This document shows positions 1 through 64,000 of a DNA stretch of 64,000 nucleotides, piece by piece. The notes beneath the pieces were generated by a model. The model had not been told where the DNA came from. It saw nothing but the letters and a program-made list of their open reading frames with translations, and made no database searches. A program made the position numbers and the translations under genes. How positions within the stretch are numbered: the first letter of the stretch is position 1; each line of letters opens with the position of its first letter. This DNA is from an uncultured Coriobacteriia bacterium (GTDB lineage: Bacteria; Actinomycetota; Coriobacteriia; Anaerosomatales; JAAXUF01), in contig CAWDNM010000006.1 of assembly GCA_963803785.1 (NCBI GenBank), forward strand, positions 760,135-824,134. The letters are read 5' to 3'.

Positions 1-331
1 GCCTTGCAGCGATGCGAGACCGTCGAGCCCGTCGTGCTCGGTGATGCGCCACGTGCCCTCGGTCACGAACCCGTCTCCCCCGCTCGATCGGCCCGCATCC
101 CCCGCAGGCAGCTGATCCCATCATCGCGTTCCGACCTGCGAGCGACAAGCGGGCCTTGAGCCGCGAGTCGCGGCAGAACCAGATGGGGACTCTCCAACGG
201 AGTGCGCCATCTCACAGTCGCGGCATCATCGCTCTCAACCCTCCGCCCGCGCGTGCCGATGAATCCTCCGACAGGCATGTAAGACACGAGCGCAAAGAGC
301 GCCCATCACGATTCGAGACGCAGGGGAGCCC

Positions 332-784
332 ATGCTGATCGCAGTTCTCGAGAGCGCACGCGGTTCCATCGAGCGGGATGTCGAGTTCTCGCGCGGCATG
401 TTCACCACAGAGGGCCTTGGCGAGATCAGTATCGACGATCTGCGCCGGCTCGACGCCGCGAACCAACTGGCCTGGACCTCTGATGACATGCGCATTCTCG
501 CGCTGGGCTACTCCCCCGACTCCAGCGTCTCGCTCATCGAGAACGTCTGCCTCGCCGACACCCAGCTCCAGCTCGCGGTCGAGACCGAGGTTGTCTACGT
601 CCCGCCGCACCGCGTCGGCTCGAAGACGGAGGCCGAACTCAGGCGGATCGTCAGCGACATGAACGGGCGTGGCTGGATCCTGGTGGAGGACACGCGGATA
701 GGCGCCGCGGGCGGTCATCTCACGTTCCAGCGCGCCGAGCCGCTCGACCCCGCGATACTCGCCGCGCTGTCCTGCGCGGGGTAG
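332..784 (+). CDS. hypothetical protein
   Basis: 150-aa track ORF with ordinary composition (MLIAVLESARGSIERDVEF...GWILVEDTRIG). The overlapping ORFs in other frames are Arg/Ala/Pro-rich shadow frames. No family recognised. Confidence 0.45.
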   Translation: MLIAVLESARGSIERDVEFSRGMFTTEGLGEISIDDLRRLDAANQLAWTSDDMRILALGYSPDSSVSLIENVCLADTQLQLAVETEVVYVPPHRVGSKTEAELRRIVSDMNGRGWILVEDTRIGAAGGHLTFQRAEPLDPAILAALSCAG

Positions 785-806
785 GTCGGCGCCCGGAGGC
801 AGCGCG

Positions 807-1127
807 CTATCGCTTCACCTTGCCGCGCCACATCGCCATACCGCCCTTGACGCTGTACGCGTCGGTGAATCCGAGCGCCTTGAGCTGACGCGCGGCGGTC
901 GCACTGCGGCTGCCGCTGGCGCAGATCAGGTAGGTCTCGGCGTTCGGATCGTACTTGCCGACGCCCTCGCGGAGCCGGCCGAGGGGGATGTTGATCGCCC
1001 CCGGCACCCGGCCGCCTGAGAACTCGCTGGGCTCGCGCACGTCGATCAGCACGACCTTGCCGGCCTTGATCTTCTCGGCCAGCTCGTCGGTCGTGATCGT
1101 CTTGGTTCCCCATCCGAACATGGGCAT
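807..1127 (-). CDS. single-domain rhodanese-like sulfurtransferase
   Basis: Track ORF 807..1184(-). Rhodanese pattern VVLIDVREPSEF..GRVPGAINIP and active-site loop CASGSRS. Start placed at the internal ATG (MPMFGWG, 1127) after GAAGGG. The GTG at 1184 is an alternative. Confidence 0.8.
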   Translation of the reverse strand: MPMFGWGTKTITTDELAEKIKAGKVVLIDVREPSEFSGGRVPGAINIPLGRLREGVGKYDPNAETYLICASGSRSATAARQLKALGFTDAYSVKGGMAMWRGKVKR

Positions 1128-1438
1128 CCCTTCGCCGCAGCCCCATCGCTGATCCTCGACAGTCTGTCCCAGAACTCGGGTCACTGTCGAACCGTTCTCG
1201 CCTTCGCGACAGCTCCGAGGCCTGCCATTCGCAATCTCCCCGACGCGTTTGTCGGATGCTCAGGGCCGCTCGGCGGTCGATTGACCGCGTTCAGCGGGTG
1301 TCAGCAGCAATCTCGGGTGACGCCCCCGAGTTCCGGGAACCTACCCGTTGCGTGGCGCCTCGCCTGGCGGCACCTGCTGCATGCACTCGACGCGAGCGTC
1401 CCGTAACTGAGCGGTACTCGTGAAGGGGGCGATTCGAT

Positions 1439-2839
1439 ATGAAGAGACGCGGATTCCTTGCAGTGCTGGGCGCCGCGGTCCTGGCCTTGGCGCTGATCGC
1501 GCCAACCGCCGCGGTGGGACTTCCCAGCTGGATTCTCGACAGGAGCCTCATCGGCGTGGCGCCGGCCGCCGACTACAGACAACCTGACGTCAGTGGCAAC
1601 CATGTCGTGATGCAGCGGCGCGTTCTTCCGGCGACGCTGTACGACGTCGTCGACTGCGACCTGCGCACCGGCGCGATCACGGTGATCGGTCGTGCGGAAG
1701 GGACGTACAACGCCGACGAGCCCGCTATCGACGGCCCCTGGATCGTGTGGCAGATCGGCGCCGACATCCGGGCGAAGAACATTGCCACTGGTGTGGTGCG
1801 ACGTGTCACGAACGATGGGGCAGCGACGCCCGCCAACCTCGACCTCAATCCCCGTGTCTCCGGTGACTACGTCGTCTGGGCGAGGCAGAACGGCACGGAC
1901 TGGGACATCAAGGGCCGCAATCTCAAGACCATGTCGCCCAGCTTCTTCGTTGCAGGTGGCCCCGGGAATCAGGTGCAGCCCTCGATTCACGGCAAACGGG
2001 TCGCATACGTTGACGTGATGGGCCCCGCAGGCGGGCAGGTCAAGGTCAAGACAATTGGGGGCGGAACGAAGACGATCACGAGCATCGCGCCCAGCCTGAA
2101 CTCGCCTGACATCGGTGACCACCTGATCGTGTGGCGCGTGCCCAACACCTCCGGCAAGCAGATGTTCCGCTACTTCGACTACGACACGGGCCAGACGCAC
2201 GACGGCAAGAGCAGCACAACGGTCGACGTGATGAATCCTCAGGTCAGCGGCGACCGCATCCTCTTCGAGCATGACGTCGGGCCTACCGCGGACCTGTTCA
2301 TCGGCGACGTCCGCCTGGCTCGTTCGGGCGAGGCCGTCTTCTCCGTGCCGGACAACGCGGCCGACGAGGCCGTTGGCCGGATCGGCGGGAACACGCTCGT
2401 GTACCTCGTCAACGGCAAACCCTGGTTGGGCAAGATCGCGGTTCCGAGCCTGTCCATCAACAAGCTGCCGAAGCGAATCGCTCACGGCGGACGCATACGC
2501 TTGAAGGGCACTCTCAAGGACCAAGGGATCCCGATCGGGCATGCCGCGCTGGCGGTCGAGAAATACTCATCGGGCAAGTGGGTGAAGATCAAGACGCTCA
2601 CTACCACGGCCTCGGGCACGTACTCGTACAGGTCCGGCAAGCTCTACAGCAAGCGGAAGCTCCGCGTCGCATACGATGGCAAGTACGCGACGTCCGGGCC
2701 ACACATAGCGACGTACACTTTCGAAGGTCAGCAGCGTCAGGACGGCCTGGCCGCGCTAGAAGGCGCCCTCGGCGTCTGGCGTCACAGAGGCCCCGGCCGG
2801 AGACGGTCGGGGCCTCTCTCTTTCGCGGGTCTCCGCTAA
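1439..2839 (+). CDS. secreted repeat protein (signal peptide, beta-propeller-like repeats, Ig-like stalk); distant member of the 26-36 kb family
   Basis: Signal peptide MKRRGFLAVLGAAVLALALIAPTAAVG follows a GAAGGGGG RBS. There are six to seven repeats of the type [VI]SGD.[VI]VW / IHGKRVAY. The C-terminal stalk is GKWVKIKTLTTTASGTYSYRSGKLYSKRKLRVAYDGKY. The last ~30 codons look non-coding and run through the hairpin at 2787-2817. A +1 frame reaches TAG at 2757-2759, so the true end is probably ~2759, with an indel near 2715-2730. Confidence 0.7.
   Translation: MKRRGFLAVLGAAVLALALIAPTAAVGLPSWILDRSLIGVAPAADYRQPDVSGNHVVMQRRVLPATLYDVVDCDLRTGAITVIGRAEGTYNADEPAIDGPWIVWQIGADIRAKNIATGVVRRVTNDGAATPANLDLNPRVSGDYVVWARQNGTDWDIKGRNLKTMSPSFFVAGGPGNQVQPSIHGKRVAYVDVMGPAGGQVKVKTIGGGTKTITSIAPSLNSPDIGDHLIVWRVPNTSGKQMFRYFDYDTGQTHDGKSSTTVDVMNPQVSGDRILFEHDVGPTADLFIGDVRLARSGEAVFSVPDNAADEAVGRIGGNTLVYLVNGKPWLGKIAVPSLSINKLPKRIAHGGRIRLKGTLKDQGIPIGHAALAVEKYSSGKWVKIKTLTTTASGTYSYRSGKLYSKRKLRVAYDGKYATSGPHIATYTFEGQQRQDGLAALEGALGVWRHRGPGRRRSGPLSFAGLR
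2787..2817 (+). terminator. GC-rich hairpin terminator candidate
   Basis: AGAGGCCCCG (2787-2796) pairs with CGGGGCCTCT (2808-2817), followed by CTCTTTCG. It sits between convergent genes. Confidence 0.5.
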
Positions 2840-5800
2840 CCTACTCGGGCACCGTGTAGAAGTCGTCGGGGCCGAACTGCGGCTTGCGCGCCGTCGCCAT
2901 CGGGTCCGTCGCCCTCCGGCGTCTCGTCATGCTTGCCGAGCAGCTTCTCGCGCGCGCCTTCGAGCAGGTCGTAGGCGACCGGCACGACGATGAGCGTGAG
3001 CAGCGTCGACGTGGTCAGACCGCCGATGACGATGACGGCGAGCGACTGGCTGATGAGCGCGCCCTCGGCGAAGCCCGAGGCCAGCGGCACCAGCGCCATG
3101 ATGGTGGCGATCGCGGTCATCAGGATCGGGCGCATACGCGTCGAGCCCGCTTCGAGCAGTGAGCTCTTGCGGTCCATACCGGCGCGCTGCTTCTGCCGCA
3201 CGCGGTCCACCAGCACGATGGCGTTGGTGACGACGATACCGATGAGCATGAGCGCACCGATCATCGCCGGGATGTCGAGCGGCAGGCCGGCGACGAGGAG
3301 GCCGACAAGACCACCCACGACCGCCAGCGGCAGCGAGAACATGATGGCCAGCGGAGCGACGGCCTCGCCGAACGCGATCATGAGGACCAGGTAGACCGCG
3401 CCGATGGCGATGATCATGGCGATGCCCAGCTGCGAGAACGACTCGTTCATCTGCTCGGCGGTTCCGCCGGTCTCGGTCTTCACGCCCTGCGGCAGCTGGA
3501 GCGTGGCGACCTTCGCGTTGACGGCCTTGATGACCGAGCCGGTGTCGCGCTCGGTGATGCGGCCGCTGACTGCGGCGTACTCCTTGGCGTCGCGCGTCAG
3601 GATGGCGACCGGCGACTCGGTCTCGTTGACCGCGGCGATCTTGGAGAGCTTGATGGTCTTGCCCAGCGGCGTGTCGAGCTTGAGGTTGCGCATCTCCTCG
3701 GCCTGCTTGAGCGGGTCGAGCGCGAGTACGTAGTAGACGTCGGTGGGCTGGCCCGCGATCTTGATCGTGCCGGCCTTCTGGTCGGCCACGTAGCCGCGGA
3801 CCGTACCCGGCGATCATCGCGGCGTTCATGCCGTACTTCGCCGCCTTGGCCTGGTCCACGTCGACCACGAGCTGCTTGCGCGCGACGCCCAGGTTGCTCT
3901 TGACGTTCGCGAGTCCCGGCTCGATTGGCCAGCGCCTTCTCGATCGTGTCCGAGGCGGTCTGGATGTCGGCGAGGTTGTCGCCGGTGATGATCAGTTCGA
4001 GCGAGCGTTGGTGCCGGAAGCGTCGACCGTGTTGAACGCGATCTCGGTGTCCTTGCCGCCCAGGCCCTTCGGTCTTGTCCCGGAGCGAAGCGATCACCGT
4101 AGTCCATGTCGGCCTCGCCGTTCAGGCGGATGTAGAGCGCAGCGGTGTTGGCGCCGCCGAGACCACCGGACATGCTGACCGACGTGCTGCTCCCGCCGAC
4201 CGTCGACTGGTAGAAGTCCACGTCCTTCTCGGAGGCGAGCGCCTTCTCGATGCCGAGGACGGCCTTGTCGACCTCGGTGGCCTTGGTGCCCTCGGGGTAG
4301 GTGACCTCGACCTGGATGTACTTCTCCTTGGCCTCCGGCACGAACCCGGTGCCGATCAGGGGAACGAGCGCCAGCGAGCCGACGAACATCGCGACGGCCA
4401 CGGCGACGACGATCCAGCGGTGCGCGAGCGACCACGTCAGCCCGCGACGGTAGAGCGCCATCGGCTTGGACTCGCCCTCGGGCTCCTTGGGCATCTTGCC
4501 CTTGAGCAGGAACCACTTGGCCATGAGCGGCACCACGGTGACCGCGACCAGGAGCGACGCGAGCAGCGCGAGCGCGACCGTGATGGCGAACGGCAGGAAG
4601 ATCTTGCCGATGACGCCGGTCACGAGGCCCAGCGGCAGGAACACCGCGACCGTGGTCAGCGTGGACGTGGTGATCGCCGAGGCGACCTCACTCGTGGCCT
4701 TGCGCACCAGCTCGGCGTTGGGGGTCTCTCCGCGCTGGAGGTGCCGGAAGATGTTCTCGATGACGACGATCGAGTCGTCGACGACGCGCCCGATGGCGAC
4801 GGTCAGACCACCGAGCGTCATGACGTTCAGGGTGACGTTGGTCTGCTTGAGGAACACCATCGCGATGAGGATCGAGAGCGGGATCGAGACCGCCGCGATG
4901 ATGGTCGCGCGCCAGTTGCGCAGGAACAGCAGGATGACGATGACCGCGAACAGCGCGCCCAGAAGCCCCTCGCGCAGCATGCCGTCGACCGACGCGTTGA
5001 TGCCCTTGCTCGCGTCGTAGACGGTCTCGATCTTCGCGCCCTTGCCCGGGGAAGCCCTCGGAGACGTCGTCGAGCGCCTTGAGCACGTCGGTCGAGATGT
5101 CGACGGTGTTGGAGTCCTGCGTCTTGACGATGTCGATCAGCACCGCGTTCTTGCTGTTCGCGCGGCTGCCGACGCTGCCGTCCAGCGGCGCGTAGGTGAC
5201 CTTCGCGATGTCGCCCAGTCGCACCATCTTGATGCCGATCTTGGGCGTCGAGGAGCTCGAGCCGCCGGCCGACATGCCCGACGGCGCCGACATGCCGCCC
5301 GATGCCGCCCGACGAGCCGCCCGACGACGCGCCGGCCTGCGCCTTCATCTTGTTCTGCGACGCCGTGACCTGCTTCTGGAGACTCGCCGATCGTCCCCTG
5401 CAGACCGATGATCGCCGCCTCTCGAGTCTTGGCGATCTGGCCCTGCAGCTCGTCGTAGGCTCCGGCGTGCCGCGTCGGCATCTGCGAGGCCGCCGCCTTC
5501 AGCTGCGGCAGCACGTCGTACTTCAGTGAGTACTCCTGCGCCTGCACCTGCTGGATCCCGTTGATCAGGCCGGCCTGCATGGCGACTTCGCCCGTCGCCT
5601 GCCCGAGCTGGCCCATGCCCGTCGCCGACCGCCGCGAAGCCCTGGCCCATTCCCGAGCCCAGCGCGCCCATGCCCTTGCCGAGCGCCCCCATGCCCTTGC
5701 CGATCTGCGCGAACGCATCGCCCATGATCTTGTTCTGGTTGGGGTAGATGGCGACCTTGAAGTCCTTGATGTCGTCGACGCTCTCGATGGAGCCGCCCAC

Positions 5801-6487
5801 GCGAATCGGCTCGGTGGTCTTGCCCAGGTCGACGGTGCCCACCGGGAACGACAGGTTCGCGGCCTTGAGCTGGTCGATGACGCCCGAGGCTGTCAGGCCC
5901 TTCTTCTTGAGCTTCTTCGGGTCGAGCTCGATCTTGACGACCGCCGGCGAGTCGGCGGCGATCTTCGCCTCGCCCACGCCCTGGACGCCCTGCAGCGCCG
6001 GAATCACGCGGTCGCGCACGTCGGCGCGCAGCGCGGCCGTGTCTTCGGGCTTCTCGGCGATGACGGCGAGCTTCATGATCGGCGCGGAGCCGAAGCTGAT
6101 GCGGCTGACGGTGGGCGCGATGGTGTTCTCGGGGAGCTTGACGGTGGAGAGGACCTTGTTGACGTTGCGCTCGGCCTCGTCCATGTCCTGCGAGAAGCTG
6201 AACGACGTGATGACGATCGACACGGAGTCGTTGGACTGCGCGCTGACCTCCTCGATGCCGTCGACGCCGCGAAGCGCCTTCTCGAGCGGCTTGGTCACCT
6301 GGTCGTAGACGTCGCCGGGTGCGGCGCCGGGGTACGGGGTGACGACAGCCACGATCGGGATGGCGATGTCGGGCATCGTCTCCTTCTTGAGCTGCATGGC
6401 CGACCACAGCCCGCCTGCCGTGACGAGCACGACGAGCAGGATGACGGCGGCGGCGTTCTTGAGCGAGAAGCGGGTTATGCGGTCCAC
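2836..6487 (-). CDS. RND-superfamily efflux transporter permease, frame-disrupted as sequenced
   Basis: Minus-strand track ORFs 5345..6487, 5137..5718, 4827..5348, 4688..5293, 3826..4980, 3597..4097, 2927..3868 and 2836..3789 concatenate into one ~1200-aa RND protein. It has an N-terminal TM (FSLKNAAAVILLVVLVTAGGLW) and TM bundles with GLTVAIGRVVDDSIVVIENIF and IGALMLIGIVVTNAIVLVD. About 8-10 frame changes are needed. Confidence 0.85.
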
Positions 6488-6607
6488 GTTGCGATTCCGT
6501 TCTTCCTTGTCGGCCTTCTCGGCCGAGCGGTGCGTTGCAGAGCCACGCCGTTCGGCGGGCCGGCTGGAGCGGTGGGGCGGAGTGCGCGGGGAGCCCGCGC
6601 GGCACGG

Positions 6608-7091
6608 CTATATCTGGTTCGAGGTCATGGCCTCGATGAGCTTGTTGTGGACGGTGATCAGACTGCGGATCTCGTCCTCCGAGAGGACCGAGAGGTAGCT
6701 GCGCATGATGTCGCGCCGGTGCGTCTCTGCGGCGTGCAGCGCGTCGAGCCCCTCGGGCGTCAGCGTCACCAGCGTCACGCGACGGTCCGCTGAGTCGATG
6801 GCCCTCACGACGTAGCCTTCTCGCTCGAGCGCAGTCGACGGCAGCAGAGGCCGCGGGCGGCTTGATCGCGAGAAGCGCCGCGACCTCGCTCATCTTCGCC
6901 GAGCCGTGCGCCTCGATCATGCGCAGCAGCATCGCCTGCGGCATCGTGAGCGTCCCGGCGCATGCGTCCGGGCCGCCGTGTCGCGCGGACATGATGCGGC
7001 CCATACGCAAGATGACGTCGTCGAGCTCGTCGAGAAGGGCGTCTTCGGCGGCAGGTTTCGCGGGTTTTGTTTCGTTCATCGAAATATTCAT
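6608..7091 (-). CDS. MarR-family transcriptional regulator (one frame change near 6810-6850)
   Basis: The N-terminal part is MNISMNETKPAKP...LTMPQAMLLRMIEAHGSAKMSEVAALLAIKPPAASAAVD (within track ORF 5565..7127). The C-terminal part is DRRVTLVTLTPEGLDALHAAETHRRDIMRSYLSVLSEDE (track ORF 6608..6808). It lies directly upstream of the RND gene on the same strand. Confidence 0.8.
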
Positions 7092-7153
7092 GCGTCGAAC
7101 CATAGCGAGCGCCGTGCCAGCGGTCAAGCTGAGACGCGGTCGGTTCCTGGCGG

Positions 7154-8170
7154 CTACTCGAATACCCGCGTGAACTCGCGCCAGATGCCGTCGGCGGCCT
7201 CGCGAATCTGCACGAGCGCCTTGCGCGGCCCCCTGCGGGCGAGCCGCACGCGCGCGCCGACGTACCGCCGCAGCCGCTTGAGGTCATCTCCCCCAACCTT
7301 CGCAAGCGCCGCATCGAACCGCTCCGGGCTTACCTCGGCCTGCCCGAGCTGCCACAACGCGTCGCGGCTGTCGGTCGAGAGCGTCAGGAGCGTCTGCCCC
7401 AGCTCGCCGAGTTGCTCGCGCAGCGCGTCCACCGCCTGCAGCGACCTCGACGCGGTCCTTCTCACCGAACGAGGCGAACTCGTAGTCGAACGGCACGTTG
7501 TAGATCTTCTGACCGGCGACCACGTGCAGCTCGCAGTACACGTACTTGAACGCGAGCTGGAGGATGCCCTCCTTCTCGATGCGGCGCATCGACGTGCGCA
7601 CCGGCATGCACCGCAGGATGCGGAACTTGCCGAGCTCGGCGGCACGCTGGGCGTAGTCGTGGTCCTCGGCGAGGAGGACTTCTTCGTCGAAGCCGTTGAT
7701 GGCGTCGTGGGTCTCCTTGCGCGTGAGCATGCAGAAGCCCGGTGCGTGGGGCGAGACGTACTGCATCGTCTCGAGGTAGAAGTTCGCGACGTCGCACGCG
7801 AAGAGGTTGCCGGGCGTCGCGCTCGCACGGCTCGATGCGAGCCCCGGCGATGGTGAGTTCGCGGTCGAAGAACTCGGCGACCGCCTCCTCGATGAAGGTG
7901 GGGTCGAGATCGACGTCGGCGTCGAGGAAGAGCAGCAACTCGCTCGTCGCGACGGCGGCGCCGGCGTTACGCCCGACATGCCGGCATCCCGCCGTCGACC
8001 ACGGTCGCCCCGAGCTGCTCGGCGACTTCGCGCGTGGCGTCGGTCGAGTGCGCGTCCGCCACGACGATCTGGTCCGGAACGCGCGTCTGCGACGCGAGCT
8101 GGCCGAGAAGGTGCGGCAGCCCCTTCGCCTCGTTGAGCGCGGGGATGACGACGGTGAGCGTGTGCGGCAT
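7154..8170 (-). CDS. family 2 glycosyltransferase (about three frame changes)
   Basis: The GT2 N-terminus is LTVVIPALNEAKGLPHLLGQL (7967..8170). The DxD region is ELLLFLDADVDLDP. The next piece is CMLTRKETHDAINGFDEEVLLAEDHDYAQRAAELGKF. The tail ends at 7154 (track ORFs 7462..8211, 7284..8213, 7154..7828). Confidence 0.75.
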
Positions 8171-8302
8171 GGGTCTCCTTGGCGACGCGGATGTGGCGCC
8201 AGTCTGCGCACAACCGCTCGCTGCGGGTCAGTACGTCGGGCGGCGCCGCTGGGCTAGAATGTGCGCGGGGGTATTCGACGGCGCACGGGCGACGGGAGGC
8301 GC

Positions 8303-10056
8303 GTGGAGCAGCAGCTCATTCTCGACCGCTACCGGCCTCTCGAGGAGCTCGGCGAAGGCGGCTACGGCACGGTCGTGCTCGCGTGGGACACGCGCATGCA
8401 GCGCCGTGTCGCCATCAAGCGCATGACGCTTCCTCTCGACCACGACGGCGAGCCCGTCCACAACCCGCCCGGCCTGGCCGAGGCGCGTACCGCCGCGATG
8501 CTCAACCACCCCGCCATCGTCACCGTCTACGACTTCGAGACCGACGGCGACGAGGCGTTCATCATCATGGAGCACATCGACGGCGCGAGCCTCGAGAAGG
8601 TGCTCGACGACCTGGGCGAGCCGCTCGACCTCGACGAGACGGCCGCGGTCTTCTCGGCGGTGGCCGACGCGCTCGACTTCGCGCACGACAACGGCGTGCT
8701 GCACCTCGACATCAAGCCCGCGAACATCCTCATCAACCGGGACGGGCGCGTGAAGGTCGCCGACTTCGGCATGGCCGCGATCTCGACGGTCATGGGACAC
8801 GGCGCGAGCGTGGGCGGCACGATCGGCTACATGCCGCTCGAGCAGCTCGAGGGCATGCGCGTGAGCGAGGCGACCGACGAGTGGGCGTTCGCCGCCCTCA
8901 CCTACGAGTGCCTCACCGCCGAGAACCCCTTCGACGACGACACGCTCGAGGCCGCGATCGTGCGGCTCGAGACGCTCGACACCCCGCTGCCCAGCGAGCT
9001 CGAGCCCTCGCTGCCGCGCGCCATCGACGACGTGCTGCTGGCGGCGCTGGGCCTGCGGCCCGCGGACCGCTACCGCAGCGTGGTCGCGTTCGCCGATGCG
9101 CTCGAGCCGCACTTGGGCGATGCGCGCCTCGGCAGGGAATCGCTCGCCGAGCTGGTCGAGTCCCACACCGCCGACGACCTCGAGCACGAGGGTGCGCCCA
9201 CCTCGACCAGCTGGGCCTGTGGGACCGCCTGGGCGGGCGCACGGGCCGGATGCTGCTCGGCGTGGTGGCGGCGGTCGAGTCCGGCTGGCTGGCGTGGGCC
9301 GGTCTGTCGATGACGCGGCTCGACTTGTGGGGCGTGCTGGCGCGCAGTCGGGGCTGATCGCGATGGCAGGCCTGTTCGCGCCGACACTCGGAACGCTGCT
9401 CGGGCTTGCGGCCTTCGCGATCGGGCTGTTCGCGCAGCGGCAACTGGGTGCTCGGCGTCGTGATCTCGATCGCAGGGGCGCTCTGGTGGTGGTTCGCAGC
9501 CCGCAGACGCCCCGGTGCCGCCGTGATCCCCCTCGCCGCGCCGCTGCTCGGGGTCGCGCATCTCGCACCCATGACTCCGTTGCTCGCCGGCTTCTCGCTG
9601 CCCGTCTTCGAGGCGGCAGCGGCAGGCCTCGTTGGCGGGCTGCTCTCCGTGCTCGCCTCGGCCGCGTCGTTCGTCCCGGCGCCGTACGACTCGGTCGATC
9701 CGCGCGTGTTCGTCGACGTCGGCCGTGCGCCGCTCGTGGCCGCCTCCGTGCGTGCGGCGTTCCTCAACCCGGCGACCTACGTCGCCCTGGTCGGGTGGCT
9801 AGCCGCAGCCGCGGTGATGTCGTGGTTCTCGGCTCGTGCGACGCGGCTTTCGGCGATGATCGGGGCGGTGCTCGCGAGCCTGGTGTTCGTCGGCGCCTAC
9901 GTCCTCGCAGACCTCGTGAGCGTGGCGCTTGGCAACGGCTCGGTGTGGGTCACGACCGGGCTGACCGTCTCGGTGGTCGCGTCACTTACAATGGTCGTGC
10001 TCGTGGCGGCGCTCGGTGCGCCGGTGCGTCCGGAAGAGGACACCGAGCCGGAGTGA
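8303..10056 (+). CDS. Ser/Thr protein kinase with polytopic C-terminal membrane domain (about three frame changes after 9200)
   Basis: Hanks motifs GEGGYGTVVLAWD..VAIKR, HLDIKPANILI, DFGMA and GTIGYMPLEQ, with a GTG start at 8303 (VEQQLILDRYRPLEELG). The C-terminal TM segments LLGVVAAVESGWLAWAGL, GLFAPTLGTLLGLAAFAIGLF and VLGVVISIAGALWWWF are read from track ORFs 8179..9357, 9096..10076 and 9406..10056. Confidence 0.85.
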
Positions 10057-10065
10057 CTCCGGCTC
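10045..10065 (+). terminator. hairpin overlapping the kinase stop codon
   Basis: GAGCCGGAG-TGA-CTCCGGCTC is a perfect 9-bp stem whose 3-nt loop is the stop codon. There is no clear U-tract. Confidence 0.4.
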
Positions 10066-10085
10066 ATTCGGACTGAAGGATCATC

Positions 10086-10985
10086 TTGAGCCTGCTCTCG
10101 GACTTCGAAGATAGGGTCAGCCGCGCGGTCGAGGGCGGCTTCGCCCGCGTGTTCCGCTCGCCCGTGCAGCCCGCCGAGCTCGCCAAGGCGGTCGGCCAAG
10201 GAAGCCGACCGTGGCCGCAAGGTCGGCGTCGGCAAGGTCTACGCGCCCACGCTCTACAACGTGCTGCTCTCCCCCGAGGACGACGAGAACCTCGGCGGAT
10301 TCGCCGAGACGCTCGCCGGCGAGCTCGAGACCTACCTCGTCGGCTACGCGCGCGAGCGCTCCTACACGCTGGCCGCCCGTCCGGTCGTGCGCTTCATCGT
10401 CGACCCCGAGCTCAGGCTCGGACGCTTCGACATCATCGGCGAGCTGCTCTCCCCCGAGGAACTCGCCGAGGAGCTCGGCGAGGAGTTCGAGGACGAGACC
10501 CCGCTGCGCCCGCCGCCGATAAGGTCGGACCGTCCTCGACGCCGAGGCGGCGGCGATCGCCGAGCTGGCGGCTCTGGGCCAGCTTGGGGTCACGGACACG
10601 CCGGACGCGCAAGCTGTCGATCCCGATCATCAAGCCCGGCCTGTTCTTCGACGCCGAGGCCGAGGACTCCGACGACCTGGGCGCCCCCGCACCCGGAATC
10701 GCCACCATCACCGTGCGCGGCGTCGACCACGACGTCGTGCTGCGCGGCGACCGGATGGTCGTCGGCCGCCTGTCGAGCTGCGAGATCTGCCTGCAGGACA
10801 AGAACACCTCTCGGCAGCACGCCGCGTTCGTCAGAGGACGGCGGCGGCTGGGCGGTCGAAGACCTCGGCTCGACCAACGGCACGCTCGTCAACGGGCGGC
10901 GCGGTCGACCGCATGCACGCTTCGCGACGACGACGTCATCGTCGTCGGCATCACCGAACTCATCTACCACGAGCCGAGGGGCTGA
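10086..10985 (+). CDS. fhaA: FhaA-like FHA-domain protein (DUF3662-type N-terminus + FHA), about 4-5 frame changes
   Basis: The N-terminus is MSLLSDFEDRVSRAVEGGFARVFRSPVQPAELAK. The middle is LYNVLLSPEDDENLGGFAETLAGELETYLVGYARERSYTLAARPVVRF. The FHA core is [39 protein letters not shown]. Position immediately upstream of fhaB-pstP-rodA-pbpA-pknB. Confidence 0.8.
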   Translation: MSLLSDFEDRVSRAVEGGFARVFRSPVQPAELAKAVGQGSRPWPQGRRRQGLRAHALQRAALPRGRREPRRIRRDARRRARDLPRRLRARALLHAGRPSGRALHRRPRAQARTLRHHRRAALPRGTRRGARRGVRGRDPAAPAADKVGPSSTPRRRRSPSWRLWASLGSRTRRTRKLSIPIIKPGLFFDAEAEDSDDLGAPAPGIATITVRGVDHDVVLRGDRMVVGRLSSCEICLQDKNTSRQHAAFVRGRRRLGGRRPRLDQRHARQRAARSTACTLRDDDVIVVGITELIYHEPRG

Positions 10986-10992
10986 GCCCGAC

Positions 10993-11412
10993 ATGATAGA
11001 TGTCGCGCTGCTGGCCGGCCGACTCCTTCTCCTGGCGCTGCTCTACCTGTTCCTGTTCGCGGCGGTCAGAGACCGGCATCGGGCTGGTCGCCGGTCAGCG
11101 CGCGAAGGGCAAGGCGGCGTGGACGCTCGCGGTCGTGCAGGGACCGCGCGAGCTGCAGGGCGTCTCGGTGCCCATCACCGGGCCGGTCGTCATCGGCAGA
11201 TCGCCCGGCGCCGACATCGTCATCGGCGATGACTTCGTCAGCGGCAGCCACGCGCGCGTCTCGCCCTTCGGGCGACGGCGCGGTGCTCGAAGACCTCGGC
11301 TCGACGAACGGCACCATCCTCAACGGCCAGCCCGTCACGGGCGCCGCAGACGCTTCGCGCGGGGGACGCCATCGACATCGGCACCGTCCGGCTGAAGGTG
11401 AATCGCTCATGA
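10993..11412 (+). CDS. fhaB: FhaB/FipA-like small membrane FHA protein (2-3 frame changes)
   Basis: ATG at 10993. TM segment [28 protein letters not shown] core [55 protein letters not shown]. The stop overlaps the next ATG (ATGA at 11409-11412). Confidence 0.75.
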
Positions 11413-12497
11413 CACCGCGCGCCAAACAGAGCTGGGCAGCGCTCACCGACATCGGTCGCGTCCGAACCCACAACGAGGACAGCGTGCTCGCGCAGCCGCC
11501 GCTGTTCGTGGTCGCCGACGGACTCGGCGGGCACGAGGCCGGCGAGGTCGCGAGCTCGATCGCGGTCGAGACGCTGCGCGATCACGCGCCGAGGCGCCCC
11601 GACGCCAAGGCCCTCGCCCGCGCCGTGCGTCGGCCAACCGCGAGGTCATCCGAGCCGCGCGCGAGGGCTACGGCAAGCAGGGCATGGGCACGACGATGAC
11701 CGCAGCGATCGTCGAAGGTAACCACATCGCGCTGGCCCAGGTGGGCGACTCGCGCGCGTACCTGCTGCACGCCGGCCGGATCTCGCGCATCACCGAGGAT
11801 CACTCGATGGTCGCCGACATGATCCGCCGAGGCCAACTGACCGAGGCCGAGAGCCGCACGCACCCCAACCGCAGCGTCATCACCCGCGCGCTGGGCACCG
11901 ATGCCAACATGACCGCCGATCCCTACGAGTTCGACGCCGAGCCGGGCGACCGGCTGCTGCTGTGCTCCGACGGCCTTACGGCGATGCTCGAGGACGAGGC
12001 CATCGGCGAGGCGCTCGCTGCCTACCAGGACCCCGCGATCGCTGCCCGAATGCTCGTCGACGCAGCCAACGACGCCGGGGGTCACGACAACATCTCGGTC
12101 GTCATCATCGACATCGAAGGCGACGGCTCGCGGGCGGGCGCGACCGTCGACGCGAGCGGTGCCCGAGCCGGTCGTGGCCTGCTCGCGGTCATCGGCTGGG
12201 TACTGCTGTCTGGCGCTCATCGTCGGCGGCATCGCATACGGCAGCTATCTCTACGCGCGCAAGCAGGCGTTTCTCCAGGTGGGCCCGGGGGATGTCGTCT
12301 ACGTCTACCAAGGAGTGCCCGGGCAGATCGGCTCGCTGAAGCTGCAGTGGCTCGTCGAGCGCGACCGACCATCTCGATCGACGCTGCTCCACCCGCCGAC
12401 CAGGCAGACGCTGCGCGAGGGCATGCGGTTCGACAGCCTCGACGCAGCGCTCGAGAAGGCCCGTTCGCTCGAGCCGACGACCCAGCTGTTCCCCTAG
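11409..12497 (+). CDS. pstP: PP2C-family Ser/Thr phosphatase with C-terminal TM segment (2-3 frame changes)
   Basis: PP2C motifs [47 protein letters not shown] and [15 protein letters not shown] segment ([17 protein letters not shown]) and an extracellular tail are read from track ORFs 11229..11699, 11684..13123 and 12159..12497. Confidence 0.85.
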
Positions 12498-12506
12498 GGA
12501 CCGCCC

Positions 12507-13843
12507 ATGTTCTCGCGCCGAACCACAGAGCTGCTCCTCCTGCTCGCGGCAACGCCGCCGGTGCTGCTCGTCTTCGCGCTCGTCGACGCGCAGAAGACCC
12601 AGGCGTTCGAGACGAGCTCGCTGTTCGTCCCCGGCGCCTTGCTCGTCGCGTTCGTGATCGCGCATCTCGCCGTCCGGCAGTTCGCGAAGAACGCCGACCC
12701 GGGCCTGCTCCCGATCGCGTTCGTGCTCTCCGGCATCGGGCTGGCCGTCGTCACGCGGCTCGATGCCGCGCTCGCTGCGTCGCAGGTCATGTGGCTCTTC
12801 GTCGGCGTGGCCGGCGCTTGTCGCGCACGCTCGATCGCCGTGCCGTCGCTCGAGCGGCTCGCGCGCTACAAGTACACGCTCATGGTCAGCGGCCTCGTGC
12901 TGCTGCTCCTGCCGGCGTTCATCGGCCGCGAGGTCAACGGCGCCAAGCTGTGGATCCGCTTCGGCGCGCTTCGGCTTCCAGCCGGGCGAGCTCGCCAAGA
13001 TCCTCATCGTGCTGTTCCTCGCCGCCTACCTCGCCGAGAACCGCGAGCTGCTCTCGGTGTCGACCCGCCGCATCCTCGGCGTGCGCTTCCCCGAGCCGCG
13101 CACGATGGGCCCGCTGCTGCTGATGTGGGCGCGTCTCGCTGGTCGTGCTCGTCTTCGAGCGCGACCTCGGGTCGTCGCTGCTGTTCTTCGCGATCTTCCT
13201 CGTGATGCTGTACGCGGCGACGGGCCGAGCCGCCTACGTGGTGGTCGGGCTCGCACTGTTCGGCGCGGGCGCGACCGTCGCGTACTTCCTCTTCGGCCAC
13301 GTGCGCACGCGCGTCGACATCTGGCTCCACCCGTTCACCGATGCCGCCGGCAAGGGCTACCAGCTCGTGCAGTCGCTGTTCGCGCTGGCCGCAGGCGGGC
13401 TGACCGGCGTCGGCCTCGGGCATGGGGCTGCCCACGCGCATCCCGTTCGTGTCGACCGACTTCATCTTCTCGGCGATCGGCGAGGAGCTGGGGCTGCTCG
13501 GCGCGGCGGCTATCGTGCTGTGCTTCCTCGTGTTCGCGATCCGCGGCTTCGCCACCGCCGCGCGCGCCAAGACCGACATGGCCGCGTTCACGGCGGTCGG
13601 CCTCGTCGCGGCCATCACGATTCAGGCGTTCGTCATCATCGGCGGCGTCACGCGGCTCATCCCGCTGACCGGCGTGACGCTGCCGTTCATGAGCTACGGC
13701 GGCTCGTCGCTGCTGTCGAGCTTCATCGCGCTCGGCGCTGCTGCTGCGCGCGGGCGACGAGGGTACCGGCGCGCAGGTCGCGATCGAAGCGACCTCGACC
13801 GACCTCGGGGTTCTCGGCAGGCTCGCGCTGGGGAGGCGGCTGA
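12507..13843 (+). CDS. rodA: SEDS-family FtsW/RodA peptidoglycan polymerase (about five frame changes; 3' end uncertain)
   Basis: Multi-TM protein with SEDS signatures FGFQPGELAKILIVLFLAAYL, ERDLGSSLLFFAIFLVMLY, FIFSAIGEELGLLG and TLPFMSYGGSSLL. Pieces are in track ORFs 12507..13205, 12763..13668, 13145..13843 and 13422..14003. Confidence 0.8.
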
Positions 13844-13851
13844 CCGGCATC

Positions 13852-15279
13852 ATGACCGTGATGTCGCTGCTGATGGCGGCGCTCATCGTCAACCTCACCT
13901 GGATCCAGGTCGTCGACGCGCGCGCGCTGCAGAACCACGCCGCCAACACCCGCAACCTCGCCGAGCAGACCCGCGACGACCGCGGCTCCATCCTCACGCG
14001 TGACGGCGTGACGCTCGCCGAGTCGAAGCAAGGTCTCGCGCAGCACCTACGAGCGCGTCTACCCCAAGCACTCCTTCGGCGCCCACACCGTCGGCTACTT
14101 CAGCGCGCGCTACGGCCGAGCCGGCATCGAGGCCGCCGAGAACGACGTGCTCGCCGGCGGCAAGCGCGCCTTCTCGACGCTGGGGCGACGTCGTCGATGC
14201 CGCAGCCGGGCGCTCGGTGCCCGGGTAACGACGTCGTGCTCACGCTCGACAGCCGCGTCCAGAAGGCCGCCGAGAAGTCGCTCGCCGGACGCGACGGCGC
14301 GTGCGTCGTGATCGACCCGCGCACCGGCGCGGTTCTCGCGGCCGCCGCCAACCCCGGCTTCGATCCCGAACAAGATCGACTCGGACTGGGAGGAGCTCAG
14401 CACCGACCCGGACGCACCGCTCATCGACCGCTCGCGCAGCGCGCTGTTCGCACCCGGCTCGACGTTCAAGGTCGTCACGCTCACCGGCGCGCTCGGCACC
14501 GGCGTCGCCGACACCGAGCGACACGTTCCCCGGCCCCGGCACGATGAAGATCGGCGGCGCTCCCGTCACCAACTACGAGGGCGGCAGCTACGGCAAGATC
14601 GACCTCGTCAAGGCGACGATGAGCTCGATCAACACCGTCTTCGCGCAGCTCGCGGTCAAGATGGGTGCCCGAGGCGCTCGTCAAGCAGGCCGACCTGCTT
14701 CGGCTTCGACCGGAAGTACGGCTACGAGATCGGCGCGAAGATCGTCGCTCATGCCCGACCCCGCCGAGATGACCACGTGGGAGACCGCGTGGGCCGGCGT
14801 TGGCCAGCCGGTCGGCGAGCACGACAGCCCCGCAGGCCCGCAGGCGACCGTCATGCAGATGGCGCTCGTCTCGGCGGGGATCGCCAACGGCGGCGAGGTC
14901 ATGCAGCCGTTCGTGGTGCGACTCGATCCGAGACAACACAGGCGCCGAGGTCGGCAAGACCCGGCCCGCAGGTCATGACGCGCGCGACCGATCCCGCGAC
15001 CGCCGCGACCGTGGGCGAGATCATGGAGAAGGTCGTGACGGGCGGCTCCGGGACGCGCGCCGCGATCAGCGGCGTGCGAGTCGCAGGCAAGACCGGAACC
15101 GCCGAGGTCGGCAAGGGCAAGTCCGACCAACGCATGGTTCATCGCCTTCGCCCCCGCCGAGAAGCCCACGGTCGCGCTCGCCATCATGATCGAGGGCGGC
15201 GGCGTGGGCGGACAGGTGGCGGCACCGGCCGCCAAGACCGGTGCTCCAGGCGGCGCTGGCCGCACAGAAGGGACGCTAG
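13852..15279 (+). CDS. pbpA: class B penicillin-binding protein (PbpA-like transpeptidase), many frame changes
   Basis: N-terminal TM MTVMSLLMAALIVNLTWIQVV. Transpeptidase motifs SxxK (FAPGSTFKVVTL), SxN (SSINTVF) and KTG (AGKTGTAE). The tail ...LQAALAAQKGR ends at TAG 15277-15279. The start may lie a few codons upstream, because the frame is open back into rodA. Confidence 0.8.
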
Positions 15280-15437
15280 GACGAGGACTTCGGCGCCGCA
15301 TGGCGGCGTGAAGCCCCGCAGGTTCGGAACAACGCGGAGGCAACGCCGTGAGTCAGGCAGCCAACGAGTGTCGCAGGTGGTCTAGAATGTCGGCAGCGGG
15401 AATCATTCCCGCAGGTGAGTGAGCACGGGGGCGTGAC

Positions 15438-17320
15438 GTGGAAGAAATGCTGTTCGGCCGTAGGTACCGCGCAACCGAGAAGATCGGCTCCGGAGGCATG
15501 GCCGACGTCTACAAGGCCGTCGACGAGACGCTCGGTCGCACCGTCGCGGTCAAGGTCATGCACCCTCGCTACGCTTCCGATCCCGCGTTCGCCGCACCGC
15601 TTCCGCCAGGAGGCTCAGGCCGCCGCCAACCTCGTCTCCCCCAACATCGTCAACATGTACGACTGGGGCCAGGACGCCGACACGTACTACATCGTCATGG
15701 AGTACGTCCGCGGCGCCGACCTCAAGTCGATCATCGAGCAGAAGGGCGCGCTGCCTTCTCGCACCGTCGCCGAGATCGGCGCGCAGGTCTGCTCGGCACT
15801 GACGGCGGCTCACGGCTACGACATCATTCACCGCGACATCAAGCCGCACAACATCATGGTGCAGCCCGACGGCACCGTGAAGGTCATGGACTTCGGCATC
15901 GCGCGCGCCGGCAACTCGACGATGACGCAGACCGGGTCCGTGCTCGGCACCGCGCACTACGTCTCGCCCGAGCAGGCGCAGGGCCGCCAGCTCTCCGCCG
16001 ACGAGCGACCTGTACTCGCTGGGCGTCGTGCTCTACGAGGCCGCGACCGGCAACGTGCCCTTCGACGCCGATACGCCCGTGGCCGTCGCGCTCAAGCAGG
16101 TCAACGAGATCGCGACCGCGCCCGAGCGCGCTGAACCCCGACATCGACAAGAACCTCGAAGCGGTGATCGTCCGCGCGATGCAGAAGCGCTCCGAGGACC
16201 GCTACGACATCGGCCGACGAGATGCGCCGGGACCTGCTGCGCGTCATCCAGGGTCAGCCCGTCGGGCCGGCCGCCGGGTTCGGCGGCGCTGCCGTCGCCG
16301 GCGCCGTGGCCGGCGGCGCAGCCGGGCGCACCGACCACACCGCCGTCATGACGCCGGTCGGCGGTACTCGCAGGCGCCGGTCAACCGGGGTCCGCAAGCG
16401 AAGAAGAAGCGCCCGATCTGGCCGTGGATCCTGCTCACGGTAGCGCTCGTCCTCGCCGGTCTCGGCGTCGCGTGCGTACATGGGGCTCCTCGCCTACCGC
16501 GCCCAAGCCCGTTCCCGACGTCGAAGGCATGGACCGCGCCGCGGCGACCGTCCGCTTGAGGAGGCCGGCTTCGTCGTGGGCACCGTCGATGAGAAGTTCG
16601 ATGAAGAGGTGCCGAGTCGGCGAGATCACTCGAGCAGAACCCGATCGCCGGGCTGCCCGCGAAGAAGGGCACGCCGGTCAATCTCGTCGTCAGCAAGGGC
16701 CCCGACCTGGTGGTCGTTCCCAACATCGTCAAGCGCACCCAGGCCGAGGCAGACGCCGCTGCTGACGGAAGCCGGGCTCACGAGCCGCGGTGGCCTCCTC
16801 GGCGTTCCACCCGGAGATTCCCGCCGGCAGCGTCATCAGCCAGACGCCCAAGAAGGGCGACGAGGTGCTGCGGGACTCGACGGTGAGCTACGTCATCTCG
16901 CTCGGCGCCGAGCAGGCTGTCGTCCCCGACGTCGAGGGCATGACCCAGAGCAAGGCGACCAAGCGGCTGCAGTCGGCCGGCTTCAAGGTGAAGGTCACCA
17001 CGTCGGACAGCGACACGGTCAAGGAGGGCGTCGTCATCTCGCAGAGCAAGTCCGCGGGCGGCTCCTACCCCAAGGGCAGCAGCGTGACGATCGACGTTTC
17101 CACCGGCCCTCCGATGGTCAAGGTCCCGGACGTGAAGGGCGACGCACCCGACGCTGCGCAGGCCAAGCTGACCGACGCCGGGCTCAAGGTCGAACTCAAC
17201 TACAACAACGTGACGGGAACCGGAGTGGTGGCTGGCCAGCTGCCGGCCGCAGGCACGATGGTGGCCCCGGGCACGACCGTCACGCTTGAGATCGACGGCG
17301 ACGATCCCGCCGTACCGTAG
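15438..17320 (+). CDS. pknB: PknB-type Ser/Thr kinase with TM segment and C-terminal PASTA domains (about ten frame changes)
   Basis: Kinase motifs [35 protein letters not shown] and [12 protein letters not shown] segment [25 protein letters not shown] units are [13 protein letters not shown].., [24 protein letters not shown].. and [25 protein letters not shown]... Pieces are spread over track ORFs 15438.., 15415.., 16028.., 16222.., 16424.., 16480.. and 16790..17320. Confidence 0.9.
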
Positions 17321-17354
17321 GGCAATATCGTCCATCACGATTCCTGGAGACCTC

Positions 17355-17639
17355 ATGGCAGGCGCCAACGGACTTCCCGTACATCTCGAGATCACCGAGA
17401 TCCTGATCGGCGGCGAGTGCCCGGTGGGGCACAAGGTCGGCGACAGCTGGGTCATCAGGGACGGCATCGTTCCCGAGGGCATCTGCGCTGCGGCGTGGAA
17501 TGCGATGCAGCCCTACATCGTCTCGATCCGCTACGGCGGCGCCATGCCGTGGAGCGGCGAGGCGACGATGAGCGCCTGCTGCCCCGATCCCGCGAACCCC
17601 GTCGTGTTCAAGATGGAAGTCCTGCCCGACGAGGAGTAG
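17355..17639 (+). CDS. TIGR04076-family small Cys-rich protein
   Basis: MAGANGLPVHLEITEILIGGECPVGHKVGDSWVIRDGIVPEGICAAAWNAMQPYIVSIRYGG..CCPDPANPVVFKMEV matches my recollection of the TIGR04076 pattern (CP.GH.vGD ... P.G.C ... CPD). This is the internal ATG of track ORF 17286..17639. Confidence 0.65.
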   Translation: MAGANGLPVHLEITEILIGGECPVGHKVGDSWVIRDGIVPEGICAAAWNAMQPYIVSIRYGGAMPWSGEATMSACCPDPANPVVFKMEVLPDEE

Positions 17640-17645
17640 GGGCCT

Positions 17646-18310
17646 TGCGGAGTCGGTTCCTCTCATCGCTGCGCTCGCCGCGTGCGTCGTGCTGAGCGCG
17701 AGCGGATGCGCGACGACGCCCCGGCGCCCGTCCCACGCCCACGCCGTCCGCCGAGACGACACCCGCGCCCGTCTCGGCAGTCACGACGCGCCAACCGCGT
17801 CGACGTCGCCGAGGCGCAGCAGGTGGTGCTCGCCTACGTCGAGGCGCTGCGCAGCGCGAGAGGCCATCGGATGCCGCAGCACTGATGACGTCGTACCGCC
17901 GTCCGGAGACGCGCGCGAAGGGCTGGACGGCCGAGATCCGATGGTGGAAAGACGCGCAGGTCAAGGCGGTAGTCCACCCAGGCCGCTACGTCAGCGACGA
18001 GCGGGCGTTCGCCCAGCTCTACGCCGAGCACTTCGGGCGTCCGCCGTACAAGCTGGTGGTAGTCAACGTGCGCTACGGCCTCGGGCCCGGGACGCCGCCG
18101 GGCGACACCGACTTCGTCGTGACCCGGGACACCGCAGGCGCGCCGTGGCTGGTGCACGATTTCGGCGGGGCGCTGCGCCCCGAGTCGACGCCCACCGCAC
18201 CCTTAGCCTCGACGGCACACGCCGAATTGGGGAGACTCTACACAGTAACCCTCGAGAGGAGCCTCCCATGCGCATCGCCCGTCTTGGCCGCAATCTGGCC
18301 GTTCTGCTGA
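17646..18310 (+). CDS. hypothetical lipoprotein (about two frame changes; ends uncertain)
   Basis: A lipobox-like leader ...LAACVVLSASGCATTP can be read around 17660-17720 across two frames. It is followed by RVDVAEAQQVVLAYVEALRS and then track ORF 17885..18310 (KGWTAEIRWWKDAQVKAVVHPGRYVSDERAFAQLYAEHFG...). The 3' end overlaps the next start. Confidence 0.45.
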
Positions 18311-19403
18311 CGATCGGTCTGCGTCGCAGCCCTGTTGTCCGGCTGCGGCCCCAAGGTCCCCAACGTCGTGGGGATGCGGGCCGACGAGGCCGTCCGCGTC
18401 TTGCAGGACGCGGGCTACAAGCTCGGCACGACCGGCAAGGTCTACACCACCGGGCTGCCGCCTGGGCAGGTCTTCTCTCAGATCCCGCAGGCGAACGAGC
18501 GAGTTCGCGAGGGCGAGACGGTGAACCTCACCGTCACGTTCGCGCTCGGCGAGATCTCGGTTCCCGACGTCTCGAAGCTCAGTGCCGACGAGGCGTCGCA
18601 GGCGATCGCCGCAGCCCAGCTCGCGCCGCATGCAGGTCGACCAGTACTCCGACTCCGTCGCCGAAGGGCAGCATCGGCGGGCAGGTTCCGGAGGCGGGTG
18701 CGACGGTCGAGCGTGGGCGCGACGGTGGTCTACGTCGTCTCGAAGGGCCCGGCGCCCGAGAAGGTCAAGGTTCCCGACATCACCGGCGACAAGCAGGATG
18801 ACGCGGACGCCGCCATCAAGAAGGCCGGCCTGAAGTCCGCCGCCCAGAAGGCGTACAGCGACACGTGTCGCCAAGGGCGTCATCGTGCTGCAGAATCCCG
18901 CGGCCGGCGCATCGGTCAGCCCTGGCTCGATCGTCTCCTACGTGGTCTCGCTCGGCAAGCCGCCGGCACCGACGGCGAGCGAGCCGGAGCCGTCGATCAC
19001 CGTGCCCAACGTCGTCGGCAAGAAGGAAGCTGACGCGACGTCGGCGATCCAGTCCGCCGGCCTGAGCGTGCAGACCTACCGCCAGGCCGACCCCAAGGTC
19101 GCCAAGGGCGTCGTCATCAGCCAGATGCCGCCTGCGGGTTCCAAGACCGCGAAGGGCGGCGTCGTCGGGGTGCTCATCTCGACCGGCGCCGAGTCGACCG
19201 TCGAGGTCCCGAGCATCAGCGGGAAGAACACGGCCGACGCCAAGGCCGCGATCGAGGCGGCCGGACTCGTGGCCCTACCGGTCGACCAGCCCAGCGCCGA
19301 CGTGGCAGAGGGGGTCGTGATCCAGCAGGTCCCCGTCGCCGGCAGCATCGTGCCGTTCGGGTCCGAAGTACTGTACGCGGTGTCGACCGGCGTGCCGGAG
19401 TAG
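18268..19403 (+). CDS. stand-alone lipoprotein with five PASTA domains (about three frame changes)
   Basis: MRIARLGRNLAVLLTIGL..LLSGCGPK contains a lipobox. It is followed by five ~65-aa PASTA units: VPNVVGMRADEAVRVLQDAGYKL.., ISVPDVSKLSADEASQAIAAAQL.., VKVPDITGDKQDDADAAIKKAGLK.., ITVPNVVGKKEADATSAIQSAGLS.. and VEVPSISGKNTADAKAAIEAAGLV... No kinase or transpeptidase domain is present. Confidence 0.8.
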
Positions 19404-19451
19404 CGCCGCGATACGATAGCCCGCCCACCCTGCCAACGTGCGGAGGCACGC

Positions 19452-21172
19452 TTGACTGACAGCACCCCCAGGCCCAGGTCGCGCACGAAGCGGGAACGTC
19501 CGGCCTTCTCGGTGAATCGCTCGTGGCTCGCACTCGCAGCCGCGATCGCCGTCGTCGTTGTGGTGGCCGTGTTCTTCGTGGTGCGATCGACCGGCCCCAA
19601 GGGACCGATCGTGGTCGTCGACGCCGGGCACGGCGGCACGTACTCCAACACGGGCGTCGGCGGCATCAAGGAAAACGACCTGAACCTCGCCATCGCCAAG
19701 CGGCTGGCGAAGAAGCTTCGCTCGCGCGGCTATCGGGTGGTCATGACCCGTACCTCCAAGAAGAAGGTCGCCGAGGAGATCATCGCCAACTGGCGCTACG
19801 CCGGAGCGCCCGGCCGCACCTGGGCCTACGGGGCCGAGAAGACCCCGAGCGAGCAGGCTGCCGCCTCGCGAAGCGACCTGCAGGCTCGAGTCGACATCGC
19901 GAACGAAGCCGGCGCCGACGTGTTCGTGAGCATCCACAACAACGCATCGAAGGACGTCACCGCCCGCGGTACCGAGACGTTCGCCTACCGCGGCGATGCG
20001 CCCGGCAAGGCGCTCGCGGCATCGGTGCTCGACGCCATCGGGGCGCGTACCGGCGGCCTGACCCGCGGCTCGTTCGGCTCGGGACTCTACGTGTGCCGCT
20101 GGACGAACATGCCCGCCGTCCTGGTCGAAGGCGGGTACTTCACCAACGAAGAGGACGCCAAGGCACTGAAGTCCGGTCGCTTCCAGGACAAGCTTGCCGA
20201 GGGCATCGCGGACGGCATCGACCGGTGGTTCGTGACCTACCCTCTGCGCGAGAGAGAGCCACAGCTCGCAGCGGGGAATGCGGCCTCACTCGCCACCACG
20301 ACCTCAGCCGCCGCGTACCCGAAGGGGTCGCCGGTCGCCGTCTTGCTGCCCGAGAGCGCAACCGCGCTCGGCCCGTCCGCGAGCACGCTGGCCGCCAAAC
20401 TCGGCGCGCCGCTGCTGCTGACCGGCGGACAAGGACCTGTCGCCCGAGCTGATCGCCGAGCTCCAGCGGCTCATGCCCAGTCGCGTCATCATTCTCGGCA
20501 TCTCTAAGGATCAAGACATCGAGGCCATCTCAGCCGCGGTCACGGATGCGACCGGCTCGCGGGCCAGCATCGAGACGATCGCCGAGAACAACGCGCCGAG
20601 CGCAGCCTCGCTCGCCGCGGGATACATCACCATTCCCGACAGCGGCGAAGTCGTCATCGCAGACGAGGCCGACGCCGACGCGCTCGCGGCGCTCGCGCCC
20701 TACGTCGCACGCAAGCTCGTCCCGGTCCTGCTGGCCAAGGACGGGAAGCTGGGCGACGAGGGATCCGTGTTCTTGACTGCGAACAGCGGGCGGATCAAGA
20801 AGGTGCTCTCGATCGGGTGCGCCGAGCCCGCCGCCGAGCCCGAGGGCTGGCCGGTCACCGCCGTGAACAACACCGACCCCGACGCGCTCGCCGCGACCCT
20901 GCTCGCGCAGTACCGACCCCGCGAAGAGCAAGCGCAAGCTCAAGCCCGTCGCGGTCGATCCCGAGAGCGCGCCCAGCGTGTTCACGGCCGCCACGGAGGC
21001 CGCGCGCCGGAAGCAGCCGCTCGTGCAGGTCAGGGCCGGGATCCTGGGGCCGTACTCGCGCGAGTTCCTGGTGAACCGCACCGCGACCGTCAGTCGCTTC
21101 GTGCTGATGCGCGCCGACGGCTCGCTGCCGCCGGTCGCCGAGAGCGCGCTGTACAAGTCGGTCGGTCGCTGA
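19452..21172 (+). CDS. N-acetylmuramoyl-L-alanine amidase (Amidase_3) with C-terminal cell-wall-binding-repeat-like region (2-3 frame changes)
   Basis: TTG start and TM segment (WLALAAAIAVVVVVAVFFVV). Amidase_3 motifs IVVVDAGHGG, DLNLAIAKRL, ADVFVSIHNNA and VLVEGGYFTN. The C-terminal repeats resemble CWB2 units (LAAKLGAPLLLTGG..., VIILGISKD, ALAPYVARKLVPVLLAKDG). It ends at 21172. Confidence 0.8.
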
Positions 21173-21193
21173 CGCTCGGGCTACACTACGCCC

Positions 21194-22976
21194 GTGACCA
21201 AGAAGCAGCCCACCCCCTCCGAAGGCCCCTTCACCAGCGCAGCCTGGTGGCGCACGAATGCGCTCTACGTCGCGGGCGTCGCCATGCTCACCGTGCTCTC
21301 CGCGTTCTCCAAGGTCGTCAACCAGTTCAAGTTCTTCATCTATCCCGACTCCTACTACTACCTGCTCATCGCCCGAAACCTGCTCACCAACGGCCACCCC
21401 ACGGGCACGCTCGGCCCGGGCGGCATGCCGTTCCCGCCTCCCGGCTACGCCGCGATGAAGGCGACCTTCCCCATGCTCGCCGCCGCCGTCATGGCGTTCG
21501 GCCTCCCCGCCGAGCAGACCGGCCACCTGGTCTCGGGCGCGGCCGCGGTACTCGCGGTGCCGATGGCGTTCTTCGCGACGTGGCGGCTGCTTCGCTCCAA
21601 ACCGGCCGCGCTCGCGGCTGCCGCGTTGGTCGCGGTCTCGTACGGAGTCACGTACTGGGCCGGATTCGTGATGAGCGACTCAGTCTCGGTTCTGCTCGGC
21701 TTCGCCTTGCTGGCCGTGATCGCCAAGAGGCGTCCTGACGAGCTGAGCAACGCCGGCGACATCGGGGCGGGTGTGGTCGCGGCGTTCCTGCTGCTCTCGC
21801 GGCCCACGTACTTCGTGGCGCTTGCCGCTGCTGATATGGATGGGGTTCTCGGCGTTCGGCTGGACGTGGAAGCGTACGGCCACCTTCGCGGTGGGCTGCG
21901 CGCTGCCGGTCGCCGTGATCTCCGCGCTGTGGTTCCCGCCGCCCGCCTTCAGCGGGCGCATCCTGCTGCGCCTGCTGCCGGTGATCGCGGGGGCCGCCGT
22001 GGTCGCCCTGGTCGCCGTGCTCGTCATGCGCAAGCGCTCTGAGCAGGCAGCCGCTGCCAGCGGGTGGGGCGGCCTGACCCGCTTCGCGTACTACCTGCTC
22101 GCCGCCACGCCGCTGCTGGTCTATGCGGTGCAGAGGGCGTTCGTGCTCGCCGGGCGGACGAGTCCGTTCCTCGCGCTTGACCGGTTCGTGGCGCGAGACT
22201 ACGCGACGGTCGTGTTCCTCGTGGCGGGCGCGATCGCGCTCGACCTCGCCGAGACGCGCGAAGTCGGTGGGGCGTTGCTTGCTGCCGCGGCGGTTCTGCT
22301 CGGCGTGTACTTCTGGGTCGAGCCGAGAGACTCGCGCTACCTCATCCACCTGCTGCCGTTTCTGGTGCCGGTCGCGGCGGCCGCTGCGATGCTGCCGGGG
22401 CTCACGGCTTCGGGGGGCTCGGCGAAAGGTCGTTCGCGCGGGGGAGTGCCGACGTGGGCGCATGGCGTGTCGATCGCAGTGGTCGTGGCTCTGGTCTCGG
22501 CGATGGTGCTGCAGGGTTGGCGGGGCATGTCGCGCGCCGAGGCGTCGTTCCTGGCGACGGACTACCCGAGTGAGGTCGCTGCCGGAATCCGGCCGGTGCT
22601 CGGCTCCGACGGCGTGCTCGTGACAGCGCTCCCCTGGGCGATGCACTTCCGTACCGACCGCCCGGCATGGGCCGCCCAGGGCGCCTCGATCGAGCGGCTC
22701 ACCTCCTACGTCCCTGCCGATTCGACCGTGCTGTTCCTCGCTGACGCGTCCATGCGCGTTCACTACCCGAAGCTCGAGCGCGCGGTCGGCCGACAGTTCG
22801 CATCGCGCTCGCTCGTGTCGTTCACGGTCCCCGAGGAGTACCTGTACGGCTACTCGAGCACCGTGGACACGCAACCGGTGCAGGTCTACCGGCTCACCGC
22901 CTCAGAGCTACGCTCGCTCGTCACGAGCGATTCGACGTCTGGGCCCGATCTAACCACGCCGCCGCCCGTCAGATAG
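21194..22976 (+). CDS. polytopic membrane protein, GT39/ArnT-like glycosyltransferase candidate (one frame change near 21830)
   Basis: Track ORFs 21194..22042 and 21771..22976 join into a ~590-aa protein with 10 or more hydrophobic segments and an early DSYYY motif (FFIYPDSYYYLLIARNL), typical of GT-C enzymes. Functional assignment is by architecture only. Confidence 0.55.
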
Positions 22977-23101
22977 CCGCCGTTCGCGGCGTCCTGGGGG
23001 TTTCCGCATTTCAGGCTTGGTAATGAGGGCGTCCGAGGCACACGATTTGCAGTTTAGGCGACCCAGTACGCCACGCCCGATTCGGCTCTCCAGGGGGAAC
23101 C

Positions 23102-23845
23102 ATGCGCTCCTTGAACGCACGCCAGCTCGTGTTCGGTTTCATGATCGCTGCGGTCGCCGTGAGCGCGGTGGCCTACGCAGGAAGCTCGGCGCCGTGGGCC
23201 AGCGCGGCCTTCGCTATCGTCAGCATACCGAGCACGCCAGCCAAGCCGGTCGTCACCAAGGGACCGCAGACCACCCCCGACACGCTGCAGCTGGTTATCT
23301 CGCCAAACTCCGTGATCCCGACTCCTGCCCCCGACGCCTACGCAGTCACGTTCGATGGGGTCGAGTATCCTCCCCAGCCCGCCGTGGCCAGCATCCTCAC
23401 CACGACGTTCAGCCCGCTCATCCCCGGCTCCTCCCACCTGTGCACGGTGGTGGCATGGAACGGGTTCGGCCCGTCGGTCCCCACGACCTTCGCGGCCACA
23501 CTTCCCAAGGCCCCGGTATCGCTGAGCAAACCATCCGTGCCGTTGACCGGGAGGACCACTCGGTCGATCAAGGTCACCGGCAAGGTCGTCTCGGACTACG
23601 CTGTGGGTAAGGCGTCCGTCGTCAAGCTCAAGTTCTACCGACGCCAGAGGTCCAAGTCCGGCGCGCTGTACTGGAGCTACAAGAAGACGCTGACCGCGAA
23701 GCGATCGACGCCGGCGTCGGCCAGCTACTACGTGTACACCAAGCTGAAGCCCGCCGGCTCCTGGAGCGTGATTGCCCAGACGTACTCAACGGGTTCGCAT
23801 GTTGGAGCCAAGTCGGTGCGCAGCCGTTCCAGCAAGATCAAGTAG
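23102..23845 (+). CDS. secreted FN3-like protein with basic C-terminal stalk (family-related)
   Basis: Signal or TM segment MRSLNARQLVFGFMIAAVAVSAVAYA. FN3-like segment PAKPVVTKGPQTTPDTLQLVISPN...CTVVAWNGFGPS. The C-terminus SIKVTGKVVSDYAVGKASVVKLKFYRRQRSKSGALYWSYKKTLTAKRS..YYVYTKLKPAGSWSVIAQTY resembles the stalk of the 26-36 kb family. Confidence 0.7.
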   Translation: MRSLNARQLVFGFMIAAVAVSAVAYAGSSAPWASAAFAIVSIPSTPAKPVVTKGPQTTPDTLQLVISPNSVIPTPAPDAYAVTFDGVEYPPQPAVASILTTTFSPLIPGSSHLCTVVAWNGFGPSVPTTFAATLPKAPVSLSKPSVPLTGRTTRSIKVTGKVVSDYAVGKASVVKLKFYRRQRSKSGALYWSYKKTLTAKRSTPASASYYVYTKLKPAGSWSVIAQTYSTGSHVGAKSVRSRSSKIK

Positions 23846-23870
23846 GGCCCGCGACATGCTCAGCACTCGA

Positions 23871-23893
23871 AAGGACGGGGATTCCCCGTCCTT
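23871..23893. terminator. bidirectional hairpin terminator between convergent genes
   Basis: AAGGACGGGG-ATT-CCCCGTCCTT is a perfect 10-bp stem. It lies 26 nt after the stop at 23845 and 7 nt from the minus-strand stop at 23900. Confidence 0.7.
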
Positions 23894-23899
23894 TCGTCA

Positions 23900-25686
23900 T
23901 TACGCGTCAGTGAAGACGAAGCCCTGCTCCCGGAAGATCGTGAGACACGTTTCGACGACGGCGGCATCGAACAACTGACCGGCACCCCGCTCGACTTCGG
24001 CCAGAGCCGGCTCGACGCCGATTGCCGCTCGATACGGGCGGTGAGACGACATGGCTTCGACGACATCAGCGACCGCAAGCACCTTCGCCCCGACGAGCAG
24101 CTCGTCCTCACGCAGCCCTCTCGGATAGCCCGAACCGTCGCAACGCTCGTGGTGTTGGTAGACCATCTCGCTGATGGGAGCCTCCATGTTTGCCGACGCC
24201 AGAATCCTATAGCCCGCCTCGGCATGCTCCTTGATGAGATCGAACTCCATCACCGTGAGCTCACCCGGCCGACTCAGTATCTCGGCCGGCACGGAAATCT
24301 TGCCGACGTCGTGGATCAGCGCCGCTATCCGGATCGCCTCGATCTCGTCGGCGGGCAGGCCCATCTCCTCGGCGATGCGCATCGCGAGTTGCGAGACACG
24401 CCGCTCGTGGCCCGCCGTGTAGGGATCCCGTGTCTCAACGACCTGGCCCACGACCTCGATGATGGATGAGAGCGACTGCGCAAGTCTCGCTTCGGCCTGC
24501 TTGCGCTCGCTGATGTCGCGATGGAAACCCAGGACGTAGGTCTCCTCGCCGGCAACTACCAGGTTCGCCGTGACCTCGATGGGGACCAGCTGCCCGTTCT
24601 TGCAGAAGTGCTCAACCTCAAACGTCATCGGTTCGCCGGCGAATATGCGCTGAAGCCGCTCGGGCGCCAGCCGAGCGGTTTCGGGTGAATCGAGGGCGGC
24701 GAGGTCCATCGAGAGCATTTCCTCGACAGTGTATCCATGCATGTCGGCCATGGCGGCATTCACGAATCTGATCGTCCCATCGGGAGCCAACAGGAAGATG
24801 CCGTCCGCCGCACCTTCGAATACCGCCCTGAACCGTTCCTCGCTCTCGAGCAGCGTGTGCTCCAGCTCCTGCATGCCCGTCATCTTCGCCACCAACGAGA
24901 TCTTCATGTTCTCGATGGCGTGGGTGAGCGTGCCGACCTCGTTGTTCGGGTGCTCGATGGTCGCGTCGAACTCTCCGCGCTCGACCGCCTCCGCGTAAGC
25001 CACGCCCGACCTCAGGCTGCGCCGAATACTCAGGAGCACAGTGATGCCGATGACCGCGGTGATGAGGACGCCGGCGACGGCGACAAGCATGAAGGAGGTG
25101 GTCGACCGTCTCTCGAGAACGGCGATGCGCTCTCGCTGCTTGACGAGCGCTGCCTTGACGAGCGCGTCGGTTGCGTCCAGCTCGCGCTCCATCAGCTTAC
25201 GGGTGTCACGCAGCTCGGCCTCTCGACAGGTCACGGGCGGCGTCGTGCGCAGCCCTGTCGTTGCTCTCCACGGCCGCGGTGGCAAGCGCAAGATACTCAT
25301 CATGCTGCGCGGACCACTTCTTGTACTCGGCGGAGAACCTGTCGAATGCCGCCTGCACCTCGGCGTCCTTGTTCGGGATGGCATACCAGGCTGCGAACTG
25401 ATCATCGATCGACTTCTGAGCAGCGCCCATGTCCTCGATTTGCTTCTTGAGGTACTCGACGTCGTAATCGACCAGGATCGTCTGGTCTTGCAGGCGAAGA
25501 TCGGTGATCGCGTAGTTGATCCGCGTGAGCGTGTGCGCCATCGGCTCGCCGGTGGTGTACACGGCGTCCCATGCCGCATTCACACTGCCCACGGCCCGAG
25601 TGCCGGAGTAGGCGAGGCTCACGATGGCGGCGATGCTCAAGGTGCCCAGCAGAAGGAGCACTACCGTGATCGATGACTTCTTCAAG
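23900..25686 (-). CDS. membrane sensor with four-helix-bundle periplasmic domain, HAMP, PAS and HD-GYP phosphodiesterase domains (one frame change near 25230)
   Basis: HD-GYP motifs are HDVGK and HHERCDGSGYPRGL. The PAS region is SEERFRAVFEGAADGIFLLAPDGTIRFVN. The TM/HAMP region is FMLVAVAGVLITAVIGITVLLSIRRSL. The N-terminal part is in track ORF 25206..25877 (LKKSSITVVLLLLGTLSIAAIV, TTG start at 25686). Confidence 0.85.
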
Positions 25687-25897
25687 GCGGCTCCCTTCTT
25701 GTCTGCAGGGATGGCCGGAATCCGCGAGCCCGGCTCGCGCGACCCGTTACAGCACATTAAGCATACTCCGAGAGGCACGCGCCGTGACCTCCGCCGCCGT
25801 GGGCGCCAACCAGAGTCGTCTCGGCAGGGCAACACGAGAGGCGGCCATCCGCTATCGGATGACCGCCTCGCGAGCAAGCCCGTCAGGTTCCGAGCGC

Positions 25898-26140
25898 TAC
25901 TTCACCGTGACGTAGTCGAACCCTCGCGACCAGGTCTTCGCGTGCCCGCTGTCGGCCGGAGCGTAGGCGCGCAGGCGCCACTTGCCGCGCGAAGTGAGCT
26001 GCACACTCGCCTTGTAGCGAACTCTCACCGTTGCCCTGGTCGCCCGAGGAGTCCACACTCACTCGAATCGTGGTCCCTGCGACTCGGTCCCTCACGAAGG
26101 TATCCGGCACCGTGTTGGTGTCGCCAGCGACGAAACTCCA
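25898..26140 (-). pseudogene. deletion remnant of the secreted family: one PD40 blade fused to the terminal module
   Basis: One frame reads RYVAFHSNWSFVAGDTNTVPDTFVRDRVAGTTIRVSVDSSGDQGNGES. A second frame then reads VRVRYKASVQLTSRGKWRLRAYAPADSGHAKTWSRGFDYVTVK-stop (TAG at 25898-25900). No signal peptide or start codon. Confidence 0.6.
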
Positions 26141-26149
26141 GTTCGAGTG

Positions 26150-26649
26150 GAAGGCAACGTAACGCCTATCTTCAAGACGTCGGCCGGCAAGCGGCTCGGC
26201 GGGAAGACGGTCTACCTCTATCGCGACGGTCATCGAGTGGCGTCCAAGAAGACCAGCTCCAAGGGTGTCGTGAGATTCAGTTTCAAGCAGGTCCGTCGCC
26301 CAGACACCAAGTGGCAAATCAAGTACAAGGGCAGCTCCACGTACCGCCCGTCGGCTCGGCCACGAAGACCACGAAGACTCACTACCACCTTCCGAGCGCG
26401 TGGGGCTCGGCCTGGTGGGCGCGACCTACCGAAAGCAAGTCACCGTGACGCAGGATCCGCGGTGCATACGGCGTCGAATTCTGGCAGCCGATGTGCGTCA
26501 CCATCAAGCGCGGTGTGGTGGTGGTGGCTGAGAGCACTGTCCCGGTCCTCAAGTTCGGATTCACCGCATCATCGGCCGGCAACTATGTCATCGACATGTG
26601 GATGCCGCAGAGCTCGGGGCCTAGTACGGGCCTCTGCTACGTCTACTAG
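26150..26649 (+). pseudogene. 5'-truncated, disrupted fragment of an Ig-like/stalk-containing secreted protein
   Basis: The fragment starts abruptly head-to-head with the previous remnant: GKRLGGKTVYLYRDGHRVASKKTSSKGVVRFSFKQVRRPDTKWQIKYKGSSTYRPS. After a frame change and an in-frame TGA at 26446-26448 it reads AYGVEFWQPMCVTIKRGVVVVAESTVPVLKFGFTASSAGNYVIDMWMPQSSG..CYVY-stop (26647-26649). Confidence 0.5.
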
Positions 26650-26764
26650 GAAGCGCTCGGCCACTACGCACCAAGCGCCTCCGTAGATCAGGGCCGCTCG
26701 ATACACGCGGAGGGGCCGCCCGTCGGGCGACCCCTCGCAATAGCATCTGCGAAGATTCCGAGAA

Positions 26765-28063
26765 CTACCAGCGAGCCTTCAGGTACTCGAACTTGGAGTT
26801 GCCCACGCCTCGGCGGTAGGCGCGCATCTTCCAGCGGCCACCAGTGGACAGGACCACGCTGCGGGTGAAGCGCCCTGCGGAATCCGGTGTCGCCTTTACG
26901 GAGCCCTTGTACACCCACTTGCCTTGGCTTGGACTGTAGCGGTGCAAGCGCAGGTACACGGGGCGGCCAGCACTCTTGGCGCCCGCCGACATGCGACCAC
27001 GCACCTTGAACCGCTTGTCTGAGTCGACGACTGACGGGGCGCTGGGTGCCGCTGCCACGACCTTGGGCACTGCACGTACGACCGCGCTCTCGCTCATTCC
27101 CCACTCACCGTCGCCCCAGTACAACGCCTTGAAGTACATGGGCTTGTCGGGAGCGAACTTGACCACGGCCACGCCCGTCTCGGTCTCTTTGGGCACGTAC
27201 TTCCAGTGATCCTTGTCGGCCGAGTAGAACAGCTTGAGCGTGCGCCCGCCTGTGATGAGCGCCCCGGCGGGGTCGGTCAGCTTCAGAGTGAAGGCGATCG
27301 GCGTGCCGTAGTACGGAGTGAGCGTATTGGCGCGGAGCCTGATGACTGGCCGCTTGCGTGCCTCGACGAATACGTCGGGGACCGGCGCACCGGAGGTCGG
27401 GGCCTTGGCGTGGAACTCGATCTGTGCGCTTTGGCCGGGTTGAAGGACGGCCGGGGCATCCCACGACCACACGGCATCGACGAAGTTCGCGCCGTTGCGC
27501 TCGACGCCGATCAGCTCGATGGACGAGACGGGGAAAGCGGCGGTGTTGGTCACCGTCGCGACGTACGAGCGCAACTCAGGGGTTGGATCGACGGTCAGAG
27601 CGGATATCGTGTTGGCGTCGCCGCCCAGCTTTGAGACTGCATCGACCCGCAGCCGAAGCGCCGTCCGATCCGTCTGATAGCCGCACGCCGTGACAACAGC
27701 GGTCCACGTGGTGGGCACGCTCTCGGGCCAGCTCAGGTGAAAGGTCGTCCAGTCACCGGGAGTCATGCCGTCGGCACGCGGCCACGCCTTCTCGGGGTCA
27801 CGCTGAGGGTCTTCGAGCCATGTGACCTCAACGACCGGGCAGTTCACGTTGACGGTTGATTCATTGGAGATGATGCCATCAAGATAGCGCGCGTCGCCGT
27901 AGTCATAAGCGGCTGTGGCCTCAACCGAGAGTGCGACACCCTTGTCGCAGACATCCTGCACAGACCCCCCGTACGCCGGCGACGCCAGCCCCGCGAGAGC
28001 CACGACGAGGCATGCTGCGAGTCCCGCGACGGCGACTCGGAAACGCCTACTCCTGCTCTGCAT
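26765..28063 (-). CDS. secreted protein with tandem beta-sandwich domains and family-type basic C-terminus
   Basis: Track ORF 26765..28159. Start placed at MQSRSRRFRVAVAGLAACLVVALAGLASPAYG (28063) after GGGAGGGG. Ig-like unit IAFTLKLTDPAGALITGGRTLKLFYSADKDHWKYV. The tail is RFKVRGRMSAGAKSAGRPVYLRLHRYSPSQGKWVYKGSVKATPDSAGRFTRSVVLSTGGRWKMRAYRRG. Confidence 0.8.
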   Translation of the reverse strand: MQSRSRRFRVAVAGLAACLVVALAGLASPAYGGSVQDVCDKGVALSVEATAAYDYGDARYLDGIISNESTVNVNCPVVEVTWLEDPQRDPEKAWPRADGMTPGDWTTFHLSWPESVPTTWTAVVTACGYQTDRTALRLRVDAVSKLGGDANTISALTVDPTPELRSYVATVTNTAAFPVSSIELIGVERNGANFVDAVWSWDAPAVLQPGQSAQIEFHAKAPTSGAPVPDVFVEARKRPVIRLRANTLTPYYGTPIAFTLKLTDPAGALITGGRTLKLFYSADKDHWKYVPKETETGVAVVKFAPDKPMYFKALYWGDGEWGMSESAVVRAVPKVVAAAPSAPSVVDSDKRFKVRGRMSAGAKSAGRPVYLRLHRYSPSQGKWVYKGSVKATPDSAGRFTRSVVLSTGGRWKMRAYRRGVGNSKFEYLKARW

Positions 28064-28294
28064 CGGATCCCCTCCCTTCGATTCTCGGGCAGCGGACTGC
28101 CCGGACATGGTGAGAGATGTATCGGCATCGGCCGGAGGACGGTGTGTGCGCCCCCTCACGTTGTCGGGGAATGCGCTGTGACTTCCGTCACATCTGCTGA
28201 TGCTTCTGCTGTGTTCTCGCCGTTCGCTCGGCGACAGGGAAGCGGCCGCCCCTATCGGGACGACCGCCTTGAACTCGCGATCCTAAGCGACCAA

Positions 28295-30283
28295 CTACTT
28301 CACCGTCACGTAGTCATAGCCGCTCGACCACGCCTTCGCATGCCGGCTGTCTGCCGGTGCGTACGCCCTCAGACGCCATTTGCCGGCCTTGGACAGGCGG
28401 ATCGACTTCTTGTACTTCGTGTAGCTCCTGTAGTTGTACGCCTTGGCCTTCACGTAGCCGTACTTCTTCCACTTGCCCGAGGAGGTCTTCTTCCACTTGT
28501 AGATGCGGATGGGGTAGGTGCCCTTCGTGTGCCGCGGCTTGAGGTACCCGTACACCGTCTTCGAGCGACCCTTCGTCATCCGTGACGGCGCTTTGGGAGT
28601 CCCGACCGACGGACGTGGCGTGACCTGCCGCGCATCGCTGACCGCCGATCCATACTCGACCTTGGGATCTTCGAACCGCGCCCGGTAGTACGTCTTCGAC
28701 GTCGGTGCGGCGAGCACGGTGAACGAACCGGTGGCGTCCGTCAGTGCGGTCAGTGGGGTGTCGGCCCATGGCCCGCTCGCACTCGTCGACATCTGAAGTC
28801 TGACCAGCTTGCTCGGAAGAGGGGTAGTTCCCGTGGTCAGCTTGCCGGTGAACGTGTACTTGGCTCCGTACTTGGACAGCGTCTTCGAGGAAGACGTCAC
28901 CGCCAGCGCGCTCTCCCCCTTCATGCGATCTCGCACGAAGACATCGAGCTTCCCGTTGATATCGGGAACCAGACTGCTGACGGAGTTGAATGCCACGTAG
29001 CGCCCGTCCGCCGAAACCGACGGCCGCTCGCTGTCACTGTCGCCTTGGACGCCCGCGTTGGACACGCTGATCCGAACCGTGTTGCCGGCCTCCAGATCGT
29101 GCGCGAATACATCCCTCTTGCCGTTCGTGTCGCCCGGCACGAGGTTCGCCGAGGATGACTCGAAGACCACGTGCTCGCCGTCCGCCGAGACTGTGACCTT
29201 GCGGCAGTACCCGTCGCCCTGTGCTCCACCGGAGGAGACGGACGCGCGCTTGAACTCCCCGCTCTCCAGATCGAGCACGAAGGCGTCGCTCATGCCGTTC
29301 GTGTCGTTCGGCACCAGGTTCGACGCCGTCGAGGCGAAGGCGACGTGCTTGCCGTCCGGCGTGATCACGGCCTCGTCAGTGTCGTCGTTGCCCTCGGCCC
29401 CGCTGGGCGACGCGCTCAGGAGCTTGGTGGTGTTGAACTGCAGGTCGCGAAGATACGCGTGATACCTGAAGGGGACGGTACCGCCATCGATCAAGTTGTA
29501 CGAGTCCGAGTAGAACACGGCGTAGCGGCCGTCTTGCGAGATGCTGGGGAACCACGCCGCGCCGTTCCCCTCCACGCCACCCTTGCCGACGCTCAGGCGG
29601 GTCGTGGTGCCCTTGACCAGGTCGCGCACGAATGCGTCGGTATTGCCGTTCTTGTCACCGGCAACGAGGTTCGTAGCGTCCGACTCGAACGTGACGAAGC
29701 GGCCGTCCGCTGAGATGTGCGCCTCGTAGCTCGCGCTGTTTCCCTGCTCGCCCGCCGATGAGACGCTCGCGCGCGTCGTTTCACCGCTGTTCAGATCGCG
29801 AACGAAGACATCGATCTGGTCGTTCGTGTCACCGGGCACGAGGTTGGATGCCGCCGAGTAGAACACGACGTGCTCTCCGTCGGCAGACATGTCTGCATAC
29901 CAGCTGTAGCCGCCGCCCTGCGCCCCGCTTGATGACACGCTCGCCCTAATCGTTTCACTGGTCTCCATGTCGCGAACGAACACATCGTGTTGACCGTTGG
30001 TATCGCCAGACACGAGGTTGGTCGCATCGGAATGGAACGCCACCATGCGACCGTCCGCTGAGATGCCGCACGCCTTGCTCTCACCGTTGGCTTCCACGCC
30101 GGTGGAGGACACGCTTGCCCTGACCAGCGTGTTGTAACCGGTGTAAGAGCCTGCTGCCGCCAAGCCGGCCACAGCGAACGCTAGCGCGACGGTCACCCCC
30201 GCAGCAATCCACCGGACCCTCCGTCGCGCCCCGGAACCGGACGCTACCGCAGATGACGAACCGACGTGCTCCCTGCGACTCAT
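28295..30283 (-). CDS. secreted seven-bladed PD40/TolB-like beta-propeller protein with Ig-like stalk and conserved terminal module
   Basis: Intact 662-aa ORF. Signal or TM segment RVRWIAAGVTVALAFAVAGLAAAGS. Seven ~58-aa repeats follow, e.g. RASVSSSGAQGGGYSWYADMSADGEHVVFYSAASNLVPGDTNDQIDVFVRDLNSGET. An Ig-like unit is followed by the terminal module ...VYGYLKPRHTKGTYPIRIYKWKKTSSGKWKKYGYVKAKAYNYRSYTKYKKSIRLSKAGKWRLRAYAPADSRHAKAWSSGYDYVTVK. Confidence 0.9.
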   Translation of the reverse strand: MSRREHVGSSSAVASGSGARRRVRWIAAGVTVALAFAVAGLAAAGSYTGYNTLVRASVSSTGVEANGESKACGISADGRMVAFHSDATNLVSGDTNGQHDVFVRDMETSETIRASVSSSGAQGGGYSWYADMSADGEHVVFYSAASNLVPGDTNDQIDVFVRDLNSGETTRASVSSAGEQGNSASYEAHISADGRFVTFESDATNLVAGDKNGNTDAFVRDLVKGTTTRLSVGKGGVEGNGAAWFPSISQDGRYAVFYSDSYNLIDGGTVPFRYHAYLRDLQFNTTKLLSASPSGAEGNDDTDEAVITPDGKHVAFASTASNLVPNDTNGMSDAFVLDLESGEFKRASVSSGGAQGDGYCRKVTVSADGEHVVFESSSANLVPGDTNGKRDVFAHDLEAGNTVRISVSNAGVQGDSDSERPSVSADGRYVAFNSVSSLVPDINGKLDVFVRDRMKGESALAVTSSSKTLSKYGAKYTFTGKLTTGTTPLPSKLVRLQMSTSASGPWADTPLTALTDATGSFTVLAAPTSKTYYRARFEDPKVEYGSAVSDARQVTPRPSVGTPKAPSRMTKGRSKTVYGYLKPRHTKGTYPIRIYKWKKTSSGKWKKYGYVKAKAYNYRSYTKYKKSIRLSKAGKWRLRAYAPADSRHAKAWSSGYDYVTVK

Positions 30284-30319
30284 GCTGACACCCTCCCTCT
30301 CGGTGGACGCTCGTGCGCG

Positions 30320-30966
30320 GCTCCGCCCCCGCCGCCTACTTCACCTTCACGTAGTCGTACTTGCTCGACCACGCCGCAGCGTGACCGGCGTCCGCCACCG
30401 CGTAGGCCCGCAGACGCCACGTGCCCTTGTACTTCAGGCGCATCTTCACTGAATACTTCGTGTAGCTGCTGTAGTTGTACGCCTTCGCCTTCACGTAGCC
30501 GTACTTCTTCCATTTGCCCGAAGAGGTCTTCTTCCACTTGTATATGCGCACCGGATACGTGCCGGCCGTGTGCTTCGGCTTGAGCGTGCCCCAGACGGTG
30601 TATGACTTCTTGCTCGACATCTTCGAGCGCGCGATCGGGGTGCGCACGTAGGCGCGCGGCAGGACCGAGATGGCGGTGCTGAGCGTGGACTCGTACTCAG
30701 ACGGCATACCCGCATACCTCGCCCGGTAGTACGTCTTGGTGGTCGGGACGACGGGGATTGAGAAGCTCCCGTCTGCTGCGGTTGTTGCGCTGAGCCCGGT
30801 GTCGACGAACACGCCACTCGCGCTCGTCGACGACTGCAGATTGATCTTCTGGCCCGGCACGCCGGTTCCGCCCGCGGTGAGCTTGCCCGTGAACGCATAG
30901 GACTTGCCGTACGCCGAGAGGGTCGAAGCACCCGAGGTGCGCGTGAGCGTGGTGGCCTCGGCGACG
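30320..30966. repeat. copy 1 of a ~647-bp near-identical direct repeat (3' ends of two adjacent paralogs)
   Basis: By eye, 30320-30966 matches 32365-33012 base for base apart from a handful of differences (offset 2045 bp). It covers the Ig-like stalk, the terminal module, the stop codon and ~16 nt downstream. Confidence 0.9.
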
Positions 30967-32329
30967 GGCGTCGTTTTGCGCATGAAGACGTCGGCCTTCA
31001 CGTTGGTGTCGCCTGCGACGAGGTTGTCGGCATATGAACTGAAGAGCACGACGAGCCCGTCAGCAGAGATGGCGGAATCGTAGCTGCCAAGCGAGCCGCT
31101 CTCGCTCTGCGCTCCCGATGTCGAAACGCTCGCGCACTTCGTGACTCCCGCACTCATGTCGCGGACGAAGATATCGTCGAGGTCGTTGGTGTCGCTGGCG
31201 ACGAGATTGGAGGACTTGCTGTCGAAGGCGACACAACTCCCGTCGGCCGAGATGGCGGGATCGAAGCTGTCGGCGTCACCCCGTGCGCCCGCCGATGAGA
31301 CGCTGGCGAGCGTGGTCTTGGATGAAGCGAGGTCGCGCACGAAGACATCGGTGGCGGCGTTGTTGTCACCAGCGTCAAGGTTTGTGGCATCCGAGCTGAA
31401 AGCGACCCGCAGCCCGTCTGCCGAGATAGCGGAGTAGTAGCTATCGCCGTTGCCGCGCACTCCAGCTGACGAGACGCTGGCGAGCGTCGTCTCATCAGAA
31501 GACATGTCGCGCACGAACACGTCGGCCGCCCCGTTGGCGTCAGATGCGACGAGGTTCGACGCGTACGACCAGAATGCGACGTAGCGGCCGTCGGAGGAGA
31601 GAGAAGGCGCATAGCTCGAGCCATTCGCCTCCGCTCCGGCCGGCGAGACGCTCAGGCGCATAGTCTCGCCGGACTGCCGGTCCAACACGAAGATGTCAGG
31701 CCCGCCTCCGGTGGTGTCATCGGCAACTAGGTTCGTGGCGAGCGACTCATAGGCAATGAAACGCCCATCCGCCGAGATGACCGGCGCGCTGCTCGAGCCG
31801 TTGGCCTCGACGCCGGCCCCTGCCGTGCTCACGCGCGTCGTCTGCCCCAACACCATGTCGCGCAAGAAGATGTCCGTTTTCGCGTTCGTGTCGCCCGCAA
31901 CGAGATTCGTAGCGCCCGAGCGGAAAACGACATAGCGCCCATCGGCCGAGATTGAGGCCTTGGAACTCGCGCCGTTTCCCTGCTCTCCGGCCGAAGAGAC
32001 GCTGGCCCGTGCAACCCCATCCGATTGCACGTCTCGCACGAAGACGTCTGCACCCCCGCGGTGTCCCCATGGACGAGATTCGCCGCCACAGAGTCGAAGA
32101 CGACGTAGTGACCGTCGGCGGAAATGGCGGGTTGGTAGCTGTCGCCATCGCCCTCACTATGGTCGACCGAGACGCTCAGGCGATCGTGGTCTGAACGAGC
32201 ATCGCGCTCGCGGGCAGTGCCAACCCGGCCCACACGACCGTCGTCGCGGTCACGATGCGCCGCTACCCAAAGGGACCGCGCGCCCTTCGTCGAATTCCCC
32301 GCCGTGACACTCCGCCTCATTGAGCGCAT
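30336..32329 (-). CDS. secreted seven-bladed PD40/TolB-like beta-propeller paralog (frame changes near 32045 and in the signal peptide)
   Basis: Track ORF 30336..32039 plus the N-terminal piece in 31829..32359. Blades such as ARASVSSAGEQGNGASSKASISADGRYVVFRSGATNLVAGDTNAKTDIFLRDMVLGQT. The signal peptide is only readable (IVTATTVVWAGLALPASA) after two compensating indels. The C-terminal module is identical to that of the next gene. Confidence 0.85.
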
Positions 32330-32364
32330 GCCATTCCCTCTCTCGATCAACCCTCTCACGAACG

Positions 32365-33012
32365 GCTCCGCCCCCGCCGCCTACTTCACCTTCACGTAGT
32401 CGTACTTGCTCGACCACGCCGCAGCGTGACCGGCGTCCGCCACCGCGTAGGCCCGCAGACGCCACGTGCCCTTGTACTTCAGGCGCATCTTCACTGAATA
32501 CTTCGTGTAGCTGCTGTAGTTGTACGCCTTCGCCTTCACGTAGCCGTACTTCTTCCATTTGCCCGAAGAGGTCTTCTTCCACTTGTATATGCGCACCGGA
32601 TACGTGCCGGCCGTGTGCTTCGGCTTGAGCGTGCCCCAGACGGTGTATGACTTCTTGCTCGACATCTTCGAGCGCGCGATCGGGGTGCGCACGTAGGCGC
32701 GCGGCAGGACCGAGATGGCGGTGCTGAGCGTGGACTCGTACTCAGACGGCATACCCGCATACCTCGCCCGGTAGTACGTCTTGGTCGGTCGGGACGACGG
32801 GGATTGAAGAAGCTTCCGTCTGCTGCGGTTGTTGCGCTGAGCCCGGTGTCGACGAACACGCCACTCGCGCTCGTCGACGACTGCAGATTGATCTTCTGGC
32901 CCGGCACGCCGGTTCCGCCCGCGGTGAGCTTGCCCGTGAACGCATAGGACTTGCCGTACGCCGAGAGGGTCGAAGCACCCGAGGTGCGCGTGAGCATGGT
33001 GGCCTCGGCGAC
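32365..33012. repeat. copy 2 of the ~647-bp near-identical direct repeat
   Basis: See 30320-30966. This copy differs by small indels (GGTCGGTCGGGAC versus GGTGGTCGGGAC; GATTGAAGAAGCTTCCGTC versus GATTGAGAAGCTCCCGTC) that break the frame, and by one substitution near 32997. Confidence 0.9.
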
Positions 33013-35577
33013 GGGGACGACCGTGATCGTCACCATGGCCACATTGGACTCCAGCGCGCCGTCTTCCGCGCGGTACGTGAACGTGTCGGTGCCGTGGAAG
33101 CCCGCGTTCGGCGTGTATATGTAGGCGCCGTTGGTCGAAAGCGAGAGCGAGCCATGGGCCGGCGGGTCCACGAGATCGGCGGTCAGCGCATCGGTGTCCA
33201 CATCCGTGTCGTTGCCGAGCACTCCGGGCGCTGGCACCGTGAGTGCCGCGCCTTCGTTCACACTCGCCGCGTCACCGAAGGCGACGGGAGCGTGGTTCTC
33301 GGAGTACTGGAGCGTCACGCTCTTGAGCTCCGGAGACAGAACGCCATCGGTCTCGAGGCGCACGACGATGTCGATGTAGTCAGCTTCGTCTAGCGCGCTC
33401 AGATCGGTTCTCGCCGAGGCATCCGTGACCGCACGGCCTAGGTAGTTGCCGGTTCCGGTCGCCCAGTCGATTGGATTCCCGTCGTAGCCGAGCGGCTCGG
33501 TCCAGGTGATGCCGTCATCGGAGCGCCTGACGGCGAACTTGACGGCCTCGAAGGCCTGAGGAGCGACGTTTCGGCATCCAGCCTCGTCCAGGCTGCCAAC
33601 TCGGACGGCCTCTCTGCACGCAAGCCGACTGCCGAACCGCCGCCGCCGATAGTACCGATCCTGTTGCCGGAGGCCGAGAAGGCCAGCCATGCCGCGGTAT
33701 CGGTCTGACCGCCGTTGTTGAGGCCTGCTGCCACCACCGAGCCATCGGACTTGAGGCCCACAGTGTGGAACCCGCCCCCGCCTACGGCCACGATATCGCT
33801 CCAGCCCGAGACATCAAGCTGGTCGGATTCGTTGAGCCCAACTGCCACGACGGTCCCGTCGGACTTGAGGCCCACCGTGTGGTAGTCGCCCGCGCTCACG
33901 GCGACGATGTTGCTCCAGTCGGACAGGGAACACTGGTCGTAATTGTTCAGCCCCACTGCTACTACTGAGCCATCGGCCTTGAGGCCAACCGTGTGGTAGG
34001 CACCTGCGCTCACGGCCACGATATCGCTCCAGCCGGATACGGAGCATTGGCCATAGCCGTTCTCGCCCGTTGCCACGGCGGTGCCGTCGCCGTTGAGCCC
34101 TACCGTGTGCACGTCACCCGCGCTAACAGCCCTGAGGCTACTCCAGCCGCTGACGTTCAGCTCCCCATAGGTGTTCTCGCCCACAGCGACTGCAGTGCCG
34201 TCGCGTCTGAGACCGACCGTGTGCCGACCGCCCGCACTTACGGCCGCGATGTCGCTCCAGCCTGATACGTTGCGCTGGCCGTAGACGTTCTCTCCCACAG
34301 CGACCGCAGTGCCGTCGCGTTTGAGGCCGACCGAGTGGGAGTAGCCCGCGCTCACGGCCGCGATGTCGCTCCAGACTGAAACCACGGACTGCCCGAGATC
34401 GTTCTCGCCCACCGCATATACGGTGCCGCTGGACCGGAGGCCCAGCGTGTGGCGGTTCCCCGCCGCCACCTCAACGATGTCGCCCAGGCCGAGGTGTTGC
34501 GCTGTTGCGAGGCGTTGTCCCCGACGGTCACAACCGAACCGTCAGCCTCCAGACCCACGGAATGAAGGGCGCCAGCCGCAGCGGCGGTGATTCCGTCCCA
34601 GCCAGAGACATTGCGCTGGCCCATGTCATTCCAGCCCGCGGACACGACCGTGCCGTCCGACTTGAGGCCCAGCACGTGATAGTAGTTGGCGTCCACGGCG
34701 ACGATGTCAGTCCAGCCCGTGACGTCGCACTGGCCGTAGCCATTGCCCCCGTCGGCCACAACCGTACCGTCGGAACGCAGGCCGACCGTGAAGTCGCTGC
34801 CGGCGGCTATCGCGATGACGTCGGTCCAGCTCGCCGCATCGTCCCAGTCCGGGTAAACCGATCCGGTCACTACGACCGTCCCATCGGAGTTGAGGCCGAC
34901 TGTGCGGGTCTCACCCGCGGCGATTGCCTTGATGCCAGTCCATCCTGAGACGTTGCACTGATTCGACGATCCGTTTTCGGTGGAGCCGGTCGCCACGACG
35001 CTGCCATCGGCCTTGAGACCCACCGTATGGTTGAGCCCAGCAGCGACCGCGACGATGTCGGTCCAGCCGGTGACGTTCGCCTGGCCGTACGCGTTGTAGC
35101 CAGTCGTCGCTACCGCGTGACCGTCGGATGTGAGGCCCACCGTGTGGTAGTAGCCTGCGGCGATCGTCGTGATGTCGCTCCACCCAGAGACCTCGAGCGG
35201 CCCGAAGTGGTTGTCGCCCACTGCAACGACAGTCCCATCCTCTTTGAGGCCCACCGTGTGGAGAAGCCCGCCGCGACCGCCTTGATCGGCCCCGGGAGCA
35301 TGACGCTGCCCGGAGCACGGCCCGTCGACGCTCCGGAGATGGTCGTCGTCTCGCCCGTGCTGGCAGCGTTGGTCGCGAAGTCCGCCTGCGTGTCCCACGT
35401 CATCGAGTTGAGTGAGGCAGAGGCCGGAGCAGCCCCGGTGAACGCGAGACTGAGCAGCATCACCGCGAGCAACGAGATCGCCAGCGGCCTCACCGCTCCC
35501 CACTGCGCCCGAACGTGCGGAACCCGAGACTGAAGTGCGCCCATGGCTGACCCCTGCATCTGCCCTCTGCTATGCAA
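32381..35577 (-). CDS. secreted RCC1-repeat (double beta-propeller) protein with cadherin/VCBS-like domain, Ig-like stalk and conserved terminal module (about 4-5 frame changes)
   Basis: Signal peptide VRPLAISLLAVMLLSLAFTGAAPASA. About 13 RCC1-like blades follow (AAGYYHTVGLTSDGHAVATTGYNAYGQANVTGWTDIVAV..., AGDYHTVGLKSDGTVVAVGLNESDQLDVSGWSDIVAV). Next is NHAPVAFGDAASVNEGAALTVPAPGVLGNDTDVDTDALTADLVDPPAHGSLSLSTNGAYIYTPNAGFHGTDTFTYRAEDG. The stalk and module are the same as in 30336-32329. Pieces are in track ORFs 35110..35577, 34352..35503, 33438..34469, 32536..33690 and 32381..32752. Confidence 0.85.
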
Positions 35578-35700
35578 AGGGCGAGCGGTAGACGACTCAG
35601 AGCGAGGAGTAGAGCCCCCCGACCCTAGGATTCACAATACCACCTCGGTCGAAGGGCCGAACTCCACTCACGGTGCCGTCGCGTACCAAGCCGGCCGGGC

Positions 35701-35763
35701 TATTTCACCTTCACGTAGTCGTGTCCGCTGGACCATGCCGAGACGTGCCCGCTGTCCGAAACT
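35701..35763 (-). pseudogene. orphan 3'-terminal scrap of the family module
   Basis: Reads ...CPVSDSGHVSAWSSGHDYVKVK-stop (TAG at 35701-35703), homologous to the last ~20 residues of the module. Nothing recognisable lies upstream. Confidence 0.55.
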
Positions 35764-35916
35764 GGGCAGGTCGTCGGCCGCAGCCGAGTGCGCCAGTGCA
35801 TCCTATAGGTCCGGCCTCTCCCTGAGGGTTGCAGGGCAACCCACCACGACGAGTCAGCGCCATGTCTCCCCCGCAACCATCCTCCGCGCTACAATACCGA
35901 CTGCCCCACAGAGGGG

Positions 35917-36190
35917 TGTTTTGCTGGGTGCTACCGTTCGTCAGAGTATCCATACGGTATCCGTGGGTGATTCTCGGCCGATTGTCGCAGGAGTCGCAAG
36001 CCTTCTACCAGCGGAAATGCACCGCAAGCCTCCGTAGCTCAGGGGATAGAGCACAGGTTTCCTAAATGGGCCGAAGTAGCTCTTGCTGGTGGCTGTTGTC
36101 TCATTTAGCTGGGGAAACACTTCATGGTGTTGCTGGGTGTCTCATTGTGATTGGGCTAGTCAGAGTAGCCATACGGTAGCCGCTATTGAC
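35917..36190. repeat. imperfect direct repeats flanking the tRNA remnant
   Basis: 35917-35973 (TGTTTTGCTGGGTG..TCAGAGTATCCATACGGTATCCG) matches 36124-36190 (TGGTGTTGCTGGGTG..TCAGAGTAGCCATACGGTAGCCG). A related GTAGCCGTTGATAGTGAAC occurs at 36950-36968. TGTCTCATT is also repeated, at 36097 and 36137. Confidence 0.6.
36028..36065 (+). pseudogene. decayed tRNA-Arg(CCU): 5' half only
   Basis: GCCTCCG-TA-GCTC-AGGGGATA-GAGC-A-CAGGT-TTCCTAA gives an acceptor 5' strand, an intact D-arm, the 5' anticodon stem and a loop with anticodon CCT. The 3' anticodon stem (ACCTG), T-arm and acceptor 3' strand are absent. The following TGGGCCGAAG only faintly resembles a variable loop. Confidence 0.7.
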
Positions 36191-36326
36191 TGAACAGGCG
36201 CCCGGTTCCCAACCCGCAGTCGTGACCGAAATCGAAGCGGCCCGGGCCGGGCTTTTGGACGCACTTGCCCTTGCCCCGGACACCGCAGGCGGACTAGGGC
36301 CGTTCCTCCTTGGCCAGGACCTCGCC

Positions 36327-36629
36327 TCAGAGACTCGTCCTCAGTGTGCCTGCTCCGACAACCCGAACTTCGACTGCACCTCGCTTAACCCCATCGGCCG
36401 CGAACTCGACCCGTCCCACCCCAAACAGGTCACCTTCGTCAGTCGACACCAGAATCGATGCCTCCTTGATGGCTCCCGAGCGGCGAATCTCATCGCAGAG
36501 CTCACGGTCCCAATCCGACCGCATGATGACGGTCCAGCCATCTCCGTCTCGCCGGAGGGTGGCCGATCTCATCGAAGCATCATCGAGCAGGCGAGCATCG
36601 ATTCGCAGCGCATTCACGTCAACGTACAC
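36327..36629 (-). CDS. hypothetical small protein
   Basis: 100-aa ORF (GTG start): VYVDVNALRIDARLLDDASMRSATLRRDGDGWTVIMRSDWDRELCDEIRRSGAIKEASILVSTDEGDLFGVGRVEF... Its composition is more protein-like than the overlapping plus-strand ORF 36186..36683. No family recognised. Confidence 0.3.
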   Translation of the reverse strand: MYVDVNALRIDARLLDDASMRSATLRRDGDGWTVIMRSDWDRELCDEIRRSGAIKEASILVSTDEGDLFGVGRVEFAADGVKRGAVEVRVVGAGTLRTSL

Positions 36630-36842
36630 GCGTTACTCCCCACATTGCCTGAGTCCATCCAAGACAGCGTAGCGTGCCTCTGAGATCAGTCGAACGCCGC
36701 CACCAAATCAATCTCGACGACGCGCGGTCGATGGTTGCTGGCCCCCAGGCCTCGCGAGTCCGCACTGCGGCTGTCGCTTTGATCACCATGATTCCGCTGA
36801 CCAGCCCACAACCGCCTTGGTCAATTCTCAATTCTTAGCTTC

Positions 36843-37019
36843 GTTGATAGTAGACTGATAGTTGCCCTGTTTTCGCAGGTCAGAGCCCTTGTCGAACTAT
36901 TCTCGAATGTGTGTTCGATTCTGACTTCTCACTGCACTATCAATATCCGTAGCCGTTGATAGTGAACTGATACTTCGCCCGTTCGCGCAGGTCACAGGAC
37001 CCGCTCAACTATCAGTCTC
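36843..37019. repeat. two ~58-bp imperfect direct repeats with a 13-bp inverted repeat at the outer ends
   Basis: Unit 1 is 36843-36900 (GTTGATAGTAGACTGATAGTTGCCCTGTTTTCGCAGGTCAGAGCCC..AACTAT). Unit 2 is 36955-37013 (GTTGATAGTGAACTGATACTTCGCCCGTTCGCGCAGGTCACAGGACCC..AACTAT), ~80% identical. AGACTGATAGTTG (36852-36864) is the exact reverse complement of CAACTATCAGTCT (37007-37019). The region is AT-rich and lies just 3' of fic. Confidence 0.7.
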
Positions 37020-37037
37020 AGAATGCTCAGTCGCAGA

Positions 37038-38502
37038 CTACGGGCGGGATTGCCCTTCTGTGTTTGCGGCGATCATCTCCCTGAGGTTGGGCGACGGCAC
37101 GAACAGGAACTTCCGGCCCGCACGCTGCTGGAGCAGGTAGCCGGCTTCCGTCAAAGACAGCAAGTCCGCCCGTGCGGTGGCGTAGGCGACGGCATGAGAA
37201 GCCGCATGGGACTCCATCGTGACCTGCACGCTCGGATCCTTGAGCGCACGGATCAGCACGGCGCGCTGGCGGTGATTCAGGCTGAGATCGCGCTTGAGAC
37301 TCTTCTGGAGCCGACCGTCCTCCTCAGACTTCCTACTCATGTACTCATGCAGCTCTTCTATCGCCTGCTCGATCGCGTGGAGGTTGAACGTGACGAAGTA
37401 GGTCATGTCGCAATCGTCTTGCTCGGAGTAGAGGTATGCCTTGTCGTACTGCCCTCGCCTGCCGAGGATGACGCGCGAGATTGCCAGGTACTCGAACAGC
37501 CAATAGCCCCGTTTCAACATATATAGGTAGAAGAGTGCTCTCGCCGTCCGTCCGTTGCCGTCCACGAACGGGTGGAGATAGGCCAGCCAGAAGTGGAGCA
37601 CGATCGCCTTGAGAACGGGGTACTCGAAATCGCCATCGTCGTTGTTCGCGTAGTTGCACAGGGCGATGAGTTGAGGCTCTATCTCGCTCGCGTGTGGCGG
37701 CGTGTGAAGAATCTCCATCCTTGCGTCATCGGCCACCACGACATCGTCATCGGCGGTTCTGAACCGGCCTGCGTCAGCATCGTTGTCGAGAGTTCCCTCC
37801 GTCATCGATTCCTGGAGCGTACAGATCATCTCCGGGGTGATCGGCTCGGCGAGATATGCCTTCATCTTCTGGATGGTGGTGAAGTTGTTGAGGATCGATC
37901 CGCTCCGGGCGATCGGCCGGCTGCCGACCCGTTCTAAGCATCTCCTTGGCGACTCGTGTCGTGGTCGAAGCGCCCTCGATCTGACTGGATGCGATCGCCT
38001 CTTCCATCAGTGAGTTCACGAGGAAGCGCTTCTGGTTCTCGGCAGGAATGCCGCCGCTCTCCATAGTCACGGTGCCACCCGCGCGCTTGTCGACCACATG
38101 GAGGCACCGGAGCACCTCGGGCGTGAGCGAATAGGAGAAGGGATGTCCGTTCACATCGACCACGCGTGTATCGCGGCGATCGAGCGCTCTAGAGAGCTTC
38201 AGGAGGAACCAGGCAACCTTGTGGTCGAAGCCCGTGGGGAGCGTGAGGTACTTGAACTTGTCCCAATACAGGTAGTCTTCGTTTGCGCGCCGCAGGATGT
38301 CGCGAAGAATGGGATTCTGCGCGAACGACAGTGCATCGCCTAGACTCAGGTTTGCACTACCGAGGTCCACGCTCGGAGCGGGTTCGAGCGAACGCTGCTT
38401 CAAAGTAACCCCCGAAATATCAATCGGCCCGTGTGTTGATAGTAGCACGACTACCGATGATCCGACCTGGTTCTCGGCGACGCGAAGTCGATTCGCGCGC
38501 AC
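37038..38502 (-). CDS. Fic-family protein (AMPylase/adenylyltransferase family), one frame change near 37900; start uncertain
   Basis: Canonical Fic motif HPFVDGNGRTARAL in track ORF 37038..37865. The N-terminal domain is in 37774..38502 (ILRDILRRANEDYLYWDKFKYLTLPTGFDHKVAWFLLKLSRAL...SSQIEGASTT). The C-terminal part looks like a winged helix (LNHRQRAVLIRAL). Confidence 0.85.
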
Positions 38503-38864
38503 GGCGGCAACTTACGGCATCGGCTCGGCGTGCATGGATGGTGTTCTCGCCGGCGGACGGTCGGTACAGCCCAGTGGGAGTGAACTGGATTCGCTTCTGC
38601 CGTAGAGACACCATGTTCGGAACCGAAGGTGGGCCGTGGTCCGGAAACAACGCATGGGTCAATGCGCGAATCCTCAGTCCACGCAAGCACGGTTGTGCCG
38701 CGGATGCCACGCACTGAGCACTTCGTCCACGTTGTGGCGGAGAAGGACGCCGTACTTGACCCTGGGATTAAGAGTTTGGGGCAACTAGCAGGTCAATAGA
38801 CAGATAGCCTGTTCGTTGTCACGTAGGTGTCACGGGATTGGCCGGAATGGCAATGCCGGCGCCA

Positions 38865-39012
38865 CCTAACCGCCGAGGTGTCGCATGATCTCGCCGCACT
38901 GCTCGGGAGTAATCTCTCCACTCGCAAGGCGCTTCTTGGCGATTGAGACCGCCTCATCGTCTGGAGGCTTCGTCGTGACCGCTTGGGGACATCGAGGCAC
39001 GAGACTAAGCAC
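38865..39012 (-). CDS. possible small SHOCT-domain protein downstream of cadA
   Basis: Short GTG-initiated frame ending ...DDEAVSIAKKRLASGEITPEQCGEIMRHLGG-stop. The A..IAKKRLA.GEIT.EQ pattern resembles SHOCT/DUF2078 tails (RYA.GEI..EE). Short, and not on the ORF track. Confidence 0.3.
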
Positions 39013-39054
39013 GCCAGGTTATAGGCTGCAAAGTCATGGTCGCCTGAGCACAGG

Positions 39055-41231
39055 CTACCGCTTCGCACGCTCGATGACCGGATGTGCAGACTGCCCCGCC
39101 GAGATAGTGTTGTCTTGGTATCGCAACAACCGCATCCCGTTCACGGTCACAACGATCGAGGCGCCCATGTCGGCCATGATCGCCATCCACAGCGTCAGCC
39201 ATCCGGGGAACATGAGCAGCAGGGCGAGCAGCTTGATTCCAATAGCGAACGCGATGTTGACCTTGATCGTCCGCAGCGCTGCACGACTCAGCCCACGGCG
39301 AACGGAAGCTGCGCCAGGTCGTCGGCCATCAGCGCGATGTCGGCTGTTTCGAGCGCTGTGTCGGTACCGGCCCCTCCCATGGCGACGCCGACTGTCGCGG
39401 TCGCCAGCGCGGGTGCGTCGTTCACGCCGTCACCGACCATCGCGACCTTGCCATACTCACCCAGCAGATTCGTCACGGCGTCGAGTTTCGCCTCAGGGAG
39501 CAGTTCGGCTCGATACTCATCGACACCCGCCTGAACCGCGATTGCGGCAGCTGCTGCCGGGTTGTCACCGGTCAGCATGATCGTGTGCTCGATGCCGATC
39601 CGCCTGAGTGCTGCGACCGCCTCACGACTGGTCGCCCGGACCGCATCTGCGATACCGATGACACCGATGAGGTTCCGTCACGCTCCACGAGCACGACCGT
39701 CTTGCCATCGCGGTGCAGACGCGTCGATCGGCGGCCTTCGCCATCGAGAAGTCGGCGTTGTCCGCGAGCATGCGAGAGCTGCCGACCGACATCTCATGAC
39801 CGTCGACTGTGGCCGTGACCCCGAGCCCCGACACGGACTGCATCTGGTTAATCGGGGAGCAGCGCGATTGCGCGACCCTGCGCCTCTCGGACGATTGCGG
39901 CAGCGAGCGGATGCTGCGAGCCGGTCTCCAGCGATGCCGCCAGCTGCAGCACCCTGGTCTCATCCGCACCGTCAAGTGAGATGACGTCGGTCACCGACGG
40001 GCGCCCCTCCGTGAGGGTCCCGGTCTTGTCGAAAGCCATCGGCCCGTATCGCGCCCATTTCCTCGAGATGGATGCCACCTTTGATGAGGACGCCACGGCG
40101 TGCCGCGTTGCTGATGGCGCTCACGATGGAGACCGGCGTGGAGACGACAAGGGCGCAAGGACACGAGACTATGAGCAGAGATAGGCCCCGGTAGATCCAC
40201 GGCGCCCAAGGCTGGGCCAGCAGCAACGGCGGAGCGAGTCACGATTCCAGCGGCGAGCACCAGGACCACGGGAGTGTAGATCGCCGCGAATCGTTCGACG
40301 AACGCTTGAGAAGGAGCCTTTCTGGCTTGTGCCTCCTCGACCATGTGCACGATGCGGGCGACGGTCGTGTCATCCACCAGGCGCGTCACGCGGACGCGCA
40401 GCAGGCCTTCACCGTTGAGCGTGCCGGCAAACACATCAGCGCCTTCTGTCTTCTCGGCGGGGACGGACTCACCGGTGATGGTCGCCTCGTCGAGACTCGA
40501 CGCACCCGACTCGATCGACGCCGTCGAGCGCGAGCTTCTCGCCGGGACGGACGACCATCAGGTCGCCAACGGCGAACTCCTCGACCGGAATCTCGGCCAT
40601 CTCACCGTCGGGGCGCTCGATGCGAGCTGTCTTGGGAACACCGCCCATCAGGTCGCCTATCGACCGCCTCGCACGCTCCATGGTCCACGACTCGAGCATC
40701 TCCGATGCTGAGAACAGGAAGGCGACGACCGCCGCTTCCTCCCACGCACCGATAGCGCCGGCGCCGATGATTGCCACGGACATGAGCACGCTCATGTTGA
40801 AGTCGAGCTTGGGCAGTGAGAACGCCGCCTTGCGGAAGTTGCTCCATCCGCCGAGCACAATCGCGACGATGTAGAGGCTCATGAAGACAGGGGCGACGGC
40901 GTCCAGCTTCTCCGCTGCAAAGGCCGTCGCGATGAAGGCCCCCGATGCGATCGTCCGTACGAGCTCCCAATCGACGCCCGCCTTCGACGGGGCAGCAGTC
41001 TGCTGCTCTTCAGCGGTCAGTATCCGGTAGTTCTCCTTGCGACCTTCAGCCCGGATGGCCTCGAGGTCGCAGAGCGCCCTCGATGGTGAGCTTGCCCGCT
41101 GTGGGGTTGAGCCGCGCCACGGTCACGCCGGGCAGCTTGGCCACGTTCTTCTCGAACTTGGCCGCACAGTCGAGTCAAGTGATCCCTTCGACAAGCAGGG
41201 TGCATGTCGCGGTCTCGCTCGGCGATGACAT
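39055..41231 (-). CDS. cadA: P1B-type heavy-metal (Cd/Zn/Pb-type) translocating ATPase, about eight frame changes plus an in-frame TGA
   Basis: ATG at 41231 after AGGAGG. HMA domain [44 protein letters not shown]. Motifs are ITGES, the CPC motif ([15 protein letters not shown]), DKTGTLT and [15 protein letters not shown]. The tail ...[12 protein letters not shown] ends with a stop at 39055-39057. Pieces are in track ORFs 40469..40882, 39991..40434, 39972..40226, 39848..40096, 39622..39975 and 39288..39578. Confidence 0.85.
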
Positions 41232-41258
41232 TGGTTGCCTCCTAGGCACAAACGGGAT

Positions 41259-41292
41259 TACACTCAAACGGTCAAGCGCATGTTTGAGTGTA
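41259..41292. promoter_or_regulatory. cad-type operator: 11-bp perfect inverted repeat in the cadA/cadC divergent intergenic region
   Basis: TACACTCAAAC-N12-GTTTGAGTGTA lies between the cadA start (41231) and the cadC start (41345). The half-site ACACTCAAA resembles the staphylococcal cad operator as I remember it. Confidence 0.65.
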
Positions 41293-41344
41293 TGCGTCGC
41301 GCAGTATGATAGTCAAGTAGGCACTTGAGGATCTTGGAGGTCCC

Positions 41345-41712
41345 ATGGCCAAGCAGACAGACCCGCCCGTATGCGAAGTCGAGTGCGTGCACGCCGACAA
41401 GGTCGATGAACTGCGGCCTGTCGTCAGGCAGGCTCGCTGGCGTCGGCGAGACCGTCGCAAACCTCGCCGACGATACCCGCTTCAAGGTGCTCTACGCCCT
41501 GAGCCAGTCAGAGCTCTGCGTATGCGACGTCGCTGCAGTCGTGGGCGAGTACGACCGCAGCCGCTTCGTATCATCTGCGCCTCCTCTATCGCACCGGGCT
41601 TGTGGACTACCGCCGCGATGGCAGGCTGGTCTATTACCGACTGGCAGATGACAAGATGCGCTCGGTTCTGGAGGCAATCAAGACGTATCTGCTCGCTGGA
41701 CAGGCGTCGTGA
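41345..41712 (+). CDS. cadC: ArsR/SmtB-family metalloregulator, CadC-like (two frame changes)
   Basis: MAKQTDPPVCEVECVHADKVDEL carries the N-terminal Cys pair. ANLADDTRFKVLYALSQSELCVCDVAAVVG carries the helix-3 CVC site. AAASYHLRLLYRTGLVDYRRDGRLVYYRLAD is the wHTH. The stop at 41710-41712 overlaps the next GTG. Confidence 0.8.
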
Positions 41713-42342
41713 GCATCAGCGTAGACATGCCGGGCACTGCTTACGCTGGCCTTCTCTTTGGCGGCTACGCCCTGCTCTGGGCTCTCAAACGGAGAAGCCA
41801 GCTGATCGCCACCGGAATCGACCCCGACGTGTTCGCACAGCGGCCCTCTAACGGGCTTCAGAGCTACATATCCAGCCTGTCGCGAATCCTTCAAGTCTAT
41901 GTGGCCGTGCTGCTCGTGGCGCATGCTCTCGCACCTGCAACCACATGGGGGCTGCGCACGCCTGCCATTGCTCGACGGTCCAGGAGTCAATGAGATCGGT
42001 CTCTTCGTCGGCGTGGCGGGGCTGACACTCTGCTGGTACGCCCAGCGAACCATGGCGGCTTCGTGGCGAGTGGGCATCGACGAAACGAACCCCACTGAGC
42101 TCGTCACGGAGGGTCCATTTCAACCTCGTCCGTAACCCCACATACTCGGGCCTGTTCGTTCTCACGCTGGGGCTCTGGCTGATATGGCCGACCTGGGCAG
42201 TTACTCACGTTCGCGCTACTCTTCGTCGTCATGCTCGAAGTGCAGGTCCGCTGTGAGGAGGAGTACCTGCTCCTGCATCATGGCGAAGATCTACGCAACA
42301 TACTTCGCCAAAACCAAGCGCTACGTGCCCGGCGTGTACTGA
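41709..42342 (+). CDS. isoprenylcysteine carboxyl methyltransferase (ICMT)-like membrane protein (about three frame changes)
   Basis: Multi-TM protein. The conserved tail reads ...ELVTEGPF.LVRNPTYSGLFVLTLGLWLIW...MLEVQVRCEEEYLLLHHGE..YATYFAKTKRYVPGVY-stop (42340-42342). The RNP.Y and EE..L motifs are typical of the ICMT/PEMT family. Confidence 0.65.
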
Positions 42343-43580
42343 CTACTCAACCAGAAGAAGCTCCGCTACAACCAGCCCGCTCGGATTCCTCGGCGATCCA
42401 TTGACTCGGACCTCGAAGTGAAGATGTGGCCCCGTGGCGTTCCCCGTACTCCCTACACCGCCGACTCGTTCACCACGCTCCACGTCCTGGCCCACCCGGA
42501 CCTTAATCGCACCAGCAGCCTGATGCGGATAGAGGGTGACGACCCCATCACCGTGATCGATCATCACTGTGTTGCCGTAACCGCCACGGTACCCGGTGTA
42601 GATGACCTTGCCCGAGCCTGCAGCGATAATCGCACTGCCTTCGGGAGCTCCAATGTCGAGTGCGGGGTGAAGTCTCTCGCCCGTGAAACGGGCAGGTTCG
42701 CCGACCATACGGGGATGTGACTCGATGCGATGCGGGCACCGGCCACGTCATCTTGCCGTTGTACCGACCTGATCCGCCATTACTCCCGGCCAGTTGGCCC
42801 GCGATGCGCAGAGACTCTGCCTCCTCAGCATCAGCCAAGGCCCTCAGGCGTTTCGCGTTCTGCTTTGTGTTGACCATCATGCTCGTGCGGTTCGCCTTAG
42901 CGCTCGCAACCTGCTCGGACTGTTGCCAAGCGTTGCGCCTGCAGTTCCCTCAGCTGTCCTTCTGCCCGGCTCGCCTCATTGCGCTTCAGTTCGGCTGACG
43001 AAAGTGCCCGGTCCAAGAGAACCTGGTCACGGGCAAGCGCTTCTCCTATGCGCTCCAAGTCCAATGCGACGAGCGTGTTCGCCTCCAGGACGCGGGACAC
43101 CAACTCCGTTCTGAGCACCAAGTCCGAGATGCCACGCGAGTCGACTAGCACTTCGAGGTAAGGAACCAGTCGCCTTGTCGGTAGCGTGGCGTTGACCCGC
43201 TTGGCGAGAAGGGCACGTTGACGTTCCTGCTCGGCGGAGTTGGCTTCGAGTCGCGCCCTGGCGACGGAGGACCTCCCCGGCCAAGACATCGACTTCGCGC
43301 TGCAGTCGGCTGCTTCGCAGGGTCGCATCGGCGACCAGTGGATCAAGCTCGTCCACCAGTGCTAAGGCGGCCTCGATCCGTCGGTCAAGATCCGCGATCT
43401 CCGTCCGCAAGCCGTTGGGCTTCCCGGTCAGCAGCCTGTCGCGCCTCGGCGTGCCTCCGAAGCACGACGTTCGTGCGCCCGCGCGGCACCGGCCTTCGCA
43501 GCGTAGCCAGCCTGGATAGGCATCGCCATGGCGAGGGCAGTCGTTAGAGCGAGCACGCAGCCCACCCGCGCCGAGAACAT
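42343..43580 (-). CDS. M23 (LytM-type) metallopeptidase with signal peptide and long coiled-coil N-terminus (about four frame changes)
   Basis: Catalytic motifs HPALDIGAPEG and GPHLHFEVRVNG (track ORF 42343..42708). The coiled coil is LRTEIADLDRRIEAALALVDELD...LEANSAEQERQRALLAKRVNA...RAEGQLRELQAQR. The signal peptide is MFSARVGCVLALTTALAMAMPIQAG (start 43580). Confidence 0.8.
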
Positions 43581-43599
43581 CACCTGTGAGCGTCTCGGG

Positions 43600-45694
43600 T
43601 CACTGTCCGCCCTTCTTCGGCCATGCGGCGAGCGCCGCACCCAGCAGAAGAAGGGCGAAGCCTCCCCACGCAAAGCCGATCAGAGGGGTTGATCTTCACG
43701 TTCATCGACAGCTGACCGCCCTGAGTGCCTTCCCAGACAACGAAGACGTCACGAAGAGGCTCAGACATCACCGATGCGTCGCGCCGGGACTGCCCTGCTT
43801 CGAGCGAACTGCGTCTGTCCAGGGGTGATGTCGCCGAGCTGACGCCCGTTACGCGACACGCCAAAGACGGCGGTGGACTTGGTGTCGCCGTTGACTTGCT
43901 GGATCTCCTTCGTACTCCTTGTAGGTGAACGTGTAGTCAGAGACCGTGAATGTGGCGCCTGGCTGTCGGCGACAACGGTACGCACGTCGCGCACGTACAT
44001 CGATGAACCCACGAGGCCGATCAGGATGATGCCCATCCCGATGTGCGCGAGGTAGCCACCGGACTGTGTCCGGGCCTTGAGGAGGATGTTGCCGAGCGCG
44101 GCGAGCATGCCCTTCGTTCTTCGCCGCCGCACGCTTGCGGGTGCCATCGATGAAGAGCCATGTCGTGTTCGAGATGATCAGCGAAGCAGCGGCGAGTCCG
44201 AGTATCGCAATCGCGCTGTAGATGATCTCAGGACCATAGGCGAGGAAGCGCCTTGGCGTTCGTGCCGCCCTCGGCGACCATCGCCGAATAGACTGGACGA
44301 AGGTTGAACCACCACTCGGCCGCGAGCAGTGCGAACAGCACGGCGGCACCGATGAGGGGCGTCGTGATCCGGTTCCAGAACGTCGAACCATCCGTCCTTC
44401 GCCAAACCAGTATCGGGCAGACGGCGATGATGAGCGCGTACAGTACGCCGAGCGGACGTGCGATCAGGTTGTACGCAGTGGCGCTCATCGACTGTCCGCC
44501 GAATGGCAACCACGAGGGCAGCGCCGACGAGACCGTCAGGTAGGCGACCAGGAGCCCCGCCAAGCAGCATGATCACGTTGTTGAAGTAGTACGCCGCCTC
44601 TTTGCCGGTGAACGACTCGAACTCATCGTTACCAGCGAACGTGGCCCAGCGGATACCAGAGCCCGATTGCTGCGGCGACGACGGCCCCGATGATCATCGT
44701 GAGGAAGAGCACTAGCGATACGGGGTCCTTCTCAAACGCGTGCACAGACTGCACTACGCCTGACCTCGTGATGAACGTGCCGAGGATCACGAGCGCGAAC
44801 GTGAATGCCGCCATCATGACGGTCCAACGCTTGAAGCCGTCACGACGCCGATAGATGGTGAAGCTGTGGATGAGACCGACGCCGGTCAGCCAAGGCAGAA
44901 GGGAGGCGTTCTCGACCGGGTCCCACGCCCAGTAGCCTCCCCAGCCGAGCACGACGTAGGCCCACACCGAACCCAGACCGATACCCGCGCCGAGGAACAG
45001 CCACGAGAACACGGTGATTCGGTCGACGATCTTGACCCATGCGTCTGACCCGTCGTTGACGATGAGCGAGGCGATGGCGAACGCGAAGGGAATCGTGAGA
45101 CCCGCGTAGCCAATGAACAGTGTCGGAGGGTGCAGAATCATCGCCCAGTGCTGCAGGAGCGGGTTCATCGCTGCGTCCACAAGGAGCTCGCCGTTCGGGC
45201 CGAGCCACCCGGCGGGTGATGTCCTTGAACGGGTTGTTGGGAGCCGGAGAGCATCATGCCGGCAGTGAACATCGCGAGGATCAGGTTCGTGACTGGCCAA
45301 GCCCATGTTCGACAGCCTGTCGGTGATGTCCATTCGACGGTAGGCGATCCATGCGGCGAACATAGCGAGCAGCCACGCCCAGAAGAGCAGGGAACCCTCA
45401 CGCCCCGCCCACAGGCCTGAGAGCTTGTAGAGCCAGGCCAGGCTCGACACGTCTGTGCTGTGATTCTCAACGACGTACATCAGCGAGAAGTCGTTGCCGA
45501 AGAAGCCCGGCCACGATGATCAGGTTGGCCACGGTCAGTGCTGCGGCGGCGATGAACGTCGCGAGGTAGCCGGGGTGGAGCCCGGTCACCGGCTCCTCGC
45601 CCCCGGGTCCGGTTCGCATCCTTGGAAGCACGAATAGGGAGAAGATCGATGCGAGTAGCGCTACTCCGAGCGCTACGGTGCCAAACGTTGCCAT
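43600..45694 (-). CDS. ccmF: CcmF/NrfE-family cytochrome c-type biogenesis (heme lyase) membrane protein (about seven frame changes)
   Basis: ATG at 45694 after AGGAGG. Characteristic segments are FFGNDFSLMYVVENHS, LYKLSGLWAGREGSLLFWAW and the W-rich heme-handling motif GWGGYWAWDPVENASLLPWL. Many TM segments. The tail ...VKINPLIGFAWGG...AAWPKKGGQ ends with a stop at 43600-43602. Confidence 0.8.
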
Positions 45695-45745
45695 GGGTCC
45701 TCCTGAGGCGCCTGCGATCTGGCAGGCGATGTGTGGTCTGGTCCG

Positions 45746-46827
45746 CTACGGGCGACATGCGCCGACGTAGTCGCTGTGCAGGGCTGAGATCTTCACGACG
45801 TCGCCTGTTCGAGGCGAGTGGATCATCATGCCGCCACCGACATAGATGCCGACGTGGTGGATGGGGCTTCCAAAGAAGACGAGATCGCCGGGCTGAAGGT
45901 CGCCTCTACTCACTCGCTGGCCAGCGAAGATCTGGGCCCGGCTCACCCGTGGCAGCCGAACTCCGACCTGCCTGTAGACGTACATGGTGAACCCGCTGCA
46001 GTCGAAGGTGTTCGGGCCTTGTGCGCCCCAGACGTACCGCGCACCGAGGTATCGCTTCGCGACTGAGACGACCTCAGACCGAGCAGCTCGTGTCGGTGGC
46101 GGGAAGGTGCGACCACCCGGATTCGGACCTGCGAGACTGCTCGAGCAGCCTCGCTCGGCACGCCTTCGCTCTTCGGCCCTATCGAGTGCAGCGACCTGCG
46201 CTTCGAGTCCCGAAAGCATTCGTTTGCGGTCGGCGAGCTTGGCCTTCGATCGACTTCTTGCGAGCTGGCGAGGTTGCGCGAGACTGCGGCAGCCTGATCG
46301 GTGCGCTGCTCTAGCGTCTTTCGCGCCTCGGCCTGTTCGGCCTTCGCCACTTTCAGATCTGCGACAGTACGAGCGTCATCTTCGTTCTGTTCGCGAAGGA
46401 AGTCCCACGTCTGGCGAACGCCTCGAAGTCCGATACGCCGAGCAGCACGTCCACGAAGCCGAGGACCGTTTCGGTACATGCTCGCGGCACGCGAGTCGAG
46501 GCGCGCTTGCATCGCCTTAGTACGTTTCGTGGTCGCTTGAGTCTCTTGGCGGCGGCCTTCTCCTGTTTGGCGAGGTTGCGTGTGACGCTCCTGAGCGTCG
46601 TTGAAGTCCTCCGAGAGAATCTCAGTCTGCTTATCGAGGACATCGACCTGGACCTTGACCCTCCTGGCACGGGCGATCATCTCGTCCCTAGGTGCGGCGT
46701 TCGCGCACGGCGACGAGAGGGTGGCGGCAGCAACAGCACGGATGCCGCTGATGGAGGCCGCGACCAAGGTCAGGGCCAGGCCTCGGCGAGACCCGCTCCG
46801 GTCGCGACCGACTACCGACCGCCGCAC
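45746..46827 (-). CDS. NlpC/P60 (C40) peptidoglycan endopeptidase with signal peptide and coiled-coil N-terminus (about four frame changes)
   Basis: The catalytic region is YVWGAQGPNTFDCSGFTMYVYRQVG...GDLVFFGSPIHHVGIYVGGGMMIH (track ORF 45746..46219). The N-terminal coiled coil is VKVQVDVLDKQTEILSEDFNDAQ...VADLKVAKAEQAEARKTLEQ. The GTG start at 46827 overlaps the upstream stop (TAGTG). Confidence 0.8.
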
Positions 46828-47496
46828 TAGCGAACCACCAGCGTGCCGCGATCCATATCCATCCCACATGCGAAGGCATACGTGCCGGGCTCCAAGCGCC
46901 GGCAGCTTCACCGTCACGGGACCACCCTCCAGGCTCTGTCGGATCGTTCAACTCAGGGAAGACCACCTCTGCAAGGCACCCAGAACCTTGACCGAAGGTG
47001 ATCTCGACTGGCTTGCCGGCCTCAGCAGTCAGCTGCGACGGCGCGAACGAACCTGAGGATGTGTCCACCGTCAGAGCCTGGCCCTGCCGGATGGCTTCGC
47101 TGCCGCACTCTCGGCAGGAGCGGAAGCAGCACTCTCAATAGGAGCGGATGTCGCAGCCGGAGCTGATGCGTCGACCAAGCCGGTTGGGGCGAGGGCCTGG
47201 CGCACGCTCTCTTCCGTGGCCTTCGACTCACAGAATCCGGCCTCGAGCGTCGACGTCTTGAAGTTGTACGTGGCGGTGTTCATGCCGTCGGCAGGGTTCA
47301 GGGCAGCGAACAGAGTCTCTGCCGTCTTGGTGGGATCCGCGTCTGCCGGAACAGCCAGTGCGATCGTCGCCGTCGAGCACGGTTGGCCTTGCGAGAAGGT
47401 CTGACTGATTGAATCGCCCTCGATCTGAGGCTTGGTGGTCTGATTACCGACAACCATCGCGATCACGATGACCGAGCCGACGATGACTGCGGTCAC
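46827..47496 (-). CDS. membrane-anchored protein with C-terminal cupredoxin-like domain (about two frame changes)
   Basis: The N-terminal TM is VTAVIVGSVIVIAMVVGNQ. An Ala/Ser/Pro linker follows. The cupredoxin-like fold is LTVDTSSGSFAPSQLTAEAGKPVEITFGQGSGCLAEVVFPELN...VTVKLPALEPGTYAFACGMDMDRGTLVVR-stop (46827-46829). Confidence 0.65.
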
Positions 47497-47551
47497 GAGG
47501 TTGCGCTTGGCAGCTCCGGTGAGGCCGGTCGCCTTCGCGCTCGTCGTCGCC

Positions 47552-48414
47552 TCAAGCTTGGCGTCGGGGGCCGATTCCGCCGCGCACTTTGAGGGGCGCC
47601 TTTTCCGTTGCCCTTGAGCTCGCGGCGGCTTTCGACTTGAGCGAAGGATGTTGACGCACTTCGCGGGCGCGTTTCGAGTAGCCGCGACCGAGGCGGGTCA
47701 TCTTGCGACGAACAGCCATGATGAAGAATGCAGCCAGCTGCGATAGCAACAAGGATGACGACGATCTGCGCCGTCGAGCCTGAGGAGGTCGAGTCGACGC
47801 ACCTGATGCCGGGGCTGCTCCCACTTGATATGAGAACGTCATGTCAAGCTGGTCACCCGGCTTAACGTCCTTCACCGACTTGGTGTAGAAGCTGTAGCCG
47901 GAGTCGCCCGGCTGCAGCGCAGCTCCAGGAGCCGCCTGAACAATCTGGGCGCTCTGTGGGATCCGCGCACTCAGCCGAACTTCCGGTACTGCTTGAGTCG
48001 CCGTCCACTTCACGGCGGGCGTGTAATTCTTGCCATCGAAGCCGGCAGCGTCGCTCGTCACGATTTCAATCTGCGCGATGCGCGACTTCGTTAACGTGAA
48101 CCGGTACACGTCCGAACCGTCCACCGTCGACTTGGTGTATGTGAGCTCGGGATCAGCCGATGGGATCGCCGCCAAGTATCTGACCGACCCACTGAAGCGA
48201 TGAGCCCGCCGGCACGGAGAGCTCTGCCTCGGCAGGCAACTTGGTTGACTCCGGAAGCTCGCCGGACACGAGCAACACGCCACCCGACTGCTCCGAGTGC
48301 AACGTGACATCGACCCGCTGCCCAGTCTTGGGGCTCGGCGATGGCGGATCCGGCCCAAAGAAGGACGGATACAAGCATGGCGAGGGGAAGTAGAAGACGA
48401 AGCGTACGACGCAT
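47552..48414 (-). CDS. hypothetical secreted/membrane-anchored protein (about two frame changes)
   Basis: Signal peptide MRRTLRLLLPLAMLVSVLLWAGSAIA after AGGAGAG. The ectodomain is VDVTLHSEQSGGVLLVSGELPES...YRFTLTKSRIAQIEIVTSDAAGFDGKNYTPAVKWTATQ..DMTFSYQVG. A C-terminal hydrophobic stretch and a basic tail follow. No family recognised. Confidence 0.55.
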
Positions 48415-49275
48415 GGGGACTCTCCTGACCTGGGGCTCAACGACGGCAAAGTACCGTCGGAGGTCAGATGCGGAGAGCGGAGACCTTTAGTAGAACGCGG
48501 CGTGGAAGCGAGTGGGGTGCCTGCCATGAACACGACCTCGCGAGAACCCCCCCATCAAGGAGCAGCATCAGGTCAAAGGCCGACCTGCACACGCACTTGA
48601 GCCTGCGGGCGAGTCTTGCGAGTGGGCGTGAACGCTCAGCTCCGGTACAGCATGAATGGGCGCAACCGAAAGCCATGCCGTCGGCACAGAGCGATAGGAT
48701 CACTGCACCGACCAAGACGCAGCGATATGATGAGGATGAGCTTGAGCGTATTCATGTTGAACCGATCTAATGCAAGCATCGTGCCTTGTGGGCTCTGAGG
48801 GGGGACTTTCCTGCCCATCTGCCCAAGTGAGCATCGACACACATCCCAGAACCACCGCCGGCACGGAGTAGTCATCGCCGGGCCAGAACGCTTACCTGAA
48901 CCCGAGGAGCGTAGGTGCTGGACGCCGCGCACGCAAACGTAGATATCGTGGAGAAGCCCAGATCGGGCGCAGCCAAGAATCGCCTGCCATGCCCGACCTT
49001 CCCTCGAAAGCGGCGTCAGGTGCTTGAGCTCAGGATTGAGAGTACCTGGGTCGGGGCCGTTTGGATCCTCGCAGGACGCGCTGTCTGAGGGACTCAGAGA
49101 CTCGATTGGCGCGGCCCATCTCATGTCACCTGGCCCCAAGCCGAGTGTGTCCTCTCGCTGGGCACCGAAGTAGGTGTTTCTACTATAGAGACACATGGCA
49201 TTCACGCCCCGAAGGCGTCCGGGCGTCAACCGACTCACAAACACAGCGTATTCACAAGAATCGCAGCAGCCTCAA

Positions 49276-49302
49276 GGCGTCCGCTCGATGCCTTTGCTGG
49301 GC
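49276..49302 (+). repeat. dispersed ~45-nt repeat, copy A (most diverged)
   Basis: GGCGTCCGCTCGATGCCTTTGCTGGGC. Compare copies B, C and D. Confidence 0.5.
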
Positions 49303-49319
49303 ACCGGCTGTCAGCCGTG

Positions 49320-49520
49320 CTACCGCGCCTGCGAACCGCGATTCGACTTGTCGCGGCTGAGCCGGTCAGCGGCCACAGCGAACCACTCGATGAGCGCTCC
49401 GACGAGTGCCCCAATCGCGATCCCTGGAAGTAAGCTGTGGCCAGGGCGCGCAATCGAAAGACCAATGAAGAGTCCGATCCCCGCCCCAGCGAATGCCAGG
49501 TAGCCGAAGCGCTTCGCCAT
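49320..49520 (-). CDS. small hypothetical membrane protein
   Basis: Track ORF 49320..49571. Two hydrophobic helices (FGYLAFAGAGIGLFIGLSIA, LLPGIAIGALVGALIEWFAVA). The start is taken at MAKRFGY (49520), 9 nt after GAAGGG. Earlier in-frame starts are possible. Confidence 0.5.
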   Translation of the reverse strand: MAKRFGYLAFAGAGIGLFIGLSIARPGHSLLPGIAIGALVGALIEWFAVAADRLSRDKSNRGSQAR

Positions 49521-49587
49521 TCCAGCCATCCCTTCGTGCGCCCAACGTCGTGCGCATGAGCGGACGAGCACGCGCTGTCTGGTCGAT

Positions 49588-49625
49588 TCTACCTGTTGGC
49601 GTTCTGCTCGATGCGCTTGTTCGAC
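49588..49625 (+). repeat. dispersed ~45-nt repeat, copy B
   Basis: TCTACCTGTTGGCGTTCTGCTCGATGCGCTTGTTCGAC, in the divergent intergenic region between 49520(-) and 49686(+). Confidence 0.6.
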
Positions 49626-49685
49626 AGCGCGCGCACTGACAAGTGGGTAGGTTCTTCCCTACGACGATAGAGAGGGGCAACCGCC

Positions 49686-50030
49686 ATGACAATGGCCAAT
49701 GATCTCTTGCAGGGCTGGCGCGACAACTTCACAGTGCACCGCGTCTTCGGTGATCCGGTCGAGAAGGAAGATGTGACTGTCATCCCCGTGGCGATGGTCG
49801 CGGGGGGCGGTGGAGGGGGCAACGCCCCGTCGGAAGGCGAAAGCGAAGCAGAGGGCTCGGGCAGCGGCTTCGGTGGGATGGCCCGGCCAGCCGGGGTGTA
49901 CGTCATACGCGCTGATAGCGTTGAGTGGCAACCAGCGATCGATGTTACGAGGCTGGGCATGGCTGGCATCGCGCTAGCCGCACTCATCACCGTGACAGTG
50001 GGCGTGGCGATACGGCGACGCCAGCGATAG
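49686..50030 (+). CDS. GerW/YtfJ-family (Spore_YtfJ-like) protein with C-terminal TM segment
   Basis: VHRVFGDPVEKEDVTVIPVAMVAGGGGGG...GSGFGGMARPAGVYVIRADSVEWQPAIDV matches the YtfJ/GerW pattern (FGEPIE..G.T.IPVA.V..GGGGG ... P.G.Y.I....V.W.PA.D) from memory. Confidence 0.7.
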   Translation: MTMANDLLQGWRDNFTVHRVFGDPVEKEDVTVIPVAMVAGGGGGGNAPSEGESEAEGSGSGFGGMARPAGVYVIRADSVEWQPAIDVTRLGMAGIALAALITVTVGVAIRRRQR

Positions 50031-50155
50031 TCGTGTTACGGCGAGAGCCGCTGGTCGCAGGCATGTGTTCATGGAATACGCGGTAGTCGCCTGCGGCCGG
50101 GAAGTCGGGACTGGGTCTGTCGAACGTGTTACGCATGAGCAGACGCGCATGCCCG

Positions 50156-50204
50156 CTCAGGTCAGTCTACGTTCTGGCGTTCTGCTCGATACCTTTGTTG
50201 GGCG
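50156..50204 (+). repeat. dispersed ~45-nt repeat, copy C
   Basis: CTCAGGTCAGTCTACGTTCTGGCGTTCTGCTCGATACCTTTGTTGGGCG, between convergent genes 49686..50030(+) and 50233..50634(-). Confidence 0.6.
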
Positions 50205-50232
50205 AATCTCGGTGTCCCGGGGGTGTCGGCCG

Positions 50233-50634
50233 CTACCCAGGCTCTGGGAGAAGACCATCAAGGATGCCCGCCACATGCTCGACGATCTCAGAGCAGACCT
50301 GCTTCTGTTCGGGTGACCCGCGCTCGAGCTTCCCGCCCAAGGCCCTGCAGCACGTAACCCTGTACGTCTTCTTGAACTCATCGACGAGGGACTTCGCCTT
50401 CTCTGCGCATACCATTGGGTCTTGGTCCGCGTTGGTCCGGCCATAGGTCGCACCGATAACGATCTGCGCTCCAGCAAGGGCTCCGCAGACACACCCGGAC
50501 ACCATGCCTTGCCCGAAACCTGTCGCCAGCCTGACGTACTCCTCTGGGACACGACCTTCTTCTGCCGCCGCCTTCAGGATCGATTCGGCGCAGACGTACC
50601 CCTCGAAGTAGAGTTCCTTCGCTCGCGCCTTCAA
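50233..50634 (-). CDS. C_GCAxxG_C_C-family protein
   Basis: 133-aa ORF (TTG start 9 nt after GAGGAGGA). The family signature is ...VCAESILKAAAEE...GMVSGCVCGALAGAQIVIG...TCCRAL. Confidence 0.75.
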   Translation of the reverse strand: MKARAKELYFEGYVCAESILKAAAEEGRVPEEYVRLATGFGQGMVSGCVCGALAGAQIVIGATYGRTNADQDPMVCAEKAKSLVDEFKKTYRVTCCRALGGKLERGSPEQKQVCSEIVEHVAGILDGLLPEPG

Positions 50635-50798
50635 CTCAGTCCTCCTCGACTGGACGTGCGGTCCATCGCCTTGGGGAGCACGATCACACTCGCGGGATTA
50701 GGCCCGGGATGGTCATCGCGCGAAACCGACCGCCTTGGGCCCGCCTGCCGTTGTCGATTCCGCCTAACGTGTCTTGCTTGACCTGCGGCGCAGGCACC

Positions 50799-50848
50799 CT
50801 CAGGTCAGACTAACTTCCTGGCCGTCAGGTTGAAGCCATTGTTGGGCG
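50799..50848 (+). repeat. dispersed ~45-nt repeat, copy D
   Basis: CTCAGGTCAGACTAACTTCCTGGCCGTCAGGTTGAAGCCATTGTTGGGCG. It shares the first 10 nt and the last 12 nt exactly with copy C, and is ~70% identical overall. Confidence 0.55.
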
Positions 50849-50907
50849 TGCGGATCTCACGTTGTGGGTCGGTGCGCCAGCGATTCGACGCTACACGGTG
50901 TCACACA

Positions 50908-51765
50908 TCAGAAGTCCGGGTCCGGGAATGTCGGCTCACGACCCTCGGTGAAGGCCTTGATACCTTCGACGCGGTCGGGATTGACGACCGAGCGCCAATG
51001 CTGGTCCATCATGATCGCGATGGCTTGCTCCACTGGCTCGCCCTGTCCGTTCTGAACCGCACGCTTGACCGACTGGACTGCAGTAGGCGAGTTCTGTGCA
51101 ATCTTGTCAGCGATGGCCAACGCGGCGTTCATCAGCTCAGTTCGGGGATGAACCTCGTTGACCATTCCGAGTCGGTAGGCTTCTTGCGCGGTTATCGGTT
51201 CGCCGGTCATCAACATCTGCATGGCCTTGCCCGGAGGAAGCACCCGAGGAAGGAACACGGGCGAGCCACCCCCGGCGGACAGACCGACCATCGCCTCGGG
51301 CTGACCGAAGACAGCGTCATCAGAAGCGATGATGAAGTCAGTACTGATGGCCATTTCGCAGCCGCCGCCGTAGGCCATTCCGTGGACTGCGGTGAAGATC
51401 GGCCTCCGCAGCTGACGCAGGTTGTAGAGAACGCGGTCGAAGACCTGGCGCTGGCGCAGCCACTCCTCCCTCGTCATCTGCTTGCGCTCGTAGAGGTCCC
51501 CGCCAACCGAAAATGCGCGGTCGCCTGCGGAAGTGAGAATGGCGACGCGCACAGAAGGTCGCGCCGCAATCGTCTCGAGTATCTCGATCAACTGCGCCGC
51601 CAGCGCCGTCGTTACCGCGTTGTCGGCATGGGGTCGGTTCAGCGTGATGATGGCGATGCGAGCGTCGGACACGTAGTCGACGAGTACGAGCTGGTCGGGC
51701 TCAGGTTCGTCCAGCGGCGGACGGTAGCCGAGGCGCTTCATGCGTGTGTCAGTGCTGCCAGACAT
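50908..51765 (-). CDS. enoyl-CoA hydratase/isomerase (crotonase) family protein
   Basis: Intact ORF. IAIITLNRPHADNAV, SAGDRAFSVGGDL, AVHGMAYGGGCEMAISTDFIIASDDAVFGQPE and EGIKAFTEGREPTF. Start placed at MSGSTDT (51765) after GGAGAGAG; the track ORF extends to 51828. Confidence 0.85.
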   Translation of the reverse strand: MSGSTDTRMKRLGYRPPLDEPEPDQLVLVDYVSDARIAIITLNRPHADNAVTTALAAQLIEILETIAARPSVRVAILTSAGDRAFSVGGDLYERKQMTREEWLRQRQVFDRVLYNLRQLRRPIFTAVHGMAYGGGCEMAISTDFIIASDDAVFGQPEAMVGLSAGGGSPVFLPRVLPPGKAMQMLMTGEPITAQEAYRLGMVNEVHPRTELMNAALAIADKIAQNSPTAVQSVKRAVQNGQGEPVEQAIAIMMDQHWRSVVNPDRVEGIKAFTEGREPTFPDPDF

Positions 51766-52158
51766 TCTCTCTCCAATCATCATCGCTCCCCAGGGAGCAA
51801 CTGGCTCTACTGCCGAATTTCGAGTCATAACGACATGCGCGTGAGAATGAAGGTGAACTCTCGCTAGGTGTGCCCGTCTCAGCCGGGTAGCCGAATCCCG
51901 CCTTACCGTTGTATGCGCTCACGTCTCCAAACGCGGCTGTCCATATGCTCGTCGTGTAGCACGGAGTTGTCCAGCAGGTGAGTGCGCCCCCGCGTCCTGC
52001 GGACGCGGCGAAGGTGTGCGTCAATGGGGTAACATCTTACCTGCTGGTAAGGGACCCGCCGCATCGCCGACGGGTAGCAAGTGACGGGGTCAAGAAGCCG
52101 GATGCCCCCTCCACATTAACCAGCGACCATCAGGAAGACCGAGTCGGGAGGATTCAAC

Positions 52159-53328
52159 ATGACTGAGGAAATCAGGAGTTCGGATCACGTAGCGTTGGAC
52201 TGGAACGACTTCTACTACACGAACTGTCCGCTGGTGTCCGCCAGCAACGTGGATCAGGAGTTGGGCTGGGTTCGCGAGGAGCTCAAGAAGATCGGTATCG
52301 AGTACAGCTTCCTTCGCTCGCGCCGCGAGAACAACTGGTACCCGCACTACATCCACAACATGGACAACCTCATGCGCGCGGGCGGGTGCTTCCCTGCGAT
52401 CGCCGTGCAGGCAGATGTTCGCCGGACGCGTCTTATCGGCCTCACGCACGTGCCGCAGGAGGGCGGCTGCATGCTCGTGCGGGCGAGGGACGACATCCAC
52501 CGGATGAAGGACCTCAAGGGCAAGAAGATCGGCCTGTCCAAGAGCCTGAACACCATCAAGAACGACTGGTGGCGTTGCCAGGAGGAGCAGGGCGATCGAG
52601 AACATGCTCATGCTCAACGACATGACCCGCGACGACGTCGAGATCGTCGAGTTCCCGTACCCGGACGACTGGTACGACAAGCCGGAGATGCTGGCTCCGA
52701 TGTACAACCCGTCTGAGCTGTGGCTCAAGCGCGACCACAAGCATGACCTCGCATTCCGTCCCCTTGAGACGTCGCTCGTCACCGGAAAGGTCGACGCCAT
52801 CTACACCCAAGACAGGGTCTTCCAGCACTCGCAAGAGGCCACGGGCGGAATCAAGCGATCGAGAACCTGGGCAACTACCCCGACTGGACGCTCGGCGGCG
52901 CGAACATTCCTGCGACGTTCACCGTCAGCGACGTCGTATGCGAGGAGCATCCTGAAATCGTCGTCGCGATCATGAAGGGTCTCATCAAGGTCGGGCGCTG
53001 GGCCAACGAGCACAAGCACGCCGCTGCAGCCATCCTCGACAAGCAGACCTTCTACCTGGACGTTGAAGACACCTACCGAGGTATCAAGGACGTCGACATG
53101 GTCCCGAACCTGTCTCCGCAGAACCTTGCTCTGACCGAGATGAACAAGGACTTCTTGCTGAGTCACGGCTACATCAAGAACGACTTTGACGTACAGGCGT
53201 GGGCCGCTCCGGAGTTCTTCGAGAAGGCCGCACAGGAGCTGGTCGAGGACGAGTGGAAGAAGCGCAGCATCAGCAAGCTTCCGCAGGCGGTCACTCTCGA
53301 GGAAGCGATGGAGTTGCGGCTGGGGTAG
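52159..53328 (+). CDS. DszB-like (2'-hydroxybiphenyl-2-sulfinate desulfinase family / NMT1-SsuA-fold) protein, two frame changes
   Basis: Track ORFs 52159..52716, 52604..52975 and 52972..53328. The segments FYYTNCPLVSASN, RTRLIGLTHVPQEGGCMLVRARDDIHRMKDLKGKKIGLSKS, DDVEIVEFPY, GKVDAIYTQ and QAWAAPEFF align with my memory of Rhodococcus DszB (TYSNCPVPNA with the catalytic Cys, RTRLLGITP..FFVRDDSPI..LAGRRIGVSAS, DDVELVPI, DQWAAPEFL). Confidence 0.6.
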
Positions 53329-53432
53329 CGAGTTGTCTGGCGCTCGCCCGGCTACGACGTGCCGAGTCACGAGCACGAGAGAAGGAGATGAGAAGATGCC
53401 GACAGTAACGTACGCTTCACGGAAGGCACGAG

Positions 53433-53962
53433 GTGCCCGACGCGAAGCTGACCAGCTTGGGCCTGTACGTGACTGCCGCGGAAGCCTACGAGATGTGGAA
53501 AGCCGATCCGGAGAAGGTCAAGGTTCTTGACGTGCGCATGGTCGAGGAGTACGTCTTCCTCGGCCATGCGGCGAGAGGCGGTCAATATTCCGGTGGCCTT
53601 TCCCAAGTACGAATGGCATGACGACAATCGGAAGTACGGCTTCGAGCTGAATCCCGACTTCGTCGACCACGTCAAGGCAGTGCTTCCAGCCCGGCGACAC
53701 TATCGTGGCGATGTGCCGGTCGGGCGGACGCAGCGCGTTCGCCATCAACATGCTGGCCAAGGCAGGTTTCGTGACCGCCTACAACATCATCGATGGCTTC
53801 GAAGGCGACACGGTCGACGATCCGGAGAGCGTCTATCACGGCAAGCGCATGAAGAACGGATGGAAGAACTCAGCGCCCTGGACCTACGACCTCGATCCGG
53901 CGCTGGCATGGATTCCCACGGGCGAAGAGCTGGAGAAGCTCCGCAGCACCTTGGACGTCTAG
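53433..53962 (+). CDS. rhodanese-domain protein (about two frame changes)
   Basis: KVKVLDVRMVEEYVFLGHA..EAVNIPVAF, active-site loop IVAMCRSGGRSAFA, and a C-terminal extension GFEGDTVDDPESVYHGKRMKNGWKNSAPWTYDLD. Track ORFs 53433..53621, 53527..53973 and 53705..53962. Confidence 0.75.
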
Positions 53963-54072
53963 CCGCGAACTGACTTCAGCCAAAGAACCGAGTAGGTCCG
54001 GTTGGGCCTACTCGGTTCTCTGCGAGTCCGATTCAGTTGCCGGTAAGCGCCGAAGTCCGAGGAGGACAAACT

Positions 54073-54940
54073 GTGACCACCAATGAATTGCTCACCGTCG
54101 TAGCCCAGGTGACCGGTCTGCTCGGGATCGTCGGCAGTATGGCTGGGAATGGGTCTGGGCCTGACGGTCTCCCAGATCGTGGAGCCACTGAAGAACGTTC
54201 GTCTGGTCGTATTGGCGCTCCTCGCGAACTTCGTGCTGGTACCAGCTCTCGCCTATGGGATCACGCTGGTCATCCCGCTCGACGATGCACTCAAGATCGG
54301 ATTGATGGTCGTGGCGTTGTCAGCGGGCGCGCCCTTCCTCGTGCTCGAGGCGCGTGCCGCCAAGGCCAATCTGGCGCTCGCTGTCGGGCTGATGACGCTC
54401 CTGATGGTCGTGACCATCTTCTATCTGCCGCTCGTATTGCCGCTGCTGCTGACCGGCATCGAAGTGGATGCGAGGGCGATCGCCACGTCGTTGATCGTCC
54501 TGATGCTGCTCCCGCTGGTACTCGGTCTGCTTGTCAGGTCCGGCGCGCCCGAGACCGCGCAACGCTGGCAGCCGACGATGAACAAGATCGGCAGTCTGGG
54601 CATCATGATCATGCTGGTGGTCGGGCTGGGATTGAACGCTGCCAACGTGATCAGCCTGATCGGAACCGGCGGATTCCTCGCGCTGCTACTCTTCATCGCT
54701 GGCAGTCTGTTGATCGGCTTTGCCATTGGCGGCCGTGATCGAGGCGTGCGCAATGTGACGGGGCTGGGTACGGCACAGCGCAATGTATCGGCCGCCATCG
54801 TGGTTACGCTGGCGAACTTCTCTGGCACGAGTGCGGTTCCGTTCGTGCTGGTGGCATCCGTTCTCATGCCGCTGATCTTGCTTACGATGGCGAAGCGGCT
54901 GGGAGCACGCAGCGAGACGTCGACCGACGAGGCCGGCTGA
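54073..54940 (+). CDS. bile acid:sodium symporter (BASS/SBF-like) family transporter (one frame change near 54140)
   Basis: GTG at 54073, 7 nt after GGAGGA. About 9-10 TM segments. LGMGLGLTVSQIVEPLKNVRLVVLALLANFVLVPALAY, VVALSAGAPFL and GLGTAQRNVSAAIVV are typical of the SBF-like family. Track ORF 54149..54940. Confidence 0.7.
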
Positions 54941-55007
54941 GGTTCGGCGGATCACCGCCTGGCACTGGTAGCCGATTGGGAGCGCGGACCCGCGCCTCAG
55001 CTCAAAC

Positions 55008-55035
55008 CGAATGCAAGAGGAGCCGCCCCATCCGG
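55008..55035 (+). terminator. strong hairpin terminator candidate
   Basis: AGGAGCCGCCCC-ATCC-GGGGCGGCTCCT is a perfect 12-bp stem, ~70 nt after the transporter stop. Confidence 0.65.
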
Positions 55036-55295
55036 GGCGGCTCCTGTATCAACGGGGACAGACAGGTCGATCGGATGCGCCAGTAGATATGCGGGCTGCG
55101 TAGGCCGCTCGAGGTTTGTTGAAGGTGAATCCGTGTTGTTTACACGAGGGCGGGCCCTGAGACAGACCTTCGCTGCGAATGGATGGTGTTGCTTGGCACA
55201 AGACACCTATTTCGTGCCGGGACGCCTGCAATCCGACAGAACGGGGGACCCTCCGGAGCGGACGAGACAACCGCCTGCCGCAAGGAGACCCGAAG

Positions 55296-55871
55296 ATGGC
55301 ATCGAGAAGGAACCGCCTGCCCCGCACGAAGACTCCCGAGGAATGGTCCGCGTTCTTCGCGGCGATCAACGTCCGTTACGCCACCCAGATGAGAAACCAC
55401 GCCTGCCTGTACTTGATGTACATGACCGGGATTCGCGTGGGCGAGTGCCTCAGCCTCTACGTTGAGGACTTGGACTTCGACCGGATGCGTCTACATGTCA
55501 GATCGGGCAAGACGGGTGAGAGGAACGTACCGCTTCCCGACGACGACAAACTCAGAATCAGCGTCGAACGGTGGCTCACGGTCCGTGAGGGCTGGAATCC
55601 GCCCTCTCCCCTCCTGTTCCTCACCAAGCCGGGCAAGGCACTTTCGCCCAACGCGGTCAGGGAAAGCATGCGGCTCTACGCCGCGAGGGCCGGAATCGGT
55701 CATGCGTCGTGCCACATGCTCCGACACTCGGCGGCGACAGAACTGCTAGCGCAGGGCGCAAGTCCAATCGGCGTCCAGAGAATCCTCGGCCATGCGAGGC
55801 TAAGCACCACCCTGAACATCTATGCATCGGCCGCCGATTCACACGCCGCGGAGGCGATGGCCAGGAGATGA
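55296..55871 (+). CDS. short tyrosine recombinase (catalytic domain only, ~191 aa)
   Basis: ATG at 55296, 8 nt after AAGGAG. Catalytic residues are recognisable: R in LMYMTGIRVGECLSL, HxxR in SCHMLRHSAATELL, and H/Y in ILGHARLSTTLNIYAS. No N-terminal core-binding domain. Confidence 0.8.
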   Translation: MASRRNRLPRTKTPEEWSAFFAAINVRYATQMRNHACLYLMYMTGIRVGECLSLYVEDLDFDRMRLHVRSGKTGERNVPLPDDDKLRISVERWLTVREGWNPPSPLLFLTKPGKALSPNAVRESMRLYAARAGIGHASCHMLRHSAATELLAQGASPIGVQRILGHARLSTTLNIYASAADSHAAEAMARR

Positions 55872-56049
55872 ACCTGATTCCCACTTGGGCATCACAACCA
55901 TCAAGTTGAGGCCGAGGGTTTCGCTCACGCGCGCGGTGGTTCACAAGGTCATGAGGGCGTAGATTGAGCTTGAGACGACGTCTCGCGGCATCAATGTACT
56001 GTCCCGACCGCACGTGTCTTGCTCGCCCGAATCAGATTGGGGGGTGCGA

Positions 56050-57558
56050 ATGCCCGACCATCGCGTCGACAGAGCCGACTTGATGAATCGCATGATGGCC
56101 GCTCTCGACGACCCCGACCCCGCCGTGCGCCGGTACTCCGCCCAAGCACTCGGACGCGTTGCTGACCCCTTAGCGGTGCCGCCCCTCGTCACAGCCCTTC
56201 GTGACCTCGATAGTGACGTCCGCTGGAAGGCAGCCGAAGCACTCGGCCGAATCGGTGATCGCGCAGCGGCAGTCCCTTTAACGCTCGCCCTTCGGGATTC
56301 CGAGAATCGAGTCCGCTGGAAGGCCGCTCAAGCACTCGGTTCGGTTGGTGACGCCGCTACGGTGCCGCACCTCGTTGCCGCTCTTGATGACTCCTTCTTC
56401 GCCGCGCGCAACGCCGCCGCGGAGTCGCTCGGCGCACTCAGGGACCCCACCGCCGTGCCACACCTCATCGCCATCCTGAATGACCTAGTGGGGGGCCGGA
56501 AAGCTGCCGAGGCGCTAGGCGCCATTGGGGACCCCGCCGCCGTGCCGCACCTGATCGCCCAGCTGAGCAACCCAATCGCCAACACCAAGGCGGTTGCGCA
56601 GGCCCTTACGGCGATCGGAGACCCATCGTCCGTGCCTCGTGTCATCGTTGCCCTATATGACTCCGAAAGTTGGACACGGCGCAACGCTGCGATGGCCCTT
56701 GGCATCATCGGCGATCCGGCAGCTGTGCCTCATCTCACCACCGCCTTGGATGACGATGACGGCGGAGTACGGGTCAAGGCCGCGGAGGCCCTTGGCGCAT
56801 TTGGAGACCCCGCAGCCGTACCCCGCCTCATAGCGGACCTTGCTGATCCCGACAGCTACGAGCGTGCCTACGCTGCTGTTGCCCTCGGGGAAATCGGTGA
56901 TCGCTCAGCGGTGCCGGACCTTATCCTCGCCCTCGATGACATTGAAGAGGGTGTGCGCTGGGATGCAGCAAAGGCTCTCGGTGCGGTGGGTGATTCTGCG
57001 GCCGTGCCGGCCCTGATCACAGCGCTGTTCGACCCAGACTCGGGGGTACGCAGCAACGCTGCCGCGGCGCTTGGCCGAATCGGTGATCCCGCCGCGGTGC
57101 CCCACCTCATCGCAACATTCCTCTGCCCTGACCCATACGTGTGCCGTAGCGCCGCCCAGGCACTCGGCGAGATCGGCGATCCCGCAGCCGTGCTGCCGCT
57201 CATTTTGCTTGTGGACGACAGTGACATCGAGGTGCGCCACAACGCGGTCGAGGCACTGCGCGTAATCAACGACCCTATGGTCGTTCCGCACTTTACTTCG
57301 GCCTTGGCTGATCCCGACCCGAGTGCGCGACGGGTGGCCGCCAAGGTGCTCAGGGTAATCGGTGATCCTGCCTCTGTGCCCAGCCTTGTCGAGGCCCTGG
57401 ATGACAGCGACGAACGCGTGCGTTGGATTGCCACGGAAGCGCTCGGCGAGATTGGCGACCCAGTGGCGGTGCCCCGACTGACCATGGCATTCGTCGATGC
57501 TGACACTCGAACCGCCATGGTTGCGGCCCGAGCGCTTCTGCTGATGACTCGCCAGTAG
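56050..57558 (+). CDS. HEAT-repeat (PBS-lyase HEAT-like) protein, 15 full ~31-aa repeats plus one partial
   Basis: Intact ORF (the track ORF begins at the GTG at 56014; the ATG is at 56050). The repeated unit is D.D..VR..AA.ALG.IGDP.AVP.LI.AL, e.g. DLDSDVRWKAAEALGRIGDRAAAVPLTLALR. Confidence 0.85.
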   Translation: MPDHRVDRADLMNRMMAALDDPDPAVRRYSAQALGRVADPLAVPPLVTALRDLDSDVRWKAAEALGRIGDRAAAVPLTLALRDSENRVRWKAAQALGSVGDAATVPHLVAALDDSFFAARNAAAESLGALRDPTAVPHLIAILNDLVGGRKAAEALGAIGDPAAVPHLIAQLSNPIANTKAVAQALTAIGDPSSVPRVIVALYDSESWTRRNAAMALGIIGDPAAVPHLTTALDDDDGGVRVKAAEALGAFGDPAAVPRLIADLADPDSYERAYAAVALGEIGDRSAVPDLILALDDIEEGVRWDAAKALGAVGDSAAVPALITALFDPDSGVRSNAAAALGRIGDPAAVPHLIATFLCPDPYVCRSAAQALGEIGDPAAVLPLILLVDDSDIEVRHNAVEALRVINDPMVVPHFTSALADPDPSARRVAAKVLRVIGDPASVPSLVEALDDSDERVRWIATEALGEIGDPVAVPRLTMAFVDADTRTAMVAARALLLMTRQ

Positions 57559-57662
57559 GCCGCGAAGAGCAAATGGCGTAGACGGCCCGTGCCCTCGTGG
57601 CCGTTGCCTGACCACGCTGTCGACGATTCAACTGGGGTCCCTAGACCTAGGCCTCGAGAGTC

Positions 57663-60600
57663 CTACTCCTCTTCGAAAGCGGAATCCCTGAAGCGCAACA
57701 CGCCCGCGTTCTCCAACACCGTGCGCTGCACCGCTTCGGGTACTCCACCCGGCACCTCGACCTGGATGTCGATCTCGACAACAACCCTCGCGCCCGGCAG
57801 CACCGCCAGATGCGCCAAGATGTGCTCCCCTATCTTCGCGGCATCGCCGCCAGGGGCAGTTGCGTTGATTTGTACGCTCCCGTGGAATCGACGCGGCAGG
57901 ACAGGTCCGGTGGCCCCCTCTGTCGAGCCGCCCACGGGCGTGCCTTCGATGGTGGGGGTGTCGCCCCCTCCCCACAACGTGCTCGGCTCGGGCGTACCTC
58001 CGGGAATCGGCAGCGGCACCTGAACGCCATCGCCCTTCTGCGCCAGTACCGATGTCTTGATGACGAAGCCACTCGCCATCACGCTCGCGGCCTCTCCAGC
58101 ATGAAGCCCACGATAGAGTGCGCCGGGCTCGTCGAAGGCCTCGGCATAGCCGAAGGTCTCGCTCTGCCAGTTGAGTGATGCGATACCGTCCTGTACTGCA
58201 CCGAGGAGAACACCCATATCTCGCATACGCGGGAGATAGAGGTATTGGGCAAACAACTCCCACAAGGGTCGAACCCCGATGCTTTCGTCCTTCCACAAGG
58301 GGATACGGTCCAGCCACATCCGGAGCACTGTGCCAGCCATCTTCGTAACGATCTGCTCCTCGTTGACGAGCTTGCGTGAGATGCGAACCGCCAGCTGCTC
58401 GTCACCAGCGACCTTCATCGCTCGCCATTCGATGTCACCTGCAGGGTTCGGCTGATCGGGCACGAGGACCCACTGCCACGCTTCACTCACTCGGTGACGA
58501 GCTGCCTCGCCCGTGTCCCGCAGCTTGGTCTCAACCTGCTGCATCTCCGCAGGTCCAAGATTCTGAGCTGTGGCGTCTCTCTGGATTGACTCCCAAGCGA
58601 GCATCAACCGCACTGCGGAAACGAGCGACTCCAGAACGGTGCGATCGGCTGCGAGAAAGATCAACATGTTGCGGAATCTTCGAGGTCCCGCGCCGCGGTC
58701 CTCGAGAATCTCTGCGACTCGTTTCCGCGCTTCTGAGTTGTCGGTCTTTGCCGAATGCGCGTATTTCGGTCCGAGCACCACGAGACGCGTCTCGGGTTCA
58801 TCCGCAACTTCAGACGCCGATTCCGGCGCCACGTGCACGCCACAAAACTCCCCTCGCTGCACGCACGCGACTCGAAGCAGCTTCACAATCTCGGCATCAA
58901 CATCCGCCGGCTTGAACGCGTCAGCGCGATCCTGCGCAAGCCTCGTCAGAGTCGGCTTCACCGAAAACGAGTACCGCGTCCCATCAGTCGTCAGATGAGT
59001 GGCCTTGTCAGATAGGCGACGAAGCGCGTCGCCGAATACCGCAGAGGGCTCGCCAGGCTGCACGCAACCAAGCTTGATCCTCTTGTCCTCAATGCCCGGG
59101 TGCTTGGTCCCCACCGTGGGCGCCGAGCCCAGATAGACCGTGCGCGCCACTCGCCTCGTCGCCGAGTAACGACCCAGGTTGGGGTTCTCACGGTCAATCG
59201 CGACGGGCAGCGAATTCGCGCCGTCAACATCCTTCTCGATGATTGGCTTCCAGTTGTCCTCGAGATAGCGCGTGAGCTCTGAGAGGACCGATTCGTGATC
59301 GATTGGAACGCTGCCTGGGGTGATAAGCAGACTGGAGTCCTCACCAACCCACAGCGCATGTACTACTGCGGCCATCAATCGGAGCACGCCTCGTGTCCGC
59401 TGGAATCGCTCGAGCGTCGACCAGTCTGAGTAGAGGCGCTCGAATAGTTCAGGATGGATGGGGTAAGCCATCTCCATACGGCGACGGTAGTCGCCCTCAC
59501 GCGTCTCCCGCGGGAACTCCTCACGTTGGCCCGAGTACAGGTCAGCGAACCCTTGAATGACGGCATCGCGTGCCAAACACGCGTCAGGACTGATGTCCTC
59601 AAAGAGCCGCCGGCGCACGATCTCGAAGCTCTCTTCCGCAGTCGCCGGTCGCCATGGAGATTGCAGCCTACCAACCACGTTCTTGAGTCGCTTCAGCGCC
59701 TCGAATCCGCCCTCACCACCAATCTCAGCGGCACTTGCGGACGTCTCCGGGTGGTCAACATCTCGCACAGCGTCCGACGCCGGTATCGACACCACGAGGA
59801 GCGCACCAGGCACAGCGTTCACGGACTCAGTGAGCGCCTGTGCGAAAGTGAAGTGGGTATCGAACGTTCCTGCCGGCAGGTCTGAGTTCGAGTACAGCTG
59901 TCGCGCGTACGCGACCCATTCGTCGATGAGAATCACACACGGAGCGTAGCTCTTGAGAACATCTCGGAGTGCCACGCCGGGGCTCGTGCTGGTTGCATCA
60001 GCCTCGGCCACCAGGGCAAACCCCTCGGCCCCGCCAAGCTGCCAAGCGATTTCTCCCCAAAGCGTGCGAACGACGGTGCCGTCTGGCTTCGTGACGGGCT
60101 GCCCGGGCGCGACCGCCGTGCCCACGATGACGGCACGCTTCACAACATCCGGTCTGGATACCCCTGCTGCCTCGAGGAGTTCAGTCACACCAGAGAGCTG
60201 ATCGACTGGAGCATCCGAGAAGAGGTGGTAGAGCGCCAGAAGCGAGTGGGTCTTTCCCCCGCCGAAGTTCGTTTGAAGTTCGACGATTGGATCGCCCCCT
60301 TCGCCGCTCAGCCGCTCCGCGGCCCTCGTGAGCAGTGAACGCAATCCCTCCGTCATATAGGTGCGACGGAAGAACTCCGCCGGATCTCTGTACTCGTCCA
60401 CTCCTTCACCGCGATGAACTTGGGCGAGGTCGGCTGCGAATTCTGCGGTCTGATATCGGCCCGTCGCGACGTCATGGTGCGGCTTGATAACGTGGCGCCA
60501 AGGCGTGAGCCCAGAAGACGGCGTGCCCTCAAGTGCGGCCTGCACGGCTCGCTTGGACTCTCGCTTGGTCTGCTCGTCAAAACGAATGCGCAGCAGCTCT

Positions 60601-60991
60601 TGCTTCATCCTGTCTGCGTCCACGGCTTCGGAGGCAGATACCGCTGCGAGCAGACGCTGGACACTGTCCAGTGCCCGGTACGCATCATCGGTAGAGAACT
60701 GCTCATTGTGCGCCCACCGGTTTCGGGTATCCCGCAGCTCTCTTACGAGCGTTCGCTCCGAGGAACCAAGGACCTTGCTGAAAACCTGGTTCCACGCGTC
60801 CCCCATAGCCTTCAGTAGTGCGAGGAATCACGGAACTCCGCTTCCGACGAACCCGGCTTTCCAGGAGTACCGATCTGGGTATCCCACCCCTCGCCCAGCG
60901 ACGCGTGCATTTCGCGCAGGAAGAACGGTCGCAGGCCTATGGCCAGCAACTCCAAACCCTTGCCGACCCGATCACGATTAGTCGTTGCCAT
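57663..60991 (-). CDS. DUF499-family (COG1483-like) ATPase with N-terminal Swt1-like HEPN domain (one frame change near 60815-60830)
   Basis: ATG at 60991 (MATTNRDRVGKGLELLAIGLRPFFLREM...) joins track ORF 57663..60806. The HEPN Rx4H motif is in VRELRDTRNRWAHNEQFSTDDAYRALD. The P-loop-like segment is ELQTNFGGGKTHSLLALYHL. A long conserved body follows (VILIDEWVAYARQLY, AYPIHPELFERLYSDWSTLERFQRTRGVLRLMA). It starts 26 nt downstream of the methyltransferase. Confidence 0.8.
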
Positions 60992-61017
60992 CTACGTTCG
61001 TCCCCTCATTGGCTGAG

Positions 61018-63803
61018 TCAGATCTCGAGCTTGCCCTGCGCGGTCCCGCTGATGGATGAGCCCGACGAGGCCAGCTTCACAATCTCCGGCCAGGCTACGA
61101 CTAGCGCGTTGAATGGCATGGCGTCCCGGCTCCAGCCCTTCTTCTCGCAGACGGCGAAGAGGCGGTACGCAAGGTCACGAGCGATTTCGCCATACGCAGC
61201 ACCGACGCGAGCGAGCAAGTCAGCCGCTCCGCTCTCGCCACGCATCTTCGAGCGAACGCACGAGATACTGTGCGACCTCCCAGACGGTGAGCATCTTGTC
61301 AGTCGCTGGGTCCCAGTCATCCGCAAGCTCATCGCGTTGGAGGAGGCGAACCTTCCCTGCACCCGACTCAACGAAGCCGTCATGTGCGAGTGTGTCGACG
61401 GAAATGGCCTTGGCTTTGGCCAGGATGTCCGCGACTCCGTACGCCCCCTCAGAGAACCCCTCTTGTTCGAACCATGCGAGCGCCCAGCGAGTCGCCGGAT
61501 CATACTCACTGTCTTGCTCCGAGAGCACCTCGTCCAGCACTTGATTTACTAGCGCGAGTGCCGCACGCACCGGCATCGCAGAATCCGTCCGCTTCGACGA
61601 CCTTCGAGTACGCCGAGAAGACGCCCATTCCCGGTCCAATCGCTGCCTGCGCGAGGTCGACTGGCGCGATGTTGCCATGCTGCAGAACGCGGAGTGCATC
61701 CGGTAGCTCACGCCGGAGCGCGCTGACGAATTCGCTACGCGTCGCCATCGGTGCCGACGACTCGCGTGGACGGCATACGAGAACGATAGATGAGGCCAGG
61801 GCATTCGTGCCCGACGCTGTCGGACGGTTCGAGAGCTCACTTCGCATAGGCCACGTTCCGAGCACGACGAAGCCCGCGGCCAAGAGACCTTCTAGCATCG
61901 TTTCCCAGCCAGTCGATGCCGTCTCGGTGTCATCAGTCTCAGCTTGCTTGAATGCGTAGTAGACAGTCAGTGGGAACCGCACGTCGTGCGCGTCCCGCAT
62001 CCGCTCGAACGCATGACCGAGGCCCGTTTCAAAGAACTCCTGAGCTTTGTGCCTGTCTCCACCAAAGCGATACGGCGTGGCCACAAGTTCCTGCGCCTTG
62101 GGCACGAGCAGGGTACTCATCAGCTGCGGATAAACGCTGCCGAGCGATTGCCGGAGCCAAACGTAGAAGAAGTCCGAGAGGTCTGCATAGCCGATGTTGT
62201 CGTAGTAGGGCGGATCGGTGGAGATCATCGGCCTCACAACTTGTTCGATTGCGGCCGCCGCGTCCATCTGATGTGCCTCACCAGTTGCGCGCGGACAGGA
62301 GGCCTCGAGCACGCGGATGAGGCTACCTAGGGACACTTCATAGTCTCCTGCCGCACCACCGAAGATGTTGTTTTCCGCGTAGTCCCAAATCATTGGGATT
62401 GCCTGGCGGCCGAAGAGATTTCGCACCTGCGTCTTGCTACTCTCCCAGCGGCACAGAGAGTTGCTGATGTCCGCAAGTCGACTGACCCCGAAACCTAGGT
62501 AGGTGGCGACCGCGTCCGCGTACGCCCGCGCGCCGGAACCGCCATCCTCCATGGAGACGTCATCGTTGGGCATCCCGCTAGCGAGCGCATCCAGAAGGAC
62601 CCGCTCGCGTGCCTCTCCCACGAGATCGCAGAATGTGCCCAACGCAACGAGCTGCCGAGGCGTGAACAAGTCGGAGAACTTCGTCATGCCGTAGTTTGGT
62701 GTCTTGAAATCGCGTGGGTTGTGCGGCAGCGGTACATCCGGCTTCCAAGAGGGTACCGCCGACTCTGAAATACGGACATGCTCGTCATTTGGCTCGACGT
62801 AGAGCCGGCCTCGCGCACTTTCAGCGACAATAGCTATTAGCCGCTGGCCCATTCGACCGGCCCGTCCCTCTGCGCGAACGTGCTCGAACGGCACCGAGGA
62901 ACCACAGACTACGCAGCGTCCCCCACGGCGGTTTACAGTGCCGTCTTGGGGTACCCCCTCCCCAGTCCGCACCTTAAAGCGCACCCGCTTGGTCTCCCTA
63001 TCCACGACCGGCTCAACCCACGCGCCTTGTCCCTTCTTCTTGGACAACCACCATTTGTTCGTGAGCGGCATCTCAGCGTGACACGCCGGGTTGGGGCATT
63101 CCACTGTCCGCACCCAGAGCCACGCGATTACGGTAGCCTCGCCGCCGCCATATATCGCCGGCAGTTCAACCCTCGGATAGAGCATCCCGATGCGTTCCTG
63201 TGCTTGCTCGCGCATCCACGCGCCATAGCGGCGCACGTCCTCGGCAAGCCCTCGAGCATGAAGCCACACTCCCGCCCCCAGAGTCGCGGCGTCTGCATCA
63301 GGGTGAACGGGCGCTCGACCTGCAAAACGGGGCGGTATTTCGATGAGTCCCTTTGTGATGAGCACCGCGACGGGGTTGAGGTCACTGCCATGCGCCTCAA
63401 GTCCCAGCCTCTGCGCCTCAAGCGGGATGGATCCTCCGCCGCAGAATGGGTCGAGCACAGGCGGGGCGTCGCCGTTCGTCGAACGGACTATCTCCGCGCG
63501 TGCGGCGGCCAACACAGCTTCGTTACCGGTGTTCTCCCACTTCACGAGTTCCTCAATGACGCGGAACAAACGCTGGCGCTCAATCTCCTGGAGCTCACTC
63601 GTAGGGTATTGGTCGGGATGCGCTGATGGGTCGTCCACGAGCGATGAAAAGAGCACCGCGCGGCACGTCGCAAGCGGCTTGCGGGACCACCACAGGTGGA
63701 GCGTCGAGGGATGGCCGTGCCGGATGGACTTCTCTTTCGCCGACGCAACGTTAATCGCTTCAAGCGGCAGCGCTACCTCGATCAGCTTCTTCTTGTAGGT
63801 CAC
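61018..63803 (-). CDS. DUF1156-type (COG1743-like) DNA methyltransferase with Zn-ribbon (two frame changes in the 3' quarter)
   Basis: Track ORF 61506..63803 plus pieces in 61220..61840 and 61018..61509. The DUF1156 N-terminus is KKLIEVALPLEAINVASAKEKSIRHGHPSTLHLWWSRKPLA. The SAM motif is VLDPFCGGGSIPLEA, the Cys clusters are CPNPACH...CVVCGS, and the catalytic motif is MISTDPPYYDNIGYADLSDFFYVW. Confidence 0.85.
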
Positions 63804-63828
63804 TAGACTCCTGAATCGTCAGCTGGGT

Positions 63829-64000
63829 TCAGCGGATCTGGCGTACAGGTCCGGCCAACGTGTAGTTCACGCTCGTCGCGTCAAAGATGATCCCGGCATC
63901 GCCGGCGAACGGACAGCGCACGTATCGCACGCTGGTTCCCCCGTCCGCACCCACGCGCACGAGAGCGAGCACGTAGTCCTCCCCCTTGTTCAGTCCGTGG
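63829..64000 (-). CDS. 3' end of an upstream operon gene (partial, function unknown)
   Basis: The open frame to the window edge reads ...HGLNKGEDYVLALVRVGADGGTSVRYVRCPFAGDAGIIFDATSVNYTLAGPVRQIR-stop (TGA at 63829-63831). It ends 25 nt before the methyltransferase start. Confidence 0.5.
   Translation of the reverse strand, partial: HGLNKGEDYVLALVRVGADGGTSVRYVRCPFAGDAGIIFDATSVNYTLAGPVRQIR

Follow-up and report, generated by a model that had tools for sequence, protein, structure and literature searches.

Basic C-terminal units that keep secreted proteins at the surface by way of anionic (lipo)teichoic acids are known from the GW modules (SH3_8, PF13457) of Listeria InlB and Ami and from the SLAP domains (PF03217) of Lactobacillus S-layer and associated proteins. 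In Bacteroidota, the T9SS C-terminal domain (Por_Secre_tail), an Ig-like beta-sandwich of ~80-100 aa, occupies the extreme C-terminus of proteins with diverse heads. The ligand of SH3-8/GW domains has been given as peptidoglycan and/or lipoteichoic acid and termed controversial (PMC5817068). In the Cwp family of Clostridioides difficile, CWB2 domains (PF04122; ~90 aa per domain) anchor varied heads such as amidases and proteases non-covalently to the wall, and WxL proteins of Lactobacillales and Bacillales (PF13731) are signal-peptide proteins, often with clustered genes, that bind the wall non-covalently through a C-terminal domain (PMC5817068).

Here we describe an array within a 64,000-nucleotide stretch of DNA from an uncultured Coriobacteriia bacterium (hereafter the window). 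Four genes on one strand (26765-35577) encode proteins whose unrelated heads are followed at the C-terminus by the same two Ig-like domains, a stalk and then a module of ~90 aa. Like CWB2, which binds an anionic wall polysaccharide, the module is a shared ~90-aa unit under many secreted heads; unlike CWB2, to which it has no sequence match, it is Ig-like, usually present as a single copy instead of a triplet, and found in Actinomycetota MAGs. The WxL proteins are similar in carrying a C-terminal domain on signal-peptide proteins encoded by clustered genes, but the module has neither the WxL motif pair nor a WxL Pfam match, measures ~90 aa against 120-190 aa, and is far more basic; no WxL-type cognate membrane-protein partner was seen for the module genes. 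GW and SLAP units are likewise basic and C-terminal on secreted proteins, although they have no sequence match to the module, which is predicted to be Ig-like and not SH3-like. The T9SS domain also places an Ig-like terminal domain under diverse secreted heads, yet no T9SS model matches the module, which can be tandem or internal and is strongly positively charged, as the T9SS domain is not known to be. Moreover, the module hosts are probably single-membrane Actinomycetota without T9SS.

Architecture of the array

The array is best explained as a row of tandem paralogues whose products an uncultured actinobacterium exports through Sec. Its stalks and modules were delimited with an HMM of the module built from homologues and a separate stalk HMM:

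26765-28063, minus strand: gene 1, intact ORF with a GGGAGGG-type RBS and a hydrophobic N-terminal signal-like segment
27056-27433, minus strand: gene 1 stalk (stalk HMM E 4e-28)
26807-27067, minus strand: gene 1 module, a diverged copy (HMM from homologues, E 2e-10)
28295-30283, minus strand: gene 2, intact ORF of 662 aa with a GGGAGGG-type RBS and a hydrophobic N-terminal signal-like segment
28601-28966, minus strand: gene 2 stalk (stalk HMM E 2e-39)
28298-28618, minus strand: gene 2 module (module HMM E 4e-51)
30336-32329, minus strand: gene 3, PD40 propeller (E 2.5e-14), stalk and module
30642-31034, minus strand: gene 3 stalk (stalk HMM, E 4e-28 or better)
30339-30659, minus strand: gene 3 module (module HMM, E within 4e-51 to 2e-48)
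32381-35577, minus strand: gene 4, signal peptide, RCC1 repeats, Big_9/cadherin domain, stalk and module, in five frame segments
about 33440-35300, minus strand: about 14 RCC1 repeats of gene 4 (RCC1_2, E 2.6e-58 over 7 stretches and 2.4e-46 over 7 stretches)
about 33022-33297, minus strand: Big_9/cadherin domain of gene 4 (Big_9 E 4.5e-22; Cadherin_5 and Cadherin_4 also match)
32687-33048, minus strand: gene 4 stalk (stalk HMM in two pieces, E 5e-21 and 1e-8)
32384-32704, minus strand: gene 4 module (module HMM, E within 4e-51 to 2e-48)

A first-pass annotation, made from the sequence alone, had described four secreted minus-strand genes with GGGAGGG-type RBSs, which is what we find for genes 1 and 2. 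A Pfam search found no family match for the head of gene 1, and that of gene 2 is a seven-bladed PD40 propeller (PF07676, E 9e-15). The claim that two genes carry seven ~58-aa PD40/TolB-like blades is borne out by a repeat period of 174 nt (58 aa) in genes 2 and 3 and by seven D[VIA]F-x-[RLH]D blades in translation, and the RCC1-like blades, earlier counted as about 13, and the cadherin-type domain assigned to one gene correspond to the 14 RCC1_2 stretches and the Big_9, Cadherin_5 and Cadherin_4 matches of gene 4 (PF17963, PF17892, PF17803). The conserved Ig-like stalk was recovered in all four genes (E 4e-28 or better in genes 1-3), and the ~85-aa terminal module ascribed to the core members in genes 2, 3 and 4.

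By contrast, genes 3 and 4 are not the single ORFs they had been taken for. Gene 3 lies in one frame from 30336 to 32039, with its first blade and signal peptide in two other frames; close to the 5' end (about 32040-32330) the frame changes at least 2-3 times. Gene 4 consists of five ORF pieces separated by four frame changes and is collinear with a homologue of 1055 aa that is intact (L020). Judging from the sequence, these changes are most likely assembly errors and not biology, because essential genes in the window are broken likewise; the broken genes there comprise an RND transporter split into at least three pieces, a divided FhaA, and fragmented RodA and PBP genes. As genes 3 and 4 have interrupted frames in the assembled sequence, expression of either cannot be taken for granted.

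The array also contains a duplicated stalk-module cassette, is flanked by decayed copies, and has two looser relatives elsewhere in the window:

30318-30968, minus strand: cassette copy A (gene 3), stalk, module and 18 nt beyond the stop codon
32363-33015, minus strand: cassette copy B (gene 4), its frame broken by additional bases at 32786 and 32807
25900-26170, minus strand: remnant 1, a module's 3' half (25900-26043) fused to part of a PD40 blade (about 26027-26170)
35703-35771, minus strand: remnant 2, the final 23 module residues (…SDSGHVSAWSSGHDYVKVK-stop), a short way upstream of gene 4
23102-23845, plus strand: loose relative, a signal-peptide protein of 247 aa whose basic C-terminus (23516-23821) weakly resembles the module
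1439-2839, plus strand: loose relative, beta-propeller repeats with a C-terminal stalk-like Ig domain (2444-2683)

Over 651 bp, copies A and B differ by only 2 substitutions and 2 one-base insertions, and the identity stops exactly at the boundary between stalk and head. At the nucleotide level, this documents recent sharing of the cassette between genes 3 and 4. The earlier idea of exchangeable heads on a common anchor gains concrete support from it, because a near-identical cassette sits under unrelated heads in these two genes.

Two of the three decayed scraps reported earlier were recovered. The scrap placed at 25898-26140 is remnant 1, identified with the module HMM (positions 59-106, E 4e-20), three-frame translation and tblastn with gene 2; the one placed at 35701-35763 is remnant 2 (HMM positions 84-106, E 3e-5), also seen in translation. 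The third, at 26150-26649, was not significant and yielded no more than a stalk-like stretch on the plus strand (26177-26335, E 0.44). The looser relatives are each related in part: the gene at 1439-2839 (NCBIfam beta_prop_Msarc, E 7e-15) has the stalk-like domain (stalk HMM E 1e-8) without the module (module HMM E 0.4), and the product of 23102-23845, with no Pfam or NCBIfam match, shares only the module-like C-terminus, a weak match (module HMM E 0.005-0.01 over positions 3-99).

The broken frames of genes 3 and 4, the truncated remnants at both array ends and a duplicated cassette that could confuse long-read polishing might together indicate that the array is a set of decaying pseudogenes, or an assembly artefact, and no functional system. 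We find this hardly credible: genes 1 and 2 have unbroken frames, essential genes in the window contain frameshifts too, which points to sequencing error, and every architecture has intact homologues in short-read MAGs.

Fold, charge and distribution of the module

As judged from sequence profiles, the module represents a domain family that had no name before and abounds in uncultured Actinomycetota. It had been suspected to be uncharacterized, and searches of Pfam-A 2025, NCBIfam 20.0 and PDB sequences indeed returned no named family and no sequence relative; 37 isolated modules had no Pfam match at E up to 5, and the homologues are all named 'hypothetical protein' in their sources. The module profile retrieved 2212 representative clusters (447 at E 1e-30 or better). 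Further members and arrays thus exist elsewhere, with several copies per genome and tandem arrays such as three genes in locus L017. All 24 genome loci with a module belong to uncultured MAGs, from soil, peat and groundwater, and nearly all are labelled as Actinomycetota lineages (Thermoleophilia UBA2241, Coriobacteriia and relatives); the 'Eubacteriales' and 'Deltaproteobacteria' labels among them look to us like errors of labelling or binning.

AlphaFold2 models of the module alone (pLDDT 96) and of stalk plus module (pLDDT 95, pTM 0.85) contain strands only. Both domains are confidently predicted to be Ig-like beta-sandwiches, and they appear rigidly coupled in the model; no profile-level homology was found between them. 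Foldseek matched Ig V-type domains, the sulfite oxidase C-terminal domain, CARDB and complement MG domains (TM 0.4-0.57). The first-pass annotation had considered a wall-binding module; the structure search of the PDB with the module gave generic Ig-like matches only, with a TM-score of 0.57 or less to any entry, so that the fold offers no clue to the ligand. The module is rich in Lys, Arg, Tyr and Trp and strongly basic, with a net charge of +12 to +25 (mean +17.5, pI 10.2) in 23 proteins whose heads have a mean charge of -28 (pI 4.75).

The generic fold matches, the rigid coupling to the stalk in the model and the possibility that basic tails and acidic heads interact would suit a structural or oligomerization Ig-like domain with no anchoring role, which might aid folding or solubility or mediate contact between the tail of one molecule and the head of another. 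We regard this as unlikely, as the best module matches between different MAGs are ~60-85% identical, which is unusually conserved for a spacer, the module is almost invariably terminal, it is tied to wall-acting enzymes and PASTA domains, and a protein made of modules only exists.

The heads are highly varied, with 52 Pfam families in 66 long module proteins. They include Polysacc_deac_1 with PASTA, RCC1 with PASTA, and Peptidase_S8 with PPC, as well as FG-GAP, NHL, SBBP, BNR, PD40, LRR_5 and beta-helix types. Most full-length members begin with a hydrophobic, signal-like segment, and no C-terminal hydrophobic segment was found among the members checked. The carriers are therefore signal-peptide proteins with extracellular-type heads, not cytoplasmic proteins, in agreement with the view of the family as secreted.

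A conserved Met lies just upstream of the module, and in frameshift-rich long-read assemblies it leads gene callers to yield spurious 93-aa 'orphan' proteins; naming the domain would correct these annotations.

Proposed wall anchoring and its alternatives

The first-pass annotation had noted no LPXTG, lipobox, SLH or CWB2 signature, and for LPXTG, SLH and CWB2 this holds. Genes 1-3 have no LPXTG-like motif, and across the last 60 aa of all 27 proteins checked the maximum Kyte-Doolittle score (15-aa window) is 0.45 or less, so LPXTG-plus-helix signals are absent. Occasional LP[SYH][AST]G strings were rejected as sortase signals, being inside the module fold with no helix after them. Pfam gave no match to SLH, CWB1, CWB2, LysM, WxL, SH3b/GW, SLAP, SPOR or PG_binding in the four window genes and 20 genome relatives; the isolated modules gave none to the same models at E up to 5, and none of these models is among the 25 commonest of the 52 Pfam families in the 66 long representatives. 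A scan for the lipobox [LVI][ASTVI][GAS]C was negative in gene 2 and in the single-frame part of gene 3 (30336-32039). The one doubtful match is LAAC at residues 15-18 of gene 1, which is probably not a lipobox because the hydrophobic region runs past it to an A-x-A-like site.

From these observations we infer that the module may be a new, putative non-covalent wall-anchoring domain, the likeliest reading, though one we hold to be evenly balanced between right and wrong. Each protein would consist of a signal peptide, a variable acidic head, the Ig-like stalk and the strongly basic Ig-like module. Once the protein is exported, its cationic module would attach to an anionic component of the wall (for example a teichoic-acid-like glycopolymer or another one bearing phosphate or uronate) or to peptidoglycan itself, and the stalk would keep the head, whether propeller, protease or wall-modifying enzyme, off the wall. 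Paralogues would arise by duplication, with recombination or gene conversion moving the stalk-module cassette between genes with different heads. The opposite charges of module and head fit such an anchor, although basic charge by itself is no proof of wall binding. The anchor also fits the occurrence of the module on peptidoglycan deacetylase-type enzymes, with PASTA domains and, in one protein, immediately upstream of an NlpC/P60 peptidoglycan hydrolase domain, as well as proteins with 2-3 tandem modules, one of which (P0045) is a signal peptide followed by three modules and nothing else. Many known wall anchors work as repeats, whereas most members here carry one module. In one locus (L028), a TagF-type Glyphos_transf gene within about 9 kb of a module-bearing gene is a possible candidate for the ligand pathway.

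A cationic, aromatic-rich module in soil, peat and groundwater MAGs, under protease, lipase-like and beta-helix heads typical of secreted degradative enzymes, could instead be an adhesin or carbohydrate-binding-type domain for anionic material outside the producer, for instance extracellular DNA, polysaccharides of plants or microbes, or the surfaces of minerals or humic matter. Both the role and these targets strike us as quite unlikely, since heads directed at peptidoglycan (deacetylase, NlpC/P60, PASTA) work on the wall of the producer itself and the module proteins have no match to a CBM family in Pfam.

The earlier proposal that the Lys/Tyr/Trp-rich module binds the wall or serves as a sorting tag fared unevenly: wall binding fits the charge, heads and tandem copies, whereas the tag is weakened because the module is a folded 85-90-aa Ig-like domain without a hydrophobic helix that can be internal or repeated. 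A secretion or sorting domain recognized and then removed by dedicated machinery, in the manner of the C-terminal domain of T9SS or a propeptide of PPC type, would agree with the module ending on the last residue of the protein in nearly all of the best 150 representative matches and with an Ig-like beta-sandwich of T9SS-domain size. This is highly unlikely in our view, as the tandem copies and the copy upstream of NlpC/P60 argue for a binding domain and against a cleavable tag, no Por_Secre_tail, TIGR04183 or other sorting model in Pfam or NCBIfam matches, and the gene neighbourhoods show no conserved processing gene. Cultivated Anaerosomatales isolates, whose closeness to the module MAGs is not established, also have a Gram-positive type wall (PMC9686372).

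A possible surface-display system of Actinomycetota in soil and subsurface

If the module is a wall anchor, a broader and decidedly more tentative possibility is that the stalk and module form the targeting device of an unrecognized surface-display system of soil and subsurface Actinomycetota, in which the Ig-fold domain might read a lineage-specific anionic wall glycopolymer. By analogy, this would parallel in function SLH with secondary cell-wall polymer or CWB2 with PSII. As part of the same tentative whole, dozens of enzymes and propeller proteins might be displayed per genome, and heads might be captured by cassette recombination in arrays beside the cell-division cluster (fhaA-pstP-rodA-pbpA).

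As a wall anchor, the module would join the few known kinds of non-covalent surface-display domain in Gram-positive-type bacteria as a new class, and it would be the first such anchor to be identified for these largely uncultured actinobacterial lineages (Thermoleophilia UBA2241, Coriobacteriia and relatives). It would provide a handle for heterologous display or for cell labelling in environmental samples, and, because the family spans 2212 representative clusters, the surface proteome of these bacteria would become predictable straight from metagenomes.

The array genes, their remnants and their reading frames

The array at 25.9-35.8 kb consists of four consecutive genes, each with a variable N-terminal head, an Ig-like stalk and a C-terminal basic, Ig-like module of ~90 aa. 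These genes, together with the remnants and looser relatives matched by HMMs of the module (built from metagenomic homologues) and of the stalk, are as follows.

1439-2839: looser relative, its end matching the stalk HMM (E 1e-8)
23102-23845: looser relative, its C-terminus weakly matching the module HMM (E 0.005-0.01)
25900-26043: cut-off module copy fused to a PD40 blade fragment (module HMM, E 4e-20)
26765-28063, minus strand: gene 1, head without a Pfam match
28295-30283, minus strand: gene 2, PD40 head
30336-32329, minus strand: gene 3, PD40 head
32381-35577, minus strand: gene 4, RCC1 and cadherin-type head
35703-35771: 23-residue module stub (module HMM, E 3e-5)

Pfam searches bear out the domain content proposed in the first-pass annotation, with PD40 repeats of 174-nt period forming seven blades in both genes 2 and 3, and with 14 RCC1_2 stretches and a Big_9/cadherin-like domain in gene 4. 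The proposed common C-terminal part was likewise recovered, as the stalk HMM has matches in all four genes and the module HMM matches genes 2, 3 and 4 (E 4e-51 to 2e-48) and gene 1 (E 2e-10). Among three suggested scraps, the two listed here hold, but 26150-26649 gave no significant match to the stalk HMM. Since the 25.9-kb module copy is joined to part of a PD40 blade, decayed copies lie on both flanks of the array. The likeness of the two looser relatives had been overstated, the first matching the stalk HMM and the second the module HMM only weakly. On the plus strand at 26177-26335, the translation …GKRLGGKTVYLYRDGHRVASKKTSSKGVVRFSFKQ… resembles an Ig domain of stalk type in the reverse orientation, at only E 0.44 with the stalk HMM.

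Genes 1 and 2 are unbroken ORFs with ribosome-binding sites of GGGAGGG type and hydrophobic N-terminal signal-like segments. By contrast, genes 3 and 4 are broken in frame, which the first-pass annotation had missed: the single-frame part of gene 3 covers 30336-32039, with its first blade and signal peptide in two other frames, and gene 4 is spread over five frame segments that are collinear with an unbroken 1055-aa protein of a related genome (L020) at ~50% identity. From the sequence, these breaks look like errors of long-read assembly and not biology, because essential genes of the window are disrupted to the same degree; phase variation or pseudogenization was dropped as the default reading for the same reason. 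The FhaA gene is in two pieces, the PP2C, RodA and PBP genes are fragmented, and an AcrB/MMPL-type RND transporter is split into at least three ORF pieces. Frameshift-type breaks pervade ordinary genes of the window (2836-6487, 10086-11232, 11684-14978, 23900-25877), and a sensor-HAMP-PAS-HD-GYP signalling gene has a break near 25206-25579.

The module as an unnamed domain family

The first-pass annotation had proposed searching domain databases with the module and comparing its predicted structure with known folds. No characterised domain was matched, as the module has no named relative in Pfam-A (37 members, E up to 5), NCBIfam or PDB sequences; its homologues are named "hypothetical protein" in every case, and our literature searches brought up no account of this domain. 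The AlphaFold2 model of the module is an all-beta sandwich (pLDDT 96), and a joint model of stalk and module (pLDDT 95, pTM 0.85) suggests a rigid two-domain unit. The structural comparison thus gave a confident Ig-like fold but no functional lead, since Foldseek searches with the module model (PDB and BFVD) and with the stalk-plus-module model (PDB) returned generic Ig-like domains only, with low TM-scores (<=0.57). That the module might be a diverged stalk was rejected, as profile-profile comparison found no homology past 8 linker residues placed in both profiles.

A module profile search of 1.84 billion representatives yielded 2212 clusters at E <=1e-3 and 447 at <=1e-30, and the match nearly always reaches the protein's last residue. 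The genome scan used the tight module alignment (A2), the broad one (A1) being without a conserved word, and therefore sampled close relatives only. In the numbering of A1, H30, R82, R84, D90 and W97 of the module are conserved. Among species-representative genomes, these close relatives are all in uncultured MAGs, several copies per genome, including HGW-Actinobacteria-7, Thermoleophilia UBA2241 (an order-level lineage known from permafrost), Coriobacteriia-labelled and Microflora Danica (MFD) MAGs. One contig of 12 kb, assigned to the bin "Deltaproteobacteria HGW-22", has a stalk sequence identical to that of HGW-Actinobacteria-7 (L021 PHAZ01000108.1 vs L022 PHET01000005.1) and is probably a mis-binned actinobacterial contig.

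Stand-alone module proteins of 93 aa were ruled out as real genes, as they start at a conserved Met just downstream of head ORFs. This Met (P-x-A-P-x-x-M) directly precedes the module, so that gene callers emit "orphans" of 93-151 aa on frameshifted contigs. Such ORFs occur at L026:10001-10282, L028:10001-10282 and L001:10001-10456 in relatives' genomes, with CARDB, Big_9/cadherin and polysaccharide deacetylase heads upstream. In L026 and L028, both long-read-style contigs, 165-235 nt separate each 93-aa ORF from the head-bearing ORF upstream of it, and split genes visibly abound on the L001 contig, which comes from a related sample. The numerous database entries for 93-aa "orphan" module proteins are therefore artefacts.

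Full-length relatives carry a wide range of heads, including polysaccharide deacetylase with PASTA, RCC1 with PASTA, subtilase with PPC and Big_9, as well as FG-GAP, NHL, SBBP, BNR and PGAP1-like heads. The 66 longer representatives hold 52 Pfam families, and all of the 25 families listed are extracellular types; most full-length module proteins have a hydrophobic N-terminal segment.

Cassette sharing and genomic setting

Stalk and module form a 651-bp cassette that is nearly identical in gene 3 (30318-30968) and gene 4 (32363-33015), with 2 substitutions and 2 one-base insertions between the copies. The identity extends from the exact head/stalk junction to 18 nt past the stop codon, under heads that are unrelated (PD40 vs RCC1 plus cadherin). 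Judged by this identity, stalk and module were evidently duplicated or gene-converted recently between genes with different heads, in agreement with the exchangeable heads on a common C-terminal part postulated in the first-pass annotation. The two insertions are outside homopolymers, and thus may be true mutations. Tandem arrays of module genes are also present elsewhere in relatives' genomes, with three such genes in L017 and pairs in L003, L007 and L014.

Upstream of the array, at 8261-17000, is the conserved actinobacterial pkn/fhaA/fhaB/pstP/rodA/pbpA cluster, to which the broken FhaA, RodA and PBP genes belong. As in the window, the fhaA-rodA-pbpA cluster of two relatives (L012:431-3157; L026:1-4937) is followed within a few kb downstream by module genes, and window 12513-15255 shares 75% DNA identity with HGW-Actinobacteria-7 (L012). 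GC content is ~0.69-0.72 at 8-22 kb, 0.63-0.66 over the array and 0.59-0.63 beyond 36 kb; the array lies at the boundary of a region that is lower in GC and gene-poor or fragmented. No tRNA genes or Rfam families were found anywhere in window 1-64000 by tRNA and Rfam searches, and promoter and terminator scans of the DNA gave nothing informative.

Other genes in the window include, at 19452-22976 (plus strand), an Amidase_3 (N-acetylmuramoyl-L-alanine amidase) gene and, behind it, one for a large polytopic membrane protein without a Pfam match; the latter is split over overlapping frames (21194-22042 and 21771-22976) and may be a wall-glycan-related transferase. A Fic/DOC-family protein is encoded at 37038-37865 (minus strand) and a HEAT/PBS-lyase repeat protein of 514 aa at 56014-57558 (plus strand). 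At 57663-63803 (minus strand), a 1047-aa DUF499 protein, which has a Swt1-like HEPN domain, adjoins a DUF1156 methylase-like protein (765 aa), and together they look like a pair of restriction-modification or defence genes.

Probable anchoring and binding by the module

In 23 proteins, the module has a net charge of +12 to +25 (mean +17.5), a pI of 10.2, 18% aromatic residues and 22% Lys plus Arg, and the heads have a mean net charge of -28 and a pI of 4.75. The position of the module need not be terminal: tandem sets of two or three occur in several proteins, P0045 is a signal peptide with three modules and nothing else, and in P0168 an NlpC/P60 peptidoglycan hydrolase domain comes after the module. 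On less likely readings, the module may be a structural or self-association domain, a binder of external anionic substrates, or a secretion domain that is cleaved off. A non-covalent anchoring or binding domain is a better fit than a sorting tag, because the module is folded, autonomous, repeatable and strongly cationic, and because it is carried by exported proteins, several of them peptidoglycan-acting, without a conventional anchor. Of the two roles offered in the first-pass annotation, wall binding is plausible and survives the tests proposed there for its refutation, but a sorting tag fits less well with tandem and internal copies.

As that annotation had held for LPXTG, neither this sorting signal nor a C-terminal hydrophobic segment is present among the module proteins checked. 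LP[SYH][AST]G strings that mimic LPXTG (e.g., LPSTG in L012), with no hydrophobic helix after them, occur inside the modules of seven loci (L008, L011, L012, L014, L020, L024 and L025), ~30 residues from the end.

The nearest functional analogues are GW and SLAP units, the Cwp family and WxL proteins. GW and SLAP units, like the module, are basic, and they use (lipo)teichoic acids. In the CWB2-anchored Cwp family of C. difficile one anchor serves many heads, and WxL proteins are encoded by clustered genes and bind the wall non-covalently through a domain at the C-terminus (PMC5817068). The Pfam models of CWB2, WxL, GW and SLAP did not match the module, in line with the earlier reading that a CWB2 signature is absent. 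Cultivated Anaerosomatales, the cultured relatives checked in the literature, have a wall of Gram-positive type (PMC9686372). In one relative, a gene for a TagF-type CDP-glycerol glycerophosphotransferase (Glyphos_transf; L028:1-1026) is ~9 kb away from a module gene, a weak hint that the lineage makes teichoic-acid-like polymers and that the ligand is an anionic polymer.

Overall, we infer wall binding, a ligand and surface retention for the module proteins, and the module is an Ig-like C-terminal domain, abundant, lineage-restricted and without a name, which probably serves as a non-covalent surface anchor.

Follow-up and report, generated by a model that had tools for sequence, protein, structure and literature searches.

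The locus described here lies in a 64,000-nucleotide stretch of DNA (the window) from an uncultured Coriobacteriia bacterium and is a copy of an unstudied, highly conserved gene module. Its members here are a relative of the desulfinase DszB, an enzyme of sulfur transfer, a transporter for anions and a crotonase. The features are the following.

50753-50854, plus strand: attC-like repeat, third and last of an array; context, outside the module
50908-51828, minus strand: crotonase gene (enoyl-CoA hydratase type), intact, likely start near 51783
51829-52158: intergenic region separating the divergent crotonase and DszB-like genes
52159-53328, plus strand: DszB-like enzyme gene, about 389 aa when read through, in three frame pieces
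53396-53962, plus strand: single-domain rhodanese gene, about 187 aa, three frame breaks
54037-54940, plus strand: BASS/SBF-family membrane transporter gene, about 300 aa, one frame break
55018-55045, plus strand: 12-bp GC-rich hairpin, possible terminator without a U-tract

All the motifs quoted in the initial annotation were found in the translation of the window, namely FYYTNCPLVSASN (with Cys23), RTRLIGLTHVP..VRARDDI..LKGKKIGLSKS, DDVEIVEFPY and QAWAAPEFF. The divergent orientation of the crotonase gene was also borne out, but not the gap of 390 bp given for it, which measures 330 nt when the crotonase is taken to start at its first ATG and about 375 nt if its start matches that of its 290-aa orthologues. 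Likewise, a strong hairpin does follow the BASS gene, at 55018-55045 rather than the 55008-55035 claimed; it begins 78 nt past the BASS stop codon and folds with -37.4 kcal/mol (z -3.5), and none of 200 shuffled sequences folded equally well. The terminator scan did not call this hairpin, which lacks a U-tract. The promoter scan of 50000-55400 found no sigma-70-like site, the Rfam search over 48000-56200 gave no match at E<=0.1, and neither a promoter-like site nor an inverted repeat nor an Rfam match was found in the divergent intergenic region.

Frame breaks in the plus-strand genes

The initial annotation had stated that all three plus-strand genes need frame corrections, and rightly so, since six single-base breaks were mapped across them: two in the DszB-like gene (52594 and about 52852-52856), three in the rhodanese gene (about 53405-53412, 53570-53578 and 53675-53691) and one in the BASS gene (about 54141-54159). 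We compared these sites with short-read contigs of relatives (85-99% alike), which represent other strains and whose runs share at most 9% of sampled words. The extra base at 52594 was missing from nine contigs in three of four sequencing runs, while one contig of a relative was a base longer at 52852 and one was a base shorter at 54141. As at least three of the breaks are absent from these contigs, assembly error is a likelier cause of the breaks than decay of the genes, which the organism itself probably carries in intact form. This reading also agrees with the assembly statistics, 66.6% completeness in only 10 contigs. On the other hand, all six breaks fall within 2.8 kb, next to unbroken crotonase, HEAT-repeat and DUF499 genes, a clustering which is uneven for random error. 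This packing, together with the presence of a second copy in the genome and the position of the locus in a variable region, from which it is missing at the syntenic place of a same-genus genome, would suit genuine pseudogenes in a decaying copy of the module, with the paralogous pair on contig C5 being the working one. We consider this improbable, as the breaks are single-base shifts only, in-frame stops and deletions being absent, the frame pieces stay 81-87% identical to orthologue P0124, and at three break sites the difference to the relatives' contigs is just one base. The paralogue too has a homopolymer-type break (an extra G inside a G-run), and the gene for an integron integrase, elsewhere in the genome, is also split into three frame pieces, which suggests an assembly-wide indel error. 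Methylation-motif errors were considered and rejected: two of the six breaks lie at CGATCG, yet a crude open-frame scan gave no significant signal, 6 of 61 CGATCG sites having frame-switch signatures as compared with 4.1 +/- 2.0 of 61 random sites.

The DszB-like protein keeps the catalytic positions of DszB

The first and second frame pieces of the window gene gave no DszB match on their own, and none of its frame pieces was matched in the Pfam search, so that the assignment is based on intact orthologues, which are 84-87% identical to the window protein. One of them, P0121, aligned with DszB (TdsB/BdsB; 2'-hydroxybiphenyl-2-sulfinate desulfinase, EC 3.13.1.3, PDB 2DE2/2DE3) with E 8.6e-13 against 2de2 (residues 17-356 / 21-359), and the family profile of the clade matched DszB with E 6.6e-13 as the sole PDB family at E<=0.01. 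DszB was also the top Foldseek match of the structural model (E 2.7e-18, TM 0.69/0.76), above the best SsuA fold match (TM 0.61/0.71). Although identity to DszB is 23-25%, the likeness, as judged from these comparisons, far exceeds chance. Ser25, Cys27, His60, Arg70 and Gly72-Gly73 of DszB align to Thr21, Cys23, His63, Arg73 and Gly75-Gly76, all of which lie within the first frame piece, and the window reads TNCP where DszB reads SNCP. Among 23 family members (56-85% identical) Thr21, Cys23 (23/23), His63, Arg73 and Gly75 are invariant and Gly76 is kept in at least 90%, while of 31 full-length relatives at greater distance nearly all retain the Cys, the His and the RGG positions. The roles of the corresponding DszB residues, Ser25, Cys27, His60 and the RXGG motif, are described in the available part of PMC6100217. 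Thus the proposal of a full-length DszB relative was upheld, the intact orthologues aligning end to end and real alignments retaining the catalytic Cys, His and Arg, and sequence profile and fold alike place the protein with DszB rather than with SsuA/NMT1.

The two proteins thus have fold and full-length alignment in common, both keep the catalytic Cys, the His, the RXGG motif and a Ser/Thr two residues ahead of the Cys, and both are cytoplasmic and without a cofactor-binding domain. The stretches of lowest model confidence, residues 51-70 and 171-200, fall roughly at DszB loops 55-62 and 187-204, which according to the available part of PMC6100217 fold upon substrate binding. The clade differs from DszB in being far more conserved (mean column identity 74%, with members from several phyla), in invariant motifs of its own such as NNWYPHY, KNDWWR and RDHKHD, and in its partners, which are a rhodanese, anion transporters, a CoA-disulfide-reductase-rhodanese (CoADR-rhodanese) fusion and a crotonase instead of DszA/DszC-type monooxygenases.

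Databases annotate the DszB-like clade as ABC substrate-binding protein. The N-terminus (MTEEIRSSDHVALDW...) has no hydrophobic run and no signal peptide, and ABC ATPase or permease genes occur in 0 of 79 related loci, where positive controls worked; the protein is therefore not an ordinary binding protein, in agreement with the absence of signal peptide and lipobox noted earlier, and is cytoplasmic. The SsuA / NMT1-THI5 family (PF09084, TIGR01728) is alike in general fold (3uif, E 1e-13), but its profile matches are weak: TIGR01728 (SsuA_fam) scored 57.9 bits against orthologue P0124, with a cut-off of 163.5, and 26.6 and 19.3 bits against window pieces. Identity to SsuA structures is 10-17%, and the DszB-like protein has the DszB catalytic set. 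It could still be supposed, from the type-II binding-protein fold, the weak SsuA_fam match and the database name, that the protein is a non-catalytic cytoplasmic ligand-binding protein serving as a sensor or as a chaperone for the adjoining transporter. This appears very improbable to us in view of the missing signal peptide and ABC components, the score far under the cut-off, and the invariance of the Cys/His/Arg-x-Gly-Gly set of a known enzyme.

The rhodanese, transporter and crotonase

The rhodanese of the window has the active-site loop C-R-S-G-G-R-S, the Cys of which is invariant (20/20). Its own frame pieces gave no Pfam match at E<=0.01, while its orthologue matched PF00581 with E 1.2e-13. 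The closest solved structure is that of Ab-RLD (8w14, E 1.4e-13), a thiosulfate sulfurtransferase which carries persulfide and thiosulfate according to the available part of PMC10925157. The C-terminal extension described as unusual is present, but it is typical of the rhodanese subfamily and partly common to 8w14, and therefore not peculiar to this locus. The BASS protein matched PF01758 (SBF) above the cut-off (E 6.7e-18; 65.5 bits against 24.3), and its 43.7 bits against TIGR00841 stayed under the cut-off of 326.3, so that equivalog level was not reached. The crotonase matched PF00378 (ECH_1) with E 6.7e-58 (196 bits) and has both catalytic Glu motifs, GGGCEMA and GQPE, aligned to the same motifs in 5z7r; it reached no equivalog cut-off in NCBIfam.

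Gene neighbourhoods

We surveyed 79 DszB-like loci and, reciprocally, 80 crotonase loci. The 187-aa rhodanese follows the DszB-like gene in 47 of the 79 (45 under stricter criteria), and BASS is present in 15-24, so that the proposed linkage to rhodanese and BASS is conserved. Within 5 kb, a gene with a rhodanese domain of any kind was found in 70 loci, any of BASS, SulP, DUF202 or MarC in 39, the CoADR-rhodanese fusion in 22 and SulP in 14. A crotonase 72-87% identical to that of the window is present in 15 of 79 loci, and a DszB-like gene in 42 of the 80 crotonase loci; the crotonase, usually paired with a ferredoxin-nitroreductase fusion, is a specific and recurrent member of the module, which the initial annotation undervalued. 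The minimal recurrent unit consists of a regulator, the DszB-like gene, the rhodanese and an anion transporter, with no carbon-handling enzyme, and the commonest partner genes are those of sulfur transfer, persulfide reduction and anion transport. Subsets of the loci share a crotonase, a ferredoxin-nitroreductase fusion, glycyl-radical enzymes or sulfatases, and across the loci as a whole no sulfinate-forming enzyme was consistently linked. A Rhizobium plasmid copy of the module has 2-hydroxyacyl-CoA-dehydratase-type radical enzymes added. Two apparent DszB-like/rhodanese fusions, P0195 (579 aa) and P0015 (493 aa), have linker stretches which look out-of-frame; we therefore treat them as run-through gene calls and not as evidence of fusion.

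The canonical dsz partners are missing, as had been noted: DszA/DszC-type flavin monooxygenases were found neither beside the window genes nor among the 24 neighbour clusters scanned against Pfam. Distant DszB homologues, which belong to the same superfamily and are 25-29% identical to the clade, do have the classical dszA-B-C-like order beside ABC sulfonate transporters, for example on Rhizobium acidisoli pRapFH23a (LLM oxidoreductase, DszB-like gene, acyl-CoA dehydrogenase), an arrangement never seen for the clade in the 79 loci. Rhodaneses and CoA-persulfide reductase reportedly also occur in cst-type sulfide/persulfide stress operons, as in Enterococcus faecalis. These are alike in grouping rhodanese, CoADR-rhodanese fusion and anion-exporter genes; no DszB-like gene is known to us in them, literature searches included, and they differ in that the genome of the window is without a close CoADR-rhodanese.

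Second copy, distribution and genomic context

The same genome has a second DszB-like/rhodanese pair, followed by a CLC anion channel. The module is present in only 3 of 30 relatives. The attC-like repeats form a cassette-type array of three (49531-49632, 50110-50210 and 50753-50854), the last lying 54 nt from the crotonase stop codon. A covariance model of the repeat found no fourth strong copy within the window, so that the module does not lie between sites of this kind; no tRNA gene was found in 36000-64000, and thus no tRNA-type island border. Two queries matched 2347 and 2918 database proteins, and 71 proteins of the clade carry at least nine different phylum labels. In a protein atlas, the only clusters retrieved were those of the family itself, and literature searches, supplementary files aside, found no paper on the clade; matches to 'desulfinase' concerned cysteine sulfinate desulfinase and were incidental.

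DszB catalyses the slow, rate-limiting step in fuel biodesulfurization and is, to our knowledge, the only characterised member of its family. Here, a clade of thousands of near-identical relatives, to which databases uniformly give the wrong name of a transporter binding protein, has sulfur-transfer genes rather than oxygenases as its partners. It might yield a desulfinase of different properties, and its substrate, once found, would define a new reaction for the sulfur cycle in soils and sediments and correct a large block of annotation.

Proposed function of the module

The locus shows homology to DszB, conserved catalytic positions, a cytoplasmic location, gene linkage and a patchy distribution, and by analogy with DszB the best guess for the enzyme is release of sulfite from a sulfinate-type compound. 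It would bind a -SO2(-)-type group via His63 and Arg73-x-Gly-Gly, as DszB does, and Cys23 would serve to break the bond to this group, so that SO2/sulfite leaves a small sulfinate-type substrate which is probably not derived from dibenzothiophene. The adjoining rhodanese, with its active-type CRSGGR loop, may handle the reactive sulfur, for instance by joining sulfite and sulfane sulfur to thiosulfate or by converting a thiosulfonate to the sulfinate; the BASS protein may carry the anionic substrate or product over the membrane, and the crotonase could be an optional CoA-linked branch of the pathway. Taken as a whole, this explanation, a widespread mobile sulfur module with a sulfite-releasing DszB-family core and frame breaks due to assembly error, seems to us about evenly poised between right and wrong. 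The commonest partners treat inorganic or sulfane sulfur and not carbon skeletons, which counts against a sulfinate pathway, and they fit an inorganic or thiosulfonate-type substrate equally well as sulfinate or organosulfur use.

The other chemistry would be splitting of S-S and not C-S. The substrate, which may be thiosulfate, a polythionate, a thiosulfonate or an S-sulfonate, would sit in the conserved sulfite-binding site and be attacked by Cys23; with the departure of sulfite a persulfide would arise, to be taken over by the rhodanese and then, where present, by the CoADR-rhodanese reductase, while the transporters would carry the inorganic anions. The minimal unit free of carbon-handling enzymes, the frequency of rhodanese domains, CoADR-rhodanese fusions and SulP (70, 22 and 14 of 79 loci) and the action of the related solved rhodanese on thiosulfate (available part of PMC10925157) favour this. 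We nevertheless hold it to be doubtful, since DszB, the sole characterised relative, cleaves C-S with its Cys as proton donor, not nucleophile, according to the available part of PMC6100217, and since the crotonase, ferredoxin-nitroreductase fusion, glycyl-radical enzymes and sulfatases of locus subsets point to organic substrates.

A further reading can be put forward only tentatively, being rather unlikely in our judgement: the DszB-like enzyme and rhodanese would form the centre of a pathway, so far undescribed, that works independently of oxygen, spreads horizontally and acts on a sulfur metabolite which is common but has escaped recognition. It would be CoA-linked in its fuller forms, in which a sulfino- or thiosulfonyl-acyl-CoA might be desulfinated and the sulfur relayed as persulfide or thiosulfate. 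The fuller forms in question are those with the crotonase, the ferredoxin-nitroreductase fusion, the CoADR-rhodanese fusion and the radical enzymes of the Rhizobium plasmid.

Organization of the locus and nature of the frame breaks

The module has the following layout.
50908-51828, minus strand: crotonase gene, intact
52159-53328, plus strand: DszB-like gene, in three frame pieces
53396-53962, plus strand: rhodanese gene, with three frame breaks (~53405-53412, 53570-53578 and 53675-53691)
54037-54940, plus strand: BASS/SBF transporter gene, with one frame break (~54141-54159)
55018-55045: GC hairpin of 12 bp, 3' of the BASS gene

As the initial annotation had it, the crotonase gene is transcribed divergently from the plus-strand trio, whose members all need frame correction, each being interrupted by single-base shifts, and every motif quoted there was found in the translation. 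The hairpin described after the BASS gene is indeed present, but it lies ten bases away from the position assigned to it, and a consensus terminator scan made no terminator call for it.

All six frame breaks are single-base shifts, stops and deletions being absent, and they are probably not real in the organism. The DszB-like gene has one G too many at 52594 and lacks a base at ~52852-52856, and its frame pieces are each 81-87% identical to P0124, an intact database orthologue. We compared the breaks with short-read contigs of relatives, which belong to other strains than the source, are 85-99% alike and come from four coded runs. These place single-base differences at 52594, 52852 and 54141, that is, outside the rhodanese gene: one base is omitted at 52594 in nine contigs (three of the four runs), a base is added after 52852 in one and a base is omitted at 54141 in one. 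The second rhodanese break was spanned by relatives' contigs with one gap each. Elsewhere in the assembly, which is 66.6% complete and has only 10 contigs, a paralogue on contig C5 carries a single break, an extra G within a G-run, and an integron integrase is also split into three frame pieces. True pseudogenes would fit the uneven packing of six breaks into 2.8 kb between unbroken adjoining genes, and the compared contigs do come from other strains; yet we consider decay unlikely, as the damage is limited to single-base shifts in pieces still so close to P0124, the relatives' contigs differ by exactly one base at the three positions, and indels recur in the C5 paralogue and the integrase of the same incomplete assembly. 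Both breaks of the DszB-like gene, two of the six, fall inside CGATCG motifs (52593-52598 and 52856-52861). The window has 61 such motifs, where its base composition would predict ~22; in a crude scan, frame switches were not generally more frequent at them than at random sites (6/61 against 4.1 ± 2.0).

Relationship of the DszB-like protein to DszB

The frame pieces of the window protein gave no match to Pfam, and in PDB pieces one and two gave no match to the sulfinate desulfinase DszB, while piece three matched it at E 2.6e-4. Since these pieces alone are weak queries, the assignment was settled by intact orthologues. Two queries retrieved 2347 and 2918 related proteins of ~387-391 aa, annotated in the databases as ABC substrate-binding proteins, the closest being P0121 and P0124 (85-86% identical over the first piece). 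P0121 aligned with DszB (PDB 2de2) at E 8.6e-13 over residues 17-356 against 21-359, which upholds the whole-length homology proposed earlier, and S25-N-C27-P, H60 and R70-x-G-G73 of DszB fell opposite T21-N-C23-P, H63 and R73-x-G75-G76. In an alignment of 23 members (56-85% identical) T21, C23, H63, R73 and G75 were invariant, the catalytic Cys, His and Arg thus being kept in 23/23, and G76 was at least 90% conserved. The roles of C27, H60, S25, R70 and G73 in DszB, together with a conserved RXGG motif, are described in PMC6100217.

The profile of this alignment had DszB as its sole PDB match at E≤0.01, and no curated NCBIfam model covered the clade, the best, SsuA_fam, scoring 57.9 bits against a cut-off of 163.5, so that the comparison came out on the side of DszB and not of the periplasmic binding-protein family SsuA. 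Likewise, Foldseek ranked DszB first for an AlphaFold model (pLDDT 81.5, pTM 0.82), with E 2.7e-18, TM 0.69/0.76 and 23-25% identity; next came the best SsuA, 3uif (E 1e-13, 17% identity), and then Thi5 and further binding proteins, 10-15% identical. Furthermore, when 1.84 billion representatives were searched with the profile, 1078 relatives were found at E≤1e-3; clustered at 50%, the clade reduces to essentially one full-length representative, and the Cys, His and RGG positions are kept in nearly all 31 other full-length relatives among the matches listed. Thus, the orthologue alignments, invariant residues, profile, fold and clustering results combined together indicate, at the level of sequence and model, that the protein belongs to a distinct and very conserved clade within the DszB-like enzyme superfamily. 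No paper on this clade was found in the literature.

The initial annotation had noted the lack of a signal peptide or lipobox, and the N-terminus indeed carries neither a hydrophobic segment nor a lipobox. ABC ATPase or permease genes were found in 0/79 best-matching loci (up to 7 kb on each side, E≤1e-3), while positive controls were found. Judged from its N-terminus and from these 79 loci, the DszB-like protein is not an ordinary binding protein.

Gene neighbourhood of the clade

We analyzed 79 loci, drawn from the best 80 of at least 560 confirmed matches; these are not independent, many being MAGs whose records are similarly named. A tblastn search of each whole locus found the 187-aa rhodanese in 47/79, BASS in 15/79, crotonase in 15/79 and the C_GCAxxG_C_C gene of the window in 0/79. 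A stricter count is given in the table, with family names assigned by Pfam scans of cluster representatives. The proposed linkage to rhodanese and BASS was thereby borne out, at 45-47/79 and 15-24/79 best-matching loci, respectively.

Table. Neighbour families in the 79 best-matching loci, stricter count (several queries per family, coverage at least 50%, within 5 kb)
187-aa rhodanese: 45/79
Small rhodanese: 23/79
CoA-disulfide-reductase (CoADR)-rhodanese fusion: 22/79
Any rhodanese-domain gene: 70/79
BASS: 24/79
SulP-STAS: 14/79
DUF202: 11/79
MarC: 6/79
Any of BASS, SulP-STAS, DUF202 or MarC: 39/79
Crotonase: 15/79
Ferredoxin-nitroreductase fusion: 7/79
ABM monooxygenase: 10/79
Glycyl-radical enzyme: 6/79
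MalT/LuxR regulator: 15/79

Four architectures recurred (optional genes in parentheses):
MalT .. DszB-like, (Fer4-nitroreductase), (crotonase), rhodanese, BASS, (SulP)
AraC / DszB-like, rhodanese, MarC, DUF202
sigma54-activator, ABM, DszB-like, OmpA, rhodanese .. CoADR-rhodanese, BASS
TetR, DszB-like, small rhodanese

The C5 paralogue (C5:272339-273455; loci L002 and L085), 68% identical to the window copy, is of the TetR kind: it has a divergent TetR gene, and the genes after it encode an intact rhodanese of 187 aa, then a CLC anion channel and a radical SAM protein. At the sequence level the clade agrees with the DszB family on every count, whereas its operon context differs. Distant homologues (25-29% identical; loci L166 and L167, on rhizobial and Sphingobium replicons) have a dszA-B-C-like order, with an LLM flavin oxidoreductase gene on one side, a gene of the acyl-CoA-dehydrogenase family on the other and sulfonate ABC transporter genes alongside, and the partner set of the clade therefore stands apart.

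On a plasmid of Rhizobium leguminosarum ATCC 14479 (NZ_CP030763), a cultured carrier tractable for genetics, the DszB-like gene lies between two 2-hydroxyacyl-CoA-dehydratase-family genes and two activase genes, and the locus continues with BASS, two rhodaneses and SulP. Aliisedimentitalea scapharcae is a further cultured carrier (gene P0033). Another stretch coding for a rhodanese domain lies at 837-1097 of the window (minus strand); it shares 30% identity with the module rhodanese and 42% with the corresponding domain of the CoADR fusion.

The crotonase as a member of the module

The crotonase retains both catalytic glutamate motifs, and it shares 72-87% identity with those of its relatives that neighbour DszB-like genes. 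Reciprocally, among 80 metagenome loci with a close crotonase relative (73-93% identical; best 80 of 467 confirmed), 42/80 carried a DszB-like gene, 51/80 the ferredoxin-nitroreductase fusion and 32/80 a rhodanese, and where more than 1300 nt were available upstream the DszB-like gene was present in 30/38. The crotonase thus belongs to the module. Neither a close ferredoxin-nitroreductase fusion nor a CoADR-rhodanese was found in the genome of the window.

Possible reaction of the module

The analysis established that the active site is of the DszB type, that the protein is cytoplasmic and that its gene is tightly linked to those of an active-type rhodanese and of anion transporters. Most likely, the DszB-like enzyme would release SO2/sulfite from a sulfinate-type group, as in DszB, the rhodanese may detoxify the sulfite as thiosulfate or supply or remove sulfane sulfur, and BASS may transport the substrate or product. 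The closest solved relative of the rhodanese, 8w14, is a thiosulfate sulfurtransferase according to PMC10925157. In the main rival reading, Cys23 would act as nucleophile and cleave an S-S bond in thiosulfate, a polythionate, a thiosulfonate or an S-sulfonate; the partner set fits this as well as it fits the sulfinate reading, but such a reaction would differ from the one chemistry known for the family. Three recurrent CoA-family partners (crotonase, CoADR-rhodanese and dehydratase-type enzymes) suggest, in our boldest reading, that the more complete forms of the module have a CoA-linked substrate.

Mobility and integron-type context

The DszB-like gene is present in 3/30 related genomes and absent from a same-genus genome (99% complete), with which synteny ends at ~48957, 49 to 62 kb being missing from the syntenic place there. 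This non-syntenic stretch (~48957-62000) contains cassette repeats, the module, a recombinase, and HEAT-repeat (514 aa) and DUF499/HEPN (1047 aa) protein genes. In a tree of 71 proteins with nine phylum labels, 15 label changes were needed against a minimum of 8, which hints at horizontal transfer of the clade, with the usual caveats on bins and paralogues.

49531-49632, 50110-50210 and 50753-50854, plus strand: three attC-like repeats of ~100 nt, immediately left of the crotonase
55179-55871: tyrosine recombinase, N-terminally short

The repeats have the attC architecture of an RYYYAAC box, a 16-bp hairpin and a GTTRRRY box, with compensatory changes at 10 hairpin pairs across 28 copies compared. 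Their spacing is 579 and 643 nt, each interval holding a single small gene (a YtfJ-like ORF and the C_GCAxxG_C_C gene), and the last copy lies 54 nt from the crotonase stop codon. Repeat arrays of at least 14 and at least 12 copies occur in the same-genus genome. A covariance model found 41 copies in the genome of the window, ~34 of them in one array on contig C6 (C6:56.7-90.9 kb) adjoining the integron-integrase gene (C6:92849-93792, three frame pieces). The window repeats therefore have the appearance of a minor group of cassettes, well away from the main chromosomal integron.

Follow-up and report, generated by a model that had tools for sequence, protein, structure and literature searches.

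A compact, HEPN-fused Hma operon of the Type-1 BREX-related kind from a freshwater-sediment actinobacterium, with three frameshifts that are most likely assembly errors

Introduction

Hma, a defence system composed of the proteins HmaA, HmaB and HmaC, is said to owe its PADLOC name to Payne et al. (2021). It is a DUF499-centred BREX-related (BR) system of Type 1, a gene neighbourhood reportedly first noted by Anantharaman et al. in 2013. Hma has been tested experimentally in Halomonas meridiana, where HmaA on its own was enough to protect E. coli from T4 by a nickase defence (PMC11232893). A protective role for the methylase HmaB was not demonstrated in that study, T4 grown on HmaB-expressing cells being unaffected. 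Septu and AAA_21 are inserted in the Halomonas locus, and integrases are found near 19% of hma loci (PMC11232893).

Type-1 BR systems consist of an ATPase, a DUF1156 N6-methyltransferase whose TRD contains a single Zn finger, and a Snf2 helicase-REase, and they include HEPN-fused forms; HEPN stands at the N-terminus of DUF499 in 1370 of 2446 Type-1 taxa and is thus the majority form (Rakesh & Krishnan, NAR 2026, PMC12839542). The only BR system with a mechanism worked out is MANTIS (Gao_RL), which belongs to Type 2 (bioRxiv 10.64898/2026.09.23.753747). Here a DUF499 AAA+ ATPase loads the methylase, loading being dependent on the ATPase, short asymmetric sites become hemimethylated and a helicase-nuclease restricts. 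Type-2 systems add a small fourth gene, mtsB, which the NAR survey calls DUF3780 (PMC12839542) and the MANTIS preprint DUF3870 (bioRxiv 10.64898/2026.09.23.753747); their helicase has its PLD nuclease at the N-terminus and lacks a C-terminal REase.

Organisation of the locus

The window, that is the whole stretch of DNA analysed (64,000 nucleotides), ends within a set of three minus-strand genes which all point in the same direction: an hmaA fragment, a 25-nt gap, hmaB, a 26-nt gap and hmaC (Table 1). The initial annotation had described this packing, and the 56 visible C-terminal codons of the first gene, correctly. The order hmaA, hmaB, hmaC is shared with 57 of 59 related loci, and a similarly compact arrangement is seen in 10 of 55. 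Since these loci as a rule have the helicase-nuclease 5' of the methylase, the 3' side lacks nothing; the want of a nuclease or helicase gene there had been remarked upon as an oddity.

Neither hmaB nor hmaC is a single open reading frame in the sequence as given. The longest uninterrupted frames are 765 aa (61506-63803) in hmaB and 1047 aa (57663-60806) in hmaC; the protein lengths first put forward, 928 aa and ~1108 aa, hold after three single-base frameshifts are read through, but not as ORFs. We consider it likely that the locus is a compact hmaA-hmaB-hmaC Hma operon, HEPN-fused and cut within hmaA by the window edge, and that its frameshifts are errors of assembly.

Table 1. Features of the Hma locus and its flank (positions are those of the window)
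Feature	Position	Strand	Remarks
Short tyrosine recombinase (phage-integrase family)	55161..55868	+	Pfam Phage_integrase 1.7e-34, profile positions 5-171 of 172
HEAT_PBS-repeat protein	56014..57558	+	Convergent with hmaC; Pfam HEAT_2 3e-103
hmaC	57663..60991	-	ATG start at 60991, stop at 57663; 1109 aa across one frameshift
AAA+ core (hmaC)	59916..60263	-	Walker A GGGKTHS 60243-60263; Walker B VILIDEW 59916-59936
HEPN (Swt1-like) domain (hmaC)	60618..60961 (approximate limits)	-	Pfam; Rx4H motif RNRWAH at 60708-60725
hmaC frameshift	60809..60823	-	-1 nt within the HEPN domain, following codon 58, ...EFRDSSH / LLKAMGDAWN
hmaB	61018..63803	-	GTG start at 63803, stop at 61018; 927-928 aa after reading through two frameshifts
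hmaB frameshift 2	61231..61246	-	Most simply +1 nt, LEDA / GESGAADLLARVG; upstream frame runs into TGA
hmaB frameshift 1	61574..61589	-	+1 nt at VVEADG/SAMPVRAAL
Motif IV DPPYYDN (hmaB)	62196-62216	-	
Cys pair CVVC (hmaB)	62898-62915	-	
Cys pair CPNPAC (hmaB)	63078-63098	-	
Motif I DPFCGGGS (hmaB)	63429-63452	-	
hmaA 3' end	63829..64000	-	56 codons at 63832-63999, stop codon 63829-63831

Domains and motifs of the three proteins

The product of hmaC is predicted to be a HEPN_Swt1 domain fused to a DUF499 ATPase, a BrxC-like AAA+ protein of the ORC/Cdc6 type. Pfam places HEPN_Swt1 at aa 11-119 (3.4e-31) and recognises DUF499 at 2.7e-30, and the PADLOC HmaC profile scores 1009.4 bits, aa 162-1108 aligning with profile positions 3-941 of 941. 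The HmaC of H. meridiana differs in lacking the HEPN domain; in the present protein the profile begins only at aa 162. HmaC is 71% identical to that of the related locus L001 over residues 1-1109. The HEPN motif is retained as RNxWAH in 89 of 94 relatives, and 92 have some form of the Rx4H motif; GGGKTH is kept in 91 of the 94. The HEPN fusion occurs in nearly all relatives fetched and, being also the majority form in the published survey, is not the special trait for which it had been taken.

For hmaB, domains and motifs indicate an N6-adenine DNA methyltransferase with DUF1156 (Pfam, 1.1e-29) and a Zn-ribbon in a TRD insert, a single Zn finger in the TRD being what Type-1 BR methylases also have. 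The PADLOC HmaB profile scores 1179.7 bits over aa 4-917, and the protein is 72% identical to its L001 counterpart. Its only stretch of low identity, aa ~478-520, is variable across all homologues, and both alternative frames contain stops there. The FCGGGS, DPPY, RNRWAH and GGGKTHS motifs named in the initial annotation were all located, and profile searches upheld its DUF499, DUF1156 and HEPN_Swt1 assignments (Pfam, rounded, 3e-30, 1e-29 and 3e-31). Of the Cys4 clusters ascribed to the methylase the Cys pairs are present, but they make up one cluster, C-x4-C plus C-x2-C. A PDB sequence search returned no relatives among solved structures for HmaB or HmaC.

The gene at the edge had been left as unknown. 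Its 56 residues match positions 1118-1163 of the 1176 in the PADLOC HmaA profile (E 2e-4), and in tblastn they align with the very C-terminal end of HmaA in 21 related loci, best with L001 HmaA (64% identity, E 3.5e-14). The latter reaches 1623 bits against the HmaA profile and contains SNF2/ResIII, Helicase_C and NOV_C domains; it also matches the DrmD and BrxHI/HII profiles. The fragment is thus predicted to be the C-terminus of an HmaA, a Snf2 helicase ending in a PD-(D/E)xK/NOV_C nuclease, for which the helicase core and catalytic residues are assumed. The helicase motifs and the nuclease catalytic D/E/K fall beyond position 64000, outside the window, and the suggestion that effector genes lie there was right inasmuch as this is where the body of the helicase-nuclease gene is placed.

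Neighbours and host

The host is a freshwater-sediment actinobacterium. Its actinobacterium-like character, recognised from the outset, is borne out by an FHA/PstP/RodA/PbpA/PknB cluster at 10-17 kb, and the closest HmaC was found in a Coriobacteriaceae genome. A tyrosine recombinase gene situated 1.8 kb beyond the end of hmaC may be a mobility gene of the island. Distant integrase-family genes occur near Hma in 8 related loci, and in having an integrase nearby this locus resembles the ~19% of hma loci already cited (PMC11232893). No tRNA gene that might serve as an integration site is present within the window. The intervening HEAT-repeat protein was considered as an Hma component and set aside, as none of 116 Hma loci contains a homologue and its PADLOC matches are repeat-driven. 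A weak Cas2 match on the antisense segment 52804-53517 (E 1e-4) was likewise rejected, since no CRISPR array is present and the sense strand codes for an ABC-type binding protein and for metabolic genes.

Frameshifts and the error background of the window

Homologues run unbroken through the first hmaB junction, reading ...E(A/S/P)DG(T/A/N)(A/P)M(R/S)VR..., and L001 likewise reads EFRDAYVLLKAMWDYWN without interruption at the hmaC junction, where the shift creates a TGA stop after ...DSSHY. None of the three junctions lies within a long homopolymer. Exact-protein look-ups of the 1047-aa and 765-aa ORFs gave no record, and in genome and metagenome collections no near-identical copy of the locus turned up, the closest reaching 71% for HmaC and 66-67% for HmaB, so the junctions are not comparable at the DNA level. 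A search of sequencing runs with the Hma stretch returned zero runs, and contigs from runs that contain the core genes gave motif-sized matches only, from distant homologues, when compared with the Hma locus.

The window as a whole is dense in single-base indels, the essential genes rodA, pbpA and pknB included. Frame switches were called by three-frame translation and Pfam, a GC3 frame plot having been dropped as too noisy. Positions 140-242 of the FTSW_RODA profile are matched in a different frame from positions 247-345, and a like split separates 75-199 from 201-251 of the Transpeptidase profile and 11-65 from 84-182 of the PP2C profile. Counted by eye, there are ~15 frame switches in 5.9 kb of the window, and at least seven in a 2.2-kb P-type ATPase gene. 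Comparison with short-read metagenome contigs of relatives reveals ~96 places of single-base indels in 5.9 kb, and these coincide with frame switches at 12967 (rodA), 15592 and 16118 (pknB). Indels are far denser in these essential genes than in the Hma genes; neither homopolymers nor GC content is supported as the cause of this unevenness. Since single-base indels pervade the window and short-read contigs of relatives restore the frame in essential genes, the three Hma frameshifts are most likely artefacts of assembly and not biological inactivation. The initial annotation had held that genuine frameshifts would speak against its proposal, and left the three that are present unreported; against this background they are probably not genuine.

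It is nevertheless conceivable, albeit unlikely, that the locus is a truly decayed Hma remnant, with a methylase and ATPase rendered non-functional by real frameshifts, for instance following selection against autoimmunity or the loss of phage pressure. Defence loci often decay, the shifts stand in the sequence as given outside long homopolymers, and no reads were found that contradict them. Decay fits poorly, however, with the far denser indels in the window's essential genes, which the contigs of relatives correct. The Hma genes carry indels only, with no in-frame stops or nonsense codons, deletions or hidden compensated shifts, and all their catalytic motifs are intact. Furthermore, an identity of 71-72% to the closest homologue over the full length is unlike neutral decay with three indels. 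A narrower reading, in which the indels are genuine and a HEPN-Hma system has been silenced very recently, the methylase hit twice and the ATPase once within HEPN, appears more doubtful still. Were it true, the locus would capture a methylation-based defence in the course of being silenced in an environmental actinobacterium, whether through the cost of autoimmunity or as a phase-variable on/off state.

Relation to other methylation-based systems

The assignment to Hma, and thus to Type-1 BR, rests on the PADLOC HmaB and HmaC scores together with the HmaA C-terminal match. The three protein families occur in the same order as in Hma, with very high profile scores and a NOV_C-type helicase C-terminus, and the combination of HEPN-fused ATPase, DUF1156 N6-methyltransferase and predicted Snf2 helicase-REase is that of Type-1 BR. 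There is no substantial difference between the latter and the present copy, of which the helicase TUDOR, motor and nuclease lie outside the window. From the Halomonas locus with its inserts it differs in being compact, in its three frameshifts and in being cut at the edge.

The ATPase and methylase of MANTIS are homologous to those encoded here (bioRxiv 10.64898/2026.09.23.753747), and HmaC, HmaB and HmaA to BrxC, BrxXI and BrxHII, the three core proteins of Type-3 BREX (PMC12839542). Taken with the DrmD and BrxHI/HII matches of L001 HmaA, and with the sequence upstream of 64000 lying outside the window, this lends some support to an ordinary type I/III restriction-modification locus, or to Type-3 BREX, Type-2 BR or Type-3 BR with further genes beyond the edge. 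Such an assignment is very improbable. The HmaB and HmaC profiles are the best by a wide margin: PglX reaches only 17 bits against 1180 for HmaB, and HmaC matches the HmaC and DUF499 profiles only, which argues against membership of Type-3 BREX. The latter comprises six genes including PglZ, BrxA and BrxF, its BrxC matches DUF6079 rather than DUF499, its methylase has no DUF1156 N-terminal domain and its helicase no active C-terminal nuclease (PMC12839542). Type-3 BR has a standalone PglZ, iSTAND and a helicase without nuclease fusion. In the visible part, up to position 64000, there is no PglZ or iSTAND. No subtype-specific extra core gene, such as the standalone DUF3780/MtsB of Type 2, separates the three genes, and DUF3780, PglZ or iSTAND could not fit gaps of 25 and 26 nt. 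The edge fragment, moreover, matches the NOV_C/HmaA-type, PD-(D/E)xK C-terminus specific to the nuclease-bearing helicases of Type 1, and the closest loci are tripartite, A-B-C.

The earlier proposal that the genes form the core of MADS, an operon of mad1-8 with a type-I-like methylase and specificity subunit (Maestri et al. 2024; 10.1101/2023.03.30.534895), is barely credible: the likeness is a general one between multi-gene methylation-based defences with ATPases, and MADS has been grouped with BREX and MANTIS on that footing (bioRxiv 10.64898/2026.09.23.753747), but its mandatory markers are MAD6-8, the preprint text never mentions DUF499 or DUF1156 (10.1101/2023.03.30.534895), the system is absent from the BR survey (PMC12839542), and the proteins here score as HmaA, HmaB and HmaC, the latter two at ~1000-1200 bits. 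The broader proposal of a methylation-associated defence operon was sound, PADLOC and Pfam identifying it as Hma/Type-1 BR.

Proposed mechanism and significance

By analogy with the family, HmaB would methylate adenine in a short host motif and so mark self. HmaC, going by its homology to the Type-2 (MANTIS) ATPase, would load or activate the methylase on DNA and would sense unmodified invader DNA. Restriction of the invader would fall to HmaA, a Snf2 helicase bearing a PD-(D/E)xK nickase at its C-terminus, as shown for Halomonas HmaA. It is attractive to consider that the HEPN domain of HmaC may act as a back-up RNase, shutting down the cell should restriction fail.

The locus is an ordinary copy of a kind already described: previous work has described the system together with its HEPN fusion and gene order, and experimental tests exist for one member of the family and for a sister type. 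As the assembly contains pervasive single-base indels, any 'pseudogene' or 'frameshift' finding in this window calls for confirmation at the level of reads. A compact HEPN-Hma operon free of cargo inserts would provide a handy minimal construct for questions about Type-1 BR systems, namely whether HmaC, like MtsA in MANTIS, loads the methylase, and whether HEPN is an active back-up RNase.

Identity of the locus

The three genes at 57663-64000, all on the minus strand and in the same direction, are the Hma system of PADLOC, a defence system that has already been described. Its name was changed to Type-1 DUF499-centred BREX-related (BR) system in a 2026 survey. The system has three components: an AAA+ ATPase of the DUF499 family, an N6-methylase with a DUF1156 domain, and a Snf2 helicase whose C-terminus is a PD-(D/E)xK nuclease; it is present in 2446 taxa, and its gene neighbourhood has been on record since 2013 (PMC12839542). 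The initial annotation, made from sequence alone, had described the same layout, with gaps of 25 and 26 nt, and every motif that it named is present. Its domain assignments are borne out by Pfam matches to DUF1156 (1.1e-29), HEPN_Swt1 (3.4e-31, aa 11-119) and DUF499 (2.7e-30). Against the PADLOC profiles, the methylase scores 1180 bits (HmaB, aa 4-917) and the ATPase 1009 bits (HmaC, aa 162-1108). The 56-aa fragment at the window edge corresponds to positions 1118-1163 of 1176 in the HmaA (Snf2 helicase) profile, and matches the extreme C-termini of HmaA in 21 related loci, best that of Coriobacteriaceae bacterium EMTCatB1 (64% identity, E 3.5e-14). The locus of this bacterium, the nearest relative (71-72% identity), encodes an HmaA of 1230 aa with SNF2/ResIII, Helicase_C and NOV_C domains. 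In Halomonas HmaA the catalytic residues are D1084, E1104, K1106 and E1121 of 1183 (PMC11232893); the nuclease residues of the present protein would be predicted to lie just past the window end.

Membership of the methylation-associated defence system MADS, tentatively proposed at first, was rejected: PADLOC assigns the genes to Hma, and the description of MADS never names DUF499 or DUF1156 (10.1101/2023.03.30.534895).

Features of the Hma locus and of the surrounding window
Feature	Position	Strand	Remarks
hmaA 3' end	63832-63999, stop 63829-63831	minus	last 56 codons; gene cut by window edge
hmaB (DUF1156)	GTG 63803 to stop 61018	minus	25-nt gap after hmaA
hmaC (HEPN-DUF499)	ATG 60991 to stop 57663	minus	26-nt gap after hmaB
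Frameshift, hmaC	60809-60823		-1 nt; within HEPN domain
Frameshift, hmaB	61574-61589		+1 nt
Frameshift, hmaB	61231-61246		most simply +1 nt
Short tyrosine recombinase, then 514-aa HEAT_PBS-repeat protein	55161-57558		directly 3' of hmaC
Fic-domain protein	37041-38006		intact; PADLOC SoFic profile, 9e-38
Indel-broken essential/housekeeping genes	10000-17300, 38850-41130, 32539-33813, 44632-45519, 45946-46947		PstP, RodA, PbpA, PknB, P-type ATPase, others
Tandem PD40 (TolB-like beta-propeller) surface-protein paralogues	28298-30340, 30339-32153
Cadherin/Big_9 protein	32539-33813		adjoins PD40 pair
114-nt tandem repeat	33717-34412		~5.5 copies, 72-82% alike
RCC1-repeat gene	34355-35569		Pfam RCC1_2, six stretches
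PAS + HD_5 (HD-GYP-type) signalling protein	23903-25579

Frameshifts and assembly error

Neither long gene is open throughout. The lengths of 928 and ~1108 aa originally reported stand only with read-through of three single-base frameshifts that had not been mentioned; the longest ORFs are 765 and 1047 aa. No in-frame stops or hidden compensated shifts were found in hmaB or hmaC, where the damage consists of indels only, all motifs and full-length similarity being kept.

Single-base indels pervade the whole window. By three-frame translation the PstP-RodA-PbpA-PknB cluster (11.4-17.3 kb) changes frame ~15 times, with Pfam matches split between frames in FTSW_RODA (positions 140-242 and 247-345), Transpeptidase (75-199 and 201-251) and PP2C (11-65 and 84-182), whilst the P-type ATPase at 38.9-41.1 kb contains at least 7 frame switches. 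Metagenomes from freshwater sediment supply short-read contigs (85-99% alike) that differ from the window at ~96 single-base indel places across 5.9 kb of the core cluster. Three of these, 12967, 15592 and 16118, are the exact frame-change points of rodA and pknB, in the direction expected for bases inserted in the window, and the frames of the broken core genes are restored in the relatives' contigs. Since essential genes are broken by indels only and repaired in relatives, assembly error is indicated. The Hma genes carry the same kind of damage, and thus their three frameshifts, judged from this window-wide background, are very probably assembly artefacts rather than genuine inactivation. 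No read or near-identical sequence across them was found. Indel density is uneven, at 3 in 6.3 kb of Hma versus ~1 per 0.3-0.5 kb of the core cluster, and no indel was noticed in the HEAT and PD40 genes; GC or homopolymer content was not supported as an explanation, and a mixed-strain consensus in the core genes is a speculative one. Given so error-prone an assembly, any pseudogene call in the window is unsafe.

At 63853, 8 codons ahead of the hmaA stop, a base is missing in one metagenome contig (~87% alike), which may reflect a fourth indel or natural C-terminal variation. The first ~240 residues of the open frame of the PAS/HD_5 signalling protein appear out of frame or non-coding.

Comparison with related loci

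The locus was compared with 116 fetched Hma loci, a sample biased to HEPN-bearing relatives because the query itself carried this domain. Several features singled out initially prove to be the family norm, although the defence system itself had been correctly spotted. The order hmaA, hmaB, hmaC is kept in 57 of the 59 loci holding all three genes, so the lack of a helicase or nuclease gene 3' of hmaC is normal. The HEPN fusion is likewise the common form, being found in 1370 of the 2446 Type-1 taxa (PMC12839542), and within the HEPN-biased sample RNxWAH is conserved in 89 of 94 relatives (any Rx4H form in 92). The Walker A motif GGGKTH is conserved in 91 of 94. In 10 of 55 related loci neither intergenic gap exceeds 150 nt, a compact state that the window's copy shares; this copy is thus the minimal form. 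Inserted defence genes occur in about two thirds of hma loci (PMC11232893). The EMTCatB1 locus exemplifies this insertion hotspot: a GmrSD_N/DUF262 gene (3895-5736 of that locus) separates hmaA from hmaB, and a pair encoding an MqsA-like antitoxin and a SecB-like chaperone (8862-9903) separates hmaB from hmaC.

Host and neighbourhood

The host is actinobacterium-like, as first proposed, given the PstP-RodA-PbpA-PknB cluster and a nearest relative among the Coriobacteriaceae; it probably derives from freshwater sediment. The low-GC setting that had been remarked upon is not specific to Hma, since GC is 0.60-0.66 throughout 24-64 kb versus 0.66-0.72 ahead of 24 kb. Nor do the surroundings form a dense defence island, as the genes at 38-55 kb are mainly metabolic or envelope genes. 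The nearest other defence-like gene, ~20 kb away, encodes the SoFic-like protein, a possible single-gene defence candidate. The recombinase, of the phage-integrase family, lies 1.8 kb from hmaC; integrases are frequent hma neighbours (PMC11232893), and distant integrase-family genes occur near Hma in 8 of the 116 loci. The gene for the HEAT-repeat protein has no counterpart in any of these loci. Neither tRNA genes nor CRISPR arrays were found in the window.

Elsewhere, a stretch of ~65 aa (TTLTRTSGASTLSAYGKSYAFTGKLTAGG...) is nearly identical between the second PD40 gene and the cadherin/Big_9 gene, suggesting that genes for cell-surface proteins have recently duplicated or recombined. The 114-nt tandem repeat overlaps and adjoins the RCC1-repeat gene 3' end.

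Proposed mechanism

From its family, HmaB would be expected to mark host DNA by adenine methylation. One published test did not show HmaB protecting phage DNA (PMC11232893), and in Type-1 systems the methylation step is thus only putative. In MANTIS, the sister Type-2 system, the methylase is loaded by an AAA+ ATPase together with a small co-factor and leaves short asymmetric sites hemimethylated, with restriction carried out by a helicase-nuclease (bioRxiv 10.64898/2026.09.23.753747). By homology to MANTIS and the BREX ATPase BrxC, HmaC may load or activate the methylase and sense unmodified DNA. HmaA would translocate and nick or cleave invader DNA, as for the Halomonas meridiana homologue, where hmaA alone protected E. 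coli from T4 and the nickase was needed (PMC11232893). Finally, the HEPN domain may, as hypothesised in the literature and consistent with its conserved Rx4H motif, serve as a back-up RNase.
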